Source: Candidatus Amesbacteria bacterium GW2011_GWB1_47_19
GTDB lineage: Bacteria; Patescibacteriota; Microgenomatia; CAZETR01; Amesbacteraceae
Reading direction: 5' to 3'
Length of the DNA: 64,000 bases
Assembly: GCA_001002325.1 (NCBI GenBank)
Contig: LCNZ01000002.1
Span: forward strand, 7,093 to 71,092
Part shown: piece by piece, positions 1 through 64,000 of the stretch
Numbering within the stretch: the first letter of the stretch is position 1
Layout: every line of letters starts with the position of its first letter
Program-made: the position numbers and the translations under genes
The notes under the pieces: generated by a model
Databases searched by the model: none
What the model saw: the letters and a program-made list of their open reading frames with translations, nothing else
Told to the model about the DNA's origin: nothing

Positions 1-423
1 ACCGATCATTCCCGCCACAGTCAACGCTTCAGGCAGATGAAACTGGGACAAATACCACAGCCATGGGTTGGTTGTGGCTATCCATACCGGCCACCAACTC
101 CTTACGGCTTCGCCTCGGCTCAATCGGTATATTCCCCATACCAAACCAACCTGAATCAGCCAACCCAGGATCCTCAGCTGCATCTCTCCGGTACCAAACG
201 ATTTAAACCAGACCGCCTCCACAGCCAGCGGTACCACAAATAAGCGGTAGCCGTTATCCCGGAGTACCATTTCCAGAGACGGACTGTCGGTTTTTCCCAA
301 TGAGTACGCTGCGTAGCCAAATTCGGCCTGTTCGACGCTCATCCCGATAGGATTCTTCAAGGCCAAAGCCAGATTCAGAAGTAGTATCAGGGCAACCCCG
401 GTTATTTCAATTTTTTTCTTCAT
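1..423 (-). CDS. Divergent GT-C (ArnT/PMT-like) membrane protein, N-terminal 141 aa; runs off the window edge
   Basis: Not in the ORF track. Manual translation from ATG 423: MKKKIEITGVALILLLNLALALKNPIGMSVEQAEFGYAAYSLGKT...QLRILGWLIQVGLVWGIYRL...TNPWLWYLSQF, open to base 1. It aligns with the PxG..DEA.FGYNAYS motif of the neighbouring paralogues. Confidence 0.8.
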   Translation of the reverse strand, partial: MKKKIEITGVALILLLNLALALKNPIGMSVEQAEFGYAAYSLGKTDSPSLEMVLRDNGYRLFVVPLAVEAVWFKSFGTGEMQLRILGWLIQVGLVWGIYRLSRGEAVRSWWPVWIATTNPWLWYLSQFHLPEALTVAGMIG

Positions 424-449
424 GCTCCTGAATATAATATAATGAATTT
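424..449. promoter_or_regulatory. Putative bidirectional -10 region for divergent leaderless genes
   Basis: 26-bp gap. TATAAT (438-443) lies 6 nt before GTG 450; a minus-strand TATATT lies 7 nt before ATG 423. Confidence 0.55.
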
Positions 450-2051
450 GTGAAAACCGCGGTTTTGACGGGAATATTGCTCCTGGGACTGATTTTACGG
501 ACCGTTTGGTTGGATAAATATCCTCCGGGGCTGACTCCGGACGAGGCGGCATTTGGTTACAATGCCTACTCCGTCCTCCAAACCGGCAGTGACGAATGGG
601 GTACCCCCTGGTATAGGTTGGCTTTTACCAACCTCAGGTCCTTTGGTGATTATAAACTGCCTATGTATGTTTTTTTGGCCTTGTTCCCGGTCAAGATATT
701 CGGATTAAGCGAATTTGCCGTTCGATTGCCGAATGCTTTGATCGGTACCTTAGCCGTTGCCGCTGTCTATCTTCTGGGGAGTAAACTCTTTTCTGCAAAA
801 ACCGCCCTCTGGGCAGCATTTTTATTAGCTGTCTCCCCCTGGCATATCCAGCTGTCCCGTGGTGCCTTCGAAGCCAATCTGGTCACTTTTTTTCTCCCGC
901 TGGGGATATATCTGTTTCTGACCGGATCCGCTGTCTGGTCGGCGCTGGTACTGGGCCTTAATTTTTATTCATATCATTCTGCCCGGCTGCTGACCCCTTT
1001 GATTGTGATAATTCTTTTGATGTTTAAACTACCGGGGAAAATTAATCGCTTAATTTTCATAGCCGCCCTTTTTATCGTGACCGTCCCCGGCCTTGTGTCA
1101 ATGACTTCCGGAAGCATAGCCCGCGTTTCCGATATTGGCATAACCGGCCCTACCGATAATTGGCGATCTGTTGCCGACAGACGTTTTACCGCCCGCCAAT
1201 CCGGCCTACCGGATGGACTGGCCCGGCTGATATCCAACAAAGTCCAAACAGTGACTTCGCTTTATATACATAATTATCTGACGTATTTTTCTGGACAATT
1301 CCTGTTTACATCCGGTGCGAGTGAAGGGACTTATGGCATGCTACCGGGTAGGGGAGTACTTTATATAATTGAATTACCATTGTTGCTATATTTCCTGGTA
1401 CTACTTATTCGCAAACCGTCCCCGCAAATGTATTTGCTACTGTTGCTGCTTCTTATCTCCCCTATACCCGCCGCTCTGACAAAGGGACCGGGTTATGCCG
1501 CCAACCGGGCAGTTGTAATGCTTCCGTTTTTAATTCTCGCCATCTCATTCGGACTAACTCACCTTATAAAAAACAAACTCCTTACACTAATTACAATAAC
1601 TGTTTACTCCCTTTGTCTTCTCTTTTTCCTGGCTAATTATCTCTATCTCTCTCCCTCTCAAATTGCCCCGGCCATGCTTTATGGACGCCGGGAGGCACTG
1701 ACGAGAGTCGCCTCAATATCAGGTGGATTGGAGGAAGTACGAATCAGCCGATCCTTGTCAGAACCGCACATTTATCTGGCATTTTTCTCTCGTTTCTCGC
1801 CGGCGGAATATCAAATGTATTCTCGGAACTGGCCGGACCCGACGACTTTGGGTCTGAAATTTCTGGATCAGGTGGACGGGTACTCTTTAGATAAATATCG
1901 TTTCGGGAACCTGAATTTTGAGGCTCCGGTAGACCATTCGGTTCTTTATGTCGGCTTACCTTCAGACTTTCCCCCGGACTACCCCGGACTTTTCCGTATT
2001 GATTATCCGGACGGTCGCCCGGCGGTGACCGTAGCCGCAAAAAATCCATGA
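450..2051 (+). CDS. GT-C glycosyltransferase, ArnT/PMT-like (GT83/GT39 type)
   Basis: 533 aa, multiple TM segments. TPDEAAFGYNAYS, SFGDYKLP, VRLPNA, SPWHIQLSRGAFEAN motifs; soluble C-terminal domain. Confidence 0.9.
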   Translation: MKTAVLTGILLLGLILRTVWLDKYPPGLTPDEAAFGYNAYSVLQTGSDEWGTPWYRLAFTNLRSFGDYKLPMYVFLALFPVKIFGLSEFAVRLPNALIGTLAVAAVYLLGSKLFSAKTALWAAFLLAVSPWHIQLSRGAFEANLVTFFLPLGIYLFLTGSAVWSALVLGLNFYSYHSARLLTPLIVIILLMFKLPGKINRLIFIAALFIVTVPGLVSMTSGSIARVSDIGITGPTDNWRSVADRRFTARQSGLPDGLARLISNKVQTVTSLYIHNYLTYFSGQFLFTSGASEGTYGMLPGRGVLYIIELPLLLYFLVLLIRKPSPQMYLLLLLLLISPIPAALTKGPGYAANRAVVMLPFLILAISFGLTHLIKNKLLTLITITVYSLCLLFFLANYLYLSPSQIAPAMLYGRREALTRVASISGGLEEVRISRSLSEPHIYLAFFSRFSPAEYQMYSRNWPDPTTLGLKFLDQVDGYSLDKYRFGNLNFEAPVDHSVLYVGLPSDFPPDYPGLFRIDYPDGRPAVTVAAKNP

Positions 2052-3688
2052 AATATTTTCTCTTAATCTTACTACTTTGTCTCCCTGCGTTCGTGCAGAT
2101 GCTGAGGTTTGGTTTATATACTACCCACGACTTTCATTTCTTCCGTCAGTACGAATTTGATAAGTGTATATCCGATCATGTTTTCCCCTGCCGCTGGTCA
2201 GCGAATGCCGGTATGGGTTACGGAGAGCCGGTTTTCAATTTTTACGGCCAACTGCCTTATGTTTTCGGCCAGATATTCAAATATTTAGGTTTTTCAGTGA
2301 TTGATTCGGTAAAAACGGTTTTCATTCTCTCGCTGGTTCTTTCTTCTGTATTCATGTATCTGCTGTCCCGGCGGTTCTGGGGTCATTTGGGGGGTCTGAT
2401 ATCGGCTTTATTTTATGTTTTTGCTCCCTACCGGGCAATAGATGTCTGGGTTCGCGGTGCTCTGCCGGAAAGTCTGGCATTTGTGTTTTTCCCCCTCATC
2501 CTTCTGTCTCTGGAAAAGTATTTACATCGTCCCCGCCTATTACCGCTTTTAGAGTTCTCGTTATCCTGGGCGGGTTTAGTACTGGTCCACAATCTGTCCG
2601 CCTTTATGTTTTTTCCTTTTGTGATTATCTGGTGGCTATGGCGATCCCGGCAGTCGCGGGGTATCATGTCGGGAATTCCGCTTCTGGCCGCCTTCATCTT
2701 TTCGCTCTTTCTTTCGGCTTTTTACCTGCTCCCGGTCATATTTGAAAGCCGCTTAACGACTGTCAACGACACCACCCGGATTTATTACGAGTACGGTTTG
2801 CACTTTACTTCTTTAAAACAGTTGTTCGTTTCCCGTTTCTGGGGCTATGGCGGGTCAGTTTGGGGACTGAATGATACTATGAGCTTTTCCGCCGGCCACC
2901 TTCACTGGATACTTGCAGTCATTATCGGTTTATATTTGCTCATGAAACGTCAAATCAAATCACCATTAACTAATAACTATTTACTGTTCACCGGTCTCGG
3001 TATCTTCGCCCTTTTTTTAACTCACGGCAAATCCGATTTCATCTGGCGCCTGGTTCCTTATATCCGTTTCGTCCAGTTTCCCTGGCGATTTTTAACCATC
3101 ACTGCCCTTTTCCTCGCCCTTGCCAGCGGGAGTATCGCCCGCATCCTTCCCAATAAATTTATCCCCTATATACTACTACTGTTACTGTTGACCAATTTTA
3201 TGTTCTTCCGTCCGGATATCTGGCGTCCGATTTCTGATTCAGTCCAATTTTCCGGTGTTTTGTGGGACGAGCAGCGAGCCTCATCTCTCCAGGATTACTG
3301 GCCGAAATCGGCTCCGCTGAAGCCTCGGGAATTTGCCCCCTCTCTGCCGGAGTTCACAACGGGGCAGGGTCAGGTGGCAGTATTTCATAAATCTTCCCAC
3401 TCAGCTCAGGCGCAGATTACCGTTTCTTCCCCCCGGGCGGAAGTCCTTTTTCCCATTGTCTATTTTCCGGGATGGACAGCCCAAATTTCCGGCCGCAGGT
3501 TTCGGGTCATACCCTCGGGAGATTTAGGCAGGATTACCGTTCTTTTACCTGCCGGTAGTTACCTGGTACAGCTGAGGTTTACCGATACCCCCGTTCGGCG
3601 TATCGGCAATTTAGTAAGTCTGGTCTCCGGAATATTATTGCTGTCCGCCTTGCTGATTATCAAAAAACCGTCTTATGCAAAAAGTTAA
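2048..3688 (+). CDS. GT-C membrane protein, PTPS-related/YfhO-like
   Basis: 546 aa polytopic. THDFHF, RWSANAGMGYGEPVFNFY, RGALPE, QFPWRFL motifs and C-terminal YFPGWTA. Confidence 0.8.
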   Translation: MKYFLLILLLCLPAFVQMLRFGLYTTHDFHFFRQYEFDKCISDHVFPCRWSANAGMGYGEPVFNFYGQLPYVFGQIFKYLGFSVIDSVKTVFILSLVLSSVFMYLLSRRFWGHLGGLISALFYVFAPYRAIDVWVRGALPESLAFVFFPLILLSLEKYLHRPRLLPLLEFSLSWAGLVLVHNLSAFMFFPFVIIWWLWRSRQSRGIMSGIPLLAAFIFSLFLSAFYLLPVIFESRLTTVNDTTRIYYEYGLHFTSLKQLFVSRFWGYGGSVWGLNDTMSFSAGHLHWILAVIIGLYLLMKRQIKSPLTNNYLLFTGLGIFALFLTHGKSDFIWRLVPYIRFVQFPWRFLTITALFLALASGSIARILPNKFIPYILLLLLLTNFMFFRPDIWRPISDSVQFSGVLWDEQRASSLQDYWPKSAPLKPREFAPSLPEFTTGQGQVAVFHKSSHSAQAQITVSSPRAEVLFPIVYFPGWTAQISGRRFRVIPSGDLGRITVLLPAGSYLVQLRFTDTPVRRIGNLVSLVSGILLLSALLIIKKPSYAKS

Positions 3689-5279
3689 AAATTGGCCATA
3701 TCTGCTTCTGTTATTGGTCATTTCCGGTCTTTTTTTACGCCTGGTCAGGCTTCCGGATTTCCCGCCCGGTCTTAATTGGGACGAAGCCAGTCTGGGATAT
3801 TCCGCCTATTCACTGTTAAAAACCGGTCATGACGAATGGGGATCTGCATCCCCTTTAATTTTTCGCGCTTTCGGGGATTACAAACTCCCCAGCTACATCT
3901 ACCTGGATGTTGTCCCCGTCGCATTTTTGGGATTAAATCCGTCGGGAGTGAGATTGCCGTCGGTTCTGGCAGGTACCTGCTTGATTCTCATGTCTTTCCT
4001 GTTGGCTCGGCAAATTTTTAAAGACGATCGGATAGCCTTGCTGACGGCACTGCTGGTGGCCATCGAACCGTGGTCGCTGTTTCTTTCCCGGGTGGGCCTT
4101 GAAGCCAATCTGGCAGCATTTCTTATTTGTGCCGGGATTGTTTTTCTGTTGCGGCACAAAATCACACCTGGCCTGTTGTTTTTGGGTTTATCTGTCTGGA
4201 CATACAACAGCGCCCGTCTCTTCACCCCTCTGTTTCTGTTGGCATACTGGGTCATCCGCCGTCCCAAACTATCAACGGTAAACTATTTACTATTAACTGT
4301 ATTTTTCGTACCCATGCTTCTTCAGCTTTTTTCCCCGTCCGGCCAAGCCCGGTACAAATGGGTGTCCTTAATCGACCAGGGGGCAATCAACCGCATCAAT
4401 GAACTTCGTCTGAATTCGGATTTGCCCGAGACCCTTTCCCGAATTTTCTTTAATAAAGTATCCTATTCACTATTCACTTTTACTGTTAATTACCTAAAAC
4501 ATTTCTCCCCGGATTTTCTCTTTTTTTCCGGCGGTAGCAACTACCAGTTTAATATCCCCGGATATGGGTTACTTTCGTTAATAAACCTCCCCTTCTTTTA
4601 TCTGGGCCTCCTGCACTTACCCGGATTTCACGATCGTAAAAATCGCGTCATTTTTCCCCTCTTAGCCTGGCTATTCCTGGCTCCCATTCCCGCCAGTTTG
4701 ACTCGGGACGCTCCTCATACCCTGCGGGCTATTACCCTGCTGCCTTTACCAATGCTTATATCGGCTTTCGGTGCAGTTAAGATTTGGGATAGATTAAAAA
4801 CTCATTTGCCGAATTATTTTCCCATTGTCTGGCTTGTCTGTTTAATCCTAAGTCTGGAATACTACACGACTACTGTCACTCCGGCTTACCGTACTGCTTA
4901 TTCCTGGTCCTGGCAATACGGCTATCGGGACATTGTTGCATATGTCAGAAACCATTATTCCGAATACGACCGGGTCATAGTTAGCAAAAGATATGGAGAA
5001 CCGCATATCTTTTTCCTGTTTTATTGGCCCTGGGACCCGGTTGCCTACCGGACAGATCCTGATCTGATCCGATATTTTAAGAGCGATTGGTATTGGGTGG
5101 ATAGTTTTGCCAAATTCAGGTTCGTCAACGATTGGGATTTGGTGGAATACGTAAGTCAGCCCCATCCAGGTCAAAAGTATTTAACCGTTTCCTCGCCGGA
5201 CAACGCCGCCCCCGGTACACCCCTCGGTCAAATTAATTTCCTCGACGGTCAGCCGGCTTTCATAATTAAAGAAAACTGA
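3675..5279 (+). CDS. GT-C glycosyltransferase, ArnT/PMT-like
   Basis: NWDEASLGYSAYS, AFGDYKLP, VRLPS motifs; paralogue of 450..2051. Confidence 0.9.
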   Translation: MQKVKNWPYLLLLLVISGLFLRLVRLPDFPPGLNWDEASLGYSAYSLLKTGHDEWGSASPLIFRAFGDYKLPSYIYLDVVPVAFLGLNPSGVRLPSVLAGTCLILMSFLLARQIFKDDRIALLTALLVAIEPWSLFLSRVGLEANLAAFLICAGIVFLLRHKITPGLLFLGLSVWTYNSARLFTPLFLLAYWVIRRPKLSTVNYLLLTVFFVPMLLQLFSPSGQARYKWVSLIDQGAINRINELRLNSDLPETLSRIFFNKVSYSLFTFTVNYLKHFSPDFLFFSGGSNYQFNIPGYGLLSLINLPFFYLGLLHLPGFHDRKNRVIFPLLAWLFLAPIPASLTRDAPHTLRAITLLPLPMLISAFGAVKIWDRLKTHLPNYFPIVWLVCLILSLEYYTTTVTPAYRTAYSWSWQYGYRDIVAYVRNHYSEYDRVIVSKRYGEPHIFFLFYWPWDPVAYRTDPDLIRYFKSDWYWVDSFAKFRFVNDWDLVEYVSQPHPGQKYLTVSSPDNAAPGTPLGQINFLDGQPAFIIKEN

Positions 5280-5280
5280 A

Positions 5281-6918
5281 ATGGGTAGAAAAATATTATT
5301 AATTTCGGTTCTTATTCTTGGACTTGGCCTCAGGCTGATTCGGCTGGATAACCGTCCGGCAGGATTCACTTGGGACGAAGCGGCCTTGGGTTACAACGCT
5401 TATTCGCTTTTATTCACCGGCAAGGACGAACACGCGGCATTAATGCCCCTGGTTTTTAAATCCTTCGGTGATTACAAACCCGGTTTATATATTTATTTCT
5501 CAGTTCCCGCGGTAGCCATCTTTGGCCTTAACGAATTTGCCACCCGTCTGCCCTCCGCTATCTTCGGCACCCTGCTTGTCCTCGTTGTTTATTTGATAAG
5601 TAAAGAATTAGAAAGTTTATTGAAAATTGAAAATTGTAAATTGAAAATTGCACCAGCAGCAGCCTTGCTGATGGCGGTAAACCCCTGGGCTATCCACTTC
5701 TCCCGCGGGGCCTGGGAAGCCAACCTTGCGCTGTTTCTTACCACTTTGGGTGTCACGTTTTTTATCCGGGGAATCAAAAATAATTCTCATTTCCCCTATC
5801 TCATTTCTGCTTTCTTCCTCGGTCTGACACTCTGGTCCTACCAGGGGGCCAAACTTTTCACTCCGCTGCTACTTTTATCCCTGATCGTCGTTTACCGGCC
5901 TGTTATTAGTATAAAAAAAATGCTCTTACCATTGGGACTATTTCTTGTATTACTATTTCCGATTCTGGCAGGATTCGGAAACCAATCCGGCCGACTCAAA
6001 GTCTTCAGCGTATTTTCCTATACCCGCACCCGGGAATATGTATCCCAAATACTTACCCAGGATCAAACAACCCGTCCCGGGTGGGCTTATTACCTGTATC
6101 ACACTGAACTGCTGGATCAGTTACGCGGCATCGCCCAAAGATATCTTAACCATCTGTCACCCCGATTTTTGTTCGTGGACGGCGACTGGTCTTCGCTTCG
6201 CCACTCCACTCCCTACCAGGGATATCTTTTTTACCCCCAACTATTAATTCTTTTGATGGGTTTATACCTGCTGATAAAAAACTTTTCCCATCCATTGTCA
6301 AAGTTTGTCATCATATGGTTGTTTTTGGCACCGGTCCCGGCCGCCCTTTCCCGGGATATTGTTTCCGGCGTCAGATCTCTGCCTTTGATCATTCCCTTAA
6401 CAATCATTTCCGGCATCGGCTTAGCCAAAATTTCCCGTTATTCAACTCTGTTACTCTGTTTCTCTGTAACTCTGTTACTTTTCTTTATCTATTTCCTGGA
6501 TCTCTATTTCATCCATTCGCCTCAGTTTACCGCCCGGGACTGGCTATACCCTTATCGCCCTGCATTTTCGCTCATCAGGCCCTATCTCTCATCATACCGC
6601 CGCATTTATTTCACCGATCAACTCGGCCAGCCCTATATTTTCTATCTTTTTTACAACCAGGTATCCCCCGCATACTACCAGTCCCAAAATGCCTTCATCC
6701 CCAATCCCTCAGGAGACGTCGGTCGGGTCGACCGGGTTGATAATCTGGTATTTGCCCCGGTTTACTGGCCTTCTTTGCGTTACGAAAGTTCTGCGTTGTT
6801 CATCGGAGGCCAGTATGAATTACCTGAATCAGACCTAAACCAGCCCGGCCTGGAGCGGATTGCCGAGATTACTTACCCCAACGGAGATCCGGCACTCAGG
6901 ATTGTCGGTATACCATGA
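5281..6918 (+). CDS. GT-C glycosyltransferase, ArnT/PMT-like
   Basis: TWDEAALGYNAYS, SFGDYKPG, NPWAIHFSRGAWEAN motifs. Confidence 0.9.
   Translation: MGRKILLISVLILGLGLRLIRLDNRPAGFTWDEAALGYNAYSLLFTGKDEHAALMPLVFKSFGDYKPGLYIYFSVPAVAIFGLNEFATRLPSAIFGTLLVLVVYLISKELESLLKIENCKLKIAPAAALLMAVNPWAIHFSRGAWEANLALFLTTLGVTFFIRGIKNNSHFPYLISAFFLGLTLWSYQGAKLFTPLLLLSLIVVYRPVISIKKMLLPLGLFLVLLFPILAGFGNQSGRLKVFSVFSYTRTREYVSQILTQDQTTRPGWAYYLYHTELLDQLRGIAQRYLNHLSPRFLFVDGDWSSLRHSTPYQGYLFYPQLLILLMGLYLLIKNFSHPLSKFVIIWLFLAPVPAALSRDIVSGVRSLPLIIPLTIISGIGLAKISRYSTLLLCFSVTLLLFFIYFLDLYFIHSPQFTARDWLYPYRPAFSLIRPYLSSYRRIYFTDQLGQPYIFYLFYNQVSPAYYQSQNAFIPNPSGDVGRVDRVDNLVFAPVYWPSLRYESSALFIGGQYELPESDLNQPGLERIAEITYPNGDPALRIVGIP
5620..5650 (+). 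repeat. In-frame heptamer tandem repeat (TTGAAAA)x4
   Basis: TTGAAAA TTGAAAA TTGTAAA TTGAAAA TTG, encoding LKIENCKLKI. Confidence 0.85.
6445..6476 (+). repeat. Intragenic octamer tandem repeat (ACTCTGTT)x4
   Basis: ACTCTGTT ACTCTGTT TCTCTGTA ACTCTGTT. Confidence 0.8.
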
Positions 6919-8570
6919 AACGATACTTGCTTATCCTGATTTTGTTATTGGCTGCTGTTTTACGTCTGACAGCCTTGTCCCGCTATCCGGTCGGATTCAA
7001 TGCCGACGAAGCCGCCTTGGGATACAACGCCTATTCTCTATTAACCACCGGTAGGGATGAGCATGGCCACCTCTGGCCAATAAACCTCGAATCGTTTGGT
7101 GATTTCAAACCTGCCCTCTATGCGTATCTTTTAATCCCGTTCATCAAAGTATTCGGTTTGAGTGAATTTGCCGTCCGTCTCCCATCCGCCCTGGCCGGGA
7201 TATTTTCAGTTTGGCTGATATATCTGTTAACTAAGGAGTTATTTACCTCTCCCTCGTCTCCCCCTCCTGAATCAGGAGGGGGATGGGGGGTGGTACAGAA
7301 GATACCGGTTATTGCAGCATTTATGCTGGCGATATCGCCGTGGCATCTTCATTTTTCCCGGGGAGCCTGGGAAGTCAACCTGGCCACCACCTTCATTTTG
7401 TCCGGAGTTTATTTTTTTATTCTATATCAGAAAAATCACAAATTTTTGAATTTTGAATTTTGTGTTTTGAGTTTTGCTCTGTCCATGTACACCTACCAGT
7501 CTACCCGCATTATTGCTCCGCTCTTGGGTCTGGGCTTGGCTTTGATGTATTTCAAATCTCTGATCCGGTATCCCAAACAGTTGCTTCTGGCTTTTCTCAC
7601 CCTGGTTTTTATACTTTCCCCCTTAATGCTGTCTATTATCCGTTCTGATGCTTCCTCCCGCTTATCCGGCGTCGGCCTTCTGGCAGATGACGGGCCCGTG
7701 AACCGCGTAAACCAGCTACGCGGTCAGCATTCAGCCTTAAATTCACTTTTATCCCGTGAGCTGCACAACCGTCCCGTTATCTACACTATTCAATTTATGA
7801 AAAATTATCTAGACCATTTCAACGGGGATTTTCTGTTTATAACCGGCGACCTGATACCCCGTAATCGTATTCCGGAAACAGGACTTCTGTATCTGACCGA
7901 TTTTCTACTTCTGGTTTTGGGAGTTTTTTATCTCTTCCGCCGGTCCAGACCACACACCCGCATCATTTGGTTGTGGCTGGCTGTCGCCCCGGTGGCTTCC
8001 GCTCTGACTTTTCAGACCCCCCACGCTCTCCGGGCCCAAAATCTGGTCATCCCGCTAACTATAATTTCCACCGCTGGAATTTATTTCATAATTTCTAAAG
8101 CACGTTACTCAAAAGCCCTGTTACTCTTACTATTTACTATTTACACATTTCAATTCACCCGTTACCTCCACCAGTATTATATCCACTATCCCCAAACTTA
8201 TCCTTATGCCTGGGAATACGGTTTTAAAGAACTTGTAAGCTATGTGGAATCGGTTAAGGACGGGTATGATCAGATCCTGGTTACCGACAAATACGATCAG
8301 CCCTACATCCTTTTTCTGTGGTATTCCCGTTACCCTCCAGCCAGATTTCAGGGTACACATCAACTGACTATTCGTGATAAGTTTAACTTTTCCACCGTCA
8401 GGGCTTATGACAAATACAAATTTACGGATACTTCCTGGGACAAAGTTCGGGATATCCACGGCACCCTTATCGTTGCCGCTCCGGATGACATTCCGGAAGT
8501 CGGGGTGCATGTGGTAAAAACTATTTATTTCCCCGGCGGTTCACCAGCATTTAAAATTGTTTCAAATTAA
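6915..8570 (+). CDS. GT-C glycosyltransferase, ArnT/PMT-like
   Basis: NADEAALGYNAYS, SFGDFKPA, SPWHLHFSRGAWEVN motifs. Confidence 0.9.
   Translation: MKRYLLILILLLAAVLRLTALSRYPVGFNADEAALGYNAYSLLTTGRDEHGHLWPINLESFGDFKPALYAYLLIPFIKVFGLSEFAVRLPSALAGIFSVWLIYLLTKELFTSPSSPPPESGGGWGVVQKIPVIAAFMLAISPWHLHFSRGAWEVNLATTFILSGVYFFILYQKNHKFLNFEFCVLSFALSMYTYQSTRIIAPLLGLGLALMYFKSLIRYPKQLLLAFLTLVFILSPLMLSIIRSDASSRLSGVGLLADDGPVNRVNQLRGQHSALNSLLSRELHNRPVIYTIQFMKNYLDHFNGDFLFITGDLIPRNRIPETGLLYLTDFLLLVLGVFYLFRRSRPHTRIIWLWLAVAPVASALTFQTPHALRAQNLVIPLTIISTAGIYFIISKARYSKALLLLLFTIYTFQFTRYLHQYYIHYPQTYPYAWEYGFKELVSYVESVKDGYDQILVTDKYDQPYILFLWYSRYPPARFQGTHQLTIRDKFNFSTVRAYDKYKFTDTSWDKVRDIHGTLIVAAPDDIPEVGVHVVKTIYFPGGSPAFKIVSN
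7259..7283. repeat. Perfect 12-bp inverted repeat (REP-like) inside a CDS
   Basis: TCCCCCTCCTGA-A-TCAGGAGGGGGA, within the in-frame insertion TSPSSPPPESGGGWGVV. Confidence 0.85.
7444..7478 (+). repeat. Intragenic heptamer tandem repeat (TTTTGAA-like)x5
   Basis: TTTTGAA TTTTGAA TTTTGTG TTTTGAG TTTTGCT, encoding FLNFEFCVLSFA. Confidence 0.8.
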
Positions 8571-8571
8571 T

Positions 8572-8991
8572 ATGAATCTAGTTGAATTAGCCAAAGTGAT
8601 ATTTACTGGCGATAAAGGGACTATAATTATTCAGGATCGTACAGGACATAGCAAGATAGGGGAAAAATTGGGATTCTTTGGTGGTGGTATTAAACAGGAT
8701 GAAACTCCGGAACAGGCACTCCGTCGCGAATTACTCGAAGAATTAAGATATTCCCCTGAAATATTAAATTTCTTCATTAAGCAAAATACTATCTGCAAAA
8801 TTACCGGGAAATTTTACGGTTGGAAAGTCATTGAGCATATATTTTTATCTCCCATAACTCCAGAACTATTGGGATCACCATGTCTTGAAGGAGGAGGTAT
8901 TAAAGAATTATTACTTGCAGATGCACTCAAACTTCCGGATTTTTGGGAAGGGGACCATAAAATCTTAGAAATTTTGTATGAAAAAGATTAA
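8572..8991 (+). CDS. NUDIX hydrolase
   Basis: Nudix box G-GIKQD-E-TPEQALR-RELLEEL. ATG 8572 immediately after the upstream stop is preferred over the track's 8557. Confidence 0.85.
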   Translation: MNLVELAKVIFTGDKGTIIIQDRTGHSKIGEKLGFFGGGIKQDETPEQALRRELLEELRYSPEILNFFIKQNTICKITGKFYGWKVIEHIFLSPITPELLGSPCLEGGGIKELLLADALKLPDFWEGDHKILEILYEKD

Positions 8992-9778
8992 ACTTTCCGT
9001 CGTCCTGGCTGTTTATAACGAGGAGGCAAATCTTGCCCGGTGCCTGGAATCCGTAAAAGACATCGCCGGAGAGATAGTTATTGTTGACGGGGGCTCAACG
9101 GATAAAACCGTGGAAATAGCCAAACGGTTCAAAGCCAAAATTATCCGGACAGACAATCCTCCCAACTTCCACATCAACAAAAACAAAGCCATCGATGCTG
9201 CGGCAGGGGAGTGGATTTTGCAGTTGGACGCCGACGAAGTCGTTTCTCCTGAATTATCCCGGGAAATAAAATCTATAACCTATAACCTAAAACCTAATCA
9301 CTATGCAGGATACTGGCTAAATCGCAAAAACTGGTTTCTGGATCGCTTTCTGACCAAAGGCGGCCAGTACCCTGATCCCACCCTGCGCCTGTACCGGCGG
9401 GGTATGGGTCGTCTTCCTGCCATAGATGTCCATGAGCAGGCCCGGGTTAATGGTCCTACCAGTCATCTCAAATCCGACCTGCTGCATTACCGGGATACCG
9501 ATTTTGCCAGATATCTTTCGGGCTTTAACCTCTATACCACTTTTATAGCAGAACAACTCAGACAGCAGGAAATACATTTTAATTTGTCAAACGTATTTCT
9601 CTATCTCTGTTTCAAACCTCTGTCGACTTTCTTAAAGATTTATTTCAGGCACCGGGGATACGTTGACGGTTTCCCGGGGCTTGTCTTTGCTCTATATTCC
9701 GGCCTGGTCCATCCGGTTTCCTTTATTAAATTCTGGCAAAAAACCTTTTATCCGGACCAGTATTCGAAAAAATTATGA
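8978..9778 (+). CDS. GT2 glycosyltransferase (WaaE/KdtX-like)
   Basis: LSVVLAVYNEE, VDGGSTD, LDADE, VHE, GYVDGFPG motifs. Confidence 0.9.
   Translation: MKKIKLSVVLAVYNEEANLARCLESVKDIAGEIVIVDGGSTDKTVEIAKRFKAKIIRTDNPPNFHINKNKAIDAAAGEWILQLDADEVVSPELSREIKSITYNLKPNHYAGYWLNRKNWFLDRFLTKGGQYPDPTLRLYRRGMGRLPAIDVHEQARVNGPTSHLKSDLLHYRDTDFARYLSGFNLYTTFIAEQLRQQEIHFNLSNVFLYLCFKPLSTFLKIYFRHRGYVDGFPGLVFALYSGLVHPVSFIKFWQKTFYPDQYSKKL
9273..9300 (+). repeat. Intragenic heptamer tandem repeat (CTATAAC-like)x4
   Basis: CTATAAC CTATAAC CTAAAAC CTAATCA. Confidence 0.75.
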
Positions 9779-10845
9779 TCCGTATCGGTTTCATCACCCC
9801 ATCTTCATCTTCAGGACACCCCGCCCGGGGAATCGGATTTTATTCTCGCCAGTTGTTATCAGCTCTCAAACTCCGGGCAGGAACGTACGGGATGCAAGTC
9901 GAATCCGTAGAAAATTTCGATAATGTCATCGGCAGATACAATCTGATTCATCAGCCTTATTTTGATCTCTTTTCCCCCTCCCTGCCTCTGGTTCCCCCTG
10001 TCAAAACCATTGTCACCATCCATGACGTCATTCCGCTGGAATACCCCTTACATTATCCTCCCGGTATCAAAGGGCGGTTAGGATTGGTTTGGGAAAAAAC
10101 CGCCATCCGGTCGGTATCTCGGATTATTACCGATTCCTATGCTTCGGTAAAAGCCCTGGTTAAATATCTGCACCTTCCCCATGCCAAAATAAAACTGGTT
10201 TATCTGGCTCCCGGCGACCAATTCCGACGTATTACGGATAAAATCCGTTTGTCGTCTGTCCGCAATAAGTACCATCTACCCCGAAAATTTGTACTTTTTA
10301 TGGGAGATATCAATTGGAATAAAAATCTCCCCGGATTGGTAGAAACCTGCCTCAATCTAAAAATCCCCCTTGTGGTGATAGGTAAAAGTGCCGCCGAAAT
10401 TGAAAAATTGAATTTATCCCACAAAGAGCTTTCTCATCTCTCACCTCTCATTTCTCACCTCTCAGATCCCAACTTGATCCGTCTGGGATTTGTTCCCGAT
10501 GAGGATCTGGCGGCGATATTCAGTCTGGCCGGAATTTACTGCCAACCTTCGTTTGCCGAAGGCTTCGGTTTGCCGGTTGTCCAGGCCATGGCCTGTGGCA
10601 CACCGGTGGTCTGCAGCCGGACCCATTCCTTACCTGAATTTGCAGGTGAAGCTGCTGTCTATTTTGACCCTTTTTCAGTCCCGGATATGACTCAAAAAAT
10701 CAAATCCGTGATGACCGATTCTGGTTTACGAAAGACGCTATCCGAAGCCGGAATAATACAATCATCCCGTTTTACCTGGGAGCAAAGTGCCGACCACACC
10801 TTGCAAGTTTACCGGGAGGTAATAAAATCAGGTTTGTTGCCATGA
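9775..10845 (+). CDS. GT4 glycosyltransferase (mannosyltransferase-like)
   Basis: VTIHDVIP, KN, EGFGLPVVQAMACGTPV motifs. Confidence 0.9.
   Translation: MIRIGFITPSSSSGHPARGIGFYSRQLLSALKLRAGTYGMQVESVENFDNVIGRYNLIHQPYFDLFSPSLPLVPPVKTIVTIHDVIPLEYPLHYPPGIKGRLGLVWEKTAIRSVSRIITDSYASVKALVKYLHLPHAKIKLVYLAPGDQFRRITDKIRLSSVRNKYHLPRKFVLFMGDINWNKNLPGLVETCLNLKIPLVVIGKSAAEIEKLNLSHKELSHLSPLISHLSDPNLIRLGFVPDEDLAAIFSLAGIYCQPSFAEGFGLPVVQAMACGTPVVCSRTHSLPEFAGEAAVYFDPFSVPDMTQKIKSVMTDSGLRKTLSEAGIIQSSRFTWEQSADHTLQVYREVIKSGLLP
10432..10466 (+). repeat. Intragenic heptamer tandem repeat (TCTCACC-like)x5
   Basis: TCTCATC TCTCACC TCTCATT TCTCACC TCTCAGA, encoding SHLSPLISHLS. Confidence 0.85.
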
Positions 10846-11993
10846 ATTTTGCCCGAATAGTCAGGTTATTCGTCGCCTGGCAGTTGCTGATTGTTATCAT
10901 CACCGCCGCATCGTTTAGTTGGTTGCCCCTGCGTGCTACTTTTATCGGCGGTTCCGACCAAGCCAGTCTGGCAAACCCCCAGCCATATATCCGGAATCCT
11001 CTGCTATACTCACGGGCAAATTTTGACGGTATCCACTATGTGGACATCGCCCGTAAAGGTTATGGTTATGCCCAACAGGCGTTTTTCCCCCTATACCCCA
11101 AACTTATAACTCTGCTTTCACCTTACGTCCACCCACCCGCGTTAGCCGGAATTTTGGTCTCTCTGGCTGGTTTCCTAGCAGGTTTGGTCTTTCTTTCCCG
11201 ACTCATGACCCTGGACCATCGTCCTAAAATTGTTTTTTGGACTATTTTGGCTCTGCTGGTTTTCCCAACCAGTTTCTTTTTCGGGTCGGTCTATACCGAA
11301 GGCCTGTTCTTCTTTTTTAGCGTCAGTGCCTTTTATTTTGCCCGTTCCCGGCGCTGGTGGGTTGCCGGTATTATAGGATTATTGGCTTCGTATACACGTT
11401 TTATTGGGGTCTTCTTATTGCCTGCCCTGCTCATAGAATGGTGGACGGCCTACTCCGGTTCCGAAAAGGGTCCCAAACCAGCAATCGCCGACCTCATGAT
11501 CCTGTTTTTTATTCCCGTGGGACTGGTAATTTTTATGCACTATTTAATCCACACCACCGGTGATCCTCTGGCCTTTTTGCATGTTCAGAAACTTTTCGGA
11601 CAGGGCAGGAGCGACGAAATAATCCTGATCTATCAGGTGTTCTGGCGTTATCTGAAAATGATTTTTACGGTCAACCGGGCGGATCCGTTGTATCTGACTA
11701 TCTGGCTGGAACTAATCACCGGTATTCTTGGTACTGTATCTTCAGTTATTTTATTTTTCCGTTCCCGTCCGTCGTACGCTTTCTTTAATCTGGCTTCATT
11801 TCTCACCCCCACTCTCTCCGGCACTTTCACTTCAGTCCCCCGCTATTTGTTATTGTGTTTCCCTAGCTTCATTCTTTTAGGCGAATGGTTGGGAAAGACC
11901 GACACAGTATGGCGTCGGTCATATCTGTTCTTCAGCTTAATTCTATTGGTGTTATTTACATCCCTCTTCGTTCGGGGTTACTGGGTCTCTTGA
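10842..11993 (+). CDS. GT-C mannosyltransferase, PIG-V-like
   Basis: NFDGIHYVDIARKGY...AFFPLYP, FPTSFFFGSVYTEGLF, SVPRY motifs. Confidence 0.85.
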   Translation: MNFARIVRLFVAWQLLIVIITAASFSWLPLRATFIGGSDQASLANPQPYIRNPLLYSRANFDGIHYVDIARKGYGYAQQAFFPLYPKLITLLSPYVHPPALAGILVSLAGFLAGLVFLSRLMTLDHRPKIVFWTILALLVFPTSFFFGSVYTEGLFFFFSVSAFYFARSRRWWVAGIIGLLASYTRFIGVFLLPALLIEWWTAYSGSEKGPKPAIADLMILFFIPVGLVIFMHYLIHTTGDPLAFLHVQKLFGQGRSDEIILIYQVFWRYLKMIFTVNRADPLYLTIWLELITGILGTVSSVILFFRSRPSYAFFNLASFLTPTLSGTFTSVPRYLLLCFPSFILLGEWLGKTDTVWRRSYLFFSLILLVLFTSLFVRGYWVS

Positions 11994-12017
11994 TGGTATT
12001 TACATGTATTATAAACT

Positions 12018-12899
12018 ATGTCTATGACTAAAAACCCTTGCGAAAACATCATTATTGGAGGAAATGGATTTATAGGAACATACATCACAGAACTATTAAC
12101 AAAATCGGGTAACAGTTCGAGGATTATAGATTCCCATGCTCATGCGGATTCACAAGCAGAACAGGTCGCTATTACTATCGGACCTGAATGTAACGATCAG
12201 GAATTAAAAAGCGCAATAGCCGGGAAAAGAATATTCATTCTCGTAGGTCAGATAAAACCTGATTTTAATGAAGATTATGAACTAGCCGCATTAAAGAAAC
12301 TATTCAGTTGCGTCGACTTCAAAATGACCAGACAAATTATCTACACATCTTCAGCCTTAATATACGGGGACACCAAAAAACCTGCAGTGGAAACAGACCC
12401 CATCAATCCGGTCGATTCATATAGTAGATTTAAATCAAAAAGTGAGGATTTATGTAAAATGTATTTTAATCAAAAAACCGGAATCAATTTGCTTATAACC
12501 AGATTAAGTAATGTCTATGGGGGTGTTAAAAACAGGGGATTTATCGGTTTAATAATAAATAAATCCAAGAATGAGATTAAGCCAACAATAGATATTAACG
12601 GAGATGGTAAACAAACCAGAGACTATATTCATGTAATTGATGTCGCAAACGCTATTTTATCAATTGCCGGAAACGAAGTGAATGACATTGTAAATGTGAG
12701 CTTCGGGATTAGCTGGTCACTCCTCGAAATAATTGATAAGTTTAATAATTTATCACCGAATAATATTCATACAAATATAAAAGGCAATTTATTAAATGAA
12801 GTGAAACAGAGCCGGATTTCCAATCAAAAATTGAGAGATATTTACGGATACACTCCTGCAATATCCCTGGATAGGGGGCTCGAGCTTAGTTTGCTTTAG
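12018..12899 (+). CDS. NAD-dependent epimerase/dehydratase/reductase (extended SDR)
   Basis: GGNGFIG, SSALIYG, YSRFK (YxxxK), RLSNVYG, RDYIHVID motifs. Confidence 0.85.
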   Translation: MSMTKNPCENIIIGGNGFIGTYITELLTKSGNSSRIIDSHAHADSQAEQVAITIGPECNDQELKSAIAGKRIFILVGQIKPDFNEDYELAALKKLFSCVDFKMTRQIIYTSSALIYGDTKKPAVETDPINPVDSYSRFKSKSEDLCKMYFNQKTGINLLITRLSNVYGGVKNRGFIGLIINKSKNEIKPTIDINGDGKQTRDYIHVIDVANAILSIAGNEVNDIVNVSFGISWSLLEIIDKFNNLSPNNIHTNIKGNLLNEVKQSRISNQKLRDIYGYTPAISLDRGLELSLL

Positions 12900-12904
12900 C
12901 GTAT

Positions 12905-14326
12905 ATGATGAGAGACAAAATAAAAAAAGTAATAATCGTCGGTTGCGGTGCAGCAGGCCGTCTTTTATTACACGATATAGTACAAAATCATAAAACTATT
13001 TCATGTCTGGGTTATGTGGATGATCTGAAAAAAAGCAATAGTGTTCGTATTTTAGGTCCGATCAGGAATCTGGTTGAATTAGTGGAGAATTACCGGGTTG
13101 ATGAAATCTTAATAGCGGTACCTTCAAGTAATGGCAAACTGGTAAGGCGTGTTTTGCTGCAATTAATTTCAACTCGAATTCCTATAAAAATTGTTCCCAG
13201 AACCCAGATGGTTATTAAGACTGGTCTGGTCAGATATGCAGATTTAAGAGAGGCTGAGGCGCAGGACTTTTTGGGTCGTCCGTTTATTAAACATAATATT
13301 GAAAAACTTTCCGCCTGGTACAAGGATAAAGTGGTGCTTATAACCGGTGGAGCAGGTTCTATCGGTTCTGAAATAGTCAGACAGTTGATGGAGTTAGGTA
13401 CAAAAAAAGTTATAGTATACGACTTTTCTGAATATCTGATGTTTAATCTGGATCAGATGTTAAAAGACGTAGGAATGCGAGACAAGTGCGAATTGATCAT
13501 AGGAAACATTTTAAATGCAAATAAAGTATCCCAGATCTTTAAAAAAGATAAGCCCAATATTGTAATTCATGCAGCAGCATATAAACATGTCTATTTAATG
13601 GAAGACAATTTGGATGAGGCGATAATAAACAACATTCAGGGTACTAAAACAATCACGGATCTGGTAATTCAGAATCAAATTTCTAATTTTGTATTTATTT
13701 CGACAGACAAAGTAGTTAATGCCTCCAGCATCATGGGAGCTACCAAGAACTTATGCGAGCTTTATATCAGACATTCATACCACGGTCAAAAAAAGCTGAT
13801 ATTTAATATTGTTAGGTTTGGAAACGTGATAAATTCAAATGGATCAGTTTTACCGCTCTTCGAAAAGCAGATAAAGGAAAGGAGCGAAATCACTGTAACT
13901 GATAGAAAAGTAAAAAGGTTTTTTATGTCAACTAGAGAAGCTTCACAGCTGGTGATAGAAAGCACTGCTTGGGGGATAAAAAATTCAATACATGTTTTAG
14001 ATATGGGTGAATTATTAAGCATTTATGAAATTGCCTTATGCACTATCAGAAGCAGAAACCTAATTCCGGAGGTAGATGTCAAAATTAAGTTTATCGGTCT
14101 TCGGAAGGGAGAGAAAATGATCGAGGAGCTGTATACTAACCGGGAAAGAGGTAATTTAATTGACACAAAAATACCGCGTGTATTTGGGTTAGAGAAACTG
14201 GTGCTTCACAACAACAAAATCATTGCACTGGAAGAAGAACTGATAAATTTAGCCAGGAAATGCAACATTAAAGGAATAAAGCGAATATTGAATGAAGAAT
14301 TTCCCACACTTTCAAAGGCCCACTAG
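12905..14326 (+). CDS. CapD/PglF-like UDP-GlcNAc 4,6-dehydratase without N-terminal membrane domain
   Basis: N-terminal GCGAAG Rossmann-like domain; TGGAGSIGSE, HAAAYKHV, STDK, MGATK, VRFGNV, GEKMIEEL motifs. Confidence 0.9.
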   Translation: MMRDKIKKVIIVGCGAAGRLLLHDIVQNHKTISCLGYVDDLKKSNSVRILGPIRNLVELVENYRVDEILIAVPSSNGKLVRRVLLQLISTRIPIKIVPRTQMVIKTGLVRYADLREAEAQDFLGRPFIKHNIEKLSAWYKDKVVLITGGAGSIGSEIVRQLMELGTKKVIVYDFSEYLMFNLDQMLKDVGMRDKCELIIGNILNANKVSQIFKKDKPNIVIHAAAYKHVYLMEDNLDEAIINNIQGTKTITDLVIQNQISNFVFISTDKVVNASSIMGATKNLCELYIRHSYHGQKKLIFNIVRFGNVINSNGSVLPLFEKQIKERSEITVTDRKVKRFFMSTREASQLVIESTAWGIKNSIHVLDMGELLSIYEIALCTIRSRNLIPEVDVKIKFIGLRKGEKMIEELYTNRERGNLIDTKIPRVFGLEKLVLHNNKIIALEEELINLARKCNIKGIKRILNEEFPTLSKAH

Positions 14327-15793
14327 CTTAATAAGAATCGTTCCCCGATATTCCTGATTATCGTAGTTTTCGGTAGCCGGAATGACAAATATTTTCAACA
14401 CCCGGTAATTATTCATTAAATACGGATTTTTGATATTTTCTGGTGAATAAACCACCTCTTTCCAGTCACCTAATGAAAAATTGGCGTCATTTTCAAGATA
14501 ATTCGTTATAACTATATATTCAACATTATTAATCTTACCTGGATAAGGTTTTATCATTTCCGGCGCCAATGGAAACCACATTGTTGTTAAACCGTGATAC
14601 CAGGCAGCCCATGCATCAAGATTTGTGATGGTCAATTTTCCACGAGGAATATTTTGTGCCATTACGTCTGCAATTGCTTTATAGGCTGGAGGCTGATTTG
14701 TATTAAACTGTTGGCGACGATATCTTGAATCCAGTGTGATGTAACCGATCATTGGCAATGACACGATGAATATCAACAGACCAGCAAATAGATACTTTAA
14801 ACGTAGGTTTTTTGCCAATTCGACCAAGGATATTGCCGCACATATAAAAATCAATGGTAAAACGGGATGGACATACCTGGCAATGGGTAGGGTTAGGGAG
14901 GCGGCAATAATTAAAAGCAGACCACTTATTAAAGTATATATATAAAAACCCCGTAACTCTCGTTGTTTTATTAAGGCAAACACCCCGTACAAGAATAAAG
15001 CCAATATTATCGGATTAACGATTCGATCCGGAAATTTAAGAAAATTATACAAGTTGTATACTGTTTTAGCCGCTAGTTTCCTGGTAGTAATCCGGTCAGA
15101 TGGAGCGCCACGCATATAAGCTCCGTTGTTATCGCTGGGTGTGGAATAGATGGAATTAAAATAGAATGCAGGGGAAACGAATGGATATCTGCTGGAAAAT
15201 GGTATACCTGTCAGAATAATAATTCCGGCTACAGCCAGTACTAATAAGCGTCGGCGGGAAAATATTAATACCAGTATAAAAAGAGAAACCGCAATAACTA
15301 TGGATTGAGCTCTGGTAAAAAACATTAACGTTACCGGAACCAATGACAACCATTTTCGTTTTGGATTATAAAGATACAGAATAACCGCGAGTATTATTTC
15401 CAATGACAAGAATATTTCACTTGTGCTGTTTCTAGCATAATCCAGGAAGTACATATTTCCCAACAGAAAAACAACCGCAGTTATCCCTGCTTGGATAGAA
15501 TGTAGCTTTTTACCGATTAAATAGACCAAAACAGCTATCAACAACCAAACACCAACTCCAAAAATGACAACTGTAGAATCACTTAATGGAAATATCCGAA
15601 AAACTATCGACAACACCCAAGAGGTCAAAGGATGAAAACCGGGAGAAAACGCATCACCCGGAGTATACTTTGACAGAAGAACCGGATTGAAGAGACTATG
15701 GTGTATGACCAAACCGCGGCCGTAATTAAAATTTATTGCTGCTTCCGCATATTTTACCGAGTCTGAAAAACTTAACCAAAAATTAAACGTCAT
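14312..15793 (-). CDS. GT-C fold membrane glycosyltransferase
   Basis: 493 aa polytopic. Early SDSVKYAEAA loop, HPL, ARYVHP motifs. Confidence 0.75.
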   Translation of the reverse strand: MTFNFWLSFSDSVKYAEAAINFNYGRGLVIHHSLFNPVLLSKYTPGDAFSPGFHPLTSWVLSIVFRIFPLSDSTVVIFGVGVWLLIAVLVYLIGKKLHSIQAGITAVVFLLGNMYFLDYARNSTSEIFLSLEIILAVILYLYNPKRKWLSLVPVTLMFFTRAQSIVIAVSLFILVLIFSRRRLLVLAVAGIIILTGIPFSSRYPFVSPAFYFNSIYSTPSDNNGAYMRGAPSDRITTRKLAAKTVYNLYNFLKFPDRIVNPIILALFLYGVFALIKQRELRGFYIYTLISGLLLIIAASLTLPIARYVHPVLPLIFICAAISLVELAKNLRLKYLFAGLLIFIVSLPMIGYITLDSRYRRQQFNTNQPPAYKAIADVMAQNIPRGKLTITNLDAWAAWYHGLTTMWFPLAPEMIKPYPGKINNVEYIVITNYLENDANFSLGDWKEVVYSPENIKNPYLMNNYRVLKIFVIPATENYDNQEYRGTILIKLVGL

Positions 15794-15805
15794 AAAAAAA
15801 TCGAA

Positions 15806-17290
15806 ATGATAGCTTCAAAATACTTGATGATAACCTGTATCTGCCTAACTATAGTTTATTCTTTTTATTTTCTCAATAAAATTAAGTTGGATAATACGGC
15901 CTACTGGAGCGGGGATACTATAGTTTACCAGTCTATTGCAGTAAATTTAGCCACAGGTCATGGTTATAAATATGGAATCATAGAACCATTCGAGAAATAT
16001 AAGTTTGGAAAAGGTCTCTTCAATCCAAAAGCAGACTTAAAAGAGGAACTTACTGACTGGGGTAAAGAAGGTGGACATGATTATTTTTTTACTACCCCGG
16101 GTTACATTTTATTTCTGGGATCAATTTACAAAATATTCGGTATTAGCCCGTTTATAGCCAAAGTAATACAAAATATCTTCATGATCACCATAGGTTCTTT
16201 TTTACCCTTCATTGGCTATATTTTTTGGAAAAGATCAGGACTCGTAAGTGGGATCATATCCGGTTTTATCTATCTCAATCACTTTTTTAGCCTTGAGGCT
16301 CCAGGCTCGCTTGCTGTTGCTAATGAAATACTCACCGAGCCTTTGATCTCTTTTTATCTTTTCTTAATGATCATTGTGTTTATGTATTGGTCAATCAAAA
16401 AGTCTTTTATAACGACGTTTAGTTTTGGAGTCTTGCTTGGTATCGGTGTACTGGTCAAGGGATCAAATATATTTATTCCCCTTCTGTTCTTAACCTATTT
16501 CTTTATTCTTATTTTTATAAAAAGGAGTTTAAGTTTGGCACATCTTTCTGTATTATTGTCGGGAATTATTATTTCTATTTTGCCATGGTCTATATATGCC
16601 ACCAAATCTTCAGATCAATTAATCTTAATTTCCACCCAAAGCAAACCGGCACTATTTGACGGAAATAATGAATACACAGTTATCGACGGAGCTTGGCACC
16701 CGGAGGGATACATTGACAATCCAAATAGTTTTTATCGGCAACCATGGCTGCAAAAATATCCGGATTTAATAAAGGTTGCCATATTTTATTATTATCATCC
16801 CAGAATATTTTTGCCTGTATTTCTTAAAAAGTTATTTTATGCATACCGATTATTTCCTTTTTTTAAAATTTCATTGACTCTGATAATTAGTTCAATCCTA
16901 ATTAATTATTTCTTGAATAAAAAGTTCAAAATAGTCATGTTGATGATAACTTTGCTTTGTTTGATAAATATATTCATTTTTCCCTATCCGGTAACTGGCA
17001 TGCCATTTATGAGCCAAATCTCTACTAGTGGTTCCTTATTAACCGTTTTACTTACAGTAGCCATGCTATTAGCGTATCGCAAAAAAATTATTCACACCAT
17101 AGACATACCTGCACCTATGATAATAATATTCGTGAATTATTTACTGATTACCCTGATGATTTTCGGTTACCCTAGATATATTCAGGTTATGAATTTTGTA
17201 TTTATTCTTGTATCGGTTAAACTCCTCATGGATTTTATAAAAGAATTCTTTTCTACCTTTTATTCTGTTTTCTTTACATCAGATGGTTAA
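15806..17290 (+). CDS. GT-C fold membrane glycosyltransferase
   Basis: TM1 followed by GDTIVYQSIAVNLATGHGY; TPGY, ILTEPL, YPRY motifs. Confidence 0.75.
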   Translation: MIASKYLMITCICLTIVYSFYFLNKIKLDNTAYWSGDTIVYQSIAVNLATGHGYKYGIIEPFEKYKFGKGLFNPKADLKEELTDWGKEGGHDYFFTTPGYILFLGSIYKIFGISPFIAKVIQNIFMITIGSFLPFIGYIFWKRSGLVSGIISGFIYLNHFFSLEAPGSLAVANEILTEPLISFYLFLMIIVFMYWSIKKSFITTFSFGVLLGIGVLVKGSNIFIPLLFLTYFFILIFIKRSLSLAHLSVLLSGIIISILPWSIYATKSSDQLILISTQSKPALFDGNNEYTVIDGAWHPEGYIDNPNSFYRQPWLQKYPDLIKVAIFYYYHPRIFLPVFLKKLFYAYRLFPFFKISLTLIISSILINYFLNKKFKIVMLMITLLCLINIFIFPYPVTGMPFMSQISTSGSLLTVLLTVAMLLAYRKKIIHTIDIPAPMIIIFVNYLLITLMIFGYPRYIQVMNFVFILVSVKLLMDFIKEFFSTFYSVFFTSDG

Positions 17291-18587
17291 ACCGAATAAA
17301 GAGCTGAAGAACTGGTACTACCACCGGGATTTAATAAATTATTATGCGTTTAACTTAACACCCCAATGTAGTATTTTAAACATTCACCATGGTAATGATA
17401 TTTTCCGCGATTCATTAAAATATAAGAATTATAAATCAGTTAACATTTCAAAAAAGTCAATATTTCCTGATAAAAAATTTGACTTTATTTTTATTTCTGA
17501 TTCTTTAAGTGTTGTCAGAGATATTCAGTCTTTGTTTCACAAGCTAAAGAAATGTTCTAGTCCCAACACCAGACTCATAGTCAATTATCATAATTATTTC
17601 TGGTTACCCTTTCTGAAAATAGCTGTGAAGCTTGGAATTAAAGACCCGCAAAAATATACGAATTGGTTAAATACTGACGACGTGATTAATTTGCTGTCTA
17701 TTGAGAATTATCAAATCATAAAAGTCGGGCAACGGTTATTGATACCGGTTTATATCCCGGTAATTTCTTATTTCATAAACAGGTATATTGCATATTTTCC
17801 GGTTATTAATAAATTATGTTTTACAAACTACCTTATTTCCCGGCCTGTAAATGATAATAAAATCTATGATCAAACCGTAAGCGTGATCATACCCGTCAGA
17901 AATGAGAGTGGGAATATTGAAAATACTATTAAGCGGCTTCCAAAGCTAGGTAAACACACAGAAATAATCTTTATAGAGGGTTATTCCTCTGACAATACCT
18001 GGGATAAAATTATCCGTGTTCAGAATAAGTACAAGAAATTGGATATAAAAGTCTTTAAACAGCAGGGTATAGGTAAGGCGGATGCTGTTCGACTTGGATT
18101 TATTAAAGCCAGAGGTAATATTCTAATGATTCTTGATGCAGATTTAACCGTACCTCCGGAAGAATTGACCAAATTTTATGAAGCTATTAATAAAGACAAA
18201 GGCGAATTCATTAATGGCTGTCGGTTGGTATATCCGGTGCAAAAAGAAGCAATGCAATTTCTTAACACAGTTGCCAACCACCTCTTCTCCACCATATTAT
18301 CATGGATATTGAATATAAAAATAAAAGATACACTATGTGGTACAAAAGTTATCTCAAAGAAGAACTATCTTCATATTGCCCGTAACCGTAAGTACTTTGG
18401 GGATTTTGATCCGTTCGGTGATTTTGATTTGATATTCGGAGCCGCGAAATTAAATCTGAAATATACTGAAATACCCATTCATTACCAATCACGTAAATAT
18501 GGACATACCAACATCTCCCGCTTCAAACATGGCTGGTTGTTACTGAAGATGACTATATTTGCACTATTCAAGTTAAAATTTGTCTAA
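17283..18587 (+). CDS. Fusion of degenerate methyltransferase-like domain and GT2 (polyprenol-phosphate sugar synthase-like)
   Basis: C-terminal SVIIPVRNE, GKADAVRLG, LDADL, DTLCGTK, FGDFDL; N-terminal KFDFIFISDSL...RLIV segment. Confidence 0.8.
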   Translation: MVKPNKELKNWYYHRDLINYYAFNLTPQCSILNIHHGNDIFRDSLKYKNYKSVNISKKSIFPDKKFDFIFISDSLSVVRDIQSLFHKLKKCSSPNTRLIVNYHNYFWLPFLKIAVKLGIKDPQKYTNWLNTDDVINLLSIENYQIIKVGQRLLIPVYIPVISYFINRYIAYFPVINKLCFTNYLISRPVNDNKIYDQTVSVIIPVRNESGNIENTIKRLPKLGKHTEIIFIEGYSSDNTWDKIIRVQNKYKKLDIKVFKQQGIGKADAVRLGFIKARGNILMILDADLTVPPEELTKFYEAINKDKGEFINGCRLVYPVQKEAMQFLNTVANHLFSTILSWILNIKIKDTLCGTKVISKKNYLHIARNRKYFGDFDPFGDFDLIFGAAKLNLKYTEIPIHYQSRKYGHTNISRFKHGWLLLKMTIFALFKLKFV

Positions 18588-19120
18588 TGCTGATCAATTT
18601 CTTAAAAAGATATTCATACAAACAAATCCTTCTTCTATTCATAGAAGACCACCTTCAGTTTCTCCTGGGTCCGTTACCGTCGTACGAAGGTATTATTGCC
18701 AGAAGACTCATGTACAAAATATTTCTCAAATTAGGTAAGGGGAGCATTATTTACCACCACGTAATATTCACTCACGGTTTTAATATCAAAATAGGTAATT
18801 ATTTTTCACCAAACTGCGGCACCCATATTGATGGTAGAGGAGGTGTGGAAATTGGCGATTATGTCCTGATCGGACCAAATGTTTTTATTGCTTCATCAAA
18901 CCATGTAGTCCGCACGAGAGAGCCCCGTATAAATTTTCCTCATATTCCCAAACCCACGTATATAGGTTCAAATGTCTGGATTGGGGCCAACACGGTTGTA
19001 TGTCCTGGGGTTAAGATTGGTGACAACAGTATTGTGGCCGCCGGTAGCATAGTAACAAAGGATGTAGCACACAACGTTATTGTTGCTGGAAATCCTGCCA
19101 GGGTAACACGGACTTTTTAG
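18587..19120 (+). CDS. Hexapeptide-repeat (LbH) sugar acetyltransferase
   Basis: IGSNVWIGANTVVCPGVKIGDNSIVAAGSIVTKDV...GNPA. Confidence 0.9.
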   Translation: MLINFLKRYSYKQILLLFIEDHLQFLLGPLPSYEGIIARRLMYKIFLKLGKGSIIYHHVIFTHGFNIKIGNYFSPNCGTHIDGRGGVEIGDYVLIGPNVFIASSNHVVRTREPRINFPHIPKPTYIGSNVWIGANTVVCPGVKIGDNSIVAAGSIVTKDVAHNVIVAGNPARVTRTF

Positions 19121-19121
19121 T

Positions 19122-20441
19122 ATGATAAATGGATTCAAAAATATTTTATTAAACAAGACGGATGATCTTCATAAACTGATATTTAGTCAACCCATGGGAA
19201 AAGAAATGACAAGTTTTACCAGGAATCTAACATGGACAGTTTTTGGCCTGGGTACATCCTCAGCTATTATCTTCGCGATTAACCTCCTTGCCGGAAGATT
19301 ATTAGCACCCGTTGAGTACGGAAAATACAATCTGGTTCTCAGTTTGTCACAAATTATTATGGTGTTTTCAGTATTTGGTATAGATATGGCTGCTGTAAAT
19401 TTCATTGCCAAATCAAAGAGTGAAACGGATAAGAAAGTTGTCGTATCAACTTCTCTTATGTTAATAACACTTAACTTAATCATGGTTGTTATCGGGACAA
19501 CTCTGTTTTTGAAACTGACCGATATTGCTGATTATTTTGAAATTAGTATGGTGATTTCGATTTTGATATATACAGCTCTATACTCATTTAGAAATGTTAC
19601 TGACGGAATCATGAGAGGATTACATAAATTTAAAGCTCAGTCGCTCTTGAGAATGGTTGAAGTTGGGGTTACCTTATTAACATTCTATTTAATGTTCTTT
19701 ATTGTCAAAAAATATGTATACACCGCTAATCTATTTGCTACACTCACGGGTGTTTTTGCCCTCGTTATCATCTATATCATCTATATAAAACACTATTTAT
19801 TCAAGTTTGACAGAATAATATTAATAGACTTAATGAAATACGGTGGGTTATTTTTCACTAGTGGAGTCGCCGGGGTCGTCTTTGGTCAATTAGACAAAAT
19901 TATTGTAACCACGAGTCTGGGAATTAGCTCATTTGGTTTGTACAGTGCATATTTCACAGCCTCAGGATTGGTTTCAATCAATTTGGCCGGGGTTGTAATC
20001 AACGTCTTTTTCCCAGCTGTATCAAAAGAGCCTAATAAATTACCGATTTACCATAAGTTAAATAGATTAACTGCTTACACAATCTTACCCTTGTTTATGT
20101 TAATGGTAATAATTGTCAGTGTGGCAATGAAAATATTTGGATCAAAATATCAATTTAATTTGGAATATATTCTGCTTTTCAGTATTTTGTCGGTACTTCA
20201 GTTCTTTTATTCCATCAATAATTCATTAATTACCACAATTTCGAGAAATTTATTTATCAAGTCAATTGTGTTTTCAATCCTGATTAGCACGTTCTATTTA
20301 TGTGGATATCTGATATTTATATGTTTATCTTTAATAACTATCACGACCGTAGTAACTTTAATGATCTCTTATGTCATATGCTTGATGTGGATGCAGCGGA
20401 TTATATTAAGGAATTACTTCGGATCTGGTCTGATAAAATGA
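19122..20441 (+). CDS. Wzx-type oligosaccharide flippase
   Basis: About 12 TM segments. GRLLAPVEYGKYNL, LDKIIV...LG...FGLYSAY, VFFP motifs. Confidence 0.85.
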   Translation: MINGFKNILLNKTDDLHKLIFSQPMGKEMTSFTRNLTWTVFGLGTSSAIIFAINLLAGRLLAPVEYGKYNLVLSLSQIIMVFSVFGIDMAAVNFIAKSKSETDKKVVVSTSLMLITLNLIMVVIGTTLFLKLTDIADYFEISMVISILIYTALYSFRNVTDGIMRGLHKFKAQSLLRMVEVGVTLLTFYLMFFIVKKYVYTANLFATLTGVFALVIIYIIYIKHYLFKFDRIILIDLMKYGGLFFTSGVAGVVFGQLDKIIVTTSLGISSFGLYSAYFTASGLVSINLAGVVINVFFPAVSKEPNKLPIYHKLNRLTAYTILPLFMLMVIIVSVAMKIFGSKYQFNLEYILLFSILSVLQFFYSINNSLITTISRNLFIKSIVFSILISTFYLCGYLIFICLSLITITTVVTLMISYVICLMWMQRIILRNYFGSGLIK

Positions 20442-20489
20442 CATCTTCTTAATATATAATGCAGCGTTAAAGAGAGCTTAATCAAAAAA

Positions 20490-21320
20490 ATGAAATTGTC
20501 ACCCGAAGCTAAAACAGTAGTTGAATTAGTTAGAGAATGTGGATTGATTGCCCGACAACAAAGATTGGGGGATTTATCAGTGGAGGATGTGGCTGGTAAA
20601 GGTTTGATCTCAAAGGGGGATCTAAAAGTAGATGGATGGATAAAACATAGAGTTGGTTCGCTATTCCCCGGCTACGTTACTCTTTCTGAAGAATCAGAAA
20701 ATGAATTATCTTTTTCACAGTTACAGATGGAAAACGTAATCGTAGCTGACCCCATCGATGGAACGAGGTGGTACAAAGACGGTGGAAACTTATGGACGAT
20801 TTCCCTGGCATTAGTTGTCCACGGAGTTATTAATATCGGTGTAATCCATCAACCCGACACAAACACTCTTTGGTTGGCCGAAAAAGGCCAAGGTGCCTAT
20901 AGAAAGCGCAACGGGAAACGACCCGAACCAATTAAAACTCTAAATGAGACAAAACTTTCTAGAGTGAAAATTGGGGTTGGGAGTAATATGTCAACTGTTG
21001 AAACCAGACGAACGATGTTAGGATTGTTAAATTACCTAATAGAAGACAGTCGTGGGCCATATATTATGGCAAGTACAGCATTGGAATTAGCTCTGGTCGC
21101 CTCAGGTATCGTATTGGCCGGAGATATCCATCCCCAGGCTAAACCCTGGGACAAAGCTGCTGGCATGCTTATAATTGAAGAAGCGGGTGGTGCGGTTGGT
21201 GGATGGCCGGGCAGGGAAACAGTATTCGAAAATGGTTTAGTTGCCGCCGCTAACTTAATGTTATATAATCAGCTCGTTGAATTAGTAAAAGCGGCAGAAT
21301 GTTATGACAAAGGAAAATAA
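20490..21320 (+). CDS. Inositol monophosphatase family phosphatase
   Basis: SEES, DPIDGT, WDKAAGMLIIEEAGG motifs. Confidence 0.9.
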   Translation: MKLSPEAKTVVELVRECGLIARQQRLGDLSVEDVAGKGLISKGDLKVDGWIKHRVGSLFPGYVTLSEESENELSFSQLQMENVIVADPIDGTRWYKDGGNLWTISLALVVHGVINIGVIHQPDTNTLWLAEKGQGAYRKRNGKRPEPIKTLNETKLSRVKIGVGSNMSTVETRRTMLGLLNYLIEDSRGPYIMASTALELALVASGIVLAGDIHPQAKPWDKAAGMLIIEEAGGAVGGWPGRETVFENGLVAAANLMLYNQLVELVKAAECYDKGK

Positions 21321-21519
21321 ATCATTTGAAAGAAAATTAATGGATAGGTTTGACTTTGAAATCGATGGTGGATCTACTTTGATAATTCCCGATGACACAA
21401 GTTTCGTAGGTTTGATGTTTGCACGAATAATTGCAAATAGATTTATGGTAGATTTTGTTGAAAAAAAGAACGGAACAAGGCTGAGTTTTAATGGTTGGAA
21501 AATATGGCACAGGGGATAA
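21304..21519 (+). CDS. Hypothetical protein (71 aa)
   Basis: ATG ORF filling the gap and overlapping both neighbours; no motif recognised. Confidence 0.5.
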   Translation: MTKENKSFERKLMDRFDFEIDGGSTLIIPDDTSFVGLMFARIIANRFMVDFVEKKNGTRLSFNGWKIWHRG

Positions 21520-22112
21520 ATAAATCTCCTGCTTTTATTATTGATAGGGATGGGGTTATTAACCGAATGGTGAATTATTCGGGTCAGTGGGATTCACCCC
21601 AAAAACCCAAAGATGTCCGGTTGGTCGATGGTATAGTAGACATTTTGCACTGGTTAAATGAGAGACATATTCCGATAATCGAAATTTCCAACCAGCCTGG
21701 GATAGCCAAGGGTAAAATGACACAAGAAACCTCAGACGCAATTGAAAACAGGGTCCACCAGCTGTTGGCATCCCGGGGTGTCAGAATTGATAAAACATAC
21801 ATTTGCCCCCATCATCCCAAGGGTGTAGTGCCGGAATTGACACGTGAGTGCGATTGCCGTAAACCCAAAGCGGGCTTATTTATTAAAGCGGCTAAAGATT
21901 TAGGTATAAACTTCTCAGAAAGTGTAATGCTTGGCGATAAAGCCTCTGATATTCAAGCGGGAGATGCTGTGGGCTGTAAAACCGTACTGTATCTTCACAA
22001 TGAAGACCAACCGGAAAAAATCGAACAGACCAAAAGGGCCCGTGCTGACCATCAAGTCACCCGAGTTCAAGAAGTACTTGAAATATTACCTAAAATTTTT
22101 AAATTAGTTTAA
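21504..22112 (+). CDS. gmhB: GmhB-like sugar-bisphosphate phosphatase (HAD IIIA)
   Basis: DRDGVIN, SNQPGI, CPHHP...CDCRKP zinc site, GDKASD. ATG 21504 preferred over 21495. Confidence 0.9.
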   Translation: MAQGINKSPAFIIDRDGVINRMVNYSGQWDSPQKPKDVRLVDGIVDILHWLNERHIPIIEISNQPGIAKGKMTQETSDAIENRVHQLLASRGVRIDKTYICPHHPKGVVPELTRECDCRKPKAGLFIKAAKDLGINFSESVMLGDKASDIQAGDAVGCKTVLYLHNEDQPEKIEQTKRARADHQVTRVQEVLEILPKIFKLV

Positions 22113-22851
22113 AACTCCTATCTTTCTTCGCATCAAGGTAAGCTTGATCGAATTGGTTAAGTGTCTCAGTCAGCCTCTTTGACTCCAGCGATTTCTGCAA
22201 TACTTCAGATGTAACGGTTACAATATGAGCCCCTAATGAAAAGGCGATTCTAATTTGTTCTGAAGACCTGACGCTTCCAATAATCACTCTAACATTATTC
22301 AAATTTTGGTTTCTAATATAATTTAATAGAGAAATCAATGTCTCTTGTGCTCCAGGACCTTCCTGATATTTAGACTTGCTTTCTTCAGATCTTCCCCAGA
22401 ATAAGCTTATATATTGAGCACCTGCTTCTGCAGCTAGAGCCAGCTGGGCGAAGCTAATACCAACCGTGGCGTTAACTGTAATTCCTTTTTTAATCATGTT
22501 TCGGATCATCCCAAAACTCCTTCCATCGGGTAATATGGGGATTTTAATAACTGCATTGCTAGGATATTTTGCATGGTATTTGTCAGCCAGCGAGTACATA
22601 TCGGAATCAGACATTTTGGAATAGGGAATCTCGACAGATACCGGGAAGTTATCACCCACCAGAAAGCATATTTTATGAAGATGCTCTGGAATATTAACCA
22701 CGCCATCTTTCTGAAGTATCATAGGATTTGTGGTAATTCCTTTGATTACGGAACTCCATTTTTTTATCTCCTCTAGCTTACTAGAATCAAGAAAAAAACC
22801 TGAAATTCCGGAAAGCCGGTTACTTTTTTCCATTCGCTTTTCCATTATCAA
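22099..22851 (-). CDS. tal: Transaldolase (short TalC/FSA fold)
   Basis: FFLDS, GITTNP, PVSVE (Glu), Schiff-base VIKIP, ISLFWGR (Phe). The Glu/Phe pair indicates a transaldolase rather than FSA. Confidence 0.85.
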   Translation of the reverse strand: MIMEKRMEKSNRLSGISGFFLDSSKLEEIKKWSSVIKGITTNPMILQKDGVVNIPEHLHKICFLVGDNFPVSVEIPYSKMSDSDMYSLADKYHAKYPSNAVIKIPILPDGRSFGMIRNMIKKGITVNATVGISFAQLALAAEAGAQYISLFWGRSEESKSKYQEGPGAQETLISLLNYIRNQNLNNVRVIIGSVRSSEQIRIAFSLGAHIVTVTSEVLQKSLESKRLTETLNQFDQAYLDAKKDRSFKLI

Positions 22852-23461
22852 AATCCTTAATCATCTGTCGTAATGTAAATATTATTCCATGTGTGAGTAC
22901 GACATGAAATGCTTCTATAGCCGGTGTGCCGTAGACTTCATTTATGACTGGAACTACCAGGCAGACATTAGCCATTTGTTTCATAGCTCCTCCATCAAAT
23001 CCGGAAAATCCCAGGATTTTTGCACCTCGCGATTTTGCTAATTTCATTGCTGCTACCATATTCTGAGACCAGGGACCGGCATCTCCCATACCACTTCCTC
23101 CGTGTACCGAGAATCCCACTAAAACATCGTTCTTTGCCAACCAAGGTTCCAGTTGTTCGGCAAAAACTGTTCCCCAACCGCTATCATTCGTCCAGGCGCT
23201 AACCAATGGAATATTATCTACCAGCGACATGGCCTTGAACCGTTTCTTGTGAGGGATGATTGTGGTTTTTGCTAAATCAGATGCAAAATGGGTAGCTGTC
23301 GATGCGGAACCACCGCACCCCATCACAAATATTGTTCCGGAATTCTTCCAAGTCTCAAATAGAATATCTATTGCTTTATCCAATTCTTTTCCGCTTCCCA
23401 AAAATGTTGCGGACTTGATGATTTCAAAAAAATATTCTTTAAAAGTGAATTGTTGATTCAT
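22820..23461 (-). CDS. SIS-domain ketose-phosphate isomerase, divergent GmhA-like
   Basis: GCGGSASTATHFASDL, AWTND, GFDGG, EAFHVVLTH motifs. Confidence 0.85.
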   Translation of the reverse strand: MNQQFTFKEYFFEIIKSATFLGSGKELDKAIDILFETWKNSGTIFVMGCGGSASTATHFASDLAKTTIIPHKKRFKAMSLVDNIPLVSAWTNDSGWGTVFAEQLEPWLAKNDVLVGFSVHGGSGMGDAGPWSQNMVAAMKLAKSRGAKILGFSGFDGGAMKQMANVCLVVPVINEVYGTPAIEAFHVVLTHGIIFTLRQMIKDFDNGKANGKK

Positions 23462-23481
23462 AAAGAAGTATCCCTATAATA

Positions 23482-24492
23482 TCACACCCTTTTAACATTC
23501 TCAGTTCTTTCAACTTGCCTGTAAATGTTTTCAATTATTTTCATCGTTTCCAATCCGTCAGATCCGGTTCCCAACAATTTTTCTTTCCCTGAAATAGCAT
23601 TCTTAAAATTAATCCACTCTCTTTTCCACGAAGGATCAGGTTCGGAAAACTTCCAAACCCGTTCCTTTGGAGCCATACCGGGTGTTCTGAGACCTAATAC
23701 CAGGGTCTCAGTACCATAAGACCCACCCAAGCCGTTTACTTTTAAATAAGCTTCCGTTCCATAGACTTCGAAAATAAATCTATTTTTCCATTCTGTCCAA
23801 CTTGCATGGAGTTCGGCAATACCGTTTTCTCCCCTAAGCAATAAAAAGGCATTGTCTTCGACTCGCACCGGCCAATATGAAGTCGTCAATTCTGCCTTAA
23901 TTGATGAAAACGTTCCCATAAACCACAATACCAAGTCAATTAGATGTGATCCCTGGTCTATTAATTCTCCGCCACCGGATAACATTGGATTCATCCGCCA
24001 CTCTTTTTCATATCCTGGCCTCCCCCCGATACCGTATGTAGATTTTATATACATTATATTGCCGATCTTACCTTTCACAAAAATCTTATAAGCTTTAAAT
24101 ATCGCCGGATGAAATCGGTGGTTATAGCCAGTTTTGTAAATCAAACCTCTTTTTCTTGCCTCATTCACACAATTCGTTATTTCTTTGACATTCAACCCTA
24201 AAGGTTTTTCGCATAGCACATGTTTTCCGGATATTAAAGCAGATTTGGAAATTTCTGCCAAACGGTTATGAGTAGTAGAAACTATAACTGCATTAATATG
24301 TAGATCAGAGACAACATCTTGCCAATTGTCTGAATATTTACAATTGTTCAATCTATTGGACAAGGATTCGGCTTTGGATATGTCAGTATCAGCCACCCGG
24401 AATACAGTATCCCTTCCCAGCAGCTTTATAACTTCAGCTCTTTTTGTTCCAATTATACCTGCCCCGATAATACCAATTTTCATTATATTCAA
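23482..24492 (-). CDS. Gfo/Idh/MocA family oxidoreductase
   Basis: IGIIGAGIIG, HVLCEKP, GYNHRF, GGGELIDQGSHLID motifs. Confidence 0.9.
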   Translation of the reverse strand: MNIMKIGIIGAGIIGTKRAEVIKLLGRDTVFRVADTDISKAESLSNRLNNCKYSDNWQDVVSDLHINAVIVSTTHNRLAEISKSALISGKHVLCEKPLGLNVKEITNCVNEARKRGLIYKTGYNHRFHPAIFKAYKIFVKGKIGNIMYIKSTYGIGGRPGYEKEWRMNPMLSGGGELIDQGSHLIDLVLWFMGTFSSIKAELTTSYWPVRVEDNAFLLLRGENGIAELHASWTEWKNRFIFEVYGTEAYLKVNGLGGSYGTETLVLGLRTPGMAPKERVWKFSEPDPSWKREWINFKNAISGKEKLLGTGSDGLETMKIIENIYRQVERTENVKRV

Positions 24493-25475
24493 AAATTTAC
24501 TAAGGTTTTGACCCCTTCATTATCAAAATGTATCAGCATTTCTGTTAAACCGGCCTTTGACATGGATTTTCTTAATTTTGATTTATCTCCTGGACAACAA
24601 AATAATAAAAATCCTCCCCCCCCCGCTCCGATTATCTTACCCCCGAGAGCACCGGCATCTTTTGCCTGTTCGTACCAATTATCTATTTTCACACTGCTTA
24701 TCGCCTTTGATAATTTTCTTTTATATTGCCAATGTACATCCAACAATTTTCCGAATTGCTCTATTTTGCCATTTTCCAAAGCTTTAAAAATTTCATCACC
24801 TAATTCTTTTATAAAATGCAGATTATTTATTACCTGAGAATCATTTTTAGTAGTAGATCGATTTTGTTTGGAAAGAATCTTCCCGCTGGCCCGGCTGATT
24901 CCGGTAAAAAAAAGTACAAAACTATTTTCTAGATCTCTTAAAGCGTGGGGAGACACGTCAGGTTTAATAACCTCCACCTGCCCTTTTTTATTAATTTCCA
25001 TCCTGGTCAATCCGCCAAAAGCAGCCATATACTGATCCTGTTTTCCCACCGGTTTTTTTAGAATCTCAATTTCAATTTTGCATGCATCTTCAGCCAATCG
25101 TCTGGAACTTACTACTTCCCCCTTTAAATCATAAAGAGCTTTCAAAGTAGATACCAGGAAACTTCCCGATGAACCCATTCCAGTGCCATGAGGTAGATCA
25201 GCCACCCATGCCAATTCAACATTTTTGGTCACGCCCGTCAATTTCAAAGCTTCCTTAGCCAAGTCATGATTTACCTCGTTAACAGAGTCAACGGTTTCCG
25301 AATCGGAATATTTTAACCGGATTAATTTATCACTTACCGGTCGATTGGCAGTAGTATAAATATACTTATTGATGGATACTGATATTAATCTACCCCCGAA
25401 TTTTGTGTAGTAAGAAGGAAGATCGGTACCCCCACCTCCGAGGGGTATTCTGAATGGAGCGCGTACCATAATCAT
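24489..25475 (-). CDS. hddA: GHMP sugar-phosphate 1-kinase (HddA/LmbP-like)
   Basis: RAPFRIPLGGGGTD, PHGTGMGSSG, GKQDQY, GGKIIGAGGGGF motifs. Confidence 0.85.
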   Translation of the reverse strand: MIMVRAPFRIPLGGGGTDLPSYYTKFGGRLISVSINKYIYTTANRPVSDKLIRLKYSDSETVDSVNEVNHDLAKEALKLTGVTKNVELAWVADLPHGTGMGSSGSFLVSTLKALYDLKGEVVSSRRLAEDACKIEIEILKKPVGKQDQYMAAFGGLTRMEINKKGQVEVIKPDVSPHALRDLENSFVLFFTGISRASGKILSKQNRSTTKNDSQVINNLHFIKELGDEIFKALENGKIEQFGKLLDVHWQYKRKLSKAISSVKIDNWYEQAKDAGALGGKIIGAGGGGFLLFCCPGDKSKLRKSMSKAGLTEMLIHFDNEGVKTLVNF

Positions 25476-26185
25476 AAATTCTTTCTCCTGATGTGTTCAC
25501 TGGTCTTTAACAGGGAATCAAATGTTCCCATATCTGACCAATAGTCATTTTTCTTCAACAATATTAACTGTCCAATTTTAAGATATTCATTATTTAGATC
25601 CGTTATTTCTAATTCTCCCCGGGTTGACGGTCTAATTTTATCTATCATATCAAATACCCGGTTATCATAAAAATGTGGCCCCGTCACTACCAGGTTAGAA
25701 TTAGCCTTTTGCGCTTTTTCTTCAATCGATATTAATTTACCCCGACTGTCATATTTCGGAATTGCAAAACGATTGAATTCGGATGTTTTCCGTAAAAAAG
25801 ACATGGCGCCTGTGGCGAAAGCAGACACTTCGGATTTAAAATCATTTTCGTAATAATTATCACCCGCACAAACCATTATTGATTGATTTTGTGTAAATTT
25901 TCGGCATCTCAAAATAGCGTCGGACATTCCTGCTGGTGTCGGTTGTTCAACGTAGGTCAGCCGGACATCCCATTTCGCCGGTATATGATTCATCAACATT
26001 CTTATCTGGTTTCCGTGTGGTGGACCGCTAATAACCGCAATATCTTTTATTCCGGAGGAAAATATTGTGTGCAAGGGATAAAAAAACATCGGCAGGTTCC
26101 AAACCAGTAAAGCGTGTTTATTTACAGCCTTCGTAACTGGATTCAATCTGGTGCCTGTTCCCCCGGTCAGAACAATACCTTTCAT
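25472..26185 (-). CDS. Sugar-1-phosphate nucleotidyltransferase (short RmlA-like)
   Basis: GGTGTRLNPVT..NKH, GDN, IEEK, RGELEITD, WSDMGT motifs. Confidence 0.9.
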   Translation of the reverse strand: MKGIVLTGGTGTRLNPVTKAVNKHALLVWNLPMFFYPLHTIFSSGIKDIAVISGPPHGNQIRMLMNHIPAKWDVRLTYVEQPTPAGMSDAILRCRKFTQNQSIMVCAGDNYYENDFKSEVSAFATGAMSFLRKTSEFNRFAIPKYDSRGKLISIEEKAQKANSNLVVTGPHFYDNRVFDMIDKIRPSTRGELEITDLNNEYLKIGQLILLKKNDYWSDMGTFDSLLKTSEHIRRKNL

Positions 26186-26187
26186 TT

Positions 26188-27309
26188 CTAGATATTTTTG
26201 ACTTTTCTGATAACTTTTTGTCGAATCATATTTTTCATTGCTTCATTTGAAACATCCTCTATCCTGCCTTGGGTAAGTAACCAATCCCGATATGCCGCCA
26301 GTGATTTTTCCAGACTAACCTTTGGAATCCAACCCAATTTATTTAATCGGGATATATCAGATACCGTAGAGCGGGTATCACCAACACGAAATATTCCTGG
26401 AATTTGTGGTTCAAGCTTGCTATTAAATACTTTTAACATAGTCCGGGCAAACTCAATAGCGCTATATGCTTTACCGCCACCTACGAAGAATATCTCATTA
26501 TTTGCTCTGGGATCTTCAAGCACAATCAAATTAGCCCGGGCGACGTCAGCACAATTAACATAATCCCTTAATCCCATTCCGTCTTCAACCAATATTGGAG
26601 GTTTATTATTAAGAATTCTCATAGCAAACACTCTTAAGATTCCGGAATAGGCGTTGTAGATTGAATTGCGTGGTCCCTGAACATAAGTATATCTCAAACA
26701 TACCGTGGGTATTAAATATTTTTTTCCTAATGTTTGAGCTAATAACTCAACTGCATACTTGGATATACCATATGTCGTAATAGGCCGACATATATCTTCG
26801 GTCATTAGTACATTTTTGCATTCCCGCTTACATGTCGGACATCTAATTTCCCATTGCCCCGTTTCCAATTGTTCAATCGGTCTGGGTTCAGCCCAGAATT
26901 CTCCATGATTTTTACAATTCCATTTTCCGTCTCCCGCCACTGCTTGCGAGGAGGCAAAAACAATCTTTTTTATTGGTAACCTATTAGCTAATATAAGCTC
27001 AAACATTAGAGCCGTGCTTTCGGTATTTGTGTGGATAAAATGGCCAAAATCTGGCATGTAATCCTGATATGCCGCCATATGAAAAACGGCATCGACACCC
27101 CTCAAACTTCGGTATAAATCTTTGGGGCTACTGACATCACCGAGAATAAATTCAGCTTCTGGGGGGATATAACCGGGCTTGCCTTTAGGATGAACTCTTC
27201 TTTGCAGAGAATCCAGAATTCTTACCTTATACCCTTTCGATATCAGCAAGTCGACAGTATGAGATCCGATAAAACCTGCGCCTCCGGTAACTAAAACATG
27301 CTTATACAC
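26188..27309 (-). CDS. NAD-dependent sugar epimerase/dehydratase
   Basis: VLVTGGAGFIGSH, ASSQAVAG, YGISK motifs and a CxxH/CPTC insertion. GTG 27309 chosen because the track's 27447 start overlaps the divergent SDR. Confidence 0.85.
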   Translation of the reverse strand: MYKHVLVTGGAGFIGSHTVDLLISKGYKVRILDSLQRRVHPKGKPGYIPPEAEFILGDVSSPKDLYRSLRGVDAVFHMAAYQDYMPDFGHFIHTNTESTALMFELILANRLPIKKIVFASSQAVAGDGKWNCKNHGEFWAEPRPIEQLETGQWEIRCPTCKRECKNVLMTEDICRPITTYGISKYAVELLAQTLGKKYLIPTVCLRYTYVQGPRNSIYNAYSGILRVFAMRILNNKPPILVEDGMGLRDYVNCADVARANLIVLEDPRANNEIFFVGGGKAYSAIEFARTMLKVFNSKLEPQIPGIFRVGDTRSTVSDISRLNKLGWIPKVSLEKSLAAYRDWLLTQGRIEDVSNEAMKNMIRQKVIRKVKNI

Positions 27310-27316
27310 AGCGCAT

Positions 27317-27326
27317 ATTATATAAT
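27317..27326. promoter_or_regulatory. Palindromic double -10 box ATTATATAAT
   Basis: Gives TATAAT on both strands: 7 nt before GTG 27309 (-) and 10 nt before ATG 27337 (+). Confidence 0.65.
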
Positions 27327-27336
27327 AATTTTCCGG

Positions 27337-28182
27337 ATGAAAAAAAAGATCGCTATCGTCACTGGTGGTGCGAGAGGTATAGGGGCAGCCATAGCTCAGA
27401 GGATTGCCGGAGAAAATTACCACGTGGTCATATGTTCCAGATCTCAACAGGAAATTGATGATTTTATTAAGACTATGTCCCGATTGAAGTTACAATTATC
27501 CGGATTAGTAACTGACATCTCGAAATTTGGCCAATGTCAGAGATTATTTAACTTTATTCAGGGATTAAATGGAGAACTGGAAATATTGGTTAACAATGCC
27601 GGGATTTACGGACCTATAGGTAAGCTGGAAGAAAATTCGTATTTGGAATGGGAAGATACTATCAGGATTAATTTGCTCGGTACAGTTTACTGTACTCAAC
27701 TGGCAATTCCCATTATGCAGAAAAGAAAATCGGGGAAAATCATCAACATCTGCGGTGGGGGAGTGGGAGGAAAGGATCCTCTGGCTCGATTTTCAGCTTA
27801 TTATACATCCAAAACCGCCATAGCAGGATTTACTGAGGTAACAGCGGCTGAATTGGCCGAATACAATATTCAGGTTAATTGTATCGCTCCGGGTGCTGTA
27901 AATAGTCGTTTTACAGTCTACTTAATTTCTCAGGGGCGAAACAAAGCCGGAGATGAAATGTACACCAAAGCCATAAAGCAAAAAAAGACTGGAGGAGATT
28001 CTCCGGAATTAGCGGCAAGACTTGTATCATTTTTAATTTCAAATAAAGCAAACCATATCTCAGGCTGCTTACTAAGTGCTAAATGGGATAAGAAGGGGGA
28101 ACTGTCGGACTCTCGCACTTTCACTCCAAATCTATACAAATTAAGAAGAATTGACAACCGGAACTTCTGGGATCATGAATAA
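27337..28182 (+). CDS. Classical SDR oxidoreductase (FabG-like)
   Basis: TGGARGIG, NNAG, YYTSK (YxxxK), VNCIAPG motifs; ATG 27337. Confidence 0.9.
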   Translation: MKKKIAIVTGGARGIGAAIAQRIAGENYHVVICSRSQQEIDDFIKTMSRLKLQLSGLVTDISKFGQCQRLFNFIQGLNGELEILVNNAGIYGPIGKLEENSYLEWEDTIRINLLGTVYCTQLAIPIMQKRKSGKIINICGGGVGGKDPLARFSAYYTSKTAIAGFTEVTAAELAEYNIQVNCIAPGAVNSRFTVYLISQGRNKAGDEMYTKAIKQKKTGGDSPELAARLVSFLISNKANHISGCLLSAKWDKKGELSDSRTFTPNLYKLRRIDNRNFWDHE

Positions 28183-29476
28183 ACATAATGAGGATATGGA
28201 GATCGGAATTTTAGGACTTTGGCACCTGGGATGTGTTTACTCTACGGGACTGGCAAAATATGGTTATAAAGTTACGGGGTTCGATACAGATCAGCAAATT
28301 GTAGCCAGGCTCAATAAATCAACCCCACCGGTTTTTGAGCCCAATTTGGTTGAAGAAATTAATAATCATTTAAACAAAAACCTTACCTTCACCAGTGATC
28401 CAATTAAAGCCATAAAGCATAAAAAATATGTTTTCATCACTTTGGATGTTCCGGTAGATAATCATGACAAGTTAATAATTCGACCATTAAATAACCTAAT
28501 CAGATTAGTATTGCTCCATTGTTCTCCTGGTACCGCCGTTGTGGTTTCCAGCCAAGTCCCGGTGGGAACCATGCGAAATTTACATCAAAAACTTATGCAA
28601 AAAAACGGTTCCCTTGGTATATGCTTTCCTGAAAATGTTAGGTTGGGTCAGGCTTTTAAGACATTTCTAAAACCCGATAGGATTGTACTGGGAATCGACG
28701 CAAAATCTTCATTGATTAATTTCAAGAAAGATTTTCCCATATTTAATTGCCCGGCTCTGGATATGAGTTTTGAATCAGCTGAAATGGTAAAACACACTTT
28801 AAATTCTTATTTAGCAGTGATGATCAGCTTTGCCAGCGAAGTATGTGATATTTGCGAATTGATCGGTGCGGATTATTCAAAAGTTCTTTCCGCCCTCAGG
28901 TCGGATTCCCGTGTTAGTCCGTCAGCTCCTTTAAACCCCGGCATCGGTTTTGCCGGAGGCACTATTGGCAGGGATATTCAGGTCTTGAAAAGCATCACGG
29001 CCAAGCTGGATTATTCACCCAAATTAATCAAAACTGCATATCAGGTTAATCAGGATAGACTGGATAAGTTGATAAACAAGACACAATTCTTATTAGGAAA
29101 TATTAAAGGTAAAAATATCGGCCTTTTAGGTCTGACTTACAAACCGGGTACTGACACTCTTCGGCGGTCAAAATCTCTTGAACTTGCGCATAGGCTGATC
29201 AGCAAGGGCGCAGCGGTTAGGGGATACGATCCGGCTATCAAACCGGCAGTAAAATTACCGGTAAAAATTGATGTAGCCGAAAACTTAGCGTCATTTTTCA
29301 ATCAGCTGGACCTGGCGATCACTATGACCCCATGGCTGGAATTTAAAAATATAACTGCAGATGATCTCAAACCTATGAAAAAATATTTGGTGTTGGACGC
29401 CCTAAATATTCTCAGTCCGGACTTGAAAAAACAACTACCCTCTTTAAAATACCTTCGTACCGGAGTAAGTCAATAA
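28175..29476 (+). CDS. UDP-glucose/GDP-mannose dehydrogenase family protein lacking the catalytic Cys
   Basis: GLWHLG, SSQVPVGT, PENVRLG, SAEMVKHTLN, GFAGGTIGRD, LGLTYKPGTDTLRRS motifs. Confidence 0.9.
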   Translation: MNKHNEDMEIGILGLWHLGCVYSTGLAKYGYKVTGFDTDQQIVARLNKSTPPVFEPNLVEEINNHLNKNLTFTSDPIKAIKHKKYVFITLDVPVDNHDKLIIRPLNNLIRLVLLHCSPGTAVVVSSQVPVGTMRNLHQKLMQKNGSLGICFPENVRLGQAFKTFLKPDRIVLGIDAKSSLINFKKDFPIFNCPALDMSFESAEMVKHTLNSYLAVMISFASEVCDICELIGADYSKVLSALRSDSRVSPSAPLNPGIGFAGGTIGRDIQVLKSITAKLDYSPKLIKTAYQVNQDRLDKLINKTQFLLGNIKGKNIGLLGLTYKPGTDTLRRSKSLELAHRLISKGAAVRGYDPAIKPAVKLPVKIDVAENLASFFNQLDLAITMTPWLEFKNITADDLKPMKKYLVLDALNILSPDLKKQLPSLKYLRTGVSQ

Positions 29477-29481
29477 TTCAA

Positions 29482-30198
29482 TTATTTATCTGATGAATAG
29501 TGATCCCGGGTAAAATTCAAATTGGCTAAATTTCCAGTGTCGTACCATTTCTTAAGTTCGATAGCTTTGAATTTAATTCCCTTATTCACCATTAATTGCA
29601 TTGCTGCACAATCATTTAGCGACGAGTCGTTTGGATTTGCATTATACAATTTTCCCAAAGCGGACCAAAAATCCTTATAATCCTTTAGACCTACTAGTCC
29701 GATGTGAAATAAGTCCCATTCCGATGCCCCCTTGCGATTCATTTGCTTCATATATCCGTCTTTAATGGTAAAAGAACTCAAGTATTTAGTGTTAAATAAC
29801 TCGGGATCCAATCCTTTCGACCCCCCGTTCCAGTTGAATTTTTCCGGTGAAGGAAGGGAACCTTTTATTATCGTGTCGTTGCAGTGGAATATAAAAGGGC
29901 ATTGGAGTTTGTCTTTTGCCCTGAGCATTGAGTAACCTAAACTACTTCCGTCTCCCTGGTATTTATCTACCCATACAAACGTAAATTTCCTTCCCGGATA
30001 GGCTTTTATTAAATAGTCCCTGATCTTATATCCAAAATACCCCAGAGTGATTACAGATTCAATATCTGGAGAATATAGGTCGACTATATAATTTATTACG
30101 GGTCGCTTATTTAATAGAACCAACGATTTGTTGGTTTTGGCTGTCAATTCACCCAATCTGGATCCGGTGCCGGAAGTGGTAATTAATATTTTATACAT
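29482..30198 (-). CDS. Stand-alone nucleotidyltransferase (LicC/NTP_transferase-like)
   Basis: TSGTGSRLGELT..TNKSL, HCND, WYDTGN motifs; paralogous to the N-terminal domain of 34355..35923. Confidence 0.85.
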   Translation of the reverse strand: MYKILITTSGTGSRLGELTAKTNKSLVLLNKRPVINYIVDLYSPDIESVITLGYFGYKIRDYLIKAYPGRKFTFVWVDKYQGDGSSLGYSMLRAKDKLQCPFIFHCNDTIIKGSLPSPEKFNWNGGSKGLDPELFNTKYLSSFTIKDGYMKQMNRKGASEWDLFHIGLVGLKDYKDFWSALGKLYNANPNDSSLNDCAAMQLMVNKGIKFKAIELKKWYDTGNLANLNFTRDHYSSDK

Positions 30199-30332
30199 AA
30201 CAACATAACCTTTATTAGTTTAACACCTGCTCTTAAAGTTGAAGAGGTGATACTGGAAAGGTCTGTCAAAATTATATAAGAGATGCTAATAACAAACCAG
30301 CATTTTACAGACGTCAGCTTGAATCTTATAGC

Positions 30333-30566
30333 ATGACCATAACACAGATTACTGGAGTCGGATCGAATGTTGTCCAGGCAGCTTATGAATTAACGACAAG
30401 ATATTATTCCCAGGGATTAAGAGGTTATGAGCTTTTAGGCACAGTAAAAAGTAATATATTACGTCAACAGATAAAACGTCGCGGTAATCACAATTTAGAC
30501 CCTGACACAAATGATGTTATCCGACAGATTTTTGACGAGGTTTTAGATCAGGCACGGGGTAAATAA
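30333..30566 (+). CDS. Hypothetical protein (77 aa)
   Basis: ATG ORF in otherwise unoccupied sequence, converging on the next gene with an 8-bp gap. Confidence 0.55.
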   Translation: MTITQITGVGSNVVQAAYELTTRYYSQGLRGYELLGTVKSNILRQQIKRRGNHNLDPDTNDVIRQIFDEVLDQARGK

Positions 30567-30574
30567 TTTTGTCT

Positions 30575-31258
30575 TTATATTCGATTCAAAAAATTCCAGG
30601 TGTTTTCGGCATTTACAGACCCGACCGTCATTTGTAAAGGTTTAAAGCGCAAGGCAGGACGAATTCCGCTCATTTTGTAATATTGGGTCATATTACTCTC
30701 GTCTGGTAATTTTGTAAGTCTGGCAACAGAAATATGCAGAATATTAGTCAAGGGCAAGGGAGAGAATCCTTCTCGTATACCATCACTAGATACGGTTTCC
30801 CTAGCACTTAATATCACTTGCGGAATATTTGTGGCCGCTATAACAGTATTCCCGCCTTTATCCACGAACATATAGTCAAAACTAAGGGTTAACCCTGGAA
30901 GACGCCTTATATTGTTTTCACCCAAAATTATTTTTCTCATCTTCTCTTCCTTCTCGGGTATTACTGCATCCTCCCTTTTTATCTCAAGCACGGTTGAGTG
31001 TAATGGGAAGTCTATACCAGCCATAAACAATTCTGCCCCCGTTGACTCTGCCACCTTTTGCAAAGGTTCAGTAATCCGCTTTAAAAACTCCTGCTGAGAA
31101 CTCTCATCAAAAGTAAGAGTGATACCAAATCTTTTTCTCAACTCTTCTTCTGGAAAAGATTTAAATTCCACAAACTCGCCCTGCAATGCACCCTGGTAGC
31201 CGAGTCTTGCATTTCCAATATATTTTACAATTGTCGGTAATCTAGTAATTGTTTCCAT
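30575..31258 (-). CDS. Putative 2H phosphoesterase family protein
   Basis: Two H-x-S/T motifs (PLHSTV, ILHISVAR) about 85 aa apart. Start set at ATG 31258 by the promoter position. Confidence 0.6.
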   Translation of the reverse strand: METITRLPTIVKYIGNARLGYQGALQGEFVEFKSFPEEELRKRFGITLTFDESSQQEFLKRITEPLQKVAESTGAELFMAGIDFPLHSTVLEIKREDAVIPEKEEKMRKIILGENNIRRLPGLTLSFDYMFVDKGGNTVIAATNIPQVILSARETVSSDGIREGFSPLPLTNILHISVARLTKLPDESNMTQYYKMSGIRPALRFKPLQMTVGSVNAENTWNFLNRI

Positions 31259-31265
31259 CGGCCGT

Positions 31266-31294
31266 ATTGTACTAAGCAATTTAATAAAATGCAA
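31266..31294 (-). promoter_or_regulatory. Sigma70-type promoter, leaderless
   Basis: TTGCAT-17 nt-TACAAT-7 nt-ATG on the minus strand. Confidence 0.7.
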
Positions 31295-31363
31295 ACTTAC
31301 GTTGTATTTTCCTTTAATACCAAACTTCCAAAAAGAATAAAATATGGAAGTGAATTAGGCTTG
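31294..31363. repeat. About 70-bp dispersed repeat with internal hairpin, copy 1
   Basis: AACTTACGTTGTATTTTCCTTTAATACCAAACTTCCAAAAAGAATAAAATATGGAAGTGAATTAGGCTTG; closely matches 31766-31837. Confidence 0.85.
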
Positions 31364-31444
31364 AAGTGGATAGGGATACAGTTCACCTTTGAACCCTTGG
31401 GATAATGTGCTACCCCTTAGGTTTAATTGGCATGATTTTTTTAG

Positions 31445-31726
31445 CTAATCCAGATGATGTTTATACGCTCTCATGTCACGGGTTTTGACACCTCTAACCG
31501 CTGCTTTCCTGATTTGACGGTTGCGTTCACTAAAGTTCTCATCAATCCCGTCTTTTATTGCACCTCGTTCGACGATTTCTTCCATCGGACCGTCCGAGTC
31601 ACCATATGCACTCCGGGCAACTAAATTCGCTAACATATTTCCAAAAATCCGAAGCGTAGCATCAACCATGATTAACGGAATCATCAACATACAACCACTC
31701 TTCTCTGGGTTTTCTCGGCTAGCCAT
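31445..31726 (-). CDS. Hypothetical protein (93 aa)
   Basis: ATG ORF with a hydrophobic N-terminal segment, preceded by a consensus-like promoter. Confidence 0.6.
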   Translation of the reverse strand: MASRENPEKSGCMLMIPLIMVDATLRIFGNMLANLVARSAYGDSDGPMEEIVERGAIKDGIDENFSERNRQIRKAAVRGVKTRDMRAYKHHLD

Positions 31727-31738
31727 ATTACTAAATGG

Positions 31739-31767
31739 ATTTTATCACATTATAAGACTATATACAA
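31739..31767 (-). promoter_or_regulatory. Sigma70-type promoter with extended -10
   Basis: TTGTAT-17 nt-TAAAAT (TGa before the -10), 12 nt before ATG 31726. Confidence 0.65.
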
Positions 31768-31837
31768 CTTACGTTGTATTTTCCTATAATACCCGACTTC
31801 CGAAAAAAGAATATAATCTGGAAGTGAATTAAGCTTG
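31766..31837. repeat. About 70-bp dispersed repeat with internal hairpin, copy 2
   Basis: AACTTACGTTGTATTTTCCTATAATACCCGACTTCCGAAAAAAGAATATAATCTGGAAGTGAATTAAGCTTG. Confidence 0.85.
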
Positions 31838-32074
31838 GCCGGAGTCGATTACCCCGCTCACTCTACAGTATTAGAATTTCAAGATTCCGACCAGTCGGTT
31901 TCACCCCAAACCTCAGAAGCCTTAAAAAAAGCTACTTCTTCCACCAGGCTTTCATTAGAGAGAATACCCTTGAGCCGTTTCCAGCATCCCTGAAGAAATT
32001 ACTCGGGCCGGCGACAACCTGGTTGCCATTGGAAATACTCAACAATTAGATCCTCTCCGTAACCTGGGACTTCC

Positions 32075-32992
32075 TCACCGGACCCCAACCCTGAAATCAA
32101 CATATCCGCGATAACACTCCTGAGCTAGAGTTAAAAGCTTCCCATGTATATCCGGATTGCAGGCACCGATAGCCACAGACTTCGTCTCCGCGGTGACCGG
32201 GTTATCTTCTAAATCTGTAGCCACTCCGCCGGCCTGTTCAGTCGCAAAGGCCCCGCATCTCACATCCCACTCACCTCCGATTGCGTGCGTAATCCAAGCG
32301 TGTCCTCTGGTAATAGCCTGACGTTGATTATTCACATTGCTGCCGGCCGACAATAAACTAATATCCGCGTCTAAAATATCCGGCAATCTGGCAATCATCG
32401 CCGAGTAGGGCCCGGCTGTAGTCGTTCGCAAAGTAGTATCCATAAATACGGTCGCCCTTTTTTTGTCCGGTTGCGGCATATGAACTTTCTCAATATGTTC
32501 CCCAGTGGGTATTAGTTTTTCATCTAGACCTACCTGGTATACCAAGCCTGTTTGACAAACTAATAACTCGCGCGAAAAAGGATCACAAATTGCACCCGCC
32601 AGAGGGCAGCCGTTTTCTTCTACAATCACTGTAGTTGTAGAGCCGGCAAGCCCGCCCTTATAAATACCGGTTCCATCCAGCGGATCAAAGATCCACCTTC
32701 GCCTACTTTCGCTTTTGCCTGAAGTACCTGATTCTTCTCCGGTAATTAAATCATGAGGGTATTTGTTAGTAATAATGTTTGCAATAACCGCCTCTGAAAT
32801 TCGATCTGCCTTTGTTTGCCACGTATTATCATGAGTCTTCAAAATCGCCACTAAATCTCCTGACCGGTGAAAACGCACTAATTTACGGCCACCCAAGATA
32901 GCCGCTTCAGCACAGACGATCGCATCTTTAGAAAATCCTAAATTCGTCAGTAACTCAGTTGGTCTGGCTTCTTCTTCCCTTAAGTTTCGCAC
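32075..32992 (-). CDS. Inositol monophosphatase family phosphatase (second, divergent)
   Basis: TKADRISE, GEESG, WIFDPLDGT, WDVRCG...EQAGG motifs; GTG start with TATAAT 10 nt upstream. Confidence 0.85.
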   Translation of the reverse strand: MRNLREEEARPTELLTNLGFSKDAIVCAEAAILGGRKLVRFHRSGDLVAILKTHDNTWQTKADRISEAVIANIITNKYPHDLITGEESGTSGKSESRRRWIFDPLDGTGIYKGGLAGSTTTVIVEENGCPLAGAICDPFSRELLVCQTGLVYQVGLDEKLIPTGEHIEKVHMPQPDKKRATVFMDTTLRTTTAGPYSAMIARLPDILDADISLLSAGSNVNNQRQAITRGHAWITHAIGGEWDVRCGAFATEQAGGVATDLEDNPVTAETKSVAIGACNPDIHGKLLTLAQECYRGYVDFRVGVR

Positions 32993-33074
32993 AGTGGAAA
33001 GGATTATATCACACTATAAGTTTAGTATACTTATTATTTATACCCCGGAAAGTAATCGTGATACAATCGATTCT

Positions 33075-33629
33075 ATGGTCAAACCCCGGACCAGATTAAT
33101 ACTCAAAGAGATTAAACAGGTCCTAGATCACGTCGATGAGAAACAAGCCATAGATTTTATTAATGTCATTTTAAGTGCCAGGAGAATCGTTGTTTGTGGC
33201 GCGGGCAGAGTCGGAATTGCAACCAGTGCATTCGGTATGCGCTTATCACAATTAGGTTTGTCCGCCTTTAGTATAGGAGACAGTAATGTGCCCAGTATCG
33301 GTAAGCGGGATGTCTTACTAACCGCATCAGGTTCGGGAGAAACACAAACCATAATCGATATCACCTCAAGAGCAAAACAAAATGAGGTAAAAATCGCCTT
33401 AATAACAGCTAGCCCCAAATCAAGACTTGCCCAGATGGCTGATTGCATACTCATACTCAACTCCCCGACAAAATATAGCGATCATAAAAGTATTGAAACC
33501 AAACAGCCAATGACTGCACTAAATGAACAATGTCTCTGGATATTTTATGATTCTTTAGTTCTAGAACTCATGGAAATTATGGGTGAAACTAGTCAAAGTA
33601 TGTGGGCTAGACACTCGACTTTAGAATAA
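33075..33629 (+). CDS. SIS isomerase, 6-phospho-3-hexuloisomerase (HxlB/Phi)-like
   Basis: CGAGRVG, FGMRLSQLG, ASGSGET, C-terminal RHSTLE. ATG 33075 lies 7 nt after an extended -10 TGaTACAAT. Confidence 0.85.
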   Translation: MVKPRTRLILKEIKQVLDHVDEKQAIDFINVILSARRIVVCGAGRVGIATSAFGMRLSQLGLSAFSIGDSNVPSIGKRDVLLTASGSGETQTIIDITSRAKQNEVKIALITASPKSRLAQMADCILILNSPTKYSDHKSIETKQPMTALNEQCLWIFYDSLVLELMEIMGETSQSMWARHSTLE

Positions 33630-33656
33630 AAAATTATTGTTATAATTATTAAACAA

Positions 33657-34358
33657 ATGAATAAATCATTAAAAGTAAAAACTTCGGACAGGAATTATTG
33701 GCTATCTGCTTCTTTGATTTGCGCAGATGTCAACAATCTTGCGGATGATGTAAGAATATTGGAACTATCGGGTATGGACTTTTTACACATTGACGTTATG
33801 GATGGCATGTTCGTTCCCCGATTCGGCATGTTTCCCGAACAGGTCGCCGGTATCAGGAAAATCTCTTCACTTCCGATGGATCTTCATTTAATGGTAGAAA
33901 ATCCGGAGCCTTACTTTGAAACGTTTCGTGATGCCGGCGTTGATTATATAAGTGTGCATGTTGAAGTTTGTAGGCATTTAAATCGCACGGTTTCTCTCAT
34001 CAAAAAGTTAGGCTGCAAAGCCGGATTAGCAATTAACCCTGCTACTCCAATTGAATTTCTGCCATATGTCCTGGATGATATCAAAATGATTAATCTTATG
34101 GGTATAAATCCTGGCATAGTAGGTCATAAGTTAATCGGGTTTACTTATGAAAAAATTCGTAGATTAAAATCAATTGTCGGCGAGCGGGATATTTTCATCG
34201 AGATTGATGGAGGTGTTACAACCGAATCCGCTTCCGAGATGATTCAAGCCGGTGCGAACATGTTAGTGTGTGGTTCGTCAACTGTCTTTAGAAAAGAAAT
34301 GTCTATCACCAAGGCAATTGAATCATTAAGGGTAAATATCGAAAAGTCCATTAAATGA
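33657..34358 (+). CDS. rpe: Ribulose-phosphate 3-epimerase family (Rpe/AlsE-like)
   Basis: LHIDVMDGMFVP, DLHLMV, SVHVE, IEIDGGV, VCGSS motifs; TGtTATAAT 10 nt upstream. Confidence 0.85.
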   Translation: MNKSLKVKTSDRNYWLSASLICADVNNLADDVRILELSGMDFLHIDVMDGMFVPRFGMFPEQVAGIRKISSLPMDLHLMVENPEPYFETFRDAGVDYISVHVEVCRHLNRTVSLIKKLGCKAGLAINPATPIEFLPYVLDDIKMINLMGINPGIVGHKLIGFTYEKIRRLKSIVGERDIFIEIDGGVTTESASEMIQAGANMLVCGSSTVFRKEMSITKAIESLRVNIEKSIK

Positions 34359-35923
34359 AATATAAAGTTTTGATAACCACTTCTGGTACGGGGTTTAGGA
34401 TGGGTAGTTTGGTCGAAGATACAAACCAAACCCTTATAAAAGTCGGCGAAAAACCTATTTTGTCCCGCATAGTTGAATCCTACCCCCAAAATATTACTTT
34501 GGTGATCACACTGGGCTATTACGGTCAATACGTCAAGGACTTCTTGGAAATTGCGTATCCGGATAGAAAGTTTGAATTTATATGGGTTGATAAATACACC
34601 GGTAGGGGTAGCAGTTTAGTCTATTCAATATCAAAAGCTTCTGCCAAGCTTCAATGCCCGTTTATTTATCACGCGGGTGATACATTAGTCAAAGAAACGA
34701 TTCCGCCACCAAATGCTAACTGGAATGGGGGAATGCTTAATTTAAATCTTTCACAATATCGCTCTTTCGACATCCTTAAAGATAAGGTAGTTAAGTTTTA
34801 CGATAAAGGTGTGGATGATACAGATTATGTTCACATCGGTCTATTAGGTATCAAAGATTATGAATTATTTTGGAAAAGTTTGAGATCAATTCTAAAAGCA
34901 AGCAATCCTGATATCACTTACTTAAGTGATGTTCATGTTTTAGCAAAAATGCTGGAGTTAGGTACCGAGTTTAAATTAGAGAAATATGAAACCTGGCACG
35001 ATGTTGGTTATCCTGAAGGATTATATAAAGCCAGAGTTGATTATAGAGATAAATATACCGTCCTAGACAAAAAGAGTGAAGCCATATATTTCGTCGGTAA
35101 TAAAGTTATAAAATTTTTTTCAGAATCAAATGTAGTCAGTGATCGGATAAAACGGGCAGAGTTATTATCTGGTTTAGTACCTAAAATTGTTAACGAGAGA
35201 TCTAACTTCTATGCATATTCATATGTAAAAGGTGATTTATTTGCAAATATTGTAAACAAAAATAATTTTTTGGATTTATTAAAATGGGCGTCTAAATATT
35301 TATGGCAGCCGCTGAAAGATTTAGACAAAAATGAATTCGTAAAAGCTTGTATCAAATTCTACAAAGAAAAAACATATGAGCGGGTAAAAATGTATCTTAA
35401 AAAGAAAATAATTAACGATAAAGCAGATAGAATTAACGGATTAGACACTCCATCAATTTCGGATGTTTTATCAAAAGTGGATTTTATTGAAATATGTCAG
35501 ACCGAACCATACAGATTTCATGGAGACTTTATTCTGGATAATATATTAAAAACTGAAAATGGATTTTGTCTACTGGATTGGAGACAGGATTTCGGTGGTA
35601 GAATCGATATGGGAGATCGCTATTATGATTTGAGTAAGTTGAGCCATAATTTATTAGTCAATCATCGAAAAGTAAATGGACATCAATTCAAAATAATAGA
35701 ACAGGATCGTGATATTACCTGTGAGGTTGAAAGAGAACAGAGATTTATAGATTGTGAAAATATACTTTTTGACTTCATTAATCAAAATAATTACAATGCT
35801 CGGCGGGTTAAAGTATTAAGAGGTATAATTTGGTTGAATATGTCACCTTTACATGAACCTCCTCTCGATGACTTTTTATATTATTTTGGTAAATATCATC
35901 TTTGGAAGAGCCTGAATGAATAA
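34355..35923 (+). CDS. Nucleotidyltransferase fused to APH/choline-kinase-like phosphotransferase
   Basis: N-terminal TSGTGFRMG...WHDVG; C-terminal FHGDFILDNIL, LLDWR, DRYYDLSKL. Confidence 0.8.
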   Translation: MKYKVLITTSGTGFRMGSLVEDTNQTLIKVGEKPILSRIVESYPQNITLVITLGYYGQYVKDFLEIAYPDRKFEFIWVDKYTGRGSSLVYSISKASAKLQCPFIYHAGDTLVKETIPPPNANWNGGMLNLNLSQYRSFDILKDKVVKFYDKGVDDTDYVHIGLLGIKDYELFWKSLRSILKASNPDITYLSDVHVLAKMLELGTEFKLEKYETWHDVGYPEGLYKARVDYRDKYTVLDKKSEAIYFVGNKVIKFFSESNVVSDRIKRAELLSGLVPKIVNERSNFYAYSYVKGDLFANIVNKNNFLDLLKWASKYLWQPLKDLDKNEFVKACIKFYKEKTYERVKMYLKKKIINDKADRINGLDTPSISDVLSKVDFIEICQTEPYRFHGDFILDNILKTENGFCLLDWRQDFGGRIDMGDRYYDLSKLSHNLLVNHRKVNGHQFKIIEQDRDITCEVEREQRFIDCENILFDFINQNNYNARRVKVLRGIIWLNMSPLHEPPLDDFLYYFGKYHLWKSLNE

Positions 35924-36443
35924 AATGAAAAACTTTATTATCGATGTCGACGGAGTGTTGACTGACGGCCAGTTCCATTACTCAGCAGAAGGAAAAATAA
36001 TGAAAGTATTTGGTCCAGACGACGCCGACGCTTTAGCCCTACTTAAAGAAAAAATGTATATCCATATGATATCCGGCGATAAAAGAGGCTTTCCCATAAC
36101 CAAAAAAAGGGTAGCCGAAGACATGAAATTCCCACTGAATCTGGTAAGTACCTTTGAGAGGATAGAATGGATAAAAAATAAATTTAATCCCAGCGAGACC
36201 ATCTATATTGGAGACGGTATTTACGACGCCTTAGTTTTTAAAGAGGTAGGCTACTCAATAGCTGTTGCCAACGCTTGTGACATTGCCAAAAAATATGCTG
36301 ACTTCGTTACGGTTAGAAAAGGCGCGGAAGGGGCGGTAGCTGAAGCGGCCTTACATATTATGGACAAGTTCTTTGAACCGATAGATTTAAATAATTTGAA
36401 ACCAAAACACGGTTCAGGCGTCTGGAAATCTGGCAAACAGTAA
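35916..36443 (+). CDS. KdsC-like HAD phosphatase
   Basis: IIDVDGVLTDG, MKVF...D, ISG, YIGDGIYD, GAEGAVAE motifs. Confidence 0.85.
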   Translation: MNKMKNFIIDVDGVLTDGQFHYSAEGKIMKVFGPDDADALALLKEKMYIHMISGDKRGFPITKKRVAEDMKFPLNLVSTFERIEWIKNKFNPSETIYIGDGIYDALVFKEVGYSIAVANACDIAKKYADFVTVRKGAEGAVAEAALHIMDKFFEPIDLNNLKPKHGSGVWKSGKQ

Positions 36444-36459
36444 ATCACGGGAAACGGTT

Positions 36460-37320
36460 ATGTCTAAATTACTTACAAAACTTTGGCAGATCTTTGAACA
36501 GGTAGTGTTTCATTATTCTTACCCCAGATACAATTACCCCTTATATTTCGTAGCCAAGCGCTATTGTAAATTCTACGAAAACAACGAAAATGGGAACCTC
36601 TCTACTAACGGCGAATTATTCTTTATTACCAGTATACTAAAACAAATTGACCCAGAGGTTTTATTTGATATCGGTGCCAATAAAGGAGAGTATTCGCAAT
36701 TAATATTAGATCAATTCCCTGATTGTATTATTCACTGTTTCGAACCCGATAGCAGGGTATTTTCCATACTTAAGACCAAATATAAAAATATTAACAATAT
36801 TAAGTTAAATCACTTGGCAGTATCCGATCACAACGGTAAAGCAAAATTCTATCTAAACAAGGACCCTGGACTGAATTCTTTATTTGACATGAATAATATC
36901 GGTTATCATTATGACAATATGCTTTCAACGGTAAGTCTTGAAACTATAGATAATTACTGTAAAACTCATTATATTAAAACTATCGATTTTGTAAAAATCG
37001 ATGTTGAAGGAGCTGAGCTGTCGGTTTTAATGGGAGGACCAAGAATGTTATCGGGTAATAGAATAAAAATGATTCAGTTTGAATACGGACATGCAGCCAT
37101 ATCTTCCAAGACCTTCTTAAAAGATATATATGATTTACTGTTAGGTTACAACTATACTATTTATAAAATTATGCCCCTGGGTTTGCTTCATCAGCCTTAT
37201 TCACCCTATAATGAGCACATCGCTTTTGCCAATTACCTGGCTGTAAATTCGAAAGTCAAAATCAATTCTGAATATTTAATAAATCGACCAGATATTTATC
37301 GTCAAGTTCCCATAATATGA
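36460..37320 (+). CDS. FkbM family methyltransferase
   Basis: FDIGANKGEYS, FEP, FVKIDVEGAELSVLMG, IQFEY motifs. Confidence 0.9.
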   Translation: MSKLLTKLWQIFEQVVFHYSYPRYNYPLYFVAKRYCKFYENNENGNLSTNGELFFITSILKQIDPEVLFDIGANKGEYSQLILDQFPDCIIHCFEPDSRVFSILKTKYKNINNIKLNHLAVSDHNGKAKFYLNKDPGLNSLFDMNNIGYHYDNMLSTVSLETIDNYCKTHYIKTIDFVKIDVEGAELSVLMGGPRMLSGNRIKMIQFEYGHAAISSKTFLKDIYDLLLGYNYTIYKIMPLGLLHQPYSPYNEHIAFANYLAVNSKVKINSEYLINRPDIYRQVPII

Positions 37321-38447
37321 TTACCGTTTTCTGCAACGTATATATAAATTCTCTGGAAAAGCTATCACTTTTTAAAGATACATTCAAAAATGTATTTCCT
37401 ATCAGCGATAACTGGCTTATCAATATCCGCGGTAAGTATAAAGACCAAGTAATTAAACAAATAAAAAAGATTCCGGGTAACAATCGCCAATGCACTTTTT
37501 TTCAAAATCTTAACGATGACGATTGGGCAGAAAGCGCTAGAGAAATGATAAAGGATGCAAAATATGACCACATCTATATATATCTGGAAGATCATTTTTT
37601 ACAGCAACCACTTTCACATTTCCGAAATGTAATAAATGATGCTATAAGGATACAAACGGACTTCATCCCCTACTCCTTTTTTGATATTGGAATGAGTACT
37701 AAGAGCGTTGAAATCTATAATCCGACAACCAGCCGGTATTTCGAAACATTTATATTGACACCCGAACTATTACCCCTGATACGCTCCTTCAACCCAAATT
37801 TCTATCCAATCTCTCTGGTAGGAATATATTCCAAGACATTATTAATTAAAGTCCTGAAAGCTGAAGATAAGAAAAAGTTGTTAGTTCATCCTTATATACA
37901 ATTATTCATGCAAAATGTTTTATTCACATATCCACGAAACCGTCGTTTAATTTTCTTTTTGAACAAAGTATTACAGATTTATAGGCTAGTGCTAAATACC
38001 CCAAAAAGCCCAATGAATATCGAAAGATCAATTCATGATATCGAGTTAAGTTTACTGCCAATAAAAATAAGTATTTTAAAGCAGGAATTGTTTGCAAACT
38101 GGGATGATGATAACGGTAGTTTAAACCTCAGTTTAATTAAGAGAGGTCTGTATCCAAAAAAACTTTTATGTACAGATAAGAACAACAACAACTCCGGTGC
38201 TAAATTATCCCGAGTTTTGAATTTGTCTAAAGGTGGTTGTTACTCCGCTCAGTACCATCCTGAAATAGGTCGAATAGTAAATATTCCTAAAAAGGAGATA
38301 TCAGTTATTCAAGGAAGTCTGATTATAGAGGGGATGGGAGAAAGGTATATTGCGAATTCTGGTAAAAAGATGAATATTTACGCAAATATACCGCATAAAA
38401 TAACAGCTCGAAAAATTACGAAATATCGGTCTTCAATCTACTTCTGA
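37317..38447 (+). CDS. Hypothetical protein; possible GT-A-like domain plus C-terminal cupin
   Basis: IYIYLEDHFL motif; C-terminal EISVIQGSLIIE...IYANIPHKITA resembles a cupin barrel. Confidence 0.55.
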   Translation: MITVFCNVYINSLEKLSLFKDTFKNVFPISDNWLINIRGKYKDQVIKQIKKIPGNNRQCTFFQNLNDDDWAESAREMIKDAKYDHIYIYLEDHFLQQPLSHFRNVINDAIRIQTDFIPYSFFDIGMSTKSVEIYNPTTSRYFETFILTPELLPLIRSFNPNFYPISLVGIYSKTLLIKVLKAEDKKKLLVHPYIQLFMQNVLFTYPRNRRLIFFLNKVLQIYRLVLNTPKSPMNIERSIHDIELSLLPIKISILKQELFANWDDDNGSLNLSLIKRGLYPKKLLCTDKNNNNSGAKLSRVLNLSKGGCYSAQYHPEIGRIVNIPKKEISVIQGSLIIEGMGERYIANSGKKMNIYANIPHKITARKITKYRSSIYF

Positions 38448-38450
38448 TAT

Positions 38451-39254
38451 ATGACAGCTCCGTTGGTCTCGGTAGTCTTGGCATCATATAATAACGCCGG
38501 ATTAATTTCGGAATCCATTCGAAGTATACTCAATCAAACTTACTCCAACTTCGAGGTAATAATTGCTGATGACGGATCTGATGACGATAGTCAAAGTATT
38601 ATTAATAAGTTTGCTTCCGCATATCCCAGAATTAAAACCATTTTAAGCAAACAAAACGAAGGTATTTCAAATAATCGGAATAAGGCAATCAGAAAAGCTA
38701 CAGGTACATACATAGCAATTGTTGACTCAGATGACATCTGTTTACCAACTAGGTTATCAGAACAAGTCAAATATTTGGAGAATCACGCGAACGTGGGAGT
38801 CTTGGGTACCAAATGGTACGTTTTTACAGATAATCCGGATAACTTTGTTAAAGGTAATTTAAGCATTAATGATATTAACGCTGGAAAAGTACCTGTTCAT
38901 AATCCCACAACTATGATTAGAAAACAGATTTTTGATAATTATGGACTATTCGATTCCCGCATCCGCTACTGTGAGGACGTTGAATTGTACTACCGCTGGT
39001 ATAGTCAGGGTGTAGTTTTCAGAAATTTGAATAGATATTTAACAAAGTACAGGGTAGCTCATGGAAACAATACAGGTGAAAACATCAATGCTCTTTTGTA
39101 TTGGCAACTTTTCAAATTAAATATGATGGCGATTACAAAATATAAAATAAGATTTTCTTTATCTGGATATTTATTTACTCTAAAATTATTTTTATATTGC
39201 CTGTATCGTTCCTTACGATTAAATCATATATATTCTGTGACTAGAGATATATGA
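38451..39254 (+). CDS. GT2 glycosyltransferase
   Basis: VSVVLASYN, DDGSDD, VDSDD, EDVEL motifs. Confidence 0.9.
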   Translation: MTAPLVSVVLASYNNAGLISESIRSILNQTYSNFEVIIADDGSDDDSQSIINKFASAYPRIKTILSKQNEGISNNRNKAIRKATGTYIAIVDSDDICLPTRLSEQVKYLENHANVGVLGTKWYVFTDNPDNFVKGNLSINDINAGKVPVHNPTTMIRKQIFDNYGLFDSRIRYCEDVELYYRWYSQGVVFRNLNRYLTKYRVAHGNNTGENINALLYWQLFKLNMMAITKYKIRFSLSGYLFTLKLFLYCLYRSLRLNHIYSVTRDI

Positions 39255-40345
39255 TTACGAAAACAATCTGCTTAGTCAATTTAAACGCTTACTGTTTGTT
39301 TAATCAGAAAAGCGAAGCCCCTATGGGAGGTGCAGAACTGGACATGTATACCTTGGCTCAGGGTCTTAAAAAAAAATATAACGTTACATTTATCACAGGC
39401 GATTGGGGTCAGAACCCTGAAGAAACCGTCCATGAAATCAGACTTATCAGATCAGTCAACTTAAAAGGTAACTATTTGTCAGGCTTACTGAAATTTATTA
39501 TCGCCCTTATCAAAGCAGATTCAGAGATATATATTTCTTCAGGAGCAGGACCGGAGGCAGGTCTGATTTGTTTATATAGTAGATTGTTCGGAAGAAAATA
39601 TATTTATCGGTCTGTCTCATCATTTGATTGTGATAACAGCTATATTAAAGGACACAGGCTATTGGGGTTAATATATTTATTTGCGGTAAACAATTGTAAT
39701 AAATTTGTAACCACCGTTAAAAATCAAAAAAAGCTATTATCTATAAGTCACCCGGGGGTCATACCCCGTGTTACCCATATTAATCAGGGACTAAAGATTT
39801 TCAAACGTAAAAATAATAAAAAGGCCGGTGTACTATGGGTTTCTCGCTGTGTCCCGTCTAAACATCCGGAATTGTTTATTGATTTAGCTAAGAGATATAA
39901 GAATTTAAAGTTTACCATGATTTGCCCCAAACAAGGAGGATTAGACAGCTTTTACGAAGACGTTAAATCACAGGCCATGCTGGTACCTAATTTAAAATTT
40001 ATCAATTACGTACCTTTTAAACAAATTCAGAAGTTCTATGACCGGTCATATATTTTTATTAATACATCCGACTTTGAAGGTTTTACATATACATTAATCC
40101 AATGCGGACAGGCTGGAACCCCGGTAGTTTATTATAGGGTAAACCCGGATGGAGTAATTACTAAACACGATTTAGGATATTTCTCTAACGGGAATTATCG
40201 ATTAATGTGCAGCCAAATCAGCACTCTATCCCGTAAAAATACTTTATGGAGGAATAAATCAGAAGCGATATCGAAGTATTTCCTTAAATTTCATGATATA
40301 GACAGCTTGATACCGAAGTGGACGAAAATATTTAACTCTCTGTAA
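39251..40345 (+). CDS. GT4 glycosyltransferase
   Basis: GGAE, K.PELF, NTSDFEGFTYTLIQ motifs. Confidence 0.8.
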   Translation: MITKTICLVNLNAYCLFNQKSEAPMGGAELDMYTLAQGLKKKYNVTFITGDWGQNPEETVHEIRLIRSVNLKGNYLSGLLKFIIALIKADSEIYISSGAGPEAGLICLYSRLFGRKYIYRSVSSFDCDNSYIKGHRLLGLIYLFAVNNCNKFVTTVKNQKKLLSISHPGVIPRVTHINQGLKIFKRKNNKKAGVLWVSRCVPSKHPELFIDLAKRYKNLKFTMICPKQGGLDSFYEDVKSQAMLVPNLKFINYVPFKQIQKFYDRSYIFINTSDFEGFTYTLIQCGQAGTPVVYYRVNPDGVITKHDLGYFSNGNYRLMCSQISTLSRKNTLWRNKSEAISKYFLKFHDIDSLIPKWTKIFNSL

Positions 40346-40352
40346 AATTAAT

Positions 40353-41195
40353 ATGAGTCTGGATTTACATACATATGAGCTTACCTACTCAACCGGAAAT
40401 CACTTTAGTTTTGGAAAAAATTGGCAGAATTTCCTTAACTCTATTGATAACCTGCGAATTAATAAGTCTAAGATATCCCTATCTGAGTTTCTTGGAGGTG
40501 AGAAAAATATTAAAGGTAAATCGTTTATTGACTTCGGCAGCGGAAGCGGATTGTTTTCTTTGGCTGCATATCTATTAGGGGCATCAAGAATCGTTAGTGT
40601 AGATATCGATAATGCATCTTTAGAGTGTACTGAAACATTGAGAAGTAATTATGGCAGACCAACAAATTGGTCAATTACTAAGGGTTCGGCTTTGGATAAA
40701 CAGTTTATCAAATCTCTTGGAAAATTTGATATTGTATATTCATGGGGAGTACTTCACCACACCGGGGACATGTATCAAGCGTTAAATAATGTATCAAGCT
40801 TAATCGCACCAAGAGGTATATTTTATGTTTCTATTTATAATAAAACTACCAGTTGGCTTCAGGGTGGTCCTTCCTGGCAGTGGTTACGGATCAAAGCTAT
40901 TTATAATTCTTCAAATTCGGTTATTAAACAATTGATGCTATCGTGTTACACCTTGGTTCAGATTATAGGTTTAATATGTATCGCTCGAATAAACCCTGTT
41001 TCCTATATTTATAATTACAAAAACAACCGGGGTATGAGTTGGAAACACGATCTGATTGACTGGTTGGGTGGCTATCCTTACGAATATGCTACGCCGGACG
41101 AGATCATTAAACATCTGAAAATTTTACACTTATCGTGTATAAAGGTAGTTCCTACAAAAAATACCGGCTGCAATGAATTCTTATTTGTTCGGTGA
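40353..41195 (+). CDS. Class I SAM methyltransferase (UbiG-like)
   Basis: FSFGKNW, DFGSGSGLFS, FDIVYSWGVLHHTG, DWLGGYPYE motifs. Confidence 0.9.
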   Translation: MSLDLHTYELTYSTGNHFSFGKNWQNFLNSIDNLRINKSKISLSEFLGGEKNIKGKSFIDFGSGSGLFSLAAYLLGASRIVSVDIDNASLECTETLRSNYGRPTNWSITKGSALDKQFIKSLGKFDIVYSWGVLHHTGDMYQALNNVSSLIAPRGIFYVSIYNKTTSWLQGGPSWQWLRIKAIYNSSNSVIKQLMLSCYTLVQIIGLICIARINPVSYIYNYKNNRGMSWKHDLIDWLGGYPYEYATPDEIIKHLKILHLSCIKVVPTKNTGCNEFLFVR

Positions 41196-43190
41196 ATCGA
41201 TATATCTGTAAATACTTACATCATTATTGTCAAATACTTTTTCAAAATATGGCGATCTTTCGAACTTATCAAGTTTGGCTGGAATAAAGTTCATTCCATA
41301 CCACCAATCATACCTACTAAAAAAACTTTTCTGTTTAACTTTTGAATAAAGTATGTAAATGTTTACCTGTTTATGATTCTTGCCTTTGAATAAATAATTA
41401 TAATTATTTATTTCTTGATCAAGCGTTTCAAATCTTTTTAAGTAGTTTTTGCACAAGTCATTATAAGCAAGTGCTAATTGTTTAATATTAAAGTTGTTAT
41501 TTTGATCGACCGTTAAAGATACCAATTTATTTCTTTCTTTAATCAGAGACTCATCATAATTTTTATAATTGCTGAATATTTTTATCAATTGTGGATTTAA
41601 TGTATCTTCATTGAAATATTTAACTAGATTTTCGTCTAATAAATCAATTACCCAAAAATTACCGTATTCATTAATAGCAGGAAAGTTGCCGAATTGGGTA
41701 ACAACAAGACTTACCCCCTGTTGGTTATTAATATATTTTATAGCTTCAATTTCCTTGTGATTAATAGTATAAAAAGTGGGAAGGAAATTTACATATATGG
41801 TTGCTGCAATGGATCCAATCCATAAAAATATACCTACCTTTAACAGTTTTGGATATTTTTGTATGTTTCCAATGACAACCGGGGTCAAGAGTATCAAACC
41901 GATCGATAAAAGAGGAAATGCGCGAGATGGTAAAAAAAGAAATCCTAAACGGGGTAGTATCTCTAAAATCAATATATATATAAAACAAAAAGATAAGACT
42001 AAGATAATGTAATAATCAATCAATATCTTTTTTAGGATATAAAAATATACGAATAAAATGGATAAATATGGGAGTAGAAAAGCGATATTCGCGGCATAAG
42101 TCACAACCCCGAAATAATTCCTGAAAGGATTGAATCCTGCATAACTTTTTCGAAAGAATCCAAACAGGAAATTAATATGTATCCAAAAATTTGTATCTAA
42201 GTAAGGAATTATGGCTACAGTAGATAAAAGTGTCATTACCAGAAAAATCTTCTTATTACTTCTTGAAAGCAATCTGTACTTTATAATTAATCCCAAAACC
42301 AATAGCGGTAAGAACACCAGAATTGTATAGTGCAATTTCCAGCCGGTGGCGATTGTAATCAACAGAACAATTAACCATTCATACCAGTACTTGGTCTTAA
42401 TTAGCTTATAGAGTAAAAATATTACAAATGGCGATAAGACATAAATAAAAGTTTGTGGTCTGACAAAGCTCATTTCCATTATCAGCATGGGGACAGAGAA
42501 TAATGTTAATAAAGACAATTGAGACCTTGCATCGTCGGAGTAAGTATTAATGACATTATAAAAGCCGATTATTAGACCGATTCCGAATATCCAAACCATT
42601 CCAAAACGAAACAAGAATGTTAAATCAATTCCGGTTAAAAGATTTAGAAAAATAATTTGTGATTGCATCATAGGCTGATAACCTTCAGCTACCAGTGGAA
42701 ACAAGTTTGCTCTCCATTCAGGGTATTTAGAAGAATTTAGAGCCTCTTTAACAGCACTGAAGAAATATGAAGCATCAGGAGAAATAATATTACCCTGTCT
42801 ATTTATTATAAAAAAAATAAGTAAACAGTATACAAATACAGAGGATATTAAAAGGAAAGTCTTATGATTAAATACCCATAAATAATTAACCTCGTTTTGT
42901 CGGTAAAAGACTTTGCTCATTACGGCGTCAACTATTGCCAGGATTATAATCACTACGGTATACAACAACAAAGCGGTTAAACTATTCAGAGGAAATAATA
43001 GGGGATTTATCTTATGAATAAAAAAACCTATCAATGGAACTGTTATCATTGACAAAATAACTGCAATCCACCCATGCTCAACTGCGTTTAATCGGTTTCT
43101 ACGGAATATTATTCTGACTAGGTATATACCCGGCAACCAAAAAAATACAAACGATCCTATAATGATTCTTAATATCGATATTGGAAACAT
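41181..43190 (-). CDS. Large polytopic membrane protein, probable GT-C/oligosaccharyltransferase-like
   Basis: 669 aa with many TM segments. LPG, SPDASYF, RPQT, LH, PSRAF motifs; soluble C-terminus ending FEKVFDNNDVSIY. Confidence 0.6.
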   Translation of the reverse strand: MFPISILRIIIGSFVFFWLPGIYLVRIIFRRNRLNAVEHGWIAVILSMITVPLIGFFIHKINPLLFPLNSLTALLLYTVVIIILAIVDAVMSKVFYRQNEVNYLWVFNHKTFLLISSVFVYCLLIFFIINRQGNIISPDASYFFSAVKEALNSSKYPEWRANLFPLVAEGYQPMMQSQIIFLNLLTGIDLTFLFRFGMVWIFGIGLIIGFYNVINTYSDDARSQLSLLTLFSVPMLIMEMSFVRPQTFIYVLSPFVIFLLYKLIKTKYWYEWLIVLLITIATGWKLHYTILVFLPLLVLGLIIKYRLLSRSNKKIFLVMTLLSTVAIIPYLDTNFWIHINFLFGFFRKSYAGFNPFRNYFGVVTYAANIAFLLPYLSILFVYFYILKKILIDYYIILVLSFCFIYILILEILPRLGFLFLPSRAFPLLSIGLILLTPVVIGNIQKYPKLLKVGIFLWIGSIAATIYVNFLPTFYTINHKEIEAIKYINNQQGVSLVVTQFGNFPAINEYGNFWVIDLLDENLVKYFNEDTLNPQLIKIFSNYKNYDESLIKERNKLVSLTVDQNNNFNIKQLALAYNDLCKNYLKRFETLDQEINNYNYLFKGKNHKQVNIYILYSKVKQKSFFSRYDWWYGMNFIPAKLDKFERSPYFEKVFDNNDVSIYRYIDSPNK

Positions 43191-44284
43191 CAGATACAGG
43201 ATAATAAATAGAAGGTTAATTTATTACTCAAAAGATGAATATTATATTTGGAACTCATCAGAGCTTTTCCCATGGACCCCGCTTTCTTGGCTATATCGAT
43301 GTTAGAGATCAGATAAAGTAACTGTTGTTTTAAGATCAAAGCGTCCTGAGATCGAACTAAATATCCGTTATAGTTGTTAACTATAAGTTCCCGGTTTTCA
43401 GGAATATCTGTAGTAATTACCGGTATACTGCTGGCCATTGCTTCCATAATAGCATTGCTCATACCTTCGAAGAGTGTAGGTAAGACAAATATATCCGATG
43501 CGGATAATATGCTCGAAACGTCAATCCGGTCTCCCATGAATAATACTCTTGAACGGGAAGGATAATTCGCAATCTGTTTTTCTAAGGTGGTATGCATTTC
43601 CCCATCACCCACTAGAAACAGCCATACACCGGGGTGTTTTTTATATACTTCATCAAATGCCTGCAATAAATATTTATGTCCTTTATTTGGTAACAAGTTT
43701 GCAACACAAACTATAACTTTATCTGTATTTGTTATATGAAAGTGATTCCGATATCTGCTGCGAATGATATTTGACTTTCGATATTTTTTAAGATCTATCC
43801 CGTTGGGAATAACGGTAATCTTATCGGCTTTTACTCCCAATTTGGTGACATAAAATTTTTTAACGGACTCTGAATTAGCTAAATAGTTCTTTACAAAAAA
43901 AGAAGTTAATCTTTCGAATATCCTTATAGGTAGATATCTTGGATAATTATATGTGGTTCGTAAAAAAGGTATTATTCTGCAATTAGTCAAATTGCCAAGC
44001 AGTATTCTTCCCCAAAAATCCGCATGGAATAAGTAGGTAATCACCAAACTCGGATGAATTTTATTTACCGTCGGTAATAAATCAAAAATTGAATTAAGAT
44101 TAGTGACTTTAATCCCTTCAATTCGAAAACTGGAGGCTAATATACCCTCTGACTTGAGCGTAATTATTTCATGATCAAATAGATTTACAAGAGGTAAGGT
44201 GCGTAATAGCATATTTTCACAGCCTCCGTTGCTTAGTGATTGAATAAGGTGCAGTACTCGGGGTTTGTTATCCATGTGTACCAA
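43190..44284 (-). CDS. GT4 glycosyltransferase
   Basis: GGCE, VIPNGID, KGH, EGMSNAIMEAMA motifs. The start may be 44275. Confidence 0.9.
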   Translation of the reverse strand: MVHMDNKPRVLHLIQSLSNGGCENMLLRTLPLVNLFDHEIITLKSEGILASSFRIEGIKVTNLNSIFDLLPTVNKIHPSLVITYLFHADFWGRILLGNLTNCRIIPFLRTTYNYPRYLPIRIFERLTSFFVKNYLANSESVKKFYVTKLGVKADKITVIPNGIDLKKYRKSNIIRSRYRNHFHITNTDKVIVCVANLLPNKGHKYLLQAFDEVYKKHPGVWLFLVGDGEMHTTLEKQIANYPSRSRVLFMGDRIDVSSILSASDIFVLPTLFEGMSNAIMEAMASSIPVITTDIPENRELIVNNYNGYLVRSQDALILKQQLLYLISNIDIAKKAGSMGKALMSSKYNIHLLSNKLTFYLLSCI

Positions 44285-45335
44285 TGCAAGTTATACCGGC
44301 TTCTGGATGCTCATATGCTTTTATTTTTTTTAACCCGACCCTTTTATACCACCCGATTACCTCCTCCACTAAAAAATAATTGCATTTCGGTGTGGCAAAA
44401 ACATCGAAAGTATCATTTAACTTCATATTAAAAGGAAAATTTCGATAATATCCGAATGGGGGATTCTTAAAGTGTTCGGTCAATAAATTTATCATGTGCA
44501 CACCAAAGGCGGGGATATAGCAGATATAATACAGCAACTCTTTAGGGAGTCGGCTGGTTATTTTTCTGACGGGTTCATAGAAATACAAAGCCCGATTATT
44601 GTGTCTTCGATTATAGACCCAAACTATTAATTGCCCCTCTTTTTTTAGTAGCTTTGGCAATTTACTGAAACCCATATAAGGATCCGATAAATGATGTATT
44701 ACTCCTATAGAGTGTGCCAAATCAAAAACCCTCCCGAATGGTAAATTATAGATATCGCATTGAACAATGGCTACATTTGTCAAATTACGGGTAAGTTGAT
44801 AAGCGACCTCCACGGTATCTCCCAGATCTACACCAAATACCACCTTAGCCCCGATCAATGCTGGTTGTTTGGTAAATCGTCCAGATCCACAACCTACATC
44901 GATAATTGTTTTATTAGAAATCAATTTCTCATCGACAAATGGACCCGTAAAATGTAAGTAATTTTTTTGCTCAAAACTGTTTTCCCGATAGATATTTTTC
45001 CATTCAAAGGTAAAACTTTCTGCTGTCTTTCGTTGGTGAATGGAAAATTTATCTGAATCAGCTACACTCAGTAACACCTGCTTCCATTGTTTCGATACCG
45101 GAGTGGGTAATTTTCGGCGATATGTTTCAAAAAAATTGAAGTATCGTCGAAGCAGATCCGATTTAGCACCATTAACCAAAAGTCTGGGCACCCCGTTGAT
45201 TATTGGATACCACCAAGATGAAAAAAACAGAAGTCCATCTATTATTTCATTGTCGATTTGTTTAAATACCAGCTTTTGGGATATATTTTCACCTGTTAAT
45301 GGATCAACAAGATATTTTAAGAATTTATTTTTCAT
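44268..45335 (-). CDS. Trm112-like domain fused to SAM methyltransferase
   Basis: N-terminal LVDPLTG...IIDG...YPIINGVPRLL; DVGCGSGRF, SIGVIHH motifs. Confidence 0.85.
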   Translation of the reverse strand: MKNKFLKYLVDPLTGENISQKLVFKQIDNEIIDGLLFFSSWWYPIINGVPRLLVNGAKSDLLRRYFNFFETYRRKLPTPVSKQWKQVLLSVADSDKFSIHQRKTAESFTFEWKNIYRENSFEQKNYLHFTGPFVDEKLISNKTIIDVGCGSGRFTKQPALIGAKVVFGVDLGDTVEVAYQLTRNLTNVAIVQCDIYNLPFGRVFDLAHSIGVIHHLSDPYMGFSKLPKLLKKEGQLIVWVYNRRHNNRALYFYEPVRKITSRLPKELLYYICYIPAFGVHMINLLTEHFKNPPFGYYRNFPFNMKLNDTFDVFATPKCNYFLVEEVIGWYKRVGLKKIKAYEHPEAGITCIGTHG

Positions 45336-47218
45336 TAAAAGAAGGATCTAAACCAAAGCTCCAATGTTAATAATGCCCAAATTCTGTAAGAGAAATTCAA
45401 TTGAGTATGTTTATGTTGTACCAGTAGCTGTTTTATATAATCACGGTTAAATAAACCACGATTTGTAGTTTTTTTTGATAACAATACATCATTAGTATAG
45501 TCGTAGAGATCGGACTTAAACCACCTATTAACCGGCACGCCAAACCCCATCTTGGGTCTAAACATAACTTTATCCGGGATTATCCCCCTCAACGCCTCTT
45601 TAAGAATATATTTCTTATTATTCCAAAACCTCAGTTTTAAATTGAAAGGCATTTTTGCTGTTAGTTCCAGCATTTCATGGTCGAGAAAAGGAGACCGCCC
45701 TTCCAAAGCTACGGACATACCGGCAATATCAACTTTTACCATCAAATCGTCCGGCAAATAAGTATTTATGTCTGCATATAATGTTTGATCTAATTTACTA
45801 ATGTTTTTTACTTCATCAAATTTACTTTCAATCAGATCAAAGCTGTCATGGTTTTTGGTTAATGATTTAAATTTAGATAAATATAGTTTATCTTTCGATT
45901 CATTATCAAAATAACACATAAACAACAGGACGCGTTTCCTGTAATCCTCATCCATCGCCGAGGTAAAACGCCTCACCCGGTCAAGGTAGGCTGTTTTTAT
46001 AAATGATGATAGACTTCTGCTCATGGGTGAGAGTACCTTATTTAGAAGTGAAAAATGTTCGTACCACAAGCCTAAGGTTTGATAATGATATCCGGGATAT
46101 CCGGCAAAATTTTCATCTCCTCCATCACCGTTTAATGCCACCGTAACGTGCTCTCGGGTAAGTTTGGATACAAAATAAGTGGGTAGCGCGCTACTGTCGG
46201 CAAAAGGCTCTTCGTACTGTTTGACTAAATATGGAAGGATCTCTATGGTATCCGGTTTGACAATGTACTCAGTATGATCAGTCTTGAATAGTTGAGCAAT
46301 TATTTTGGCGTAAGGCAACTCATCAAATTTCTTTTCATTAAATCCGATGGAAAATGTTTTTACCGGTCGGTTGCTATATTTAGCCATCATGGCGACAACA
46401 GCGCTGCTATCTATCCCGCCGGAGAGAAATGCTCCTAAAGGCACATCGGATATCATCCGTAATTTTGTTGACTCTTCCAGCTTAGATAATATTATTTTTT
46501 TCCATTCATTTTCAGTAAAGTTCATTTTTTTTGAATAATCCAGCTTCCAGTAACGTTTATTCACCAACTTACCGGTCTTTATGTCCAGTAACAGGTAATG
46601 ACCCGATTCCAGTTTACTGATTCCTTTGAATCCGGTGAGAGGAGATGGACAATATTGATAGGTTAAATAATGATGGATTGCGATATAGTCCGGTTCCCTT
46701 ATGTATTCCGGTTGTGTCAGGATTGCCTTAAGCTCGGATGCAAAGATGAAAACCTTACCGTCTATATAATACTTAAAAGGTTTCTTGCCAACGCGGTCAC
46801 GGGTACAGAATAAAGTATCGTTTTTTTGATCATAAATTACAAAAGCGAACATCCCTCTCAAATGACTGAGGCATTCAATTCCGTATTTATCGTATAATGC
46901 CATAATAACTTCGGTATCTGTGTGTGATTTAAATCGGTACCCTTCTCTAATCATCTCTCGTCTTTTCTCCAGAAAGTTATATATCTCACCGTTAAATACG
47001 ATCTGGTATCTGTTTATATAACTCATCGGCTGATGGCCAAGGGCCGATAGATCTATGATGGACAAGCGGCGATGTCCTAAACCCACCTTACGGTCATTCG
47101 ATATAAAAGCTCCCTCATCATCTGGCCCCCTATGCTTTATGGCTTTTGTCATTTGAGCAATTTCCCGCGCGGAGACTGACTTTCCTGTAAAACTGACCTT
47201 TCCTGCTATCCCGCACAT
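45335..47218 (-). CDS. asnB: Asparagine synthetase B-like glutamine amidotransferase (glycan-associated)
   Basis: MCGIAG, HRGPD, NGEIYN, LSGGIDSS, GDGGDE, RSPFLD, KMGFGVP motifs. Confidence 0.92.
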   Translation of the reverse strand: MCGIAGKVSFTGKSVSAREIAQMTKAIKHRGPDDEGAFISNDRKVGLGHRRLSIIDLSALGHQPMSYINRYQIVFNGEIYNFLEKRREMIREGYRFKSHTDTEVIMALYDKYGIECLSHLRGMFAFVIYDQKNDTLFCTRDRVGKKPFKYYIDGKVFIFASELKAILTQPEYIREPDYIAIHHYLTYQYCPSPLTGFKGISKLESGHYLLLDIKTGKLVNKRYWKLDYSKKMNFTENEWKKIILSKLEESTKLRMISDVPLGAFLSGGIDSSAVVAMMAKYSNRPVKTFSIGFNEKKFDELPYAKIIAQLFKTDHTEYIVKPDTIEILPYLVKQYEEPFADSSALPTYFVSKLTREHVTVALNGDGGDENFAGYPGYHYQTLGLWYEHFSLLNKVLSPMSRSLSSFIKTAYLDRVRRFTSAMDEDYRKRVLLFMCYFDNESKDKLYLSKFKSLTKNHDSFDLIESKFDEVKNISKLDQTLYADINTYLPDDLMVKVDIAGMSVALEGRSPFLDHEMLELTAKMPFNLKLRFWNNKKYILKEALRGIIPDKVMFRPKMGFGVPVNRWFKSDLYDYTNDVLLSKKTTNRGLFNRDYIKQLLVQHKHTQLNFSYRIWALLTLELWFRSFF

Positions 47219-47248
47219 ATCAAACAGAGTAAATTATATATTAAATTA

Positions 47249-48016
47249 ATGAACAAAAACTTTTACAGGGTTAAATTGAGTTTACTTCAAAGATATCTTA
47301 TGGATTATGCGGTCAGCATATCAGATAAAAACGATGCAGTTCTTGATTATGGATGCGGGGGTGGTGAGATGGTAGGTGATGGCTTAAATAAAAAACTTAA
47401 TATCTTTGGAACGGATACGTTCTATGAAGGAGGTAAGTCAAAAGAACTGGCAATCAGTTTGGGTTTACTGGGAAAAAAAGTGTTTAGTATGAAAAGGAAC
47501 AGGATACCGTTTCCGGATCGCAGTTTCGATCTGGTGATCTGTAATCAAGTGTTTGAGCATGTAAAAGAACTAAACGTCGTGCTGAAGGAAATCAACAGAA
47601 TTTTAAAAACAGGGGGTATCTTATTGAGCGCTTTTCCCACGAAAGAATGTGTCTACGAAGGGCACTGCGGCATACCCATGATACACTGGTTTAATAAAGA
47701 ATCGAGGTTGAGATTTGGTTATGCTCTATTATTAAGAAAAATAGGTTTTGGATATTTTAAGGAAAATAAAAAACCTGAGCGATGGGTAATGGATTTCTTA
47801 AATTGGTTGGATAAATATACAACTTACAGAACCCGTAAGGAAATATTTAGCTTGTTACGACGATACTTTAGTCAAAACGTCTTAATAAAAGACCAGTTTT
47901 ATAAATCAGTCCTTAGGAGTAAAAACATCCACATATTTGACTTTATGTTTGAGTACAAGTTTTGTAAATGGTTAATTAATAATTGTGAGGAGTGTGTAGT
48001 CTTATCAAAGAAGTAA
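47249..48016 (+). CDS. Class I SAM methyltransferase
   Basis: LDYGCGGG, PFPDRSFDLVICNQVFEHV motifs. Confidence 0.88.
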   Translation: MNKNFYRVKLSLLQRYLMDYAVSISDKNDAVLDYGCGGGEMVGDGLNKKLNIFGTDTFYEGGKSKELAISLGLLGKKVFSMKRNRIPFPDRSFDLVICNQVFEHVKELNVVLKEINRILKTGGILLSAFPTKECVYEGHCGIPMIHWFNKESRLRFGYALLLRKIGFGYFKENKKPERWVMDFLNWLDKYTTYRTRKEIFSLLRRYFSQNVLIKDQFYKSVLRSKNIHIFDFMFEYKFCKWLINNCEECVVLSKK

Positions 48017-48039
48017 ATCTATGGAATTTAAAATAATTA

Positions 48040-48801
48040 TTATTTTCTGAGTACAACGTTAAAAGACAATATTGTTAAATCATCCCGGGTGTACGTGTTT
48101 AACAGATTATTATCTAAATCACCTTTATATCTCATAATACTACCCATCTTAATTATTTCCAGTCGATGATTGTCAAACAGGGACAGATAATTGCTATACC
48201 TTTTACGGTTTACGTAGACCCCCGTTTTTCCGCAAAGTAATTTAAACAAAAACTCAGGAAACTTCAAGAACATCAGGTTTTCATTGTCAATCAGATGATC
48301 TCTCAAATCAACTTGATGATTCATAAACCCCCCCTTTTTTAAAACCCTCATCATTTCCCTGAAACACAGTTCCAGATCGTGTACATGCTCAAGCACTGCA
48401 CAGGAATAGATTATATCAATAGAATCGTCCTTTAATGGATAGCCCGAATTTTGTCCTATCGATATAAACTCTATTTTTTCTTTGTGTTGATCGCCTGTTA
48501 CCCCCAAATGGTCTCCTTCATCCACAGCATAATACTTTTTCGCACCGTCTTTTATACAAAGCTGCCCAAATCCGATTGATCCACCAGGCCCCAATTCGAG
48601 GATGGTCTTATTTTCAATATTTGTGAATTTATTTATCACACTCCTGAAGGCGATATATTGCTTTTGGTTATACTCCACATGAGAAGATCCGAACCAGTAA
48701 GAATTGGTTATATATTTCTCGACAATAGTTCTCATCCCCGGGAAGAGTGAATAAGTGAGATTTTGGACCAATGTTAAGGGTATCTTAAGATAGATATTCA
48801 T
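48040..48801 (-). CDS. Class I SAM methyltransferase
   Basis: ILELGPG, DIIYSCAVLEHV, VDLRDH motifs. Confidence 0.85.
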   Translation of the reverse strand: MNIYLKIPLTLVQNLTYSLFPGMRTIVEKYITNSYWFGSSHVEYNQKQYIAFRSVINKFTNIENKTILELGPGGSIGFGQLCIKDGAKKYYAVDEGDHLGVTGDQHKEKIEFISIGQNSGYPLKDDSIDIIYSCAVLEHVHDLELCFREMMRVLKKGGFMNHQVDLRDHLIDNENLMFLKFPEFLFKLLCGKTGVYVNRKRYSNYLSLFDNHRLEIIKMGSIMRYKGDLDNNLLNTYTRDDLTILSFNVVLRK

Positions 48802-49943
48802 ACTAACGTTTTAATTAATAGGTTGTATTTATCGATACTATTCTGCCAGTTAAAATTAGCTTCGACAAATTTTTGTTGATCTTTTGAACTTGATAATTCT
48901 TTAATATTTTCACACATATCAACAATACCGGCTTTGATGGCAGCGGAACTGGACTCCTTAATTAGTATCCCAAAATTATTATCATTCAAAATTTCTTTTG
49001 CACCCTCACCGGGAGTTGCTACTATTCTGCATCCGCAATATATGGCTTCTAAAAGCGAAGTAGACAACCCCCCTCCACTAAAAGAGGAATGAATATAAAC
49101 GTCACTTATTTTTAGGAAAGAGATCACTTCTTGTCTGGTGATCTTACCTGTGAATAATACATAATTATCTGCAATATTTTTAAGCCGGTCCAAATCTTCC
49201 CCATCTCCCATTATTATAAAAATTATCCTCCTTTTTAATGGTTCTGACATTCCTTTTATAGCCTTAATGGTATTTTCGACTCCTTTCCATTTGTATAACC
49301 TCCCTGAAAATGAAAGAAGAATTTTTCCTTTATATTTTCTTCTGAAATAAATTCTCGGTTTAACTTTATTGATAAAACCAAAATTGATACCCCGATATAT
49401 CAGTGGGCTGGCTCTTTTATCAAACCGTTTAATAAAACTTTGAACCGCTTGAGATATTGAGACATTAATATCTGATGACGAAATCATTAATCTGCCCAAT
49501 GTTTCATCATATATTCTGGCTAATAAAGTACTGAATTGACTGCTTAACCTCACAAAATCCGACCCGTGTTCAATATGCATCCACTTGGTATTTTTAAGTT
49601 TCGAAAATAAGAAAGCCATGGGCGTAGTCACAAAAAACCTTGTTCTGGAAATTACTACATCGAATTTTTGTTGAAATAAAGTCATGAACAATTGCCAAAA
49701 CCTCAACGACCATAATTTGGGTAAAGGATAGTTCGGAATAATTTCAAAAGCCGGAAACCTGAATACTTTTACATTTTTATACCTGTTCTCGATCTCCTTA
49801 GCATCAATAGGTATCCGTGGTGTGAAGACGCTAATTTCGTATCCCAATCGCGCTAAATGATAATTAAATTCGTCTGCATGATTTTCTAATCCGCCAATAT
49901 GAGGCGGATAGTAAGGAGAGAAAACTAAAATTTTCATACCCAA
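48798..49943 (-). CDS. GT4 glycosyltransferase
   Basis: YYPPHIGGLE, GRLYKWKG, GGGLSTSLLEA motifs. Confidence 0.88.
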   Translation of the reverse strand: MGMKILVFSPYYPPHIGGLENHADEFNYHLARLGYEISVFTPRIPIDAKEIENRYKNVKVFRFPAFEIIPNYPLPKLWSLRFWQLFMTLFQQKFDVVISRTRFFVTTPMAFLFSKLKNTKWMHIEHGSDFVRLSSQFSTLLARIYDETLGRLMISSSDINVSISQAVQSFIKRFDKRASPLIYRGINFGFINKVKPRIYFRRKYKGKILLSFSGRLYKWKGVENTIKAIKGMSEPLKRRIIFIIMGDGEDLDRLKNIADNYVLFTGKITRQEVISFLKISDVYIHSSFSGGGLSTSLLEAIYCGCRIVATPGEGAKEILNDNNFGILIKESSSAAIKAGIVDMCENIKELSSSKDQQKFVEANFNWQNSIDKYNLLIKTLV

Positions 49944-49945
49944 CT

Positions 49946-50290
49946 TTATCGCCGATGAGTCTTTTTATCTGATCCTTTGATAGCTTCCTGTCGAACAAAG
50001 TCTGAAAATTTCTTCTTAATCTGTTGATTATCTACGTAATTTTTATAAGAGGTTATCCAAAGCGCAACGAATGACAAAACCATTATCAAATCCATTACTC
50101 TGACAACCCCCAAACGATACGTAATCTTTTCTAATAAATCTGGAAATAGTATTGACGCTAGAAAGAAAAGCCATATTAATGACCACACAATCAACTCGTT
50201 CACAAAAATTATTCTCTTCTTATATACAAGAAATACCCAAAACAACATGTACAGTCCAAAACAAAACAACCCCAACTGAAAAATTACCAT
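49946..50290 (-). CDS. DUF2304-like small membrane protein
   Basis: Three TM segments, LFP...LGVVRVMD, terminal FVRQEAI; coupled to a DPM-like GT2. Confidence 0.75.
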   Translation of the reverse strand: MVIFQLGLFCFGLYMLFWVFLVYKKRIIFVNELIVWSLIWLFFLASILFPDLLEKITYRLGVVRVMDLIMVLSFVALWITSYKNYVDNQQIKKKFSDFVRQEAIKGSDKKTHRR

Positions 50291-50958
50291 TTTAATCTAA
50301 GTTTCCACAAAAATAACTCACCGACCAATTTTATGCCGTCTTGAATCGTAATTCCAGTTGCAGAACGTTTATCAAGATATATCGCATCTATTAGCAGCTC
50401 CTGACATCGTAATTTATTAATACCTGCATGAACGACCATTTCAATATCCGAAGAGTAATCTGAAGCCTTCCAACTTATCTTAGAATACACTTTTGATTGA
50501 AATGCCTTATAACCGCACGCCACATCTCTCAGTCTCAAACCAAACAAGCCGCTGGTGAATCTGCTTAAAACTCGATTAAAAATTAGCCGGCCGAATGGCA
50601 TTCCTTTATGCATTCTCCTGGCGCCGAAAATCATTTGATTACCTTGATCCAGCAAGCGAATAAATTGGGGGATTTCTTTAGGATCATGCTGGCCGTCCGC
50701 ATCCATCAGAATAATTGACTTAGCACCGGATTTAATGGCCAATTCGCACCCCGTTTTTAAAGCCATTCCCTTTCCTAAATTAACCCGGTGCCGGGCAACC
50801 ATAATGGCAGGTGGTAAAAATTTTTCGATAGGAAATTTGGAACCGTCATCAACCACAATCACCCGATTCAGTGGGTGATATGATTTTAATTTTCGTATCG
50901 TTAGCGGTAGATGCCGTTCTTCGTTATATGCCGGAATAACTATGTAAATATTTTTCAT
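50284..50958 (-). CDS. GT2, polyprenol-phosphate sugar synthase (DPM1-like)
   Basis: VIPAYNEE, VDDGS, NLGKGMAL, MDADGQH, GYKAF motifs. Confidence 0.9.
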   Translation of the reverse strand: MKNIYIVIPAYNEERHLPLTIRKLKSYHPLNRVIVVDDGSKFPIEKFLPPAIMVARHRVNLGKGMALKTGCELAIKSGAKSIILMDADGQHDPKEIPQFIRLLDQGNQMIFGARRMHKGMPFGRLIFNRVLSRFTSGLFGLRLRDVACGYKAFQSKVYSKISWKASDYSSDIEMVVHAGINKLRCQELLIDAIYLDKRSATGITIQDGIKLVGELFLWKLRLKW

Positions 50959-51037
50959 TTCGAGCCTCGATAATATTGTATTATAGTAATAGTTTATTAA
51001 AAAAGCAGACTCAATAAATAAAGACTATCATTTAATT

Positions 51038-51643
51038 ATGACCCCTAGCTCGTTTACAAAAAAATACTTCGATGATATCAGCCTCATATTATCTCAAATA
51101 GACAAATCTGTACTGGACAAACTGGTTGATCTATTGTGGGAAATTTACATTGAGCGAAAACACATGTTTTTTATCGGAAATGGCGGTAGTGCCAGTCTGT
51201 CTTCCCACTTAGCTGCTGATCTGGGTAAAAACACCATCTCTCATTCATCAACCGTTCCCCGATTCCAAACGCAGTCATTAACAGACAATGTTGCATGGAT
51301 TACAGCATTGGCCAATGATTTAAAATACCGGGATATTTTTGTCGAACAATTGAAAAACTTAAGCAATCCCGGCGATTTATTATTCGTTATCAGCGGCAGC
51401 GGAAACAGCCCTAACTTGGTACAGGCTGTAAAATGGGCGCGATTAAACAAAATTAAGACCGTTGGTTTATTGGGTTTTGATGGAGGTAAACTTAAAAATC
51501 TGGTTAAGTTTATGGTATTAGTGCCATCATTGAGTTATGAGTATGTGGAAGGTGTCCACGCAGTGATTGCCCACTACTTGGTTGCTTCATTAAAGTTTAG
51601 ATTTAACCGGCGTCTTTCCACTATTACCTCCAATAAGATCTGA
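51038..51643 (+). CDS. gmhA: Phosphoheptose isomerase, GmhA-like
   Basis: GNGGSASLSSHLAADL, TALAND, ISGSGNSPN, VEGVH motifs; TATCAT 6 nt upstream. Confidence 0.8.
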   Translation: MTPSSFTKKYFDDISLILSQIDKSVLDKLVDLLWEIYIERKHMFFIGNGGSASLSSHLAADLGKNTISHSSTVPRFQTQSLTDNVAWITALANDLKYRDIFVEQLKNLSNPGDLLFVISGSGNSPNLVQAVKWARLNKIKTVGLLGFDGGKLKNLVKFMVLVPSLSYEYVEGVHAVIAHYLVASLKFRFNRRLSTITSNKI

Positions 51644-52566
51644 TCAATAGGAGTCTCCGGGACAAAACCGATTGATTTAATAAGTTTTTTGACACTCGGA
51701 ACTCTCCTCGACATATCATTGAATCCTTTCTCAAATACTTTGGCAAAAGGGACAAGCTTAATCCTGGATCGGGAACCGGTTAGGTGTTTGATCTTTTTAG
51801 CCAGTGTCAGAATGGATATTTCCTGAGTTGATCCGATGTTAAATACTTTTCCGATAGCATATTCATTTTCAGTCAGAGCAGAGAGCGCGTTAACCGCATC
51901 CTTAACAAAAGCAAAACACCGGGTCTGAGAGCCATCTCCATACACTGTCAATGGTTTACCGGATAATGCCTGTTCCACCAGTCTGGGAATTACCATTCCG
52001 TACGTCCCAACTTGTCGCGGACCGACGGTATTAAATATTCTGGCAATTATCACCGGTAGTTTCTTTTCCTGGAAATATCCCATCGTAAGAAATTCATCAA
52101 CAATTTTCGTAGCGGCATATCCCCACCTTCTGATGTGTGTCGGACCGATTATTCGGTTATCATCCTCTTCAAACGGGACCTTATTGCTCATGCCGTAAGT
52201 TTCCGAAGTCGAAGCCACCATCACCCTGATATTCTTAAGCTTCGCAGCTTCTTCCAGTACATTTCCTGTACCTTCCACATTTACCACAATTGATTCAATC
52301 GGTTTGTCCACCACCAGTTGTGCTCCTACCACTGCGGCCAGATGGATTACCCAGTCGGCTCCTCTCATTGCACTTACTAAGTCCGGCCGTTTCAGAATAT
52401 CCCCCTTAAAAAACTTGAACCTGTTTTTATTCGCCAGAGTTGATAAATTACTCAGTCTTCCGGTTGATAAATTATCCAGGATTGTTACGTAGTGACCTTT
52501 TTCGTGTAATAATTCTGCCAGATGACTTCCGATAAATCCGGCACCTCCGGTAATCAGGTAATGCAT
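51574..52566 (-). CDS. NAD-dependent epimerase/decarboxylase (UDP-glucuronate decarboxylase/GalE-like)
   Basis: MHYLITGGAGFIGSHL, ASTSETYG, YAATK, RIFNTVGPRQ, GDGSQTRCF motifs; ATG 52566 preferred. Confidence 0.88.
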   Translation of the reverse strand: MHYLITGGAGFIGSHLAELLHEKGHYVTILDNLSTGRLSNLSTLANKNRFKFFKGDILKRPDLVSAMRGADWVIHLAAVVGAQLVVDKPIESIVVNVEGTGNVLEEAAKLKNIRVMVASTSETYGMSNKVPFEEDDNRIIGPTHIRRWGYAATKIVDEFLTMGYFQEKKLPVIIARIFNTVGPRQVGTYGMVIPRLVEQALSGKPLTVYGDGSQTRCFAFVKDAVNALSALTENEYAIGKVFNIGSTQEISILTLAKKIKHLTGSRSRIKLVPFAKVFEKGFNDMSRRVPSVKKLIKSIGFVPETPIDQILLEVIVERRRLNLNFNEATK

Positions 52567-53700
52567 ACGATTTCCAAGATTAGCATAATTTTTCCCAAAA
52601 TTCTGAACTGGCTGATTCTGGGATTGATCGGAATTTCCTTGATCATTTTTATTATCTCCCATAGGAGAGTATATTCCACGGTTTACGATACCCGTTTTTG
52701 GCAAAATGAATTCCCAAAAACCCAGCTGGTGATCGGTGATAAAGCGGACAGATTTTATTCCGATACAGAGTTATACGCGATTTTAGGATACAAATACGCT
52801 CTGGGCCAGAATCCCGTAACCATGCATCCCGAAGTTCCTCCCTTGGGTAAGCAAATTATCGGCGCCGGAATTATTCTTTTTAGAAATCAAAATCTGGCCA
52901 GCCTGCTTTTGGGTTTGGGGGGACTGTCTTTGTTGTATTTGATCGGCCTTAAAGTTTCGCCCTCCCGGACTGTAGTCTTACTGACCGTCCTGCTGGTATC
53001 CTTGGACCGGGTATTTCACACTTTGATATCCGACTCTTATATTGATACTCCCCAGTTATTCCTTTTTCTGCTCTCTTTGTATCTATTCTTGAGCTCACTA
53101 ACCAATCAGCGACGGTTTATCTTGGCAAGTCTATCGCTGGGATTGATGATGGCTACAAAGTTTTATTTTAACGGTTTACTGTTGCTGGCTGTTTATCTGA
53201 TCTATCTCACATTGCAAAGGAATTTTCGGATTTTTATGGGCTTCACACTTTCGCTGCCGGCTGTCGCTATAGGATATCTGCTACCCTACACGTATTCTTT
53301 CATTACCGGTTTCGGACTTACGGACTGGATTCGGCTCCAGCGCTGGATGACTTCCTGGTGGGCGGGTAATGCCCGCGTTCCCTGGGGAGGTATTTTTTCT
53401 ATCATCTTTACCGGTAATTGGCATACCTGGTGGGGTAATCGGGATATTATTGCGGTAGGGGAGTGGACCCCCCTCTGGCCTCTGGCTGCTGTTCTCGGTT
53501 TCATTTCAATTTTTCAGATTATTAAAAACAGAAATTACCCCGGTTTATTGTTATGGCTCTGGTGTATTTTTTACCTGCTGTTTCTCTCCGTCACCTCACC
53601 CTTCCCCCGTTATCTGATTCTTCTTATGCCTTTTCTGTATCTGCTCACTCTGGATTTTATCCGGCAGCTATTTTCTAGGCTGAATAAAACAAAGACATGA
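52561..53700 (+). CDS. GT-C (PMT-like) membrane glycosyltransferase
   Basis: YSDTELY, HPEVPPLGK, ATKF, FPRY motifs. Start position uncertain. Confidence 0.75.
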   Translation: MHTISKISIIFPKILNWLILGLIGISLIIFIISHRRVYSTVYDTRFWQNEFPKTQLVIGDKADRFYSDTELYAILGYKYALGQNPVTMHPEVPPLGKQIIGAGIILFRNQNLASLLLGLGGLSLLYLIGLKVSPSRTVVLLTVLLVSLDRVFHTLISDSYIDTPQLFLFLLSLYLFLSSLTNQRRFILASLSLGLMMATKFYFNGLLLLAVYLIYLTLQRNFRIFMGFTLSLPAVAIGYLLPYTYSFITGFGLTDWIRLQRWMTSWWAGNARVPWGGIFSIIFTGNWHTWWGNRDIIAVGEWTPLWPLAAVLGFISIFQIIKNRNYPGLLLWLWCIFYLLFLSVTSPFPRYLILLMPFLYLLTLDFIRQLFSRLNKTKT

Positions 53701-54971
53701 AGCAGATATTATCCCGCGGCTGGTATCTTGCCCGCTCGGCAACCGCCCGCTCCGCCTACACCCTATTGGCCGGTAACCTCACCGACTCAATTTTGGCCTT
53801 TTTGTTCACCCTTATCAGTTTCCGCTTGTTGTCCACGGCGGATTTCGGAATATTTTCAGCCGTTAATAACTTCGTATTTACCTGTGTTCTGGTCCTGGAT
53901 TTGGGGATTGGTGGATCGCTTTTGCATTTTATTCCCTATTGGCAAAGCCACCGCCTCCGGGAAAAGGAAGCATCATATATATGGTCGGGAATAATCTTCA
54001 GGGTAGGCGCTGCGGTCGCAGCGGGCACATTCCTGTTGGTTTTCTCCCATCAGATAGCGGGATTTTTCCGGACGCCGGATGTACTGGTCCCGGTTATCGC
54101 CGGGATGTCACTGATCACTATTTCAATTCTCGACGTGTTGGTATTTGCCCTCCAGGGATATAGAAAATTTTTTCACTCTGTCCTTGCCGCCAATATTTTT
54201 TCTTGTCTACGGTTTCTGTTTGTGGCTGTGGTTTGGATTACTCTTCTGCCGTACAGTGTAGTCCTGGCCACCCTAATATCGGCCGTCTCACCGGTTTTGA
54301 GCATTTTCCTTTCCCGTCGTTGGCTCAGACTTCCCTCCTTTACTCTGCCCCGGCCCGGAGTTTTTCGCTCCCTTCTGGGTTTCAGCGGCTGGATGGCCCT
54401 CTCTAAAATTAGCTCTACTATCGCTACCCGCATGGATATCCAGATTATTATTCTGTTTTTAGGACCGGCTCTTGCGGGAGTCTACTCGGTAGCTGCCCGT
54501 CTGGCGAACTTTTACCCGGTCATGTTTGTCAGTATTACCTCAATCCTGGCTGCCAGACTAATTCGGATTTCGGATCGCCGGCATGCGAAAACTTTTTTGG
54601 GTAAAACATTAGTGGCTTTTTGTCTAATCGGCTGCGCCATGTTAATCGGAGCAGCCGTAGCCAGTCCCTTGATCGGTTTACTTTTCGGCCGGTCCGCTCT
54701 GCCTGCAGCCCCGTTCTTCCGGGGATTAACTTTAGCCTATTTGCCTATGCTATTTTCTGTTTTACCTCTGGGAATGGTTATTTATTATTTCAAACTTCCC
54801 CGATTGGCAGGTTGGCTGGGATTAACTCAACTAATGATCACTTTGACAGGGAATTTGCTGCTGACTCCGGTGTGGGGGCCTTTCGGTCCTGTAATATCCA
54901 TTGGTGTGGCCAATGCCCTTGTTCTTTTGATGGGTTTAGTTATAGTTTATAGACTATGGAAATCGGCATAA
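53697..54971 (+). CDS. Wzx-type flippase
   Basis: RLLSTADFGIFS, DLGIG, RMDIQII...LG...AGVYSVAARL motifs. Confidence 0.85.
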   Translation: MKQILSRGWYLARSATARSAYTLLAGNLTDSILAFLFTLISFRLLSTADFGIFSAVNNFVFTCVLVLDLGIGGSLLHFIPYWQSHRLREKEASYIWSGIIFRVGAAVAAGTFLLVFSHQIAGFFRTPDVLVPVIAGMSLITISILDVLVFALQGYRKFFHSVLAANIFSCLRFLFVAVVWITLLPYSVVLATLISAVSPVLSIFLSRRWLRLPSFTLPRPGVFRSLLGFSGWMALSKISSTIATRMDIQIIILFLGPALAGVYSVAARLANFYPVMFVSITSILAARLIRISDRRHAKTFLGKTLVAFCLIGCAMLIGAAVASPLIGLLFGRSALPAAPFFRGLTLAYLPMLFSVLPLGMVIYYFKLPRLAGWLGLTQLMITLTGNLLLTPVWGPFGPVISIGVANALVLLMGLVIVYRLWKSA

Positions 54972-56230
54972 TCGGGGCAGGTTTTGTCGGACTAAGTGCG
55001 GCATATCATCTCGCGAAATCAGGTCATCAGGTTACAGTGTTTGAAAAAGAAGCTCAATCCGCCGGCTTGGCTATGGGTTTCAAAGAACCCGAATGGCAAT
55101 GGAGTTTAGAAAAGCACTATCACCATTTTTTTGTCTCCGACCACCATATCCGGAACCTGGCGGCTAAAATCGGCCACCGCGTAAATTTTGTCAGACCAAT
55201 AACCTCCACCTATCTCGACGGCGAAATATTCCAGCTCGATTCCCCCTTAAGCTTACTCCGTTTCCCCAAATTGACGCTTTCCGGGAGGCTGCGTATGGGC
55301 GCGGTTTTGGCCTATTTAAAATTATCCCCAGATTGGCAATCACTCAAAAATATCCCTGCTTCAGTATTTATTCCCAAATTCATGGGTCAAAAAGCTTGGG
55401 ACATAGTCTGGAAGCCGTTATTCAAAGGTAAATTCGGCAAATATTATAAACAAATCAATTCCGCCTGGTTTTGGGCTCGTATTCATCCCCGTTCCTCGTC
55501 GCTGGGTTATCCCGAAGGCGGCTTCCAGGCTTTGGCTCTGCATTTACAAAACGTTGCTCAGGCCGCCGGAGCTGAATTTGTTTTTTCCACCGGCATCAGT
55601 CGCGTTTCCCCGGCTGGTAAAAACCGGCTGCGCATTTCTACCGATACCCAAAAGTATTTTGACTTTGACAAAGTTATTTGTTCCCTGACCACGCCGTTTT
55701 TTACCCGGATAGTTGATTTGCCGGCCGACTACCTGGCCCGACTCAAACCTCTTATAGGATTGGGTGCAGTGAATCTGATCTTATCTTTAAAACAGAAATT
55801 CCTCCCGGGCGTCTATTGGTTAAACATCAACGAACCGGGCTTCCCCTTTTTGGCCGTTGTCGAACACACCAATTATATGAGCCCCGAATATTACAACGGC
55901 GATCGGTTGGTTTATATCGGTAATTACCTGCCGCCTGAACACCCCTATTTCCAAAAAGACAGCCCGGCGTTATTGAAAGTATTTACTCCTTATCTTAAAC
56001 AAATCAATCCGGATTTTTCCCAGAATTGGGTCAAAAAATCCTGGGTTTGGAAAGCCTCTTTTGCCCAACCGATCGTGACCAGCGGTTATTATCACCAAAT
56101 ACCTCCCATGATTACTCCGGTTAAAAATCTCTTTTTAGCCAATATGCAGCAGATTTATCCGTGGGACCGGGGAACAAACTATGCGGTAGAATTGGGGGAG
56201 AAAGCCGCTCGCCATGCATCATCAGCTTAA
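54956..56230 (+). CDS. FAD-dependent oxidoreductase (HemY/amine-oxidase-like fold)
   Basis: IIGAGFVGLSAAY...VFEK, EKHYHHFF, GYPEGGF, YPWDRGTNYAV motifs. Confidence 0.85.
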   Translation: MEIGIIGAGFVGLSAAYHLAKSGHQVTVFEKEAQSAGLAMGFKEPEWQWSLEKHYHHFFVSDHHIRNLAAKIGHRVNFVRPITSTYLDGEIFQLDSPLSLLRFPKLTLSGRLRMGAVLAYLKLSPDWQSLKNIPASVFIPKFMGQKAWDIVWKPLFKGKFGKYYKQINSAWFWARIHPRSSSLGYPEGGFQALALHLQNVAQAAGAEFVFSTGISRVSPAGKNRLRISTDTQKYFDFDKVICSLTTPFFTRIVDLPADYLARLKPLIGLGAVNLILSLKQKFLPGVYWLNINEPGFPFLAVVEHTNYMSPEYYNGDRLVYIGNYLPPEHPYFQKDSPALLKVFTPYLKQINPDFSQNWVKKSWVWKASFAQPIVTSGYYHQIPPMITPVKNLFLANMQQIYPWDRGTNYAVELGEKAARHASSA

Positions 56231-57479
56231 ATCTCTGATTCAAACCGCCACTTTCCGTCAATCGGTCATTACCCTGGGCAGTACCGTTACCAGCGGAGGC
56301 TTGGGAGCCCTGTTTTTCTTTATCCTCGCCCGGTTTTTGGGTAGTCAGCAATACGGTGCCTTCTCCACCGCCTGTGTTTTGATTATTATGCTGTCTTCCG
56401 TTATGGATCTGGGAACCAGCCAGGGATTGGTAAAATTTTCCCGCAAGTATGCCGGGGATCCCGAAAAAAGCGAGGCGGTCATCAAATCAACTTTACTCAT
56501 TAAACTCGTCTCGGGATCAGTTATTTCAATGATTCTCTTGTTTTTTGCAGTTCCCCTGGCCGGCAATATTTTTCACCATCCGGAATTGGCCCCCTATTTT
56601 TCCGTCTCCGGTCTGGGGATTATGGGATCATTGCTGTTTTCTTTCGCTTATTCCCTGGCCCAGTCCCGGGGTTTATATATTCTCTGGGGAAGCATTTTTG
56701 TCTGGCCGAATTTTCTCAGGTTGTTGGCACTTCTGGTTCTCATCCGGTTCGGATGGCTTACGGGGATATCCGCACTCTGGCTCTATATAATCACCCCTTT
56801 TGTCGCCTTCATCGGCAGCCTGTTTTTTACGGACCGGAAATTCATTTCCGTATCGTTTCAGCCGGGGTTAATCGGCGAATTTTTCAGTTTTAACAAGTGG
56901 ATTACTCTGACATCAGTCATATCCACCGTCGGCTCCAGGGTGGAAGCATTATTAACCGCCGGTTTTTTGACCCTTTCAGCCACCGGCAATTACGCTCTGG
57001 CCGTGCAGATGGTTACCCTGGTTCCCCAGCTTAGCTCCGCTTTCGGGGCGGTTACTACACCAAAATTTGCCTCATTTACCAATATCCGGGATAACCGCCG
57101 TTATCTTGTCAAAACCACTCTGCTCACCATGCTGGCTGCCGCCGGTGTGATCCTATGCCTTATCCCCGCCGCCTGGATTTTAATCAGATTGATCGGAAGC
57201 CAATATCAACAGGCTTTTACTCCCTTTTTACTACTTTTAGGGGGTATGGCTTTATTTCTGGCCTCGTCTCCCTTACGGGACAGTCTTACCTATTATTTCG
57301 GCAGACCCGGATTTTTTGCTCTTTGGAGTTTGATTGCCCTGCTTATTACCGTCTGTCTTTCGCTCTGGTTGATCCCGGCGCTGGGTATTATCGGATCGGG
57401 CGCGGTGGTTCTGATAATTCAGATTCTGGGGGTGTTAGCCGCCTGGATTTATTACCGCTGGATTTCCCGACACCAATGA
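56214..57479 (+). CDS. Wzx-type flippase
   Basis: ARFLGSQQYGAFS, DLGTSQG, TGNYALA motifs; paralogue of 53697..54971. Confidence 0.85.
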   Translation: MHHQLKSLIQTATFRQSVITLGSTVTSGGLGALFFFILARFLGSQQYGAFSTACVLIIMLSSVMDLGTSQGLVKFSRKYAGDPEKSEAVIKSTLLIKLVSGSVISMILLFFAVPLAGNIFHHPELAPYFSVSGLGIMGSLLFSFAYSLAQSRGLYILWGSIFVWPNFLRLLALLVLIRFGWLTGISALWLYIITPFVAFIGSLFFTDRKFISVSFQPGLIGEFFSFNKWITLTSVISTVGSRVEALLTAGFLTLSATGNYALAVQMVTLVPQLSSAFGAVTTPKFASFTNIRDNRRYLVKTTLLTMLAAAGVILCLIPAAWILIRLIGSQYQQAFTPFLLLLGGMALFLASSPLRDSLTYYFGRPGFFALWSLIALLITVCLSLWLIPALGIIGSGAVVLIIQILGVLAAWIYYRWISRHQ

Positions 57480-58309
57480 CCGGACCTTCGCTGACCGTCC
57501 ATTGTCTGGTAAAAAACGAACAGCGCTGGATCTGGTTTGCCCTCAAGTCAATATTAGATTATGCGGACGAGATATTGGTTTGGGACACAGGCTCCACGGA
57601 CCGGACTGTGGAAACAGTGAATGGTTTAAACTCTCCCAAAATTAAATTTAAACAGATGGCCGTATCATCCCCGGAAGAACACACAGCTCTCCGCCAGCAG
57701 ATGTTAAAGGCTACACATTCGGATTGGTTTTTTATTCTGGACGGGGATGAAGTCTGGTGGAGAGAATCGGTTAGACAGGTCAGGGAAGCCATTAAAAATA
57801 ATCCCGGTATGGCGGGAATTATCACCCCTTTTTATAACGCAGTCGGTGATGTGTTTCACCATCAAACTCCTGACGCAATTCATTATCGCATCCACGAGTT
57901 TTTCGGGGGTTTCACCATCCGGGCCATCAACCGCCGCCTTCCGGGTTTGCACCTGGCCAATCCCCACGGCCGCCAGGAATACCGCACCCGCGGGATTGCC
58001 CTGCAGAATCTACCCCGGCACCGCTTGTTGTTTGTTGATGCTCCGTATCTTCATCTGACTCATTTGCACCGGTCCGTGGGCAGGTCCCACGATAGGTCAA
58101 CCTTAAAGAGGGTAATGAAGTATCGTTATGAATTGGGGACAAACTTCCCCCATGATTTTGTATTCCCTGACGTTTTTTATCTTACCCGGTCGGATACTGC
58201 CCCTTCCCCTTTCATCCGCCGTTCGGTATTCTACACTACAATTGCCGCTGCCATCACCCCTCTCAGATGGATAAAATCCCGGGTTACTCCTCACCGCGAA
58301 AGCTATTGA
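57476..58309 (+). CDS. GT2 glycosyltransferase
   Basis: ATGA overlap start. VKNEQRWI, DTGSTD, LDGDE, YLHLTHL motifs. Confidence 0.85.
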   Translation: MTGPSLTVHCLVKNEQRWIWFALKSILDYADEILVWDTGSTDRTVETVNGLNSPKIKFKQMAVSSPEEHTALRQQMLKATHSDWFFILDGDEVWWRESVRQVREAIKNNPGMAGIITPFYNAVGDVFHHQTPDAIHYRIHEFFGGFTIRAINRRLPGLHLANPHGRQEYRTRGIALQNLPRHRLLFVDAPYLHLTHLHRSVGRSHDRSTLKRVMKYRYELGTNFPHDFVFPDVFYLTRSDTAPSPFIRRSVFYTTIAAAITPLRWIKSRVTPHRESY

Positions 58310-58313
58310 CCTT

Positions 58314-59057
58314 GTGAATACTCAGTCTCAGTATCCCGGACACCATATTTTGGATGATGCCGGACCCATGGCGGGTTACTCCCGCTGGGTTATGAATATG
58401 TTCAAAGATTATTGGGGGAAAGATATTTTGGAAATCGGCAGCGGCATCGGTACCATGTCCGCCCTGTTGCCTGCCGGCGCATCCGTTACCCTTACCGAAA
58501 CAGATCCGGCTTATATTTCCGTACTCAGGAAAAAATTTGATTTTCCGGTCTATCGCTGGGATGCCCAAAATCCTCCTCCGCGGCCATTGTCGTCATCCGG
58601 TTTTGACGTGGTTTTTACAGCCAACGTTTTAGAACACATTCCCGACCACCGGGCGGTACTAAAAAGTATTTTTAAACTGTTACGCCCCGGTGGCCGGCTT
58701 TTAATTTACGTCCCGGCCAAACAAATAATTTTCGGCACCCTGGACCAAGCATTAGGTCATTGCCGGCGATATGAAAAAGATGAGTTTATCAAATTGCTTT
58801 CGGATCTTAAATTTAGCATCATTACAGCCCGCTACTGCAATCTGCCGGGATTTTTCGGTTGGTGGGTGGTAGGGAAAATTTTGCGATTACACCGCTCACG
58901 GTTACTCGCCAAAGTATTTGATATTATTTTTACCCCATGGCTGTACTTTGAAGAACGGCTCAGCCTGCCATTCGGTCAGAACCTGATAGTTGTGGCTGCC
59001 AAACCAGACCATACTTCATCACACACCCCAGGGCTGTCATACCATCCTTCCAGTTGA
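58314..59057 (+). CDS. Class I SAM methyltransferase
   Basis: LEIGSGIG, NVLEHI, YVPA...GTLDQALGHCRRY motifs. Confidence 0.88.
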   Translation: MNTQSQYPGHHILDDAGPMAGYSRWVMNMFKDYWGKDILEIGSGIGTMSALLPAGASVTLTETDPAYISVLRKKFDFPVYRWDAQNPPPRPLSSSGFDVVFTANVLEHIPDHRAVLKSIFKLLRPGGRLLIYVPAKQIIFGTLDQALGHCRRYEKDEFIKLLSDLKFSIITARYCNLPGFFGWWVVGKILRLHRSRLLAKVFDIIFTPWLYFEERLSLPFGQNLIVVAAKPDHTSSHTPGLSYHPSS

Positions 59058-59688
59058 TTTTCTTGCCCTCATCATATCCCCTGCCGGAATAACTGATACC
59101 CACTTCATAAATTTTATAACCCATTCTGGAGACTTTAATGGTAAATTCCGGCTCAAATCCGAAACGGTTTTCCGCTATGGTAATGTTTTTAGCCACTTCT
59201 CTGGTAAAGGCTTTATAACAGGTTTCCATATCCGTGAAATTCATGTTGGTGACGGCATTGACCAGCAGTGTCAGCAGTTTATTTCCCACCATATGCCAGA
59301 AATACAATACTCGGTGCGGCCGGAAAGAAATGAATCTCGAGCCGAATACGACATCCGCTTTTCCCTCCTTGATAGGCTCAACTAATAGTTTATATTCATT
59401 CGGGTCGTATTCCAGGTCTGCGTCCTGAATGACGACTATGTCTCCCGTGATTAATTTCAACCCGTCTCTGATTGCCGCCCCCTTACCCTGATTTTTGGCT
59501 TTAGTTATCAGTTTTATTTTTTTGTCCCGCAGCTTTTTCAATTCTCTGTCAGTACCGTCGGTTGAAGCATCATCTACAATAATCACCTCCTTCAGTATCC
59601 CGTCGACTTTAGCCCTCAGCACCCGGTTTACCAGTTCTATCACCGTGCCGACTTCATTGTATACTGGAATTATTACCGACAGCTTCAT
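58960..59688 (-). CDS. GT2, polyprenol-phosphate sugar synthase (DPM1-like)
   Basis: LSVIIPVYNE, NQGKGAA, QDADLEYDP, GSRF, TDMETCYK, RFGFEPE, GKKI motifs; TATAAT 8 nt upstream of ATG 59688. Confidence 0.92.
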   Translation of the reverse strand: MKLSVIIPVYNEVGTVIELVNRVLRAKVDGILKEVIIVDDASTDGTDRELKKLRDKKIKLITKAKNQGKGAAIRDGLKLITGDIVVIQDADLEYDPNEYKLLVEPIKEGKADVVFGSRFISFRPHRVLYFWHMVGNKLLTLLVNAVTNMNFTDMETCYKAFTREVAKNITIAENRFGFEPEFTIKVSRMGYKIYEVGISYSGRGYDEGKKINWKDGMTALGCVMKYGLVWQPQLSGSDRMAG

Positions 59689-59708
59689 TGCAGGCAATTA
59701 TATCTTAA

Positions 59709-60719
59709 ATGAAAATTTCTTTTTTAAGTGTTGGTAGCGGTCAGGTTAATCGTGGGGCTGAGTCGTTTGTTCATTATCTCGCCAACCACCTCTCGCGGCT
59801 CGATCATCAGATCACCGTACATCAGAACGGTGACCCCCTGATCAACTGTACTTATCGTACCGAATCGTACCACCTGGATTCATTTTCTATCCGCGATTTT
59901 ACCGCCCAAGTTCTCAAAAACATCGGTAGTCCGGACATTCTGATTCCCGTAAATGGTCGTTGGCAAAGCGGGCTTTGCCGCCTGTGGGCTTTCAGAAATA
60001 AAACTAAAATGGTTATATCTGGGCAATCCGGACTCGGTTTGGATGACCGGATAAATCTGTATACCTGTCCTGACGCTTTTGTTGCCCTCTCGAATTATCA
60101 ATTAAATTGGGCCAAAAGGATAAACCCCTTCGTCCGGGTGGTCAGAATTCCGAATGGAGTAGATCCGGAAATTTTTCATCCCTCTGCCGAAAAAGTGAAT
60201 ATTGAATTACCCCGACCTATAATCTTGTGTGTCAGCGCCTTGGAAGAAAATAAACGCCTGCATTTGGCTGTAAAGGCAGTAGCCGGTATGCGCCGGGGGT
60301 CACTGTTAATTATCGGTCGCGGCAGTCTGATAAATCCGCTTACGAGTTTGGGAATGCGTCTGCTGCCGGGTCGTTTTTCAATCATGTCATTGCCCCAACA
60401 TTTAATGCCCGGGGTGTTTACCGCGGCTGACTTATTTACTTATCCCACGGTAGCCTGGGAGTCATTTGGTATCGCTTTGTTGGAAGCCATGGCTTCCGGA
60501 TTGGCGATAGTAGCCAACAACGACCCAATCCGCAGGGAAATAGTTGGTGATGCCGGCTTGTTCGCCGATCCCTCGGATTCCGGAGCATACACCTCTACCC
60601 TGAACCAGGCGCTGTCTTATCGGTGGGGTAAAAAACCTCTTCTGCGGGCTCAAAAATATGCCTGGAGTAAAATTGTCCTGGATTACGATAAACTATTCAA
60701 AACTATATGCTATCGATAA
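59709..60719 (+). CDS. GT4 glycosyltransferase
   Basis: RGAE, IPNGVD, ESFGIALLEAMASG motifs. Confidence 0.9.
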   Translation: MKISFLSVGSGQVNRGAESFVHYLANHLSRLDHQITVHQNGDPLINCTYRTESYHLDSFSIRDFTAQVLKNIGSPDILIPVNGRWQSGLCRLWAFRNKTKMVISGQSGLGLDDRINLYTCPDAFVALSNYQLNWAKRINPFVRVVRIPNGVDPEIFHPSAEKVNIELPRPIILCVSALEENKRLHLAVKAVAGMRRGSLLIIGRGSLINPLTSLGMRLLPGRFSIMSLPQHLMPGVFTAADLFTYPTVAWESFGIALLEAMASGLAIVANNDPIRREIVGDAGLFADPSDSGAYTSTLNQALSYRWGKKPLLRAQKYAWSKIVLDYDKLFKTICYR

Positions 60720-61477
60720 GTATCATCGCAAAAAACGCTTCCCGGACTCTGCCTGCATGTATTCAAAGCACCCGGGGATTGTGTGACGATGTGGTCGTGG
60801 TCGTAGACTCTTCAACTTGGGATGACACCGTCAAAACGGCTTCCGGTCTCGGCGCCAGGGTATATGTCAGGAAATTTGACAACTTTTCCTCCCAAAAAAA
60901 TTTCGCCGTTTCCAAATGCCGTTACCGCTGGATATTGGCGTTGGATGCAGATGAAACAGTCACGCCTCGGCTGGCGGAAGAAATAATGCAAGTGTTGCCC
61001 GGCACCCGGTACTCGGCATTTTCAATTCCCCGCATAAATTATATTTTTGGCCGGCCGATTTGTCATACAAATTGGTCTCCCGAAACAGACCGGCACATTT
61101 GGTTGTTTGACAAAACCAAAGCAGGTTGGTCCTCCGCTGTTCACGAACAGGTCCTGGTAACCGGTCCGGTGGGTCGGCTCAAAAATCCTAAAACCCACTT
61201 AAACTATCAGTCGGTGGAGCAATTCATCGCCAAAATGAACCAATATACCAGCCTCGAAATAAATTCCGGTAAACGCTCTTTGACTGCCCGCCTGATCCGC
61301 TCCCACTGGTTGAGAGTCTTTTTTCAGCCTAAGTGGAAATTTATCCGGCATTATTTTCTTTACTTGGGTTTTCTCGACGGCTGGCACGGTCTGTTCCTGA
61401 GTTATCTTATGGCCATCTACGGATTAACTTTAACCGTCAAGTCATGGCAAAAACAAACAGGTATTTACCGATCCTGA
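60707..61477 (+). CDS. GT2 glycosyltransferase (WaaE/KdtX-like)
   Basis: FSSQKN, LDADE, VHE, GFLDGWHG motifs; paralogue of 8978..9778. Confidence 0.9.
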   Translation: MLSISIIAKNASRTLPACIQSTRGLCDDVVVVVDSSTWDDTVKTASGLGARVYVRKFDNFSSQKNFAVSKCRYRWILALDADETVTPRLAEEIMQVLPGTRYSAFSIPRINYIFGRPICHTNWSPETDRHIWLFDKTKAGWSSAVHEQVLVTGPVGRLKNPKTHLNYQSVEQFIAKMNQYTSLEINSGKRSLTARLIRSHWLRVFFQPKWKFIRHYFLYLGFLDGWHGLFLSYLMAIYGLTLTVKSWQKQTGIYRS

Positions 61478-62832
61478 TCATCCTCCTTTTGGGATTGGGA
61501 CTGAGGCTGATCAACATCAATCAAAGCTTTTGGTTGGATGAAGCCAGCCAGGCTAATCTTTCCTCGCTGCCTCTGCATCAGATATGGTATGGAAGGGGAG
61601 GGGACTTCCATCCGCCCCTATTTTACTTTTTGGTCCATACCTGGCTTATATTTGGCCGTTCAGAAATTTGGCTCAGAACTTTACCCCTCACTTTCGGGAT
61701 AGCCAATATTTTCATTATTTACCTGTTGGCCAGGGATTTATTTCCTCAAATGGAATCAAAAATTAGATATCTGTCGGCATTATTGTTAGCCATATCACCG
61801 TTTCATATTTATTATTCCCAGGAATTACGGATGTATTCGTTGCTCTGTCTGTTGGGAACAATGTCTATGTACTTTTTCTTCCGCCGTCGCTATCTGCTCC
61901 TGAGCGTATTCAATACCCTGCTTTTATATACTCATTACTCAGCCATATTCCTTATCGCAACCCAGCTAATTTACGTAGTTATGTATTCCCGAAAAGAATT
62001 AAAATCATTCACTTTCTCATTTCTCCTTTCCGCTTTCTCGTATCTGCCTTGGTTGCCCCAATTCTATCGCCAGCTGAATTCGGGACTTAACATCGACACT
62101 TATTTGCCGGGGTGGCGTCAGGTACTCAGTATTTCTCCCCTCAAAGCTTTTCCGGTAATAGTATTCAAACTGGTCGCCGGGCGTATCAGTTTTATCTCCA
62201 GAATCGTATATGGGATATATATAGTTTTTGTCTTCACCGTCACCTTTCTGGCATTGGTCATATCACCCCGTCCCAAACGCCAGCTGGTTATCTGGGTCTT
62301 TTTTCCCGTGATACTGCTGCTTTTGACGTCACTGGCACTGCCTCAAAATCAGCCCTTCAGGGTAATTTATGTTTTACCGGGTTTTATCTTACTTTTTGCC
62401 CGGGCTTGCATCCGCTATCCCAAGTTGATTGTGACTCTTGTTTGTTACATTTTTATCGTGGGCGATATTGCTTACTTCACCCGTCCTCGTCTCCAGCGGG
62501 AAAACTGGCGTGATGCATCTGCTTTTTTATCCCGACAGCAGACAGCCGTCGTGGTAAAATTTTCGGATAGATTCGCTCCTCTGGCCTGGTATGCTCCGGA
62601 TTTACCCGTGGTTGGGCCGGTATCGACTTTTCCCGCTGCATACCAACCGGTTTTTGAGAAACTCGGTCCGGCGTTAGCCACCTCAACCCGGGTTTATCTG
62701 CTGCAATACTTGACAGATCTCACAGACCCCCACAGGGAAGTAGACCGGGTTATAGAAAACCTGGGTTTCAGCCAAACCAAAATTCATGATTTTTCGGGTG
62801 TTGGTTTTATTTACGAATATTCCCGGCAATGA
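61444..62832 (+). CDS. GT-C glycosyltransferase, ArnT/PMT-like
   Basis: QSFWLDEAS, DFHPPLFY, SPFHIYYSQELRMYSL, YTHY, RENWR motifs; ATG 61444. Confidence 0.88.
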   Translation: MAKTNRYLPILIILLLGLGLRLININQSFWLDEASQANLSSLPLHQIWYGRGGDFHPPLFYFLVHTWLIFGRSEIWLRTLPLTFGIANIFIIYLLARDLFPQMESKIRYLSALLLAISPFHIYYSQELRMYSLLCLLGTMSMYFFFRRRYLLLSVFNTLLLYTHYSAIFLIATQLIYVVMYSRKELKSFTFSFLLSAFSYLPWLPQFYRQLNSGLNIDTYLPGWRQVLSISPLKAFPVIVFKLVAGRISFISRIVYGIYIVFVFTVTFLALVISPRPKRQLVIWVFFPVILLLLTSLALPQNQPFRVIYVLPGFILLFARACIRYPKLIVTLVCYIFIVGDIAYFTRPRLQRENWRDASAFLSRQQTAVVVKFSDRFAPLAWYAPDLPVVGPVSTFPAAYQPVFEKLGPALATSTRVYLLQYLTDLTDPHREVDRVIENLGFSQTKIHDFSGVGFIYEYSRQ

Positions 62833-64000
62833 TCTTCATCCTTCTGCAGCTTTTACATGCCGGTATTCTTCTTCGTCTCGAGTCCTTTATCTATCCCGAA
62901 TTCTTTGTCTATCCTTACCTGACGCTATCCGGATTGGTCCCGTACCGCCAGATAATAGATCAGCATTTTCCGGGTTTATTTTTCCTGCCCGTCAATTTCG
63001 CTTCGCTCGGATTCAACACGCCGGTATCCTTCCGGACACTTCTCATACTTATGGTGCTGTTTCAATCTGCCCTGATCGCTGTAATTGCCCGCAGAGTCTC
63101 CCGCAGCCGGTTGGCTGCCGTTTTCTCGGTAATTGCTTATACTGTCTGGCAGCCGGTTTTTTTCGGCAATCACTTGTGGTTGGAATCTTTTATTTCACCT
63201 CTTTCGTTGTCTGCATATTTTTTCTGGACGGGACATAATTTATTTTGGTCGGGCTTATTCCTCGGTCTGGCAGTTTTATTCAAACAATCACTTCTATTAC
63301 CGCTCGTTTGTCTGACTGCGTACCTGCTTTTCAGGCATCGTCTGGTGGAAGCAATCAGGTTTTTTTCAGGTGGTTTAGCGCCATTGTTTTTGATTTCTGT
63401 TTACTTCTCCGCCCGGGGATTGTTCCCCGATTTTTTCTTTTGGACGGTAATGTTTAATCTGGTTTATGCCGTCAGGTCTTTTTCGTTGCCTTCATTGTCT
63501 ATCATATTGCAGCTCGTCCTGCCTGTAGTGTTGGTTATTTCATCAATGATCCTGGTCAAACCCCGGCACCGCCTGATGGGATTGGCAGTCTGGGGACTGT
63601 TGCTCATCCCCGGAGGTCTGTCCCGTTTTGATTTTACCCGCATCCAGGCTGCCGTACCCTTTCTTTCATTACTGACGGGAATCCTCTTAGCCTATCTGAT
63701 TTCAAAAAGAAAATGGTCGGCACTCAGCCTGATCGCTCTTTGTCTTGGTTTTTATATCGGTTTATTTTATCTGCGCCAGGCTAATTGGGGGCAGTACCGG
63801 TTTTTTAATAATGAAACTTTGATTCTGGCGGAAAAAATAAAAACTTTGTCGCAGCCGGGAGATATAATTTTCCTGTTGGGAACCCAACCTCATTTATATT
63901 TTTTAACACGGACGCTACCCCCCGGTAATTTCTTTGCTTATCAGTTACCCTGGTACTTGCCTCTGACTACAAACCGGACTTTGTTTACTCTGGCTGACGA
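62829..64000 (+). CDS. GT-C fold membrane glycosyltransferase; runs off the window edge
   Basis: Not in the ORF track. ATGA overlap start, then MIFILLQLLHAGILLRLESFIYPEFFVYPYLTLSGLVPYRQIIDQHFPG...GLAVLFKQ; appears open to the end of the window. Confidence 0.8.
   Translation, partial: MIFILLQLLHAGILLRLESFIYPEFFVYPYLTLSGLVPYRQIIDQHFPGLFFLPVNFASLGFNTPVSFRTLLILMVLFQSALIAVIARRVSRSRLAAVFSVIAYTVWQPVFFGNHLWLESFISPLSLSAYFFWTGHNLFWSGLFLGLAVLFKQSLLLPLVCLTAYLLFRHRLVEAIRFFSGGLAPLFLISVYFSARGLFPDFFFWTVMFNLVYAVRSFSLPSLSIILQLVLPVVLVISSMILVKPRHRLMGLAVWGLLLIPGGLSRFDFTRIQAAVPFLSLLTGILLAYLISKRKWSALSLIALCLGFYIGLFYLRQANWGQYRFFNNETLILAEKIKTLSQPGDIIFLLGTQPHLYFLTRTLPPGNFFAYQLPWYLPLTTNRTLFTLAD

What the first reader, a model, noticed from the sequence alone, without database searches (positions are those of the whole stretch)
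21504..29476. Lincomycin-type NDP-octose cassette embedded in a surface-glycan locus
Seen: nine contiguous genes: GmhB phosphatase, transaldolase, atypical SIS isomerase, Gfo/Idh/MocA oxidoreductase, GHMP kinase, nucleotidyltransferase, NAD epimerase, SDR and a Cys-less UGDH homologue. Eight of them form two divergent operons sharing one palindromic -10. Established: heptose activation needs only GmhA, HddA, GmhB and HddC. In Streptomyces lincosamide synthesis, transaldolase LmbR makes octulose-8-P from ribose-5-P, LmbN isomerises it, LmbP/LmbK/LmbO give GDP-octose, LmbM epimerises, the LmbL (UGDH-like) and LmbZ/CcbZ (oxidoreductase) pair performs 6,8-dehydration, and LmbS/CcbS transaminates. 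Inference: every family is matched except the aminotransferase, whose place is taken by an SDR ketoreductase. The predicted product is a neutral NDP-8-deoxy-octose (or 7-deoxy-heptose) for a cell-surface glycan, which would be a non-antibiotic context for this chemistry.
Basis: partly seen in the sequence, partly recalled or inferred. Interest (0 to 1): 0.9.

Follow-up and report, generated by a model that had tools for sequence, protein, structure and literature searches.

The report
Lincomycin-like eight-carbon surface-sugar pathway
Nine neighbouring genes in a surface-sugar region of a tiny-genome bacterium form a cassette shared by many bacteria and archaea; three of its enzymes group with those that build the eight-carbon sugar of lincomycin-type antibiotics, so it likely makes an activated eight-carbon deoxy-sugar, which would be a new kind of cell-surface building block.

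Summary
The nine genes are real and intact. I retrieved the Streptomyces caelestis ccb proteins and compared them directly. The Cys-less UGDH-like protein, the Gfo/Idh/MocA protein and the SIS isomerase form supported clades with CcbL, CcbZ and CcbN. The transaldolase falls with CcbR, apart from housekeeping copies. The kinase and phosphatase match at family level only. No DegT aminotransferase was found in the genome; an SDR occupies that slot in 76 of 91 loci. The cassette is widespread: 34 of 80 related loci carry all eight partner families. A loop insert marks the CcbN clade and tracks a nearby transaldolase (8/8 versus 1/13 kinase-selected loci). Best reading: NDP-8-deoxy-octose for a surface glycan (about 0.55; any octose about 0.7). 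A modified heptose remains possible (about 0.22). A 7-deoxy-heptose is chemically unlikely by this route. Ten paper searches found no description of the cassette. This scan has already noted the same cassette on other DNA in at least nine findings. No biochemistry exists; the chain length is inferred.

The parts
21504..22112 (+). GmhB/HAD-IIIA phosphatase; predicted to remove the terminal phosphate of the sugar 1,8-bisphosphate (LmbK/CcbK role)
   Evidence: TIGR01656 above cut-off, GmhB models below cut-off; 28% to CcbK; no tree made
22099..22851 (-). Small TalC-type transaldolase; predicted to make octulose-8-P from ribose-5-P (LmbR/CcbR role)
   Evidence: PF00923; D22, E74, K103, F151, R154, S193, R195 conserved in 22 cassette copies; 33% to CcbR; cassette copies plus CcbR stand apart from 6 non-cassette small Tal proteins; only transaldolase found in this genome
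22820..23461 (-). SIS isomerase of the LmbN/CcbN clade, with the SVHGG loop insert
   Evidence: 44% to CcbN; clade 98/97 with the insert columns left out; GmhA models far below cut-off
23482..24492 (-). Gfo/Idh/MocA oxidoreductase of the LmbZ/CcbZ clade
   Evidence: 36% to CcbZ; clade SH-aLRT 97; shared YGIGGR..YE.EWR..GG.L..QG.H motif
24489..25475 (-). HddA-like GHMP kinase; predicted anomeric (C1) kinase
   Evidence: NF049969 151 bits against cut-off 600; 34% to CcbP; tree does not discriminate
25472..26185 (-). RmlA-like nucleotidyltransferase; likely dTTP or UTP, replacing the HddC/LmbO type
   Evidence: Best PDB hits are all Glc-1-P thymidylyltransferases; separate from CcbO; no RmlC found in the genome; same position in L021 and L024
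26188..27309 (-). Extended-SDR epimerase with a CxxH...CxxC insert; not an LmbM/CcbM orthologue
   Evidence: PF01370; YxxxK kept; AU test p=8e-6 against grouping with CcbM; also beside insert-less SIS genes in L223, L226, L227
27317..27326 (.). Palindromic ATTATATAAT, a -10-like hexamer on each strand; candidate shared short-leader promoter
   Evidence: function untested; not conserved in L021
27337..28182 (+). Classical SDR; predicted NADPH ketoreductase standing in for the LmbS/CcbS aminotransferase
   Evidence: PF00106; TGGARGIG, CSR and YxxSK motifs; within 4 kb of 76 of 91 Cys-less UGDH genes
28175..29476 (+). Cys-less UGDH-family dehydrogenase of the LmbL/CcbL clade (start 28175 or 28196)
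   Evidence: GLWHLG, SQVP, PENxRLG, KH, GGTIGRD shared with CcbL, 31% identity; clade SH-aLRT 100 against 13 canonical UGDHs; UGDH fold, TM 0.92
12018..20441 (.). Left glycan context: epimerase, PglF-like dehydratase, PMT_2 (GT-C) membrane transferase, GT2 fusion, O-acetyltransferase, Wzx flippase
   Evidence: Pfam; which transferase uses the sugar is not determined
36460..51640 (.). Right glycan context: GT2 and GT4 transferases, methyltransferases, Asn-synthase-like amidotransferase, second SIS gene without the insert
   Evidence: Pfam; SIS tree

Best explanation
The nine genes form a conserved nucleotide-sugar cassette inside a surface-glycan island, and it likely makes a neutral NDP-8-deoxy-octose (probably dTDP- or UDP-linked here) by lincosamide-type chemistry, with an SDR predicted to reduce the C6 ketone that Streptomyces transaminates. 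Inferred steps: (1) the transaldolase joins a C3 unit from F6P or S7P to ribose-5-P, giving octulose-8-P; (2) the CcbN-type isomerase gives the gluco-configured octose-8-P; (3) kinase and GmhB give octose-1-P; (4) the RmlA-like enzyme adds a pyrimidine nucleotide, which suits a gluco-configured ring; (5) the epimerase sets C6 and/or C4; (6) the Cys-less UGDH homologue oxidises the secondary C6-OH to a ketone, C8-OH is lost by beta-elimination and the Gfo protein reduces C7, a net loss of water; (7) the SDR reduces C6; (8) neighbouring GT2/GT4/GT-C enzymes place the sugar in a surface glycan. Shown here: genes, motifs, relationships and co-occurrence. Every reaction is inferred.
For: Real Ccb sequences were used (L150, named CcbZ, CcbP and CcbN; CcbZ carrier domain matches PDB). 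UGDH-like: 22 cassette and 4 Streptomyces rows form one side of a 100-supported branch against 13 Cys-bearing UGDHs; the same Cys-to-Thr and KST-to-SQ changes occur in CcbL. Gfo: 15 cassette rows plus CcbZ and 2 relatives, support 97. SIS: 19 insert-bearing rows including CcbN, 98/97 with the insert left out. Among loci picked by the kinase alone, a transaldolase lies within 12.5 kb of 8 of 8 insert-type and 1 of 13 insert-less SIS genes. 11 of 14 other cassette-bearing genomes keep a further transaldolase, so the cassette copy is not needed merely to supply S7P. SDR next to 76 of 91 Cys-less UGDH genes; the 5 with an aminotransferase and no SDR are 4 Streptomyces clusters and L038. No DegT family member in this 97.8%-complete genome. 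LmbR chemistry: passage in PMC5854111. Lmb/Ccb roles: table in PMC4351081 and passage in PMC12945683.
Against: No biochemistry, and no cultured carrier with a solved glycan was found. Ordinary transaldolase also makes octulose-8-P in Trypanosoma (PMC5854111), and the Tal gene is swapped between TalC and staphylococcal types across cassettes, so its sequence does not fix the chain length. It is the only transaldolase found in this genome, which also has transketolase and RpiB, so both E4P and R5P could be available. The kinase tree puts CcbP with Streptomyces kinases from insert-less clusters, not with the cassette. The epimerase and nucleotidyltransferase are not CcbM/CcbO orthologues, and this epimerase family also sits beside insert-less, heptose-like SIS genes. 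One insert-less locus (L169) has a transaldolase. Related genomes are not independent samples, and the insert arose once. The 6,8-dehydration by LmbL/LmbZ is recalled; the primary paper could not be read.
Confidence: 0.55

Rival explanations
1. The cassette makes a modified NDP-heptose. The transaldolase only supplies sedoheptulose-7-P, and the UGDH-like, Gfo and SDR enzymes invert or remove a hydroxyl (C6 epimer, or a 4-deoxy sugar).
For: SIS, kinase, GmhB and NT are the families of heptose activation. The Tal is this genome's only one, and transketolase is present. The epimerase family also occurs with insert-less SIS genes. The kinase is not diagnostic.
Against: GmhA and HddA models score far below cut-off (88/209 and 151/600 bits). 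The SIS belongs to the CcbN clade, not to the canonical or insert-less groups. Insert-less loci rarely carry Tal (1 of 13). A C6 inversion needs two redox enzymes, not three, and the only characterised members of the L and Z clades act on an octose.
Confidence: 0.22
2. The product is an octose or a longer sugar but not 8-deoxy: the three redox enzymes epimerise C6/C7 or stop at a keto-sugar, or the transaldolase takes another aldose phosphate.
For: The Tal/SIS evidence speaks to chain extension, not to dehydration. L161 and L164 carry Tal, insert-type SIS, kinase, NT and HAD with no UGDH/SDR within the 20 kb fetched, so the modules are separable. The epimerase differs from CcbM, so the substrate reaching the L/Z pair may differ in stereochemistry.
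Against: L and Z orthologues travel together: Gfo lies near the Cys-less UGDH in 67 of 80 loci, many of the misses on cut contigs, as expected of a two-protein dehydratase.
Confidence: 0.17
3. The sugar goes into a secreted small molecule, as in lincosamides, and not into the cell surface.
For: The only characterised relatives serve antibiotic synthesis.
Against: The window's annotated neighbours are flippases, GT2/GT4/GT-C enzymes, acetyl- and methyltransferases, with no adenylation, carrier or export genes among the 59 ORFs scanned. Glycosyltransferases and methyltransferases also dominate the 78 neighbour proteins scanned from 22 other loci.
Confidence: 0.05

Closest known systems
Amino-octose branch of celesticetin and lincomycin biosynthesis (CcbR/N/P/K/O, then CcbM/L/Z/S; Lmb equivalents)
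   Same: Same ordered set of enzyme families. L, Z and N orthology shown by trees with S. caelestis proteins; R, P and K at 28-34% identity. Same Cys-to-Thr change in the dehydrogenase and same SIS insert.
   Different: SDR instead of aminotransferase; RmlA-type instead of guanylyltransferase-type NT; unrelated epimerase family; no carrier domain on N or Z; glycan locus instead of antibiotic cluster.
GDP-D-glycero-alpha-D-manno-heptose pathway (GmhA, HddA, GmhB, HddC)
   Same: Isomerase, anomeric kinase, phosphatase, nucleotidyltransferase logic.
   Different: SIS lies outside canonical GmhA and carries an insert after the STSG-type loop; GmhA and HddA equivalog scores far below cut-off; NT is not HddC-type; extra transaldolase and three oxidoreductases.
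UDP-glucose 6-dehydrogenase family (UGDH/GMD)
   Same: Fold (TM 0.92 to 4a7p); Lys199, Asn203 and Asp260 kept.
   Different: Catalytic Cys is Thr256, KST becomes SSQ and GxGYVG becomes GLWHLG, so the second oxidation to an acid is not expected (UGDH mechanism recalled).
RmlA glucose-1-phosphate thymidylyltransferase
   Same: Best PDB and NCBIfam matches; GDN, EK, RGELEITD and W-D-GT motifs; Gln in the base-binding loop.
   Different: 198 bits against cut-off 360; GLYFY becomes GPHFY/GPHxF in three cassette copies; no RmlC found in the genome.

Membership tests
Lincosamide amino-octose pathway (lmb/ccb) | LmbL/CcbL-type Cys-less dehydrogenase | tested here: met
Lincosamide amino-octose pathway (lmb/ccb) | LmbZ/CcbZ-type Gfo/Idh/MocA oxidoreductase | tested here: met
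   (12 other Gfo rows as outgroup, all from fetched loci)
Lincosamide amino-octose pathway (lmb/ccb) | LmbN/CcbN-type isomerase | tested here: met
Lincosamide amino-octose pathway (lmb/ccb) | LmbR/CcbR-type transaldolase | tested here: inconclusive
   33% identity; on the same side as CcbR against 6 non-cassette small Tal proteins (97), but not its sister; backbone unresolved
Lincosamide amino-octose pathway (lmb/ccb) | LmbP/CcbP-type kinase and LmbK/CcbK-type phosphatase | tested here: inconclusive
   34% and 28% identity; CcbP groups with other Streptomyces kinases; no phosphatase tree
Lincosamide amino-octose pathway (lmb/ccb) | LmbO/CcbO-type guanylyltransferase | tested here: not met
   No BLASTP hit to CcbO at E 1e-3; RmlA-like. 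Most other cassette copies have the HddC-like type
Lincosamide amino-octose pathway (lmb/ccb) | LmbM/CcbM-type epimerase | tested here: not met
   21% identity; AU p=8e-6. Most other cassette copies have the CcbM clade
Lincosamide amino-octose pathway (lmb/ccb) | LmbS/CcbS aminotransferase | tested here: not met
   No tblastn hit to CcbS and no PF01041 match in the genome
Lincosamide amino-octose pathway (lmb/ccb) | C8 product formed from ribose-5-P | not testable with these tools
   Needs enzyme assays
GDP-D-glycero-D-manno-heptose pathway | Canonical GmhA | tested here: not met
   TIGR00441 88 bits against 209; outside the canonical clade
GDP-D-glycero-D-manno-heptose pathway | HddA equivalog and HddC-type transferase | tested here: not met
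   NF049969 151 against 600; no NF049965 hit at 1e-10 for the window NT
UDP-glucose 6-dehydrogenase (acid-forming) | Catalytic cysteine in GGSCFPKD | tested here: not met
   Thr instead; no Cys at that place in any copy where the motif was matched: 119 of 120 close homologues and 83 of 85 locus copies

The most novel reading that the evidence does not exclude
A widespread, undescribed pathway puts an 8-deoxy-octose into the surface glycans of hundreds of bacterial and archaeal species. The lincosamide sugar branch of Streptomyces is a side-shoot of it, made by swapping the SDR for an aminotransferase. This window carries a pyrimidine-nucleotide (dTDP/UDP) version with a recruited RmlA-like transferase and a different epimerase. 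The SIS loop insert would be a sequence marker for octose versus heptose pathways.
Probability: 0.5. Interest if true: 0.85.

Novelty: new variant of a known kind. Interest (0 to 1): 0.72.

Why it matters
To my knowledge (recalled, and not contradicted by the ten searches) unbranched aldo-octoses are known from antibiotics, not from cell-surface glycans, whose C8 sugar is Kdo. If the reading holds, a gene set now labelled 'UDP-glucose dehydrogenase, heptose kinase, transaldolase' in at least 567 genome loci encodes a new glycan building block. It would point to where the lincomycin sugar chemistry came from, give soluble non-Streptomyces homologues for working out the Cys-less dehydrogenase plus Gfo dehydration, and supply a dTDP/UDP-octose route for glyco-engineering. 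It is directly testable: nine soluble enzymes, and a cultured carrier of the GDP-type version.

Tried and rejected
Single-protein scan of genome contigs found nothing; the alignment scan succeeded. A sample of 251 Actinomycetota gave no second clear subfamily member: the 14 next-best loci checked all had the canonical Cys motif. Second UGDH copies in G062 and G065 were canonical. S. lincolnensis lmb proteins were not obtained; S. caelestis ccb stood in. The primary papers (Wang 2020 PNAS, Sasaki 2012 and Lin 2014 JACS, and one review) are not held; their text and supplements may bear on the LmbL/Z mechanism. Metabolic test (is E4P unavailable?): uninformative, as transketolase and RpiB are both present. 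The kinase tree did not discriminate. The Glu-to-Asp and Gln-to-Glu changes in the SIS are not diagnostic, since insert-less copies share them. L038 looked like a counter-example (Cys-less UGDH with an insert-less SIS), but its genome has NT-kinase-insert SIS-HAD-Tal on another contig (L302). The promoter consensus scan missed the palindrome and was at chance level (34 sites against 28.8±5.0). No RNA holder listed. The 7-deoxy-heptose product was rejected on chemical grounds. No complex prediction was run, as binding is not claimed. No cultured strain with a solved glycan and this cassette was found.
Full report
Observation. The window lies on contig C2 of a 998-kb, 97.8%-complete genome. The few named close homologues of its UGDH-like protein are from Microgenomates-type CPR genomes. 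Contigs from 4 public runs match with one substitution and no indel. The block is 39.8% GC in a low-GC island of a 47% GC genome. Its neighbours are flippases, GT2, GT4 and PMT_2 transferases, acetyl- and methyltransferases. The palindromic -10 exists and fits a genome-wide short-leader spacing, but it is not conserved in the closest locus, and the SIS gene may have its own promoter.

Distribution. The UGDH-like protein defines a subfamily with GLWHLG, PENxRLG, KHxLN and GxTLxRD motifs and no catalytic Cys. With score thresholds, these 80 have SDR 70, epimerase 70, Gfo 67, kinase 61, SIS 53, Tal 53, NT 49 and HAD 48; 34 have all eight and 13 have seven, although many contigs are cut. Of 40 loci with at least 7 kb on both sides, 21 had all eight. 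Complete sets occur in Chloroflexota, Verrucomicrobiota, Myxococcota, Acidobacteriota, Actinomycetota, CPR groups, Hadarchaeota, Nanobdellota and Methanoperedens, and on plasmids of Rhizobium jaguaris and Lawsonia intracellularis. The common order is Epi-UGD-SDR-Gfo-kinase-NT-SIS-HAD-Tal. As a control, 33 loci of canonical UGDH genes (31 with 1.5-kb flanks, 2 of 15-20 kb) showed no SDR, Gfo or Tal hit. Among 60 relatives the subfamily appeared at high score in 2 (G027, G058) and in none of 26 genomes of the same family or genus, so it is patchy. G027 has nearly the same gene arrangement.

Comparison with the real lincosamide enzymes. A kinase profile over 401 Streptomyces genomes gave 14 hits; I fetched 12. 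L150 is the S. caelestis ccb cluster: three proteins were named CcbZ, CcbP and CcbN, and the carrier domain matches PDB CcbZ. The other Ccb names follow from family and position. BLASTP identities to window proteins: SIS/CcbN 44%, Gfo/CcbZ 36%, kinase/CcbP 34%, Tal/CcbR 33%, UGD/CcbL 31%, GmhB/CcbK 28%, epimerase/CcbM 21%, NT/CcbO no hit. Trees (quick, LG+G4 unless stated): cassette UGD plus 4 Streptomyces rows against 13 canonical, SH-aLRT 100; cassette Gfo plus CcbZ, 97; insert-type SIS plus CcbN, 99 and 98/97 in a careful mixture-model tree without the insert columns; 6 non-cassette small transaldolases form their own branch (97), leaving CcbR with cassette copies, the backbone unresolved. 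Against the reading: CcbP groups with other Streptomyces kinases; the window epimerase is rejected from the CcbM clade (AU p=8e-6), whereas the usual cassette epimerase belongs to it; the window NT is RmlA-like, whereas most cassettes and CcbO are HddC-like. The Streptomyces rows have atypical composition, which the tree tool flagged.

Chain length. The CcbN clade has S-V-x-G-G plus 5-9 extra residues where canonical GmhA has S-T-S-G-N-S. That this loop binds the terminal phosphate is recalled, and that the insert makes room for a C8 sugar is my inference. Over all loci, 63 of 65 insert-type and 2 of 16 insert-less SIS genes had a transaldolase within 12.5 kb, but most of those loci were chosen by the UGD gene. 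In loci chosen by the kinase alone the counts are 8 of 8 (L150, 151, 153, 154, 161-164) and 1 of 13 (L143-145, 147, 149, 152, 165-167, 169-172). I dropped L141 and L142 (overlap L143), L146 (near-copy of L145) and five loci without SIS; L170 is a 9-kb contig and the L152 gene is cut by the locus edge. The insert arose once and kin are not independent, so I give no p-value weight. That the insert-less clusters make heptoses is presumed, not shown. 11 of 14 other cassette genomes hold a further transaldolase (without S. caelestis, 107). This genome has only the cassette copy, plus transketolase and RpiB, so here it could serve both ends.

Last step. No CcbS homologue or PF01041 member was found in the genome. 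Of 91 Cys-less UGD genes, 76 have the SDR within 4 kb (8 of these also have an aminotransferase further off), 5 have an aminotransferase and no SDR, and 10 have neither, several on short contigs. The SDR has a Ser/Ala-Arg pair after the second strand and YxxSK, read as NADPH-dependent reduction (rule recalled).

Mechanism. UGDH oxidises C6 twice, and the Cys is needed for the second step (recalled). The window protein keeps the fold (pLDDT 94.5; TM 0.92) and Lys199, Asn203 and Asp260, but has Thr at the Cys. In a higher sugar C6 is a secondary alcohol, so one oxidation gives a ketone. In an octose, C8-OH is beta to it and can be eliminated; reducing the resulting C7 carbonyl gives the 6-keto-8-deoxy sugar. 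That matches the net 6,8-dehydration I recall for LmbL/CcbZ; the split of steps between the two proteins is my inference. In a heptose C7 is alpha to C6, so 7-deoxygenation cannot go this way. Reduction by the SDR gives a neutral 8-deoxy-octose. [quoted passage not shown]

Literature. Seen: passages of PMC12945683, PMC4351081, PMC5854111 and PMC10072801 ('several octoses' in K antigens, not named in the passages seen); otherwise search listings only. Not seen: Wang 2020, Sasaki 2012, Lin 2014. Ten searches, combining octose, transaldolase, Lmb/Ccb names, LPS, O-antigen, S-layer, glycan and Lawsonia, returned no description of this cassette outside lincosamides; subscription journals are largely not covered. 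Earlier notes of this scan report the same cassette in other genomes with the same reading. They are not independent evidence, and my reading was recorded before I saw them.

Verdict. A real, conserved and apparently undescribed cassette that works like the lincosamide octose branch but is not a member of it: three defining enzymes (O, M, S) are replaced. New variant of a known kind. Interest 0.72.

Noticed in passing
L153 (G497) and L154 (G428): Two Streptomyces genomes (proteins named Streptomyces sp. Ru62 and sp. NRRL S-340) carry a compact, divergent R-S-O-P-Z-N-M-L-K run with aminotransferase: a lincosamide-like amino-octose cluster whose product I did not identify.
   Followed up: partly
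L178, L179, L182, L191 (IMG/VR contigs): Contigs filed as viral carry most of the cassette; they may be phage-borne or misfiled bacterial islands.
   Followed up: no
L180, L181, L183-L190, around 9900-10700 (L181 about 9000-9700): A match to only the middle part (about residues 75-290) of the Cys-less UGDH, mostly followed by an SDR-like ORF with a DegT-like aminotransferase nearby, recurs in ten IMG/VR contigs.
   Followed up: no
window 51038-51640 and G000:C7:77440-78402: A second, insert-less SIS gene and an orphan HddA-like kinase on another contig; their closest relatives lie side by side in L167 (same family), suggesting a separate, split heptose-type route.
   Followed up: partly
window 20490-21320 and 32075-32992: Two inositol-monophosphatase-family genes flank the cassette; IMP-family genes also lie beside the cassette in L046 and L062 and probably L022. 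Possible extra sugar-phosphate phosphatases.
   Followed up: no
L161 and L164: Tal, insert-type SIS, kinase, NT and HAD without the UGD/SDR module within 20 kb: a candidate plain NDP-octose version.
   Followed up: partly
window 32994-36443 and 29482-30198: SIS (HxlB-like), Rpe, an NT-kinase fusion and a KdsC-like phosphatase, with a stand-alone NT paralogue: a second rare-sugar module next door; noted by earlier findings.
   Followed up: no
window 30575-31294: 239-aa ORF with no Pfam or NCBIfam match and no homologue in the 84 loci compared.
   Followed up: no
G000:C1:57999: A second ATTATATAAT with candidate start codons on both strands; overlapping divergent -10 boxes recur in this genome.
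   Followed up: partly
TIGR02134 'staphylococcal-type' transaldolases in L046, L067, L073, L083, L098: This transaldolase type branches inside the cassette/CcbR side of the tree and is the usual cassette Tal outside CPR; many genes so annotated may serve sugar extension.
   Followed up: partly
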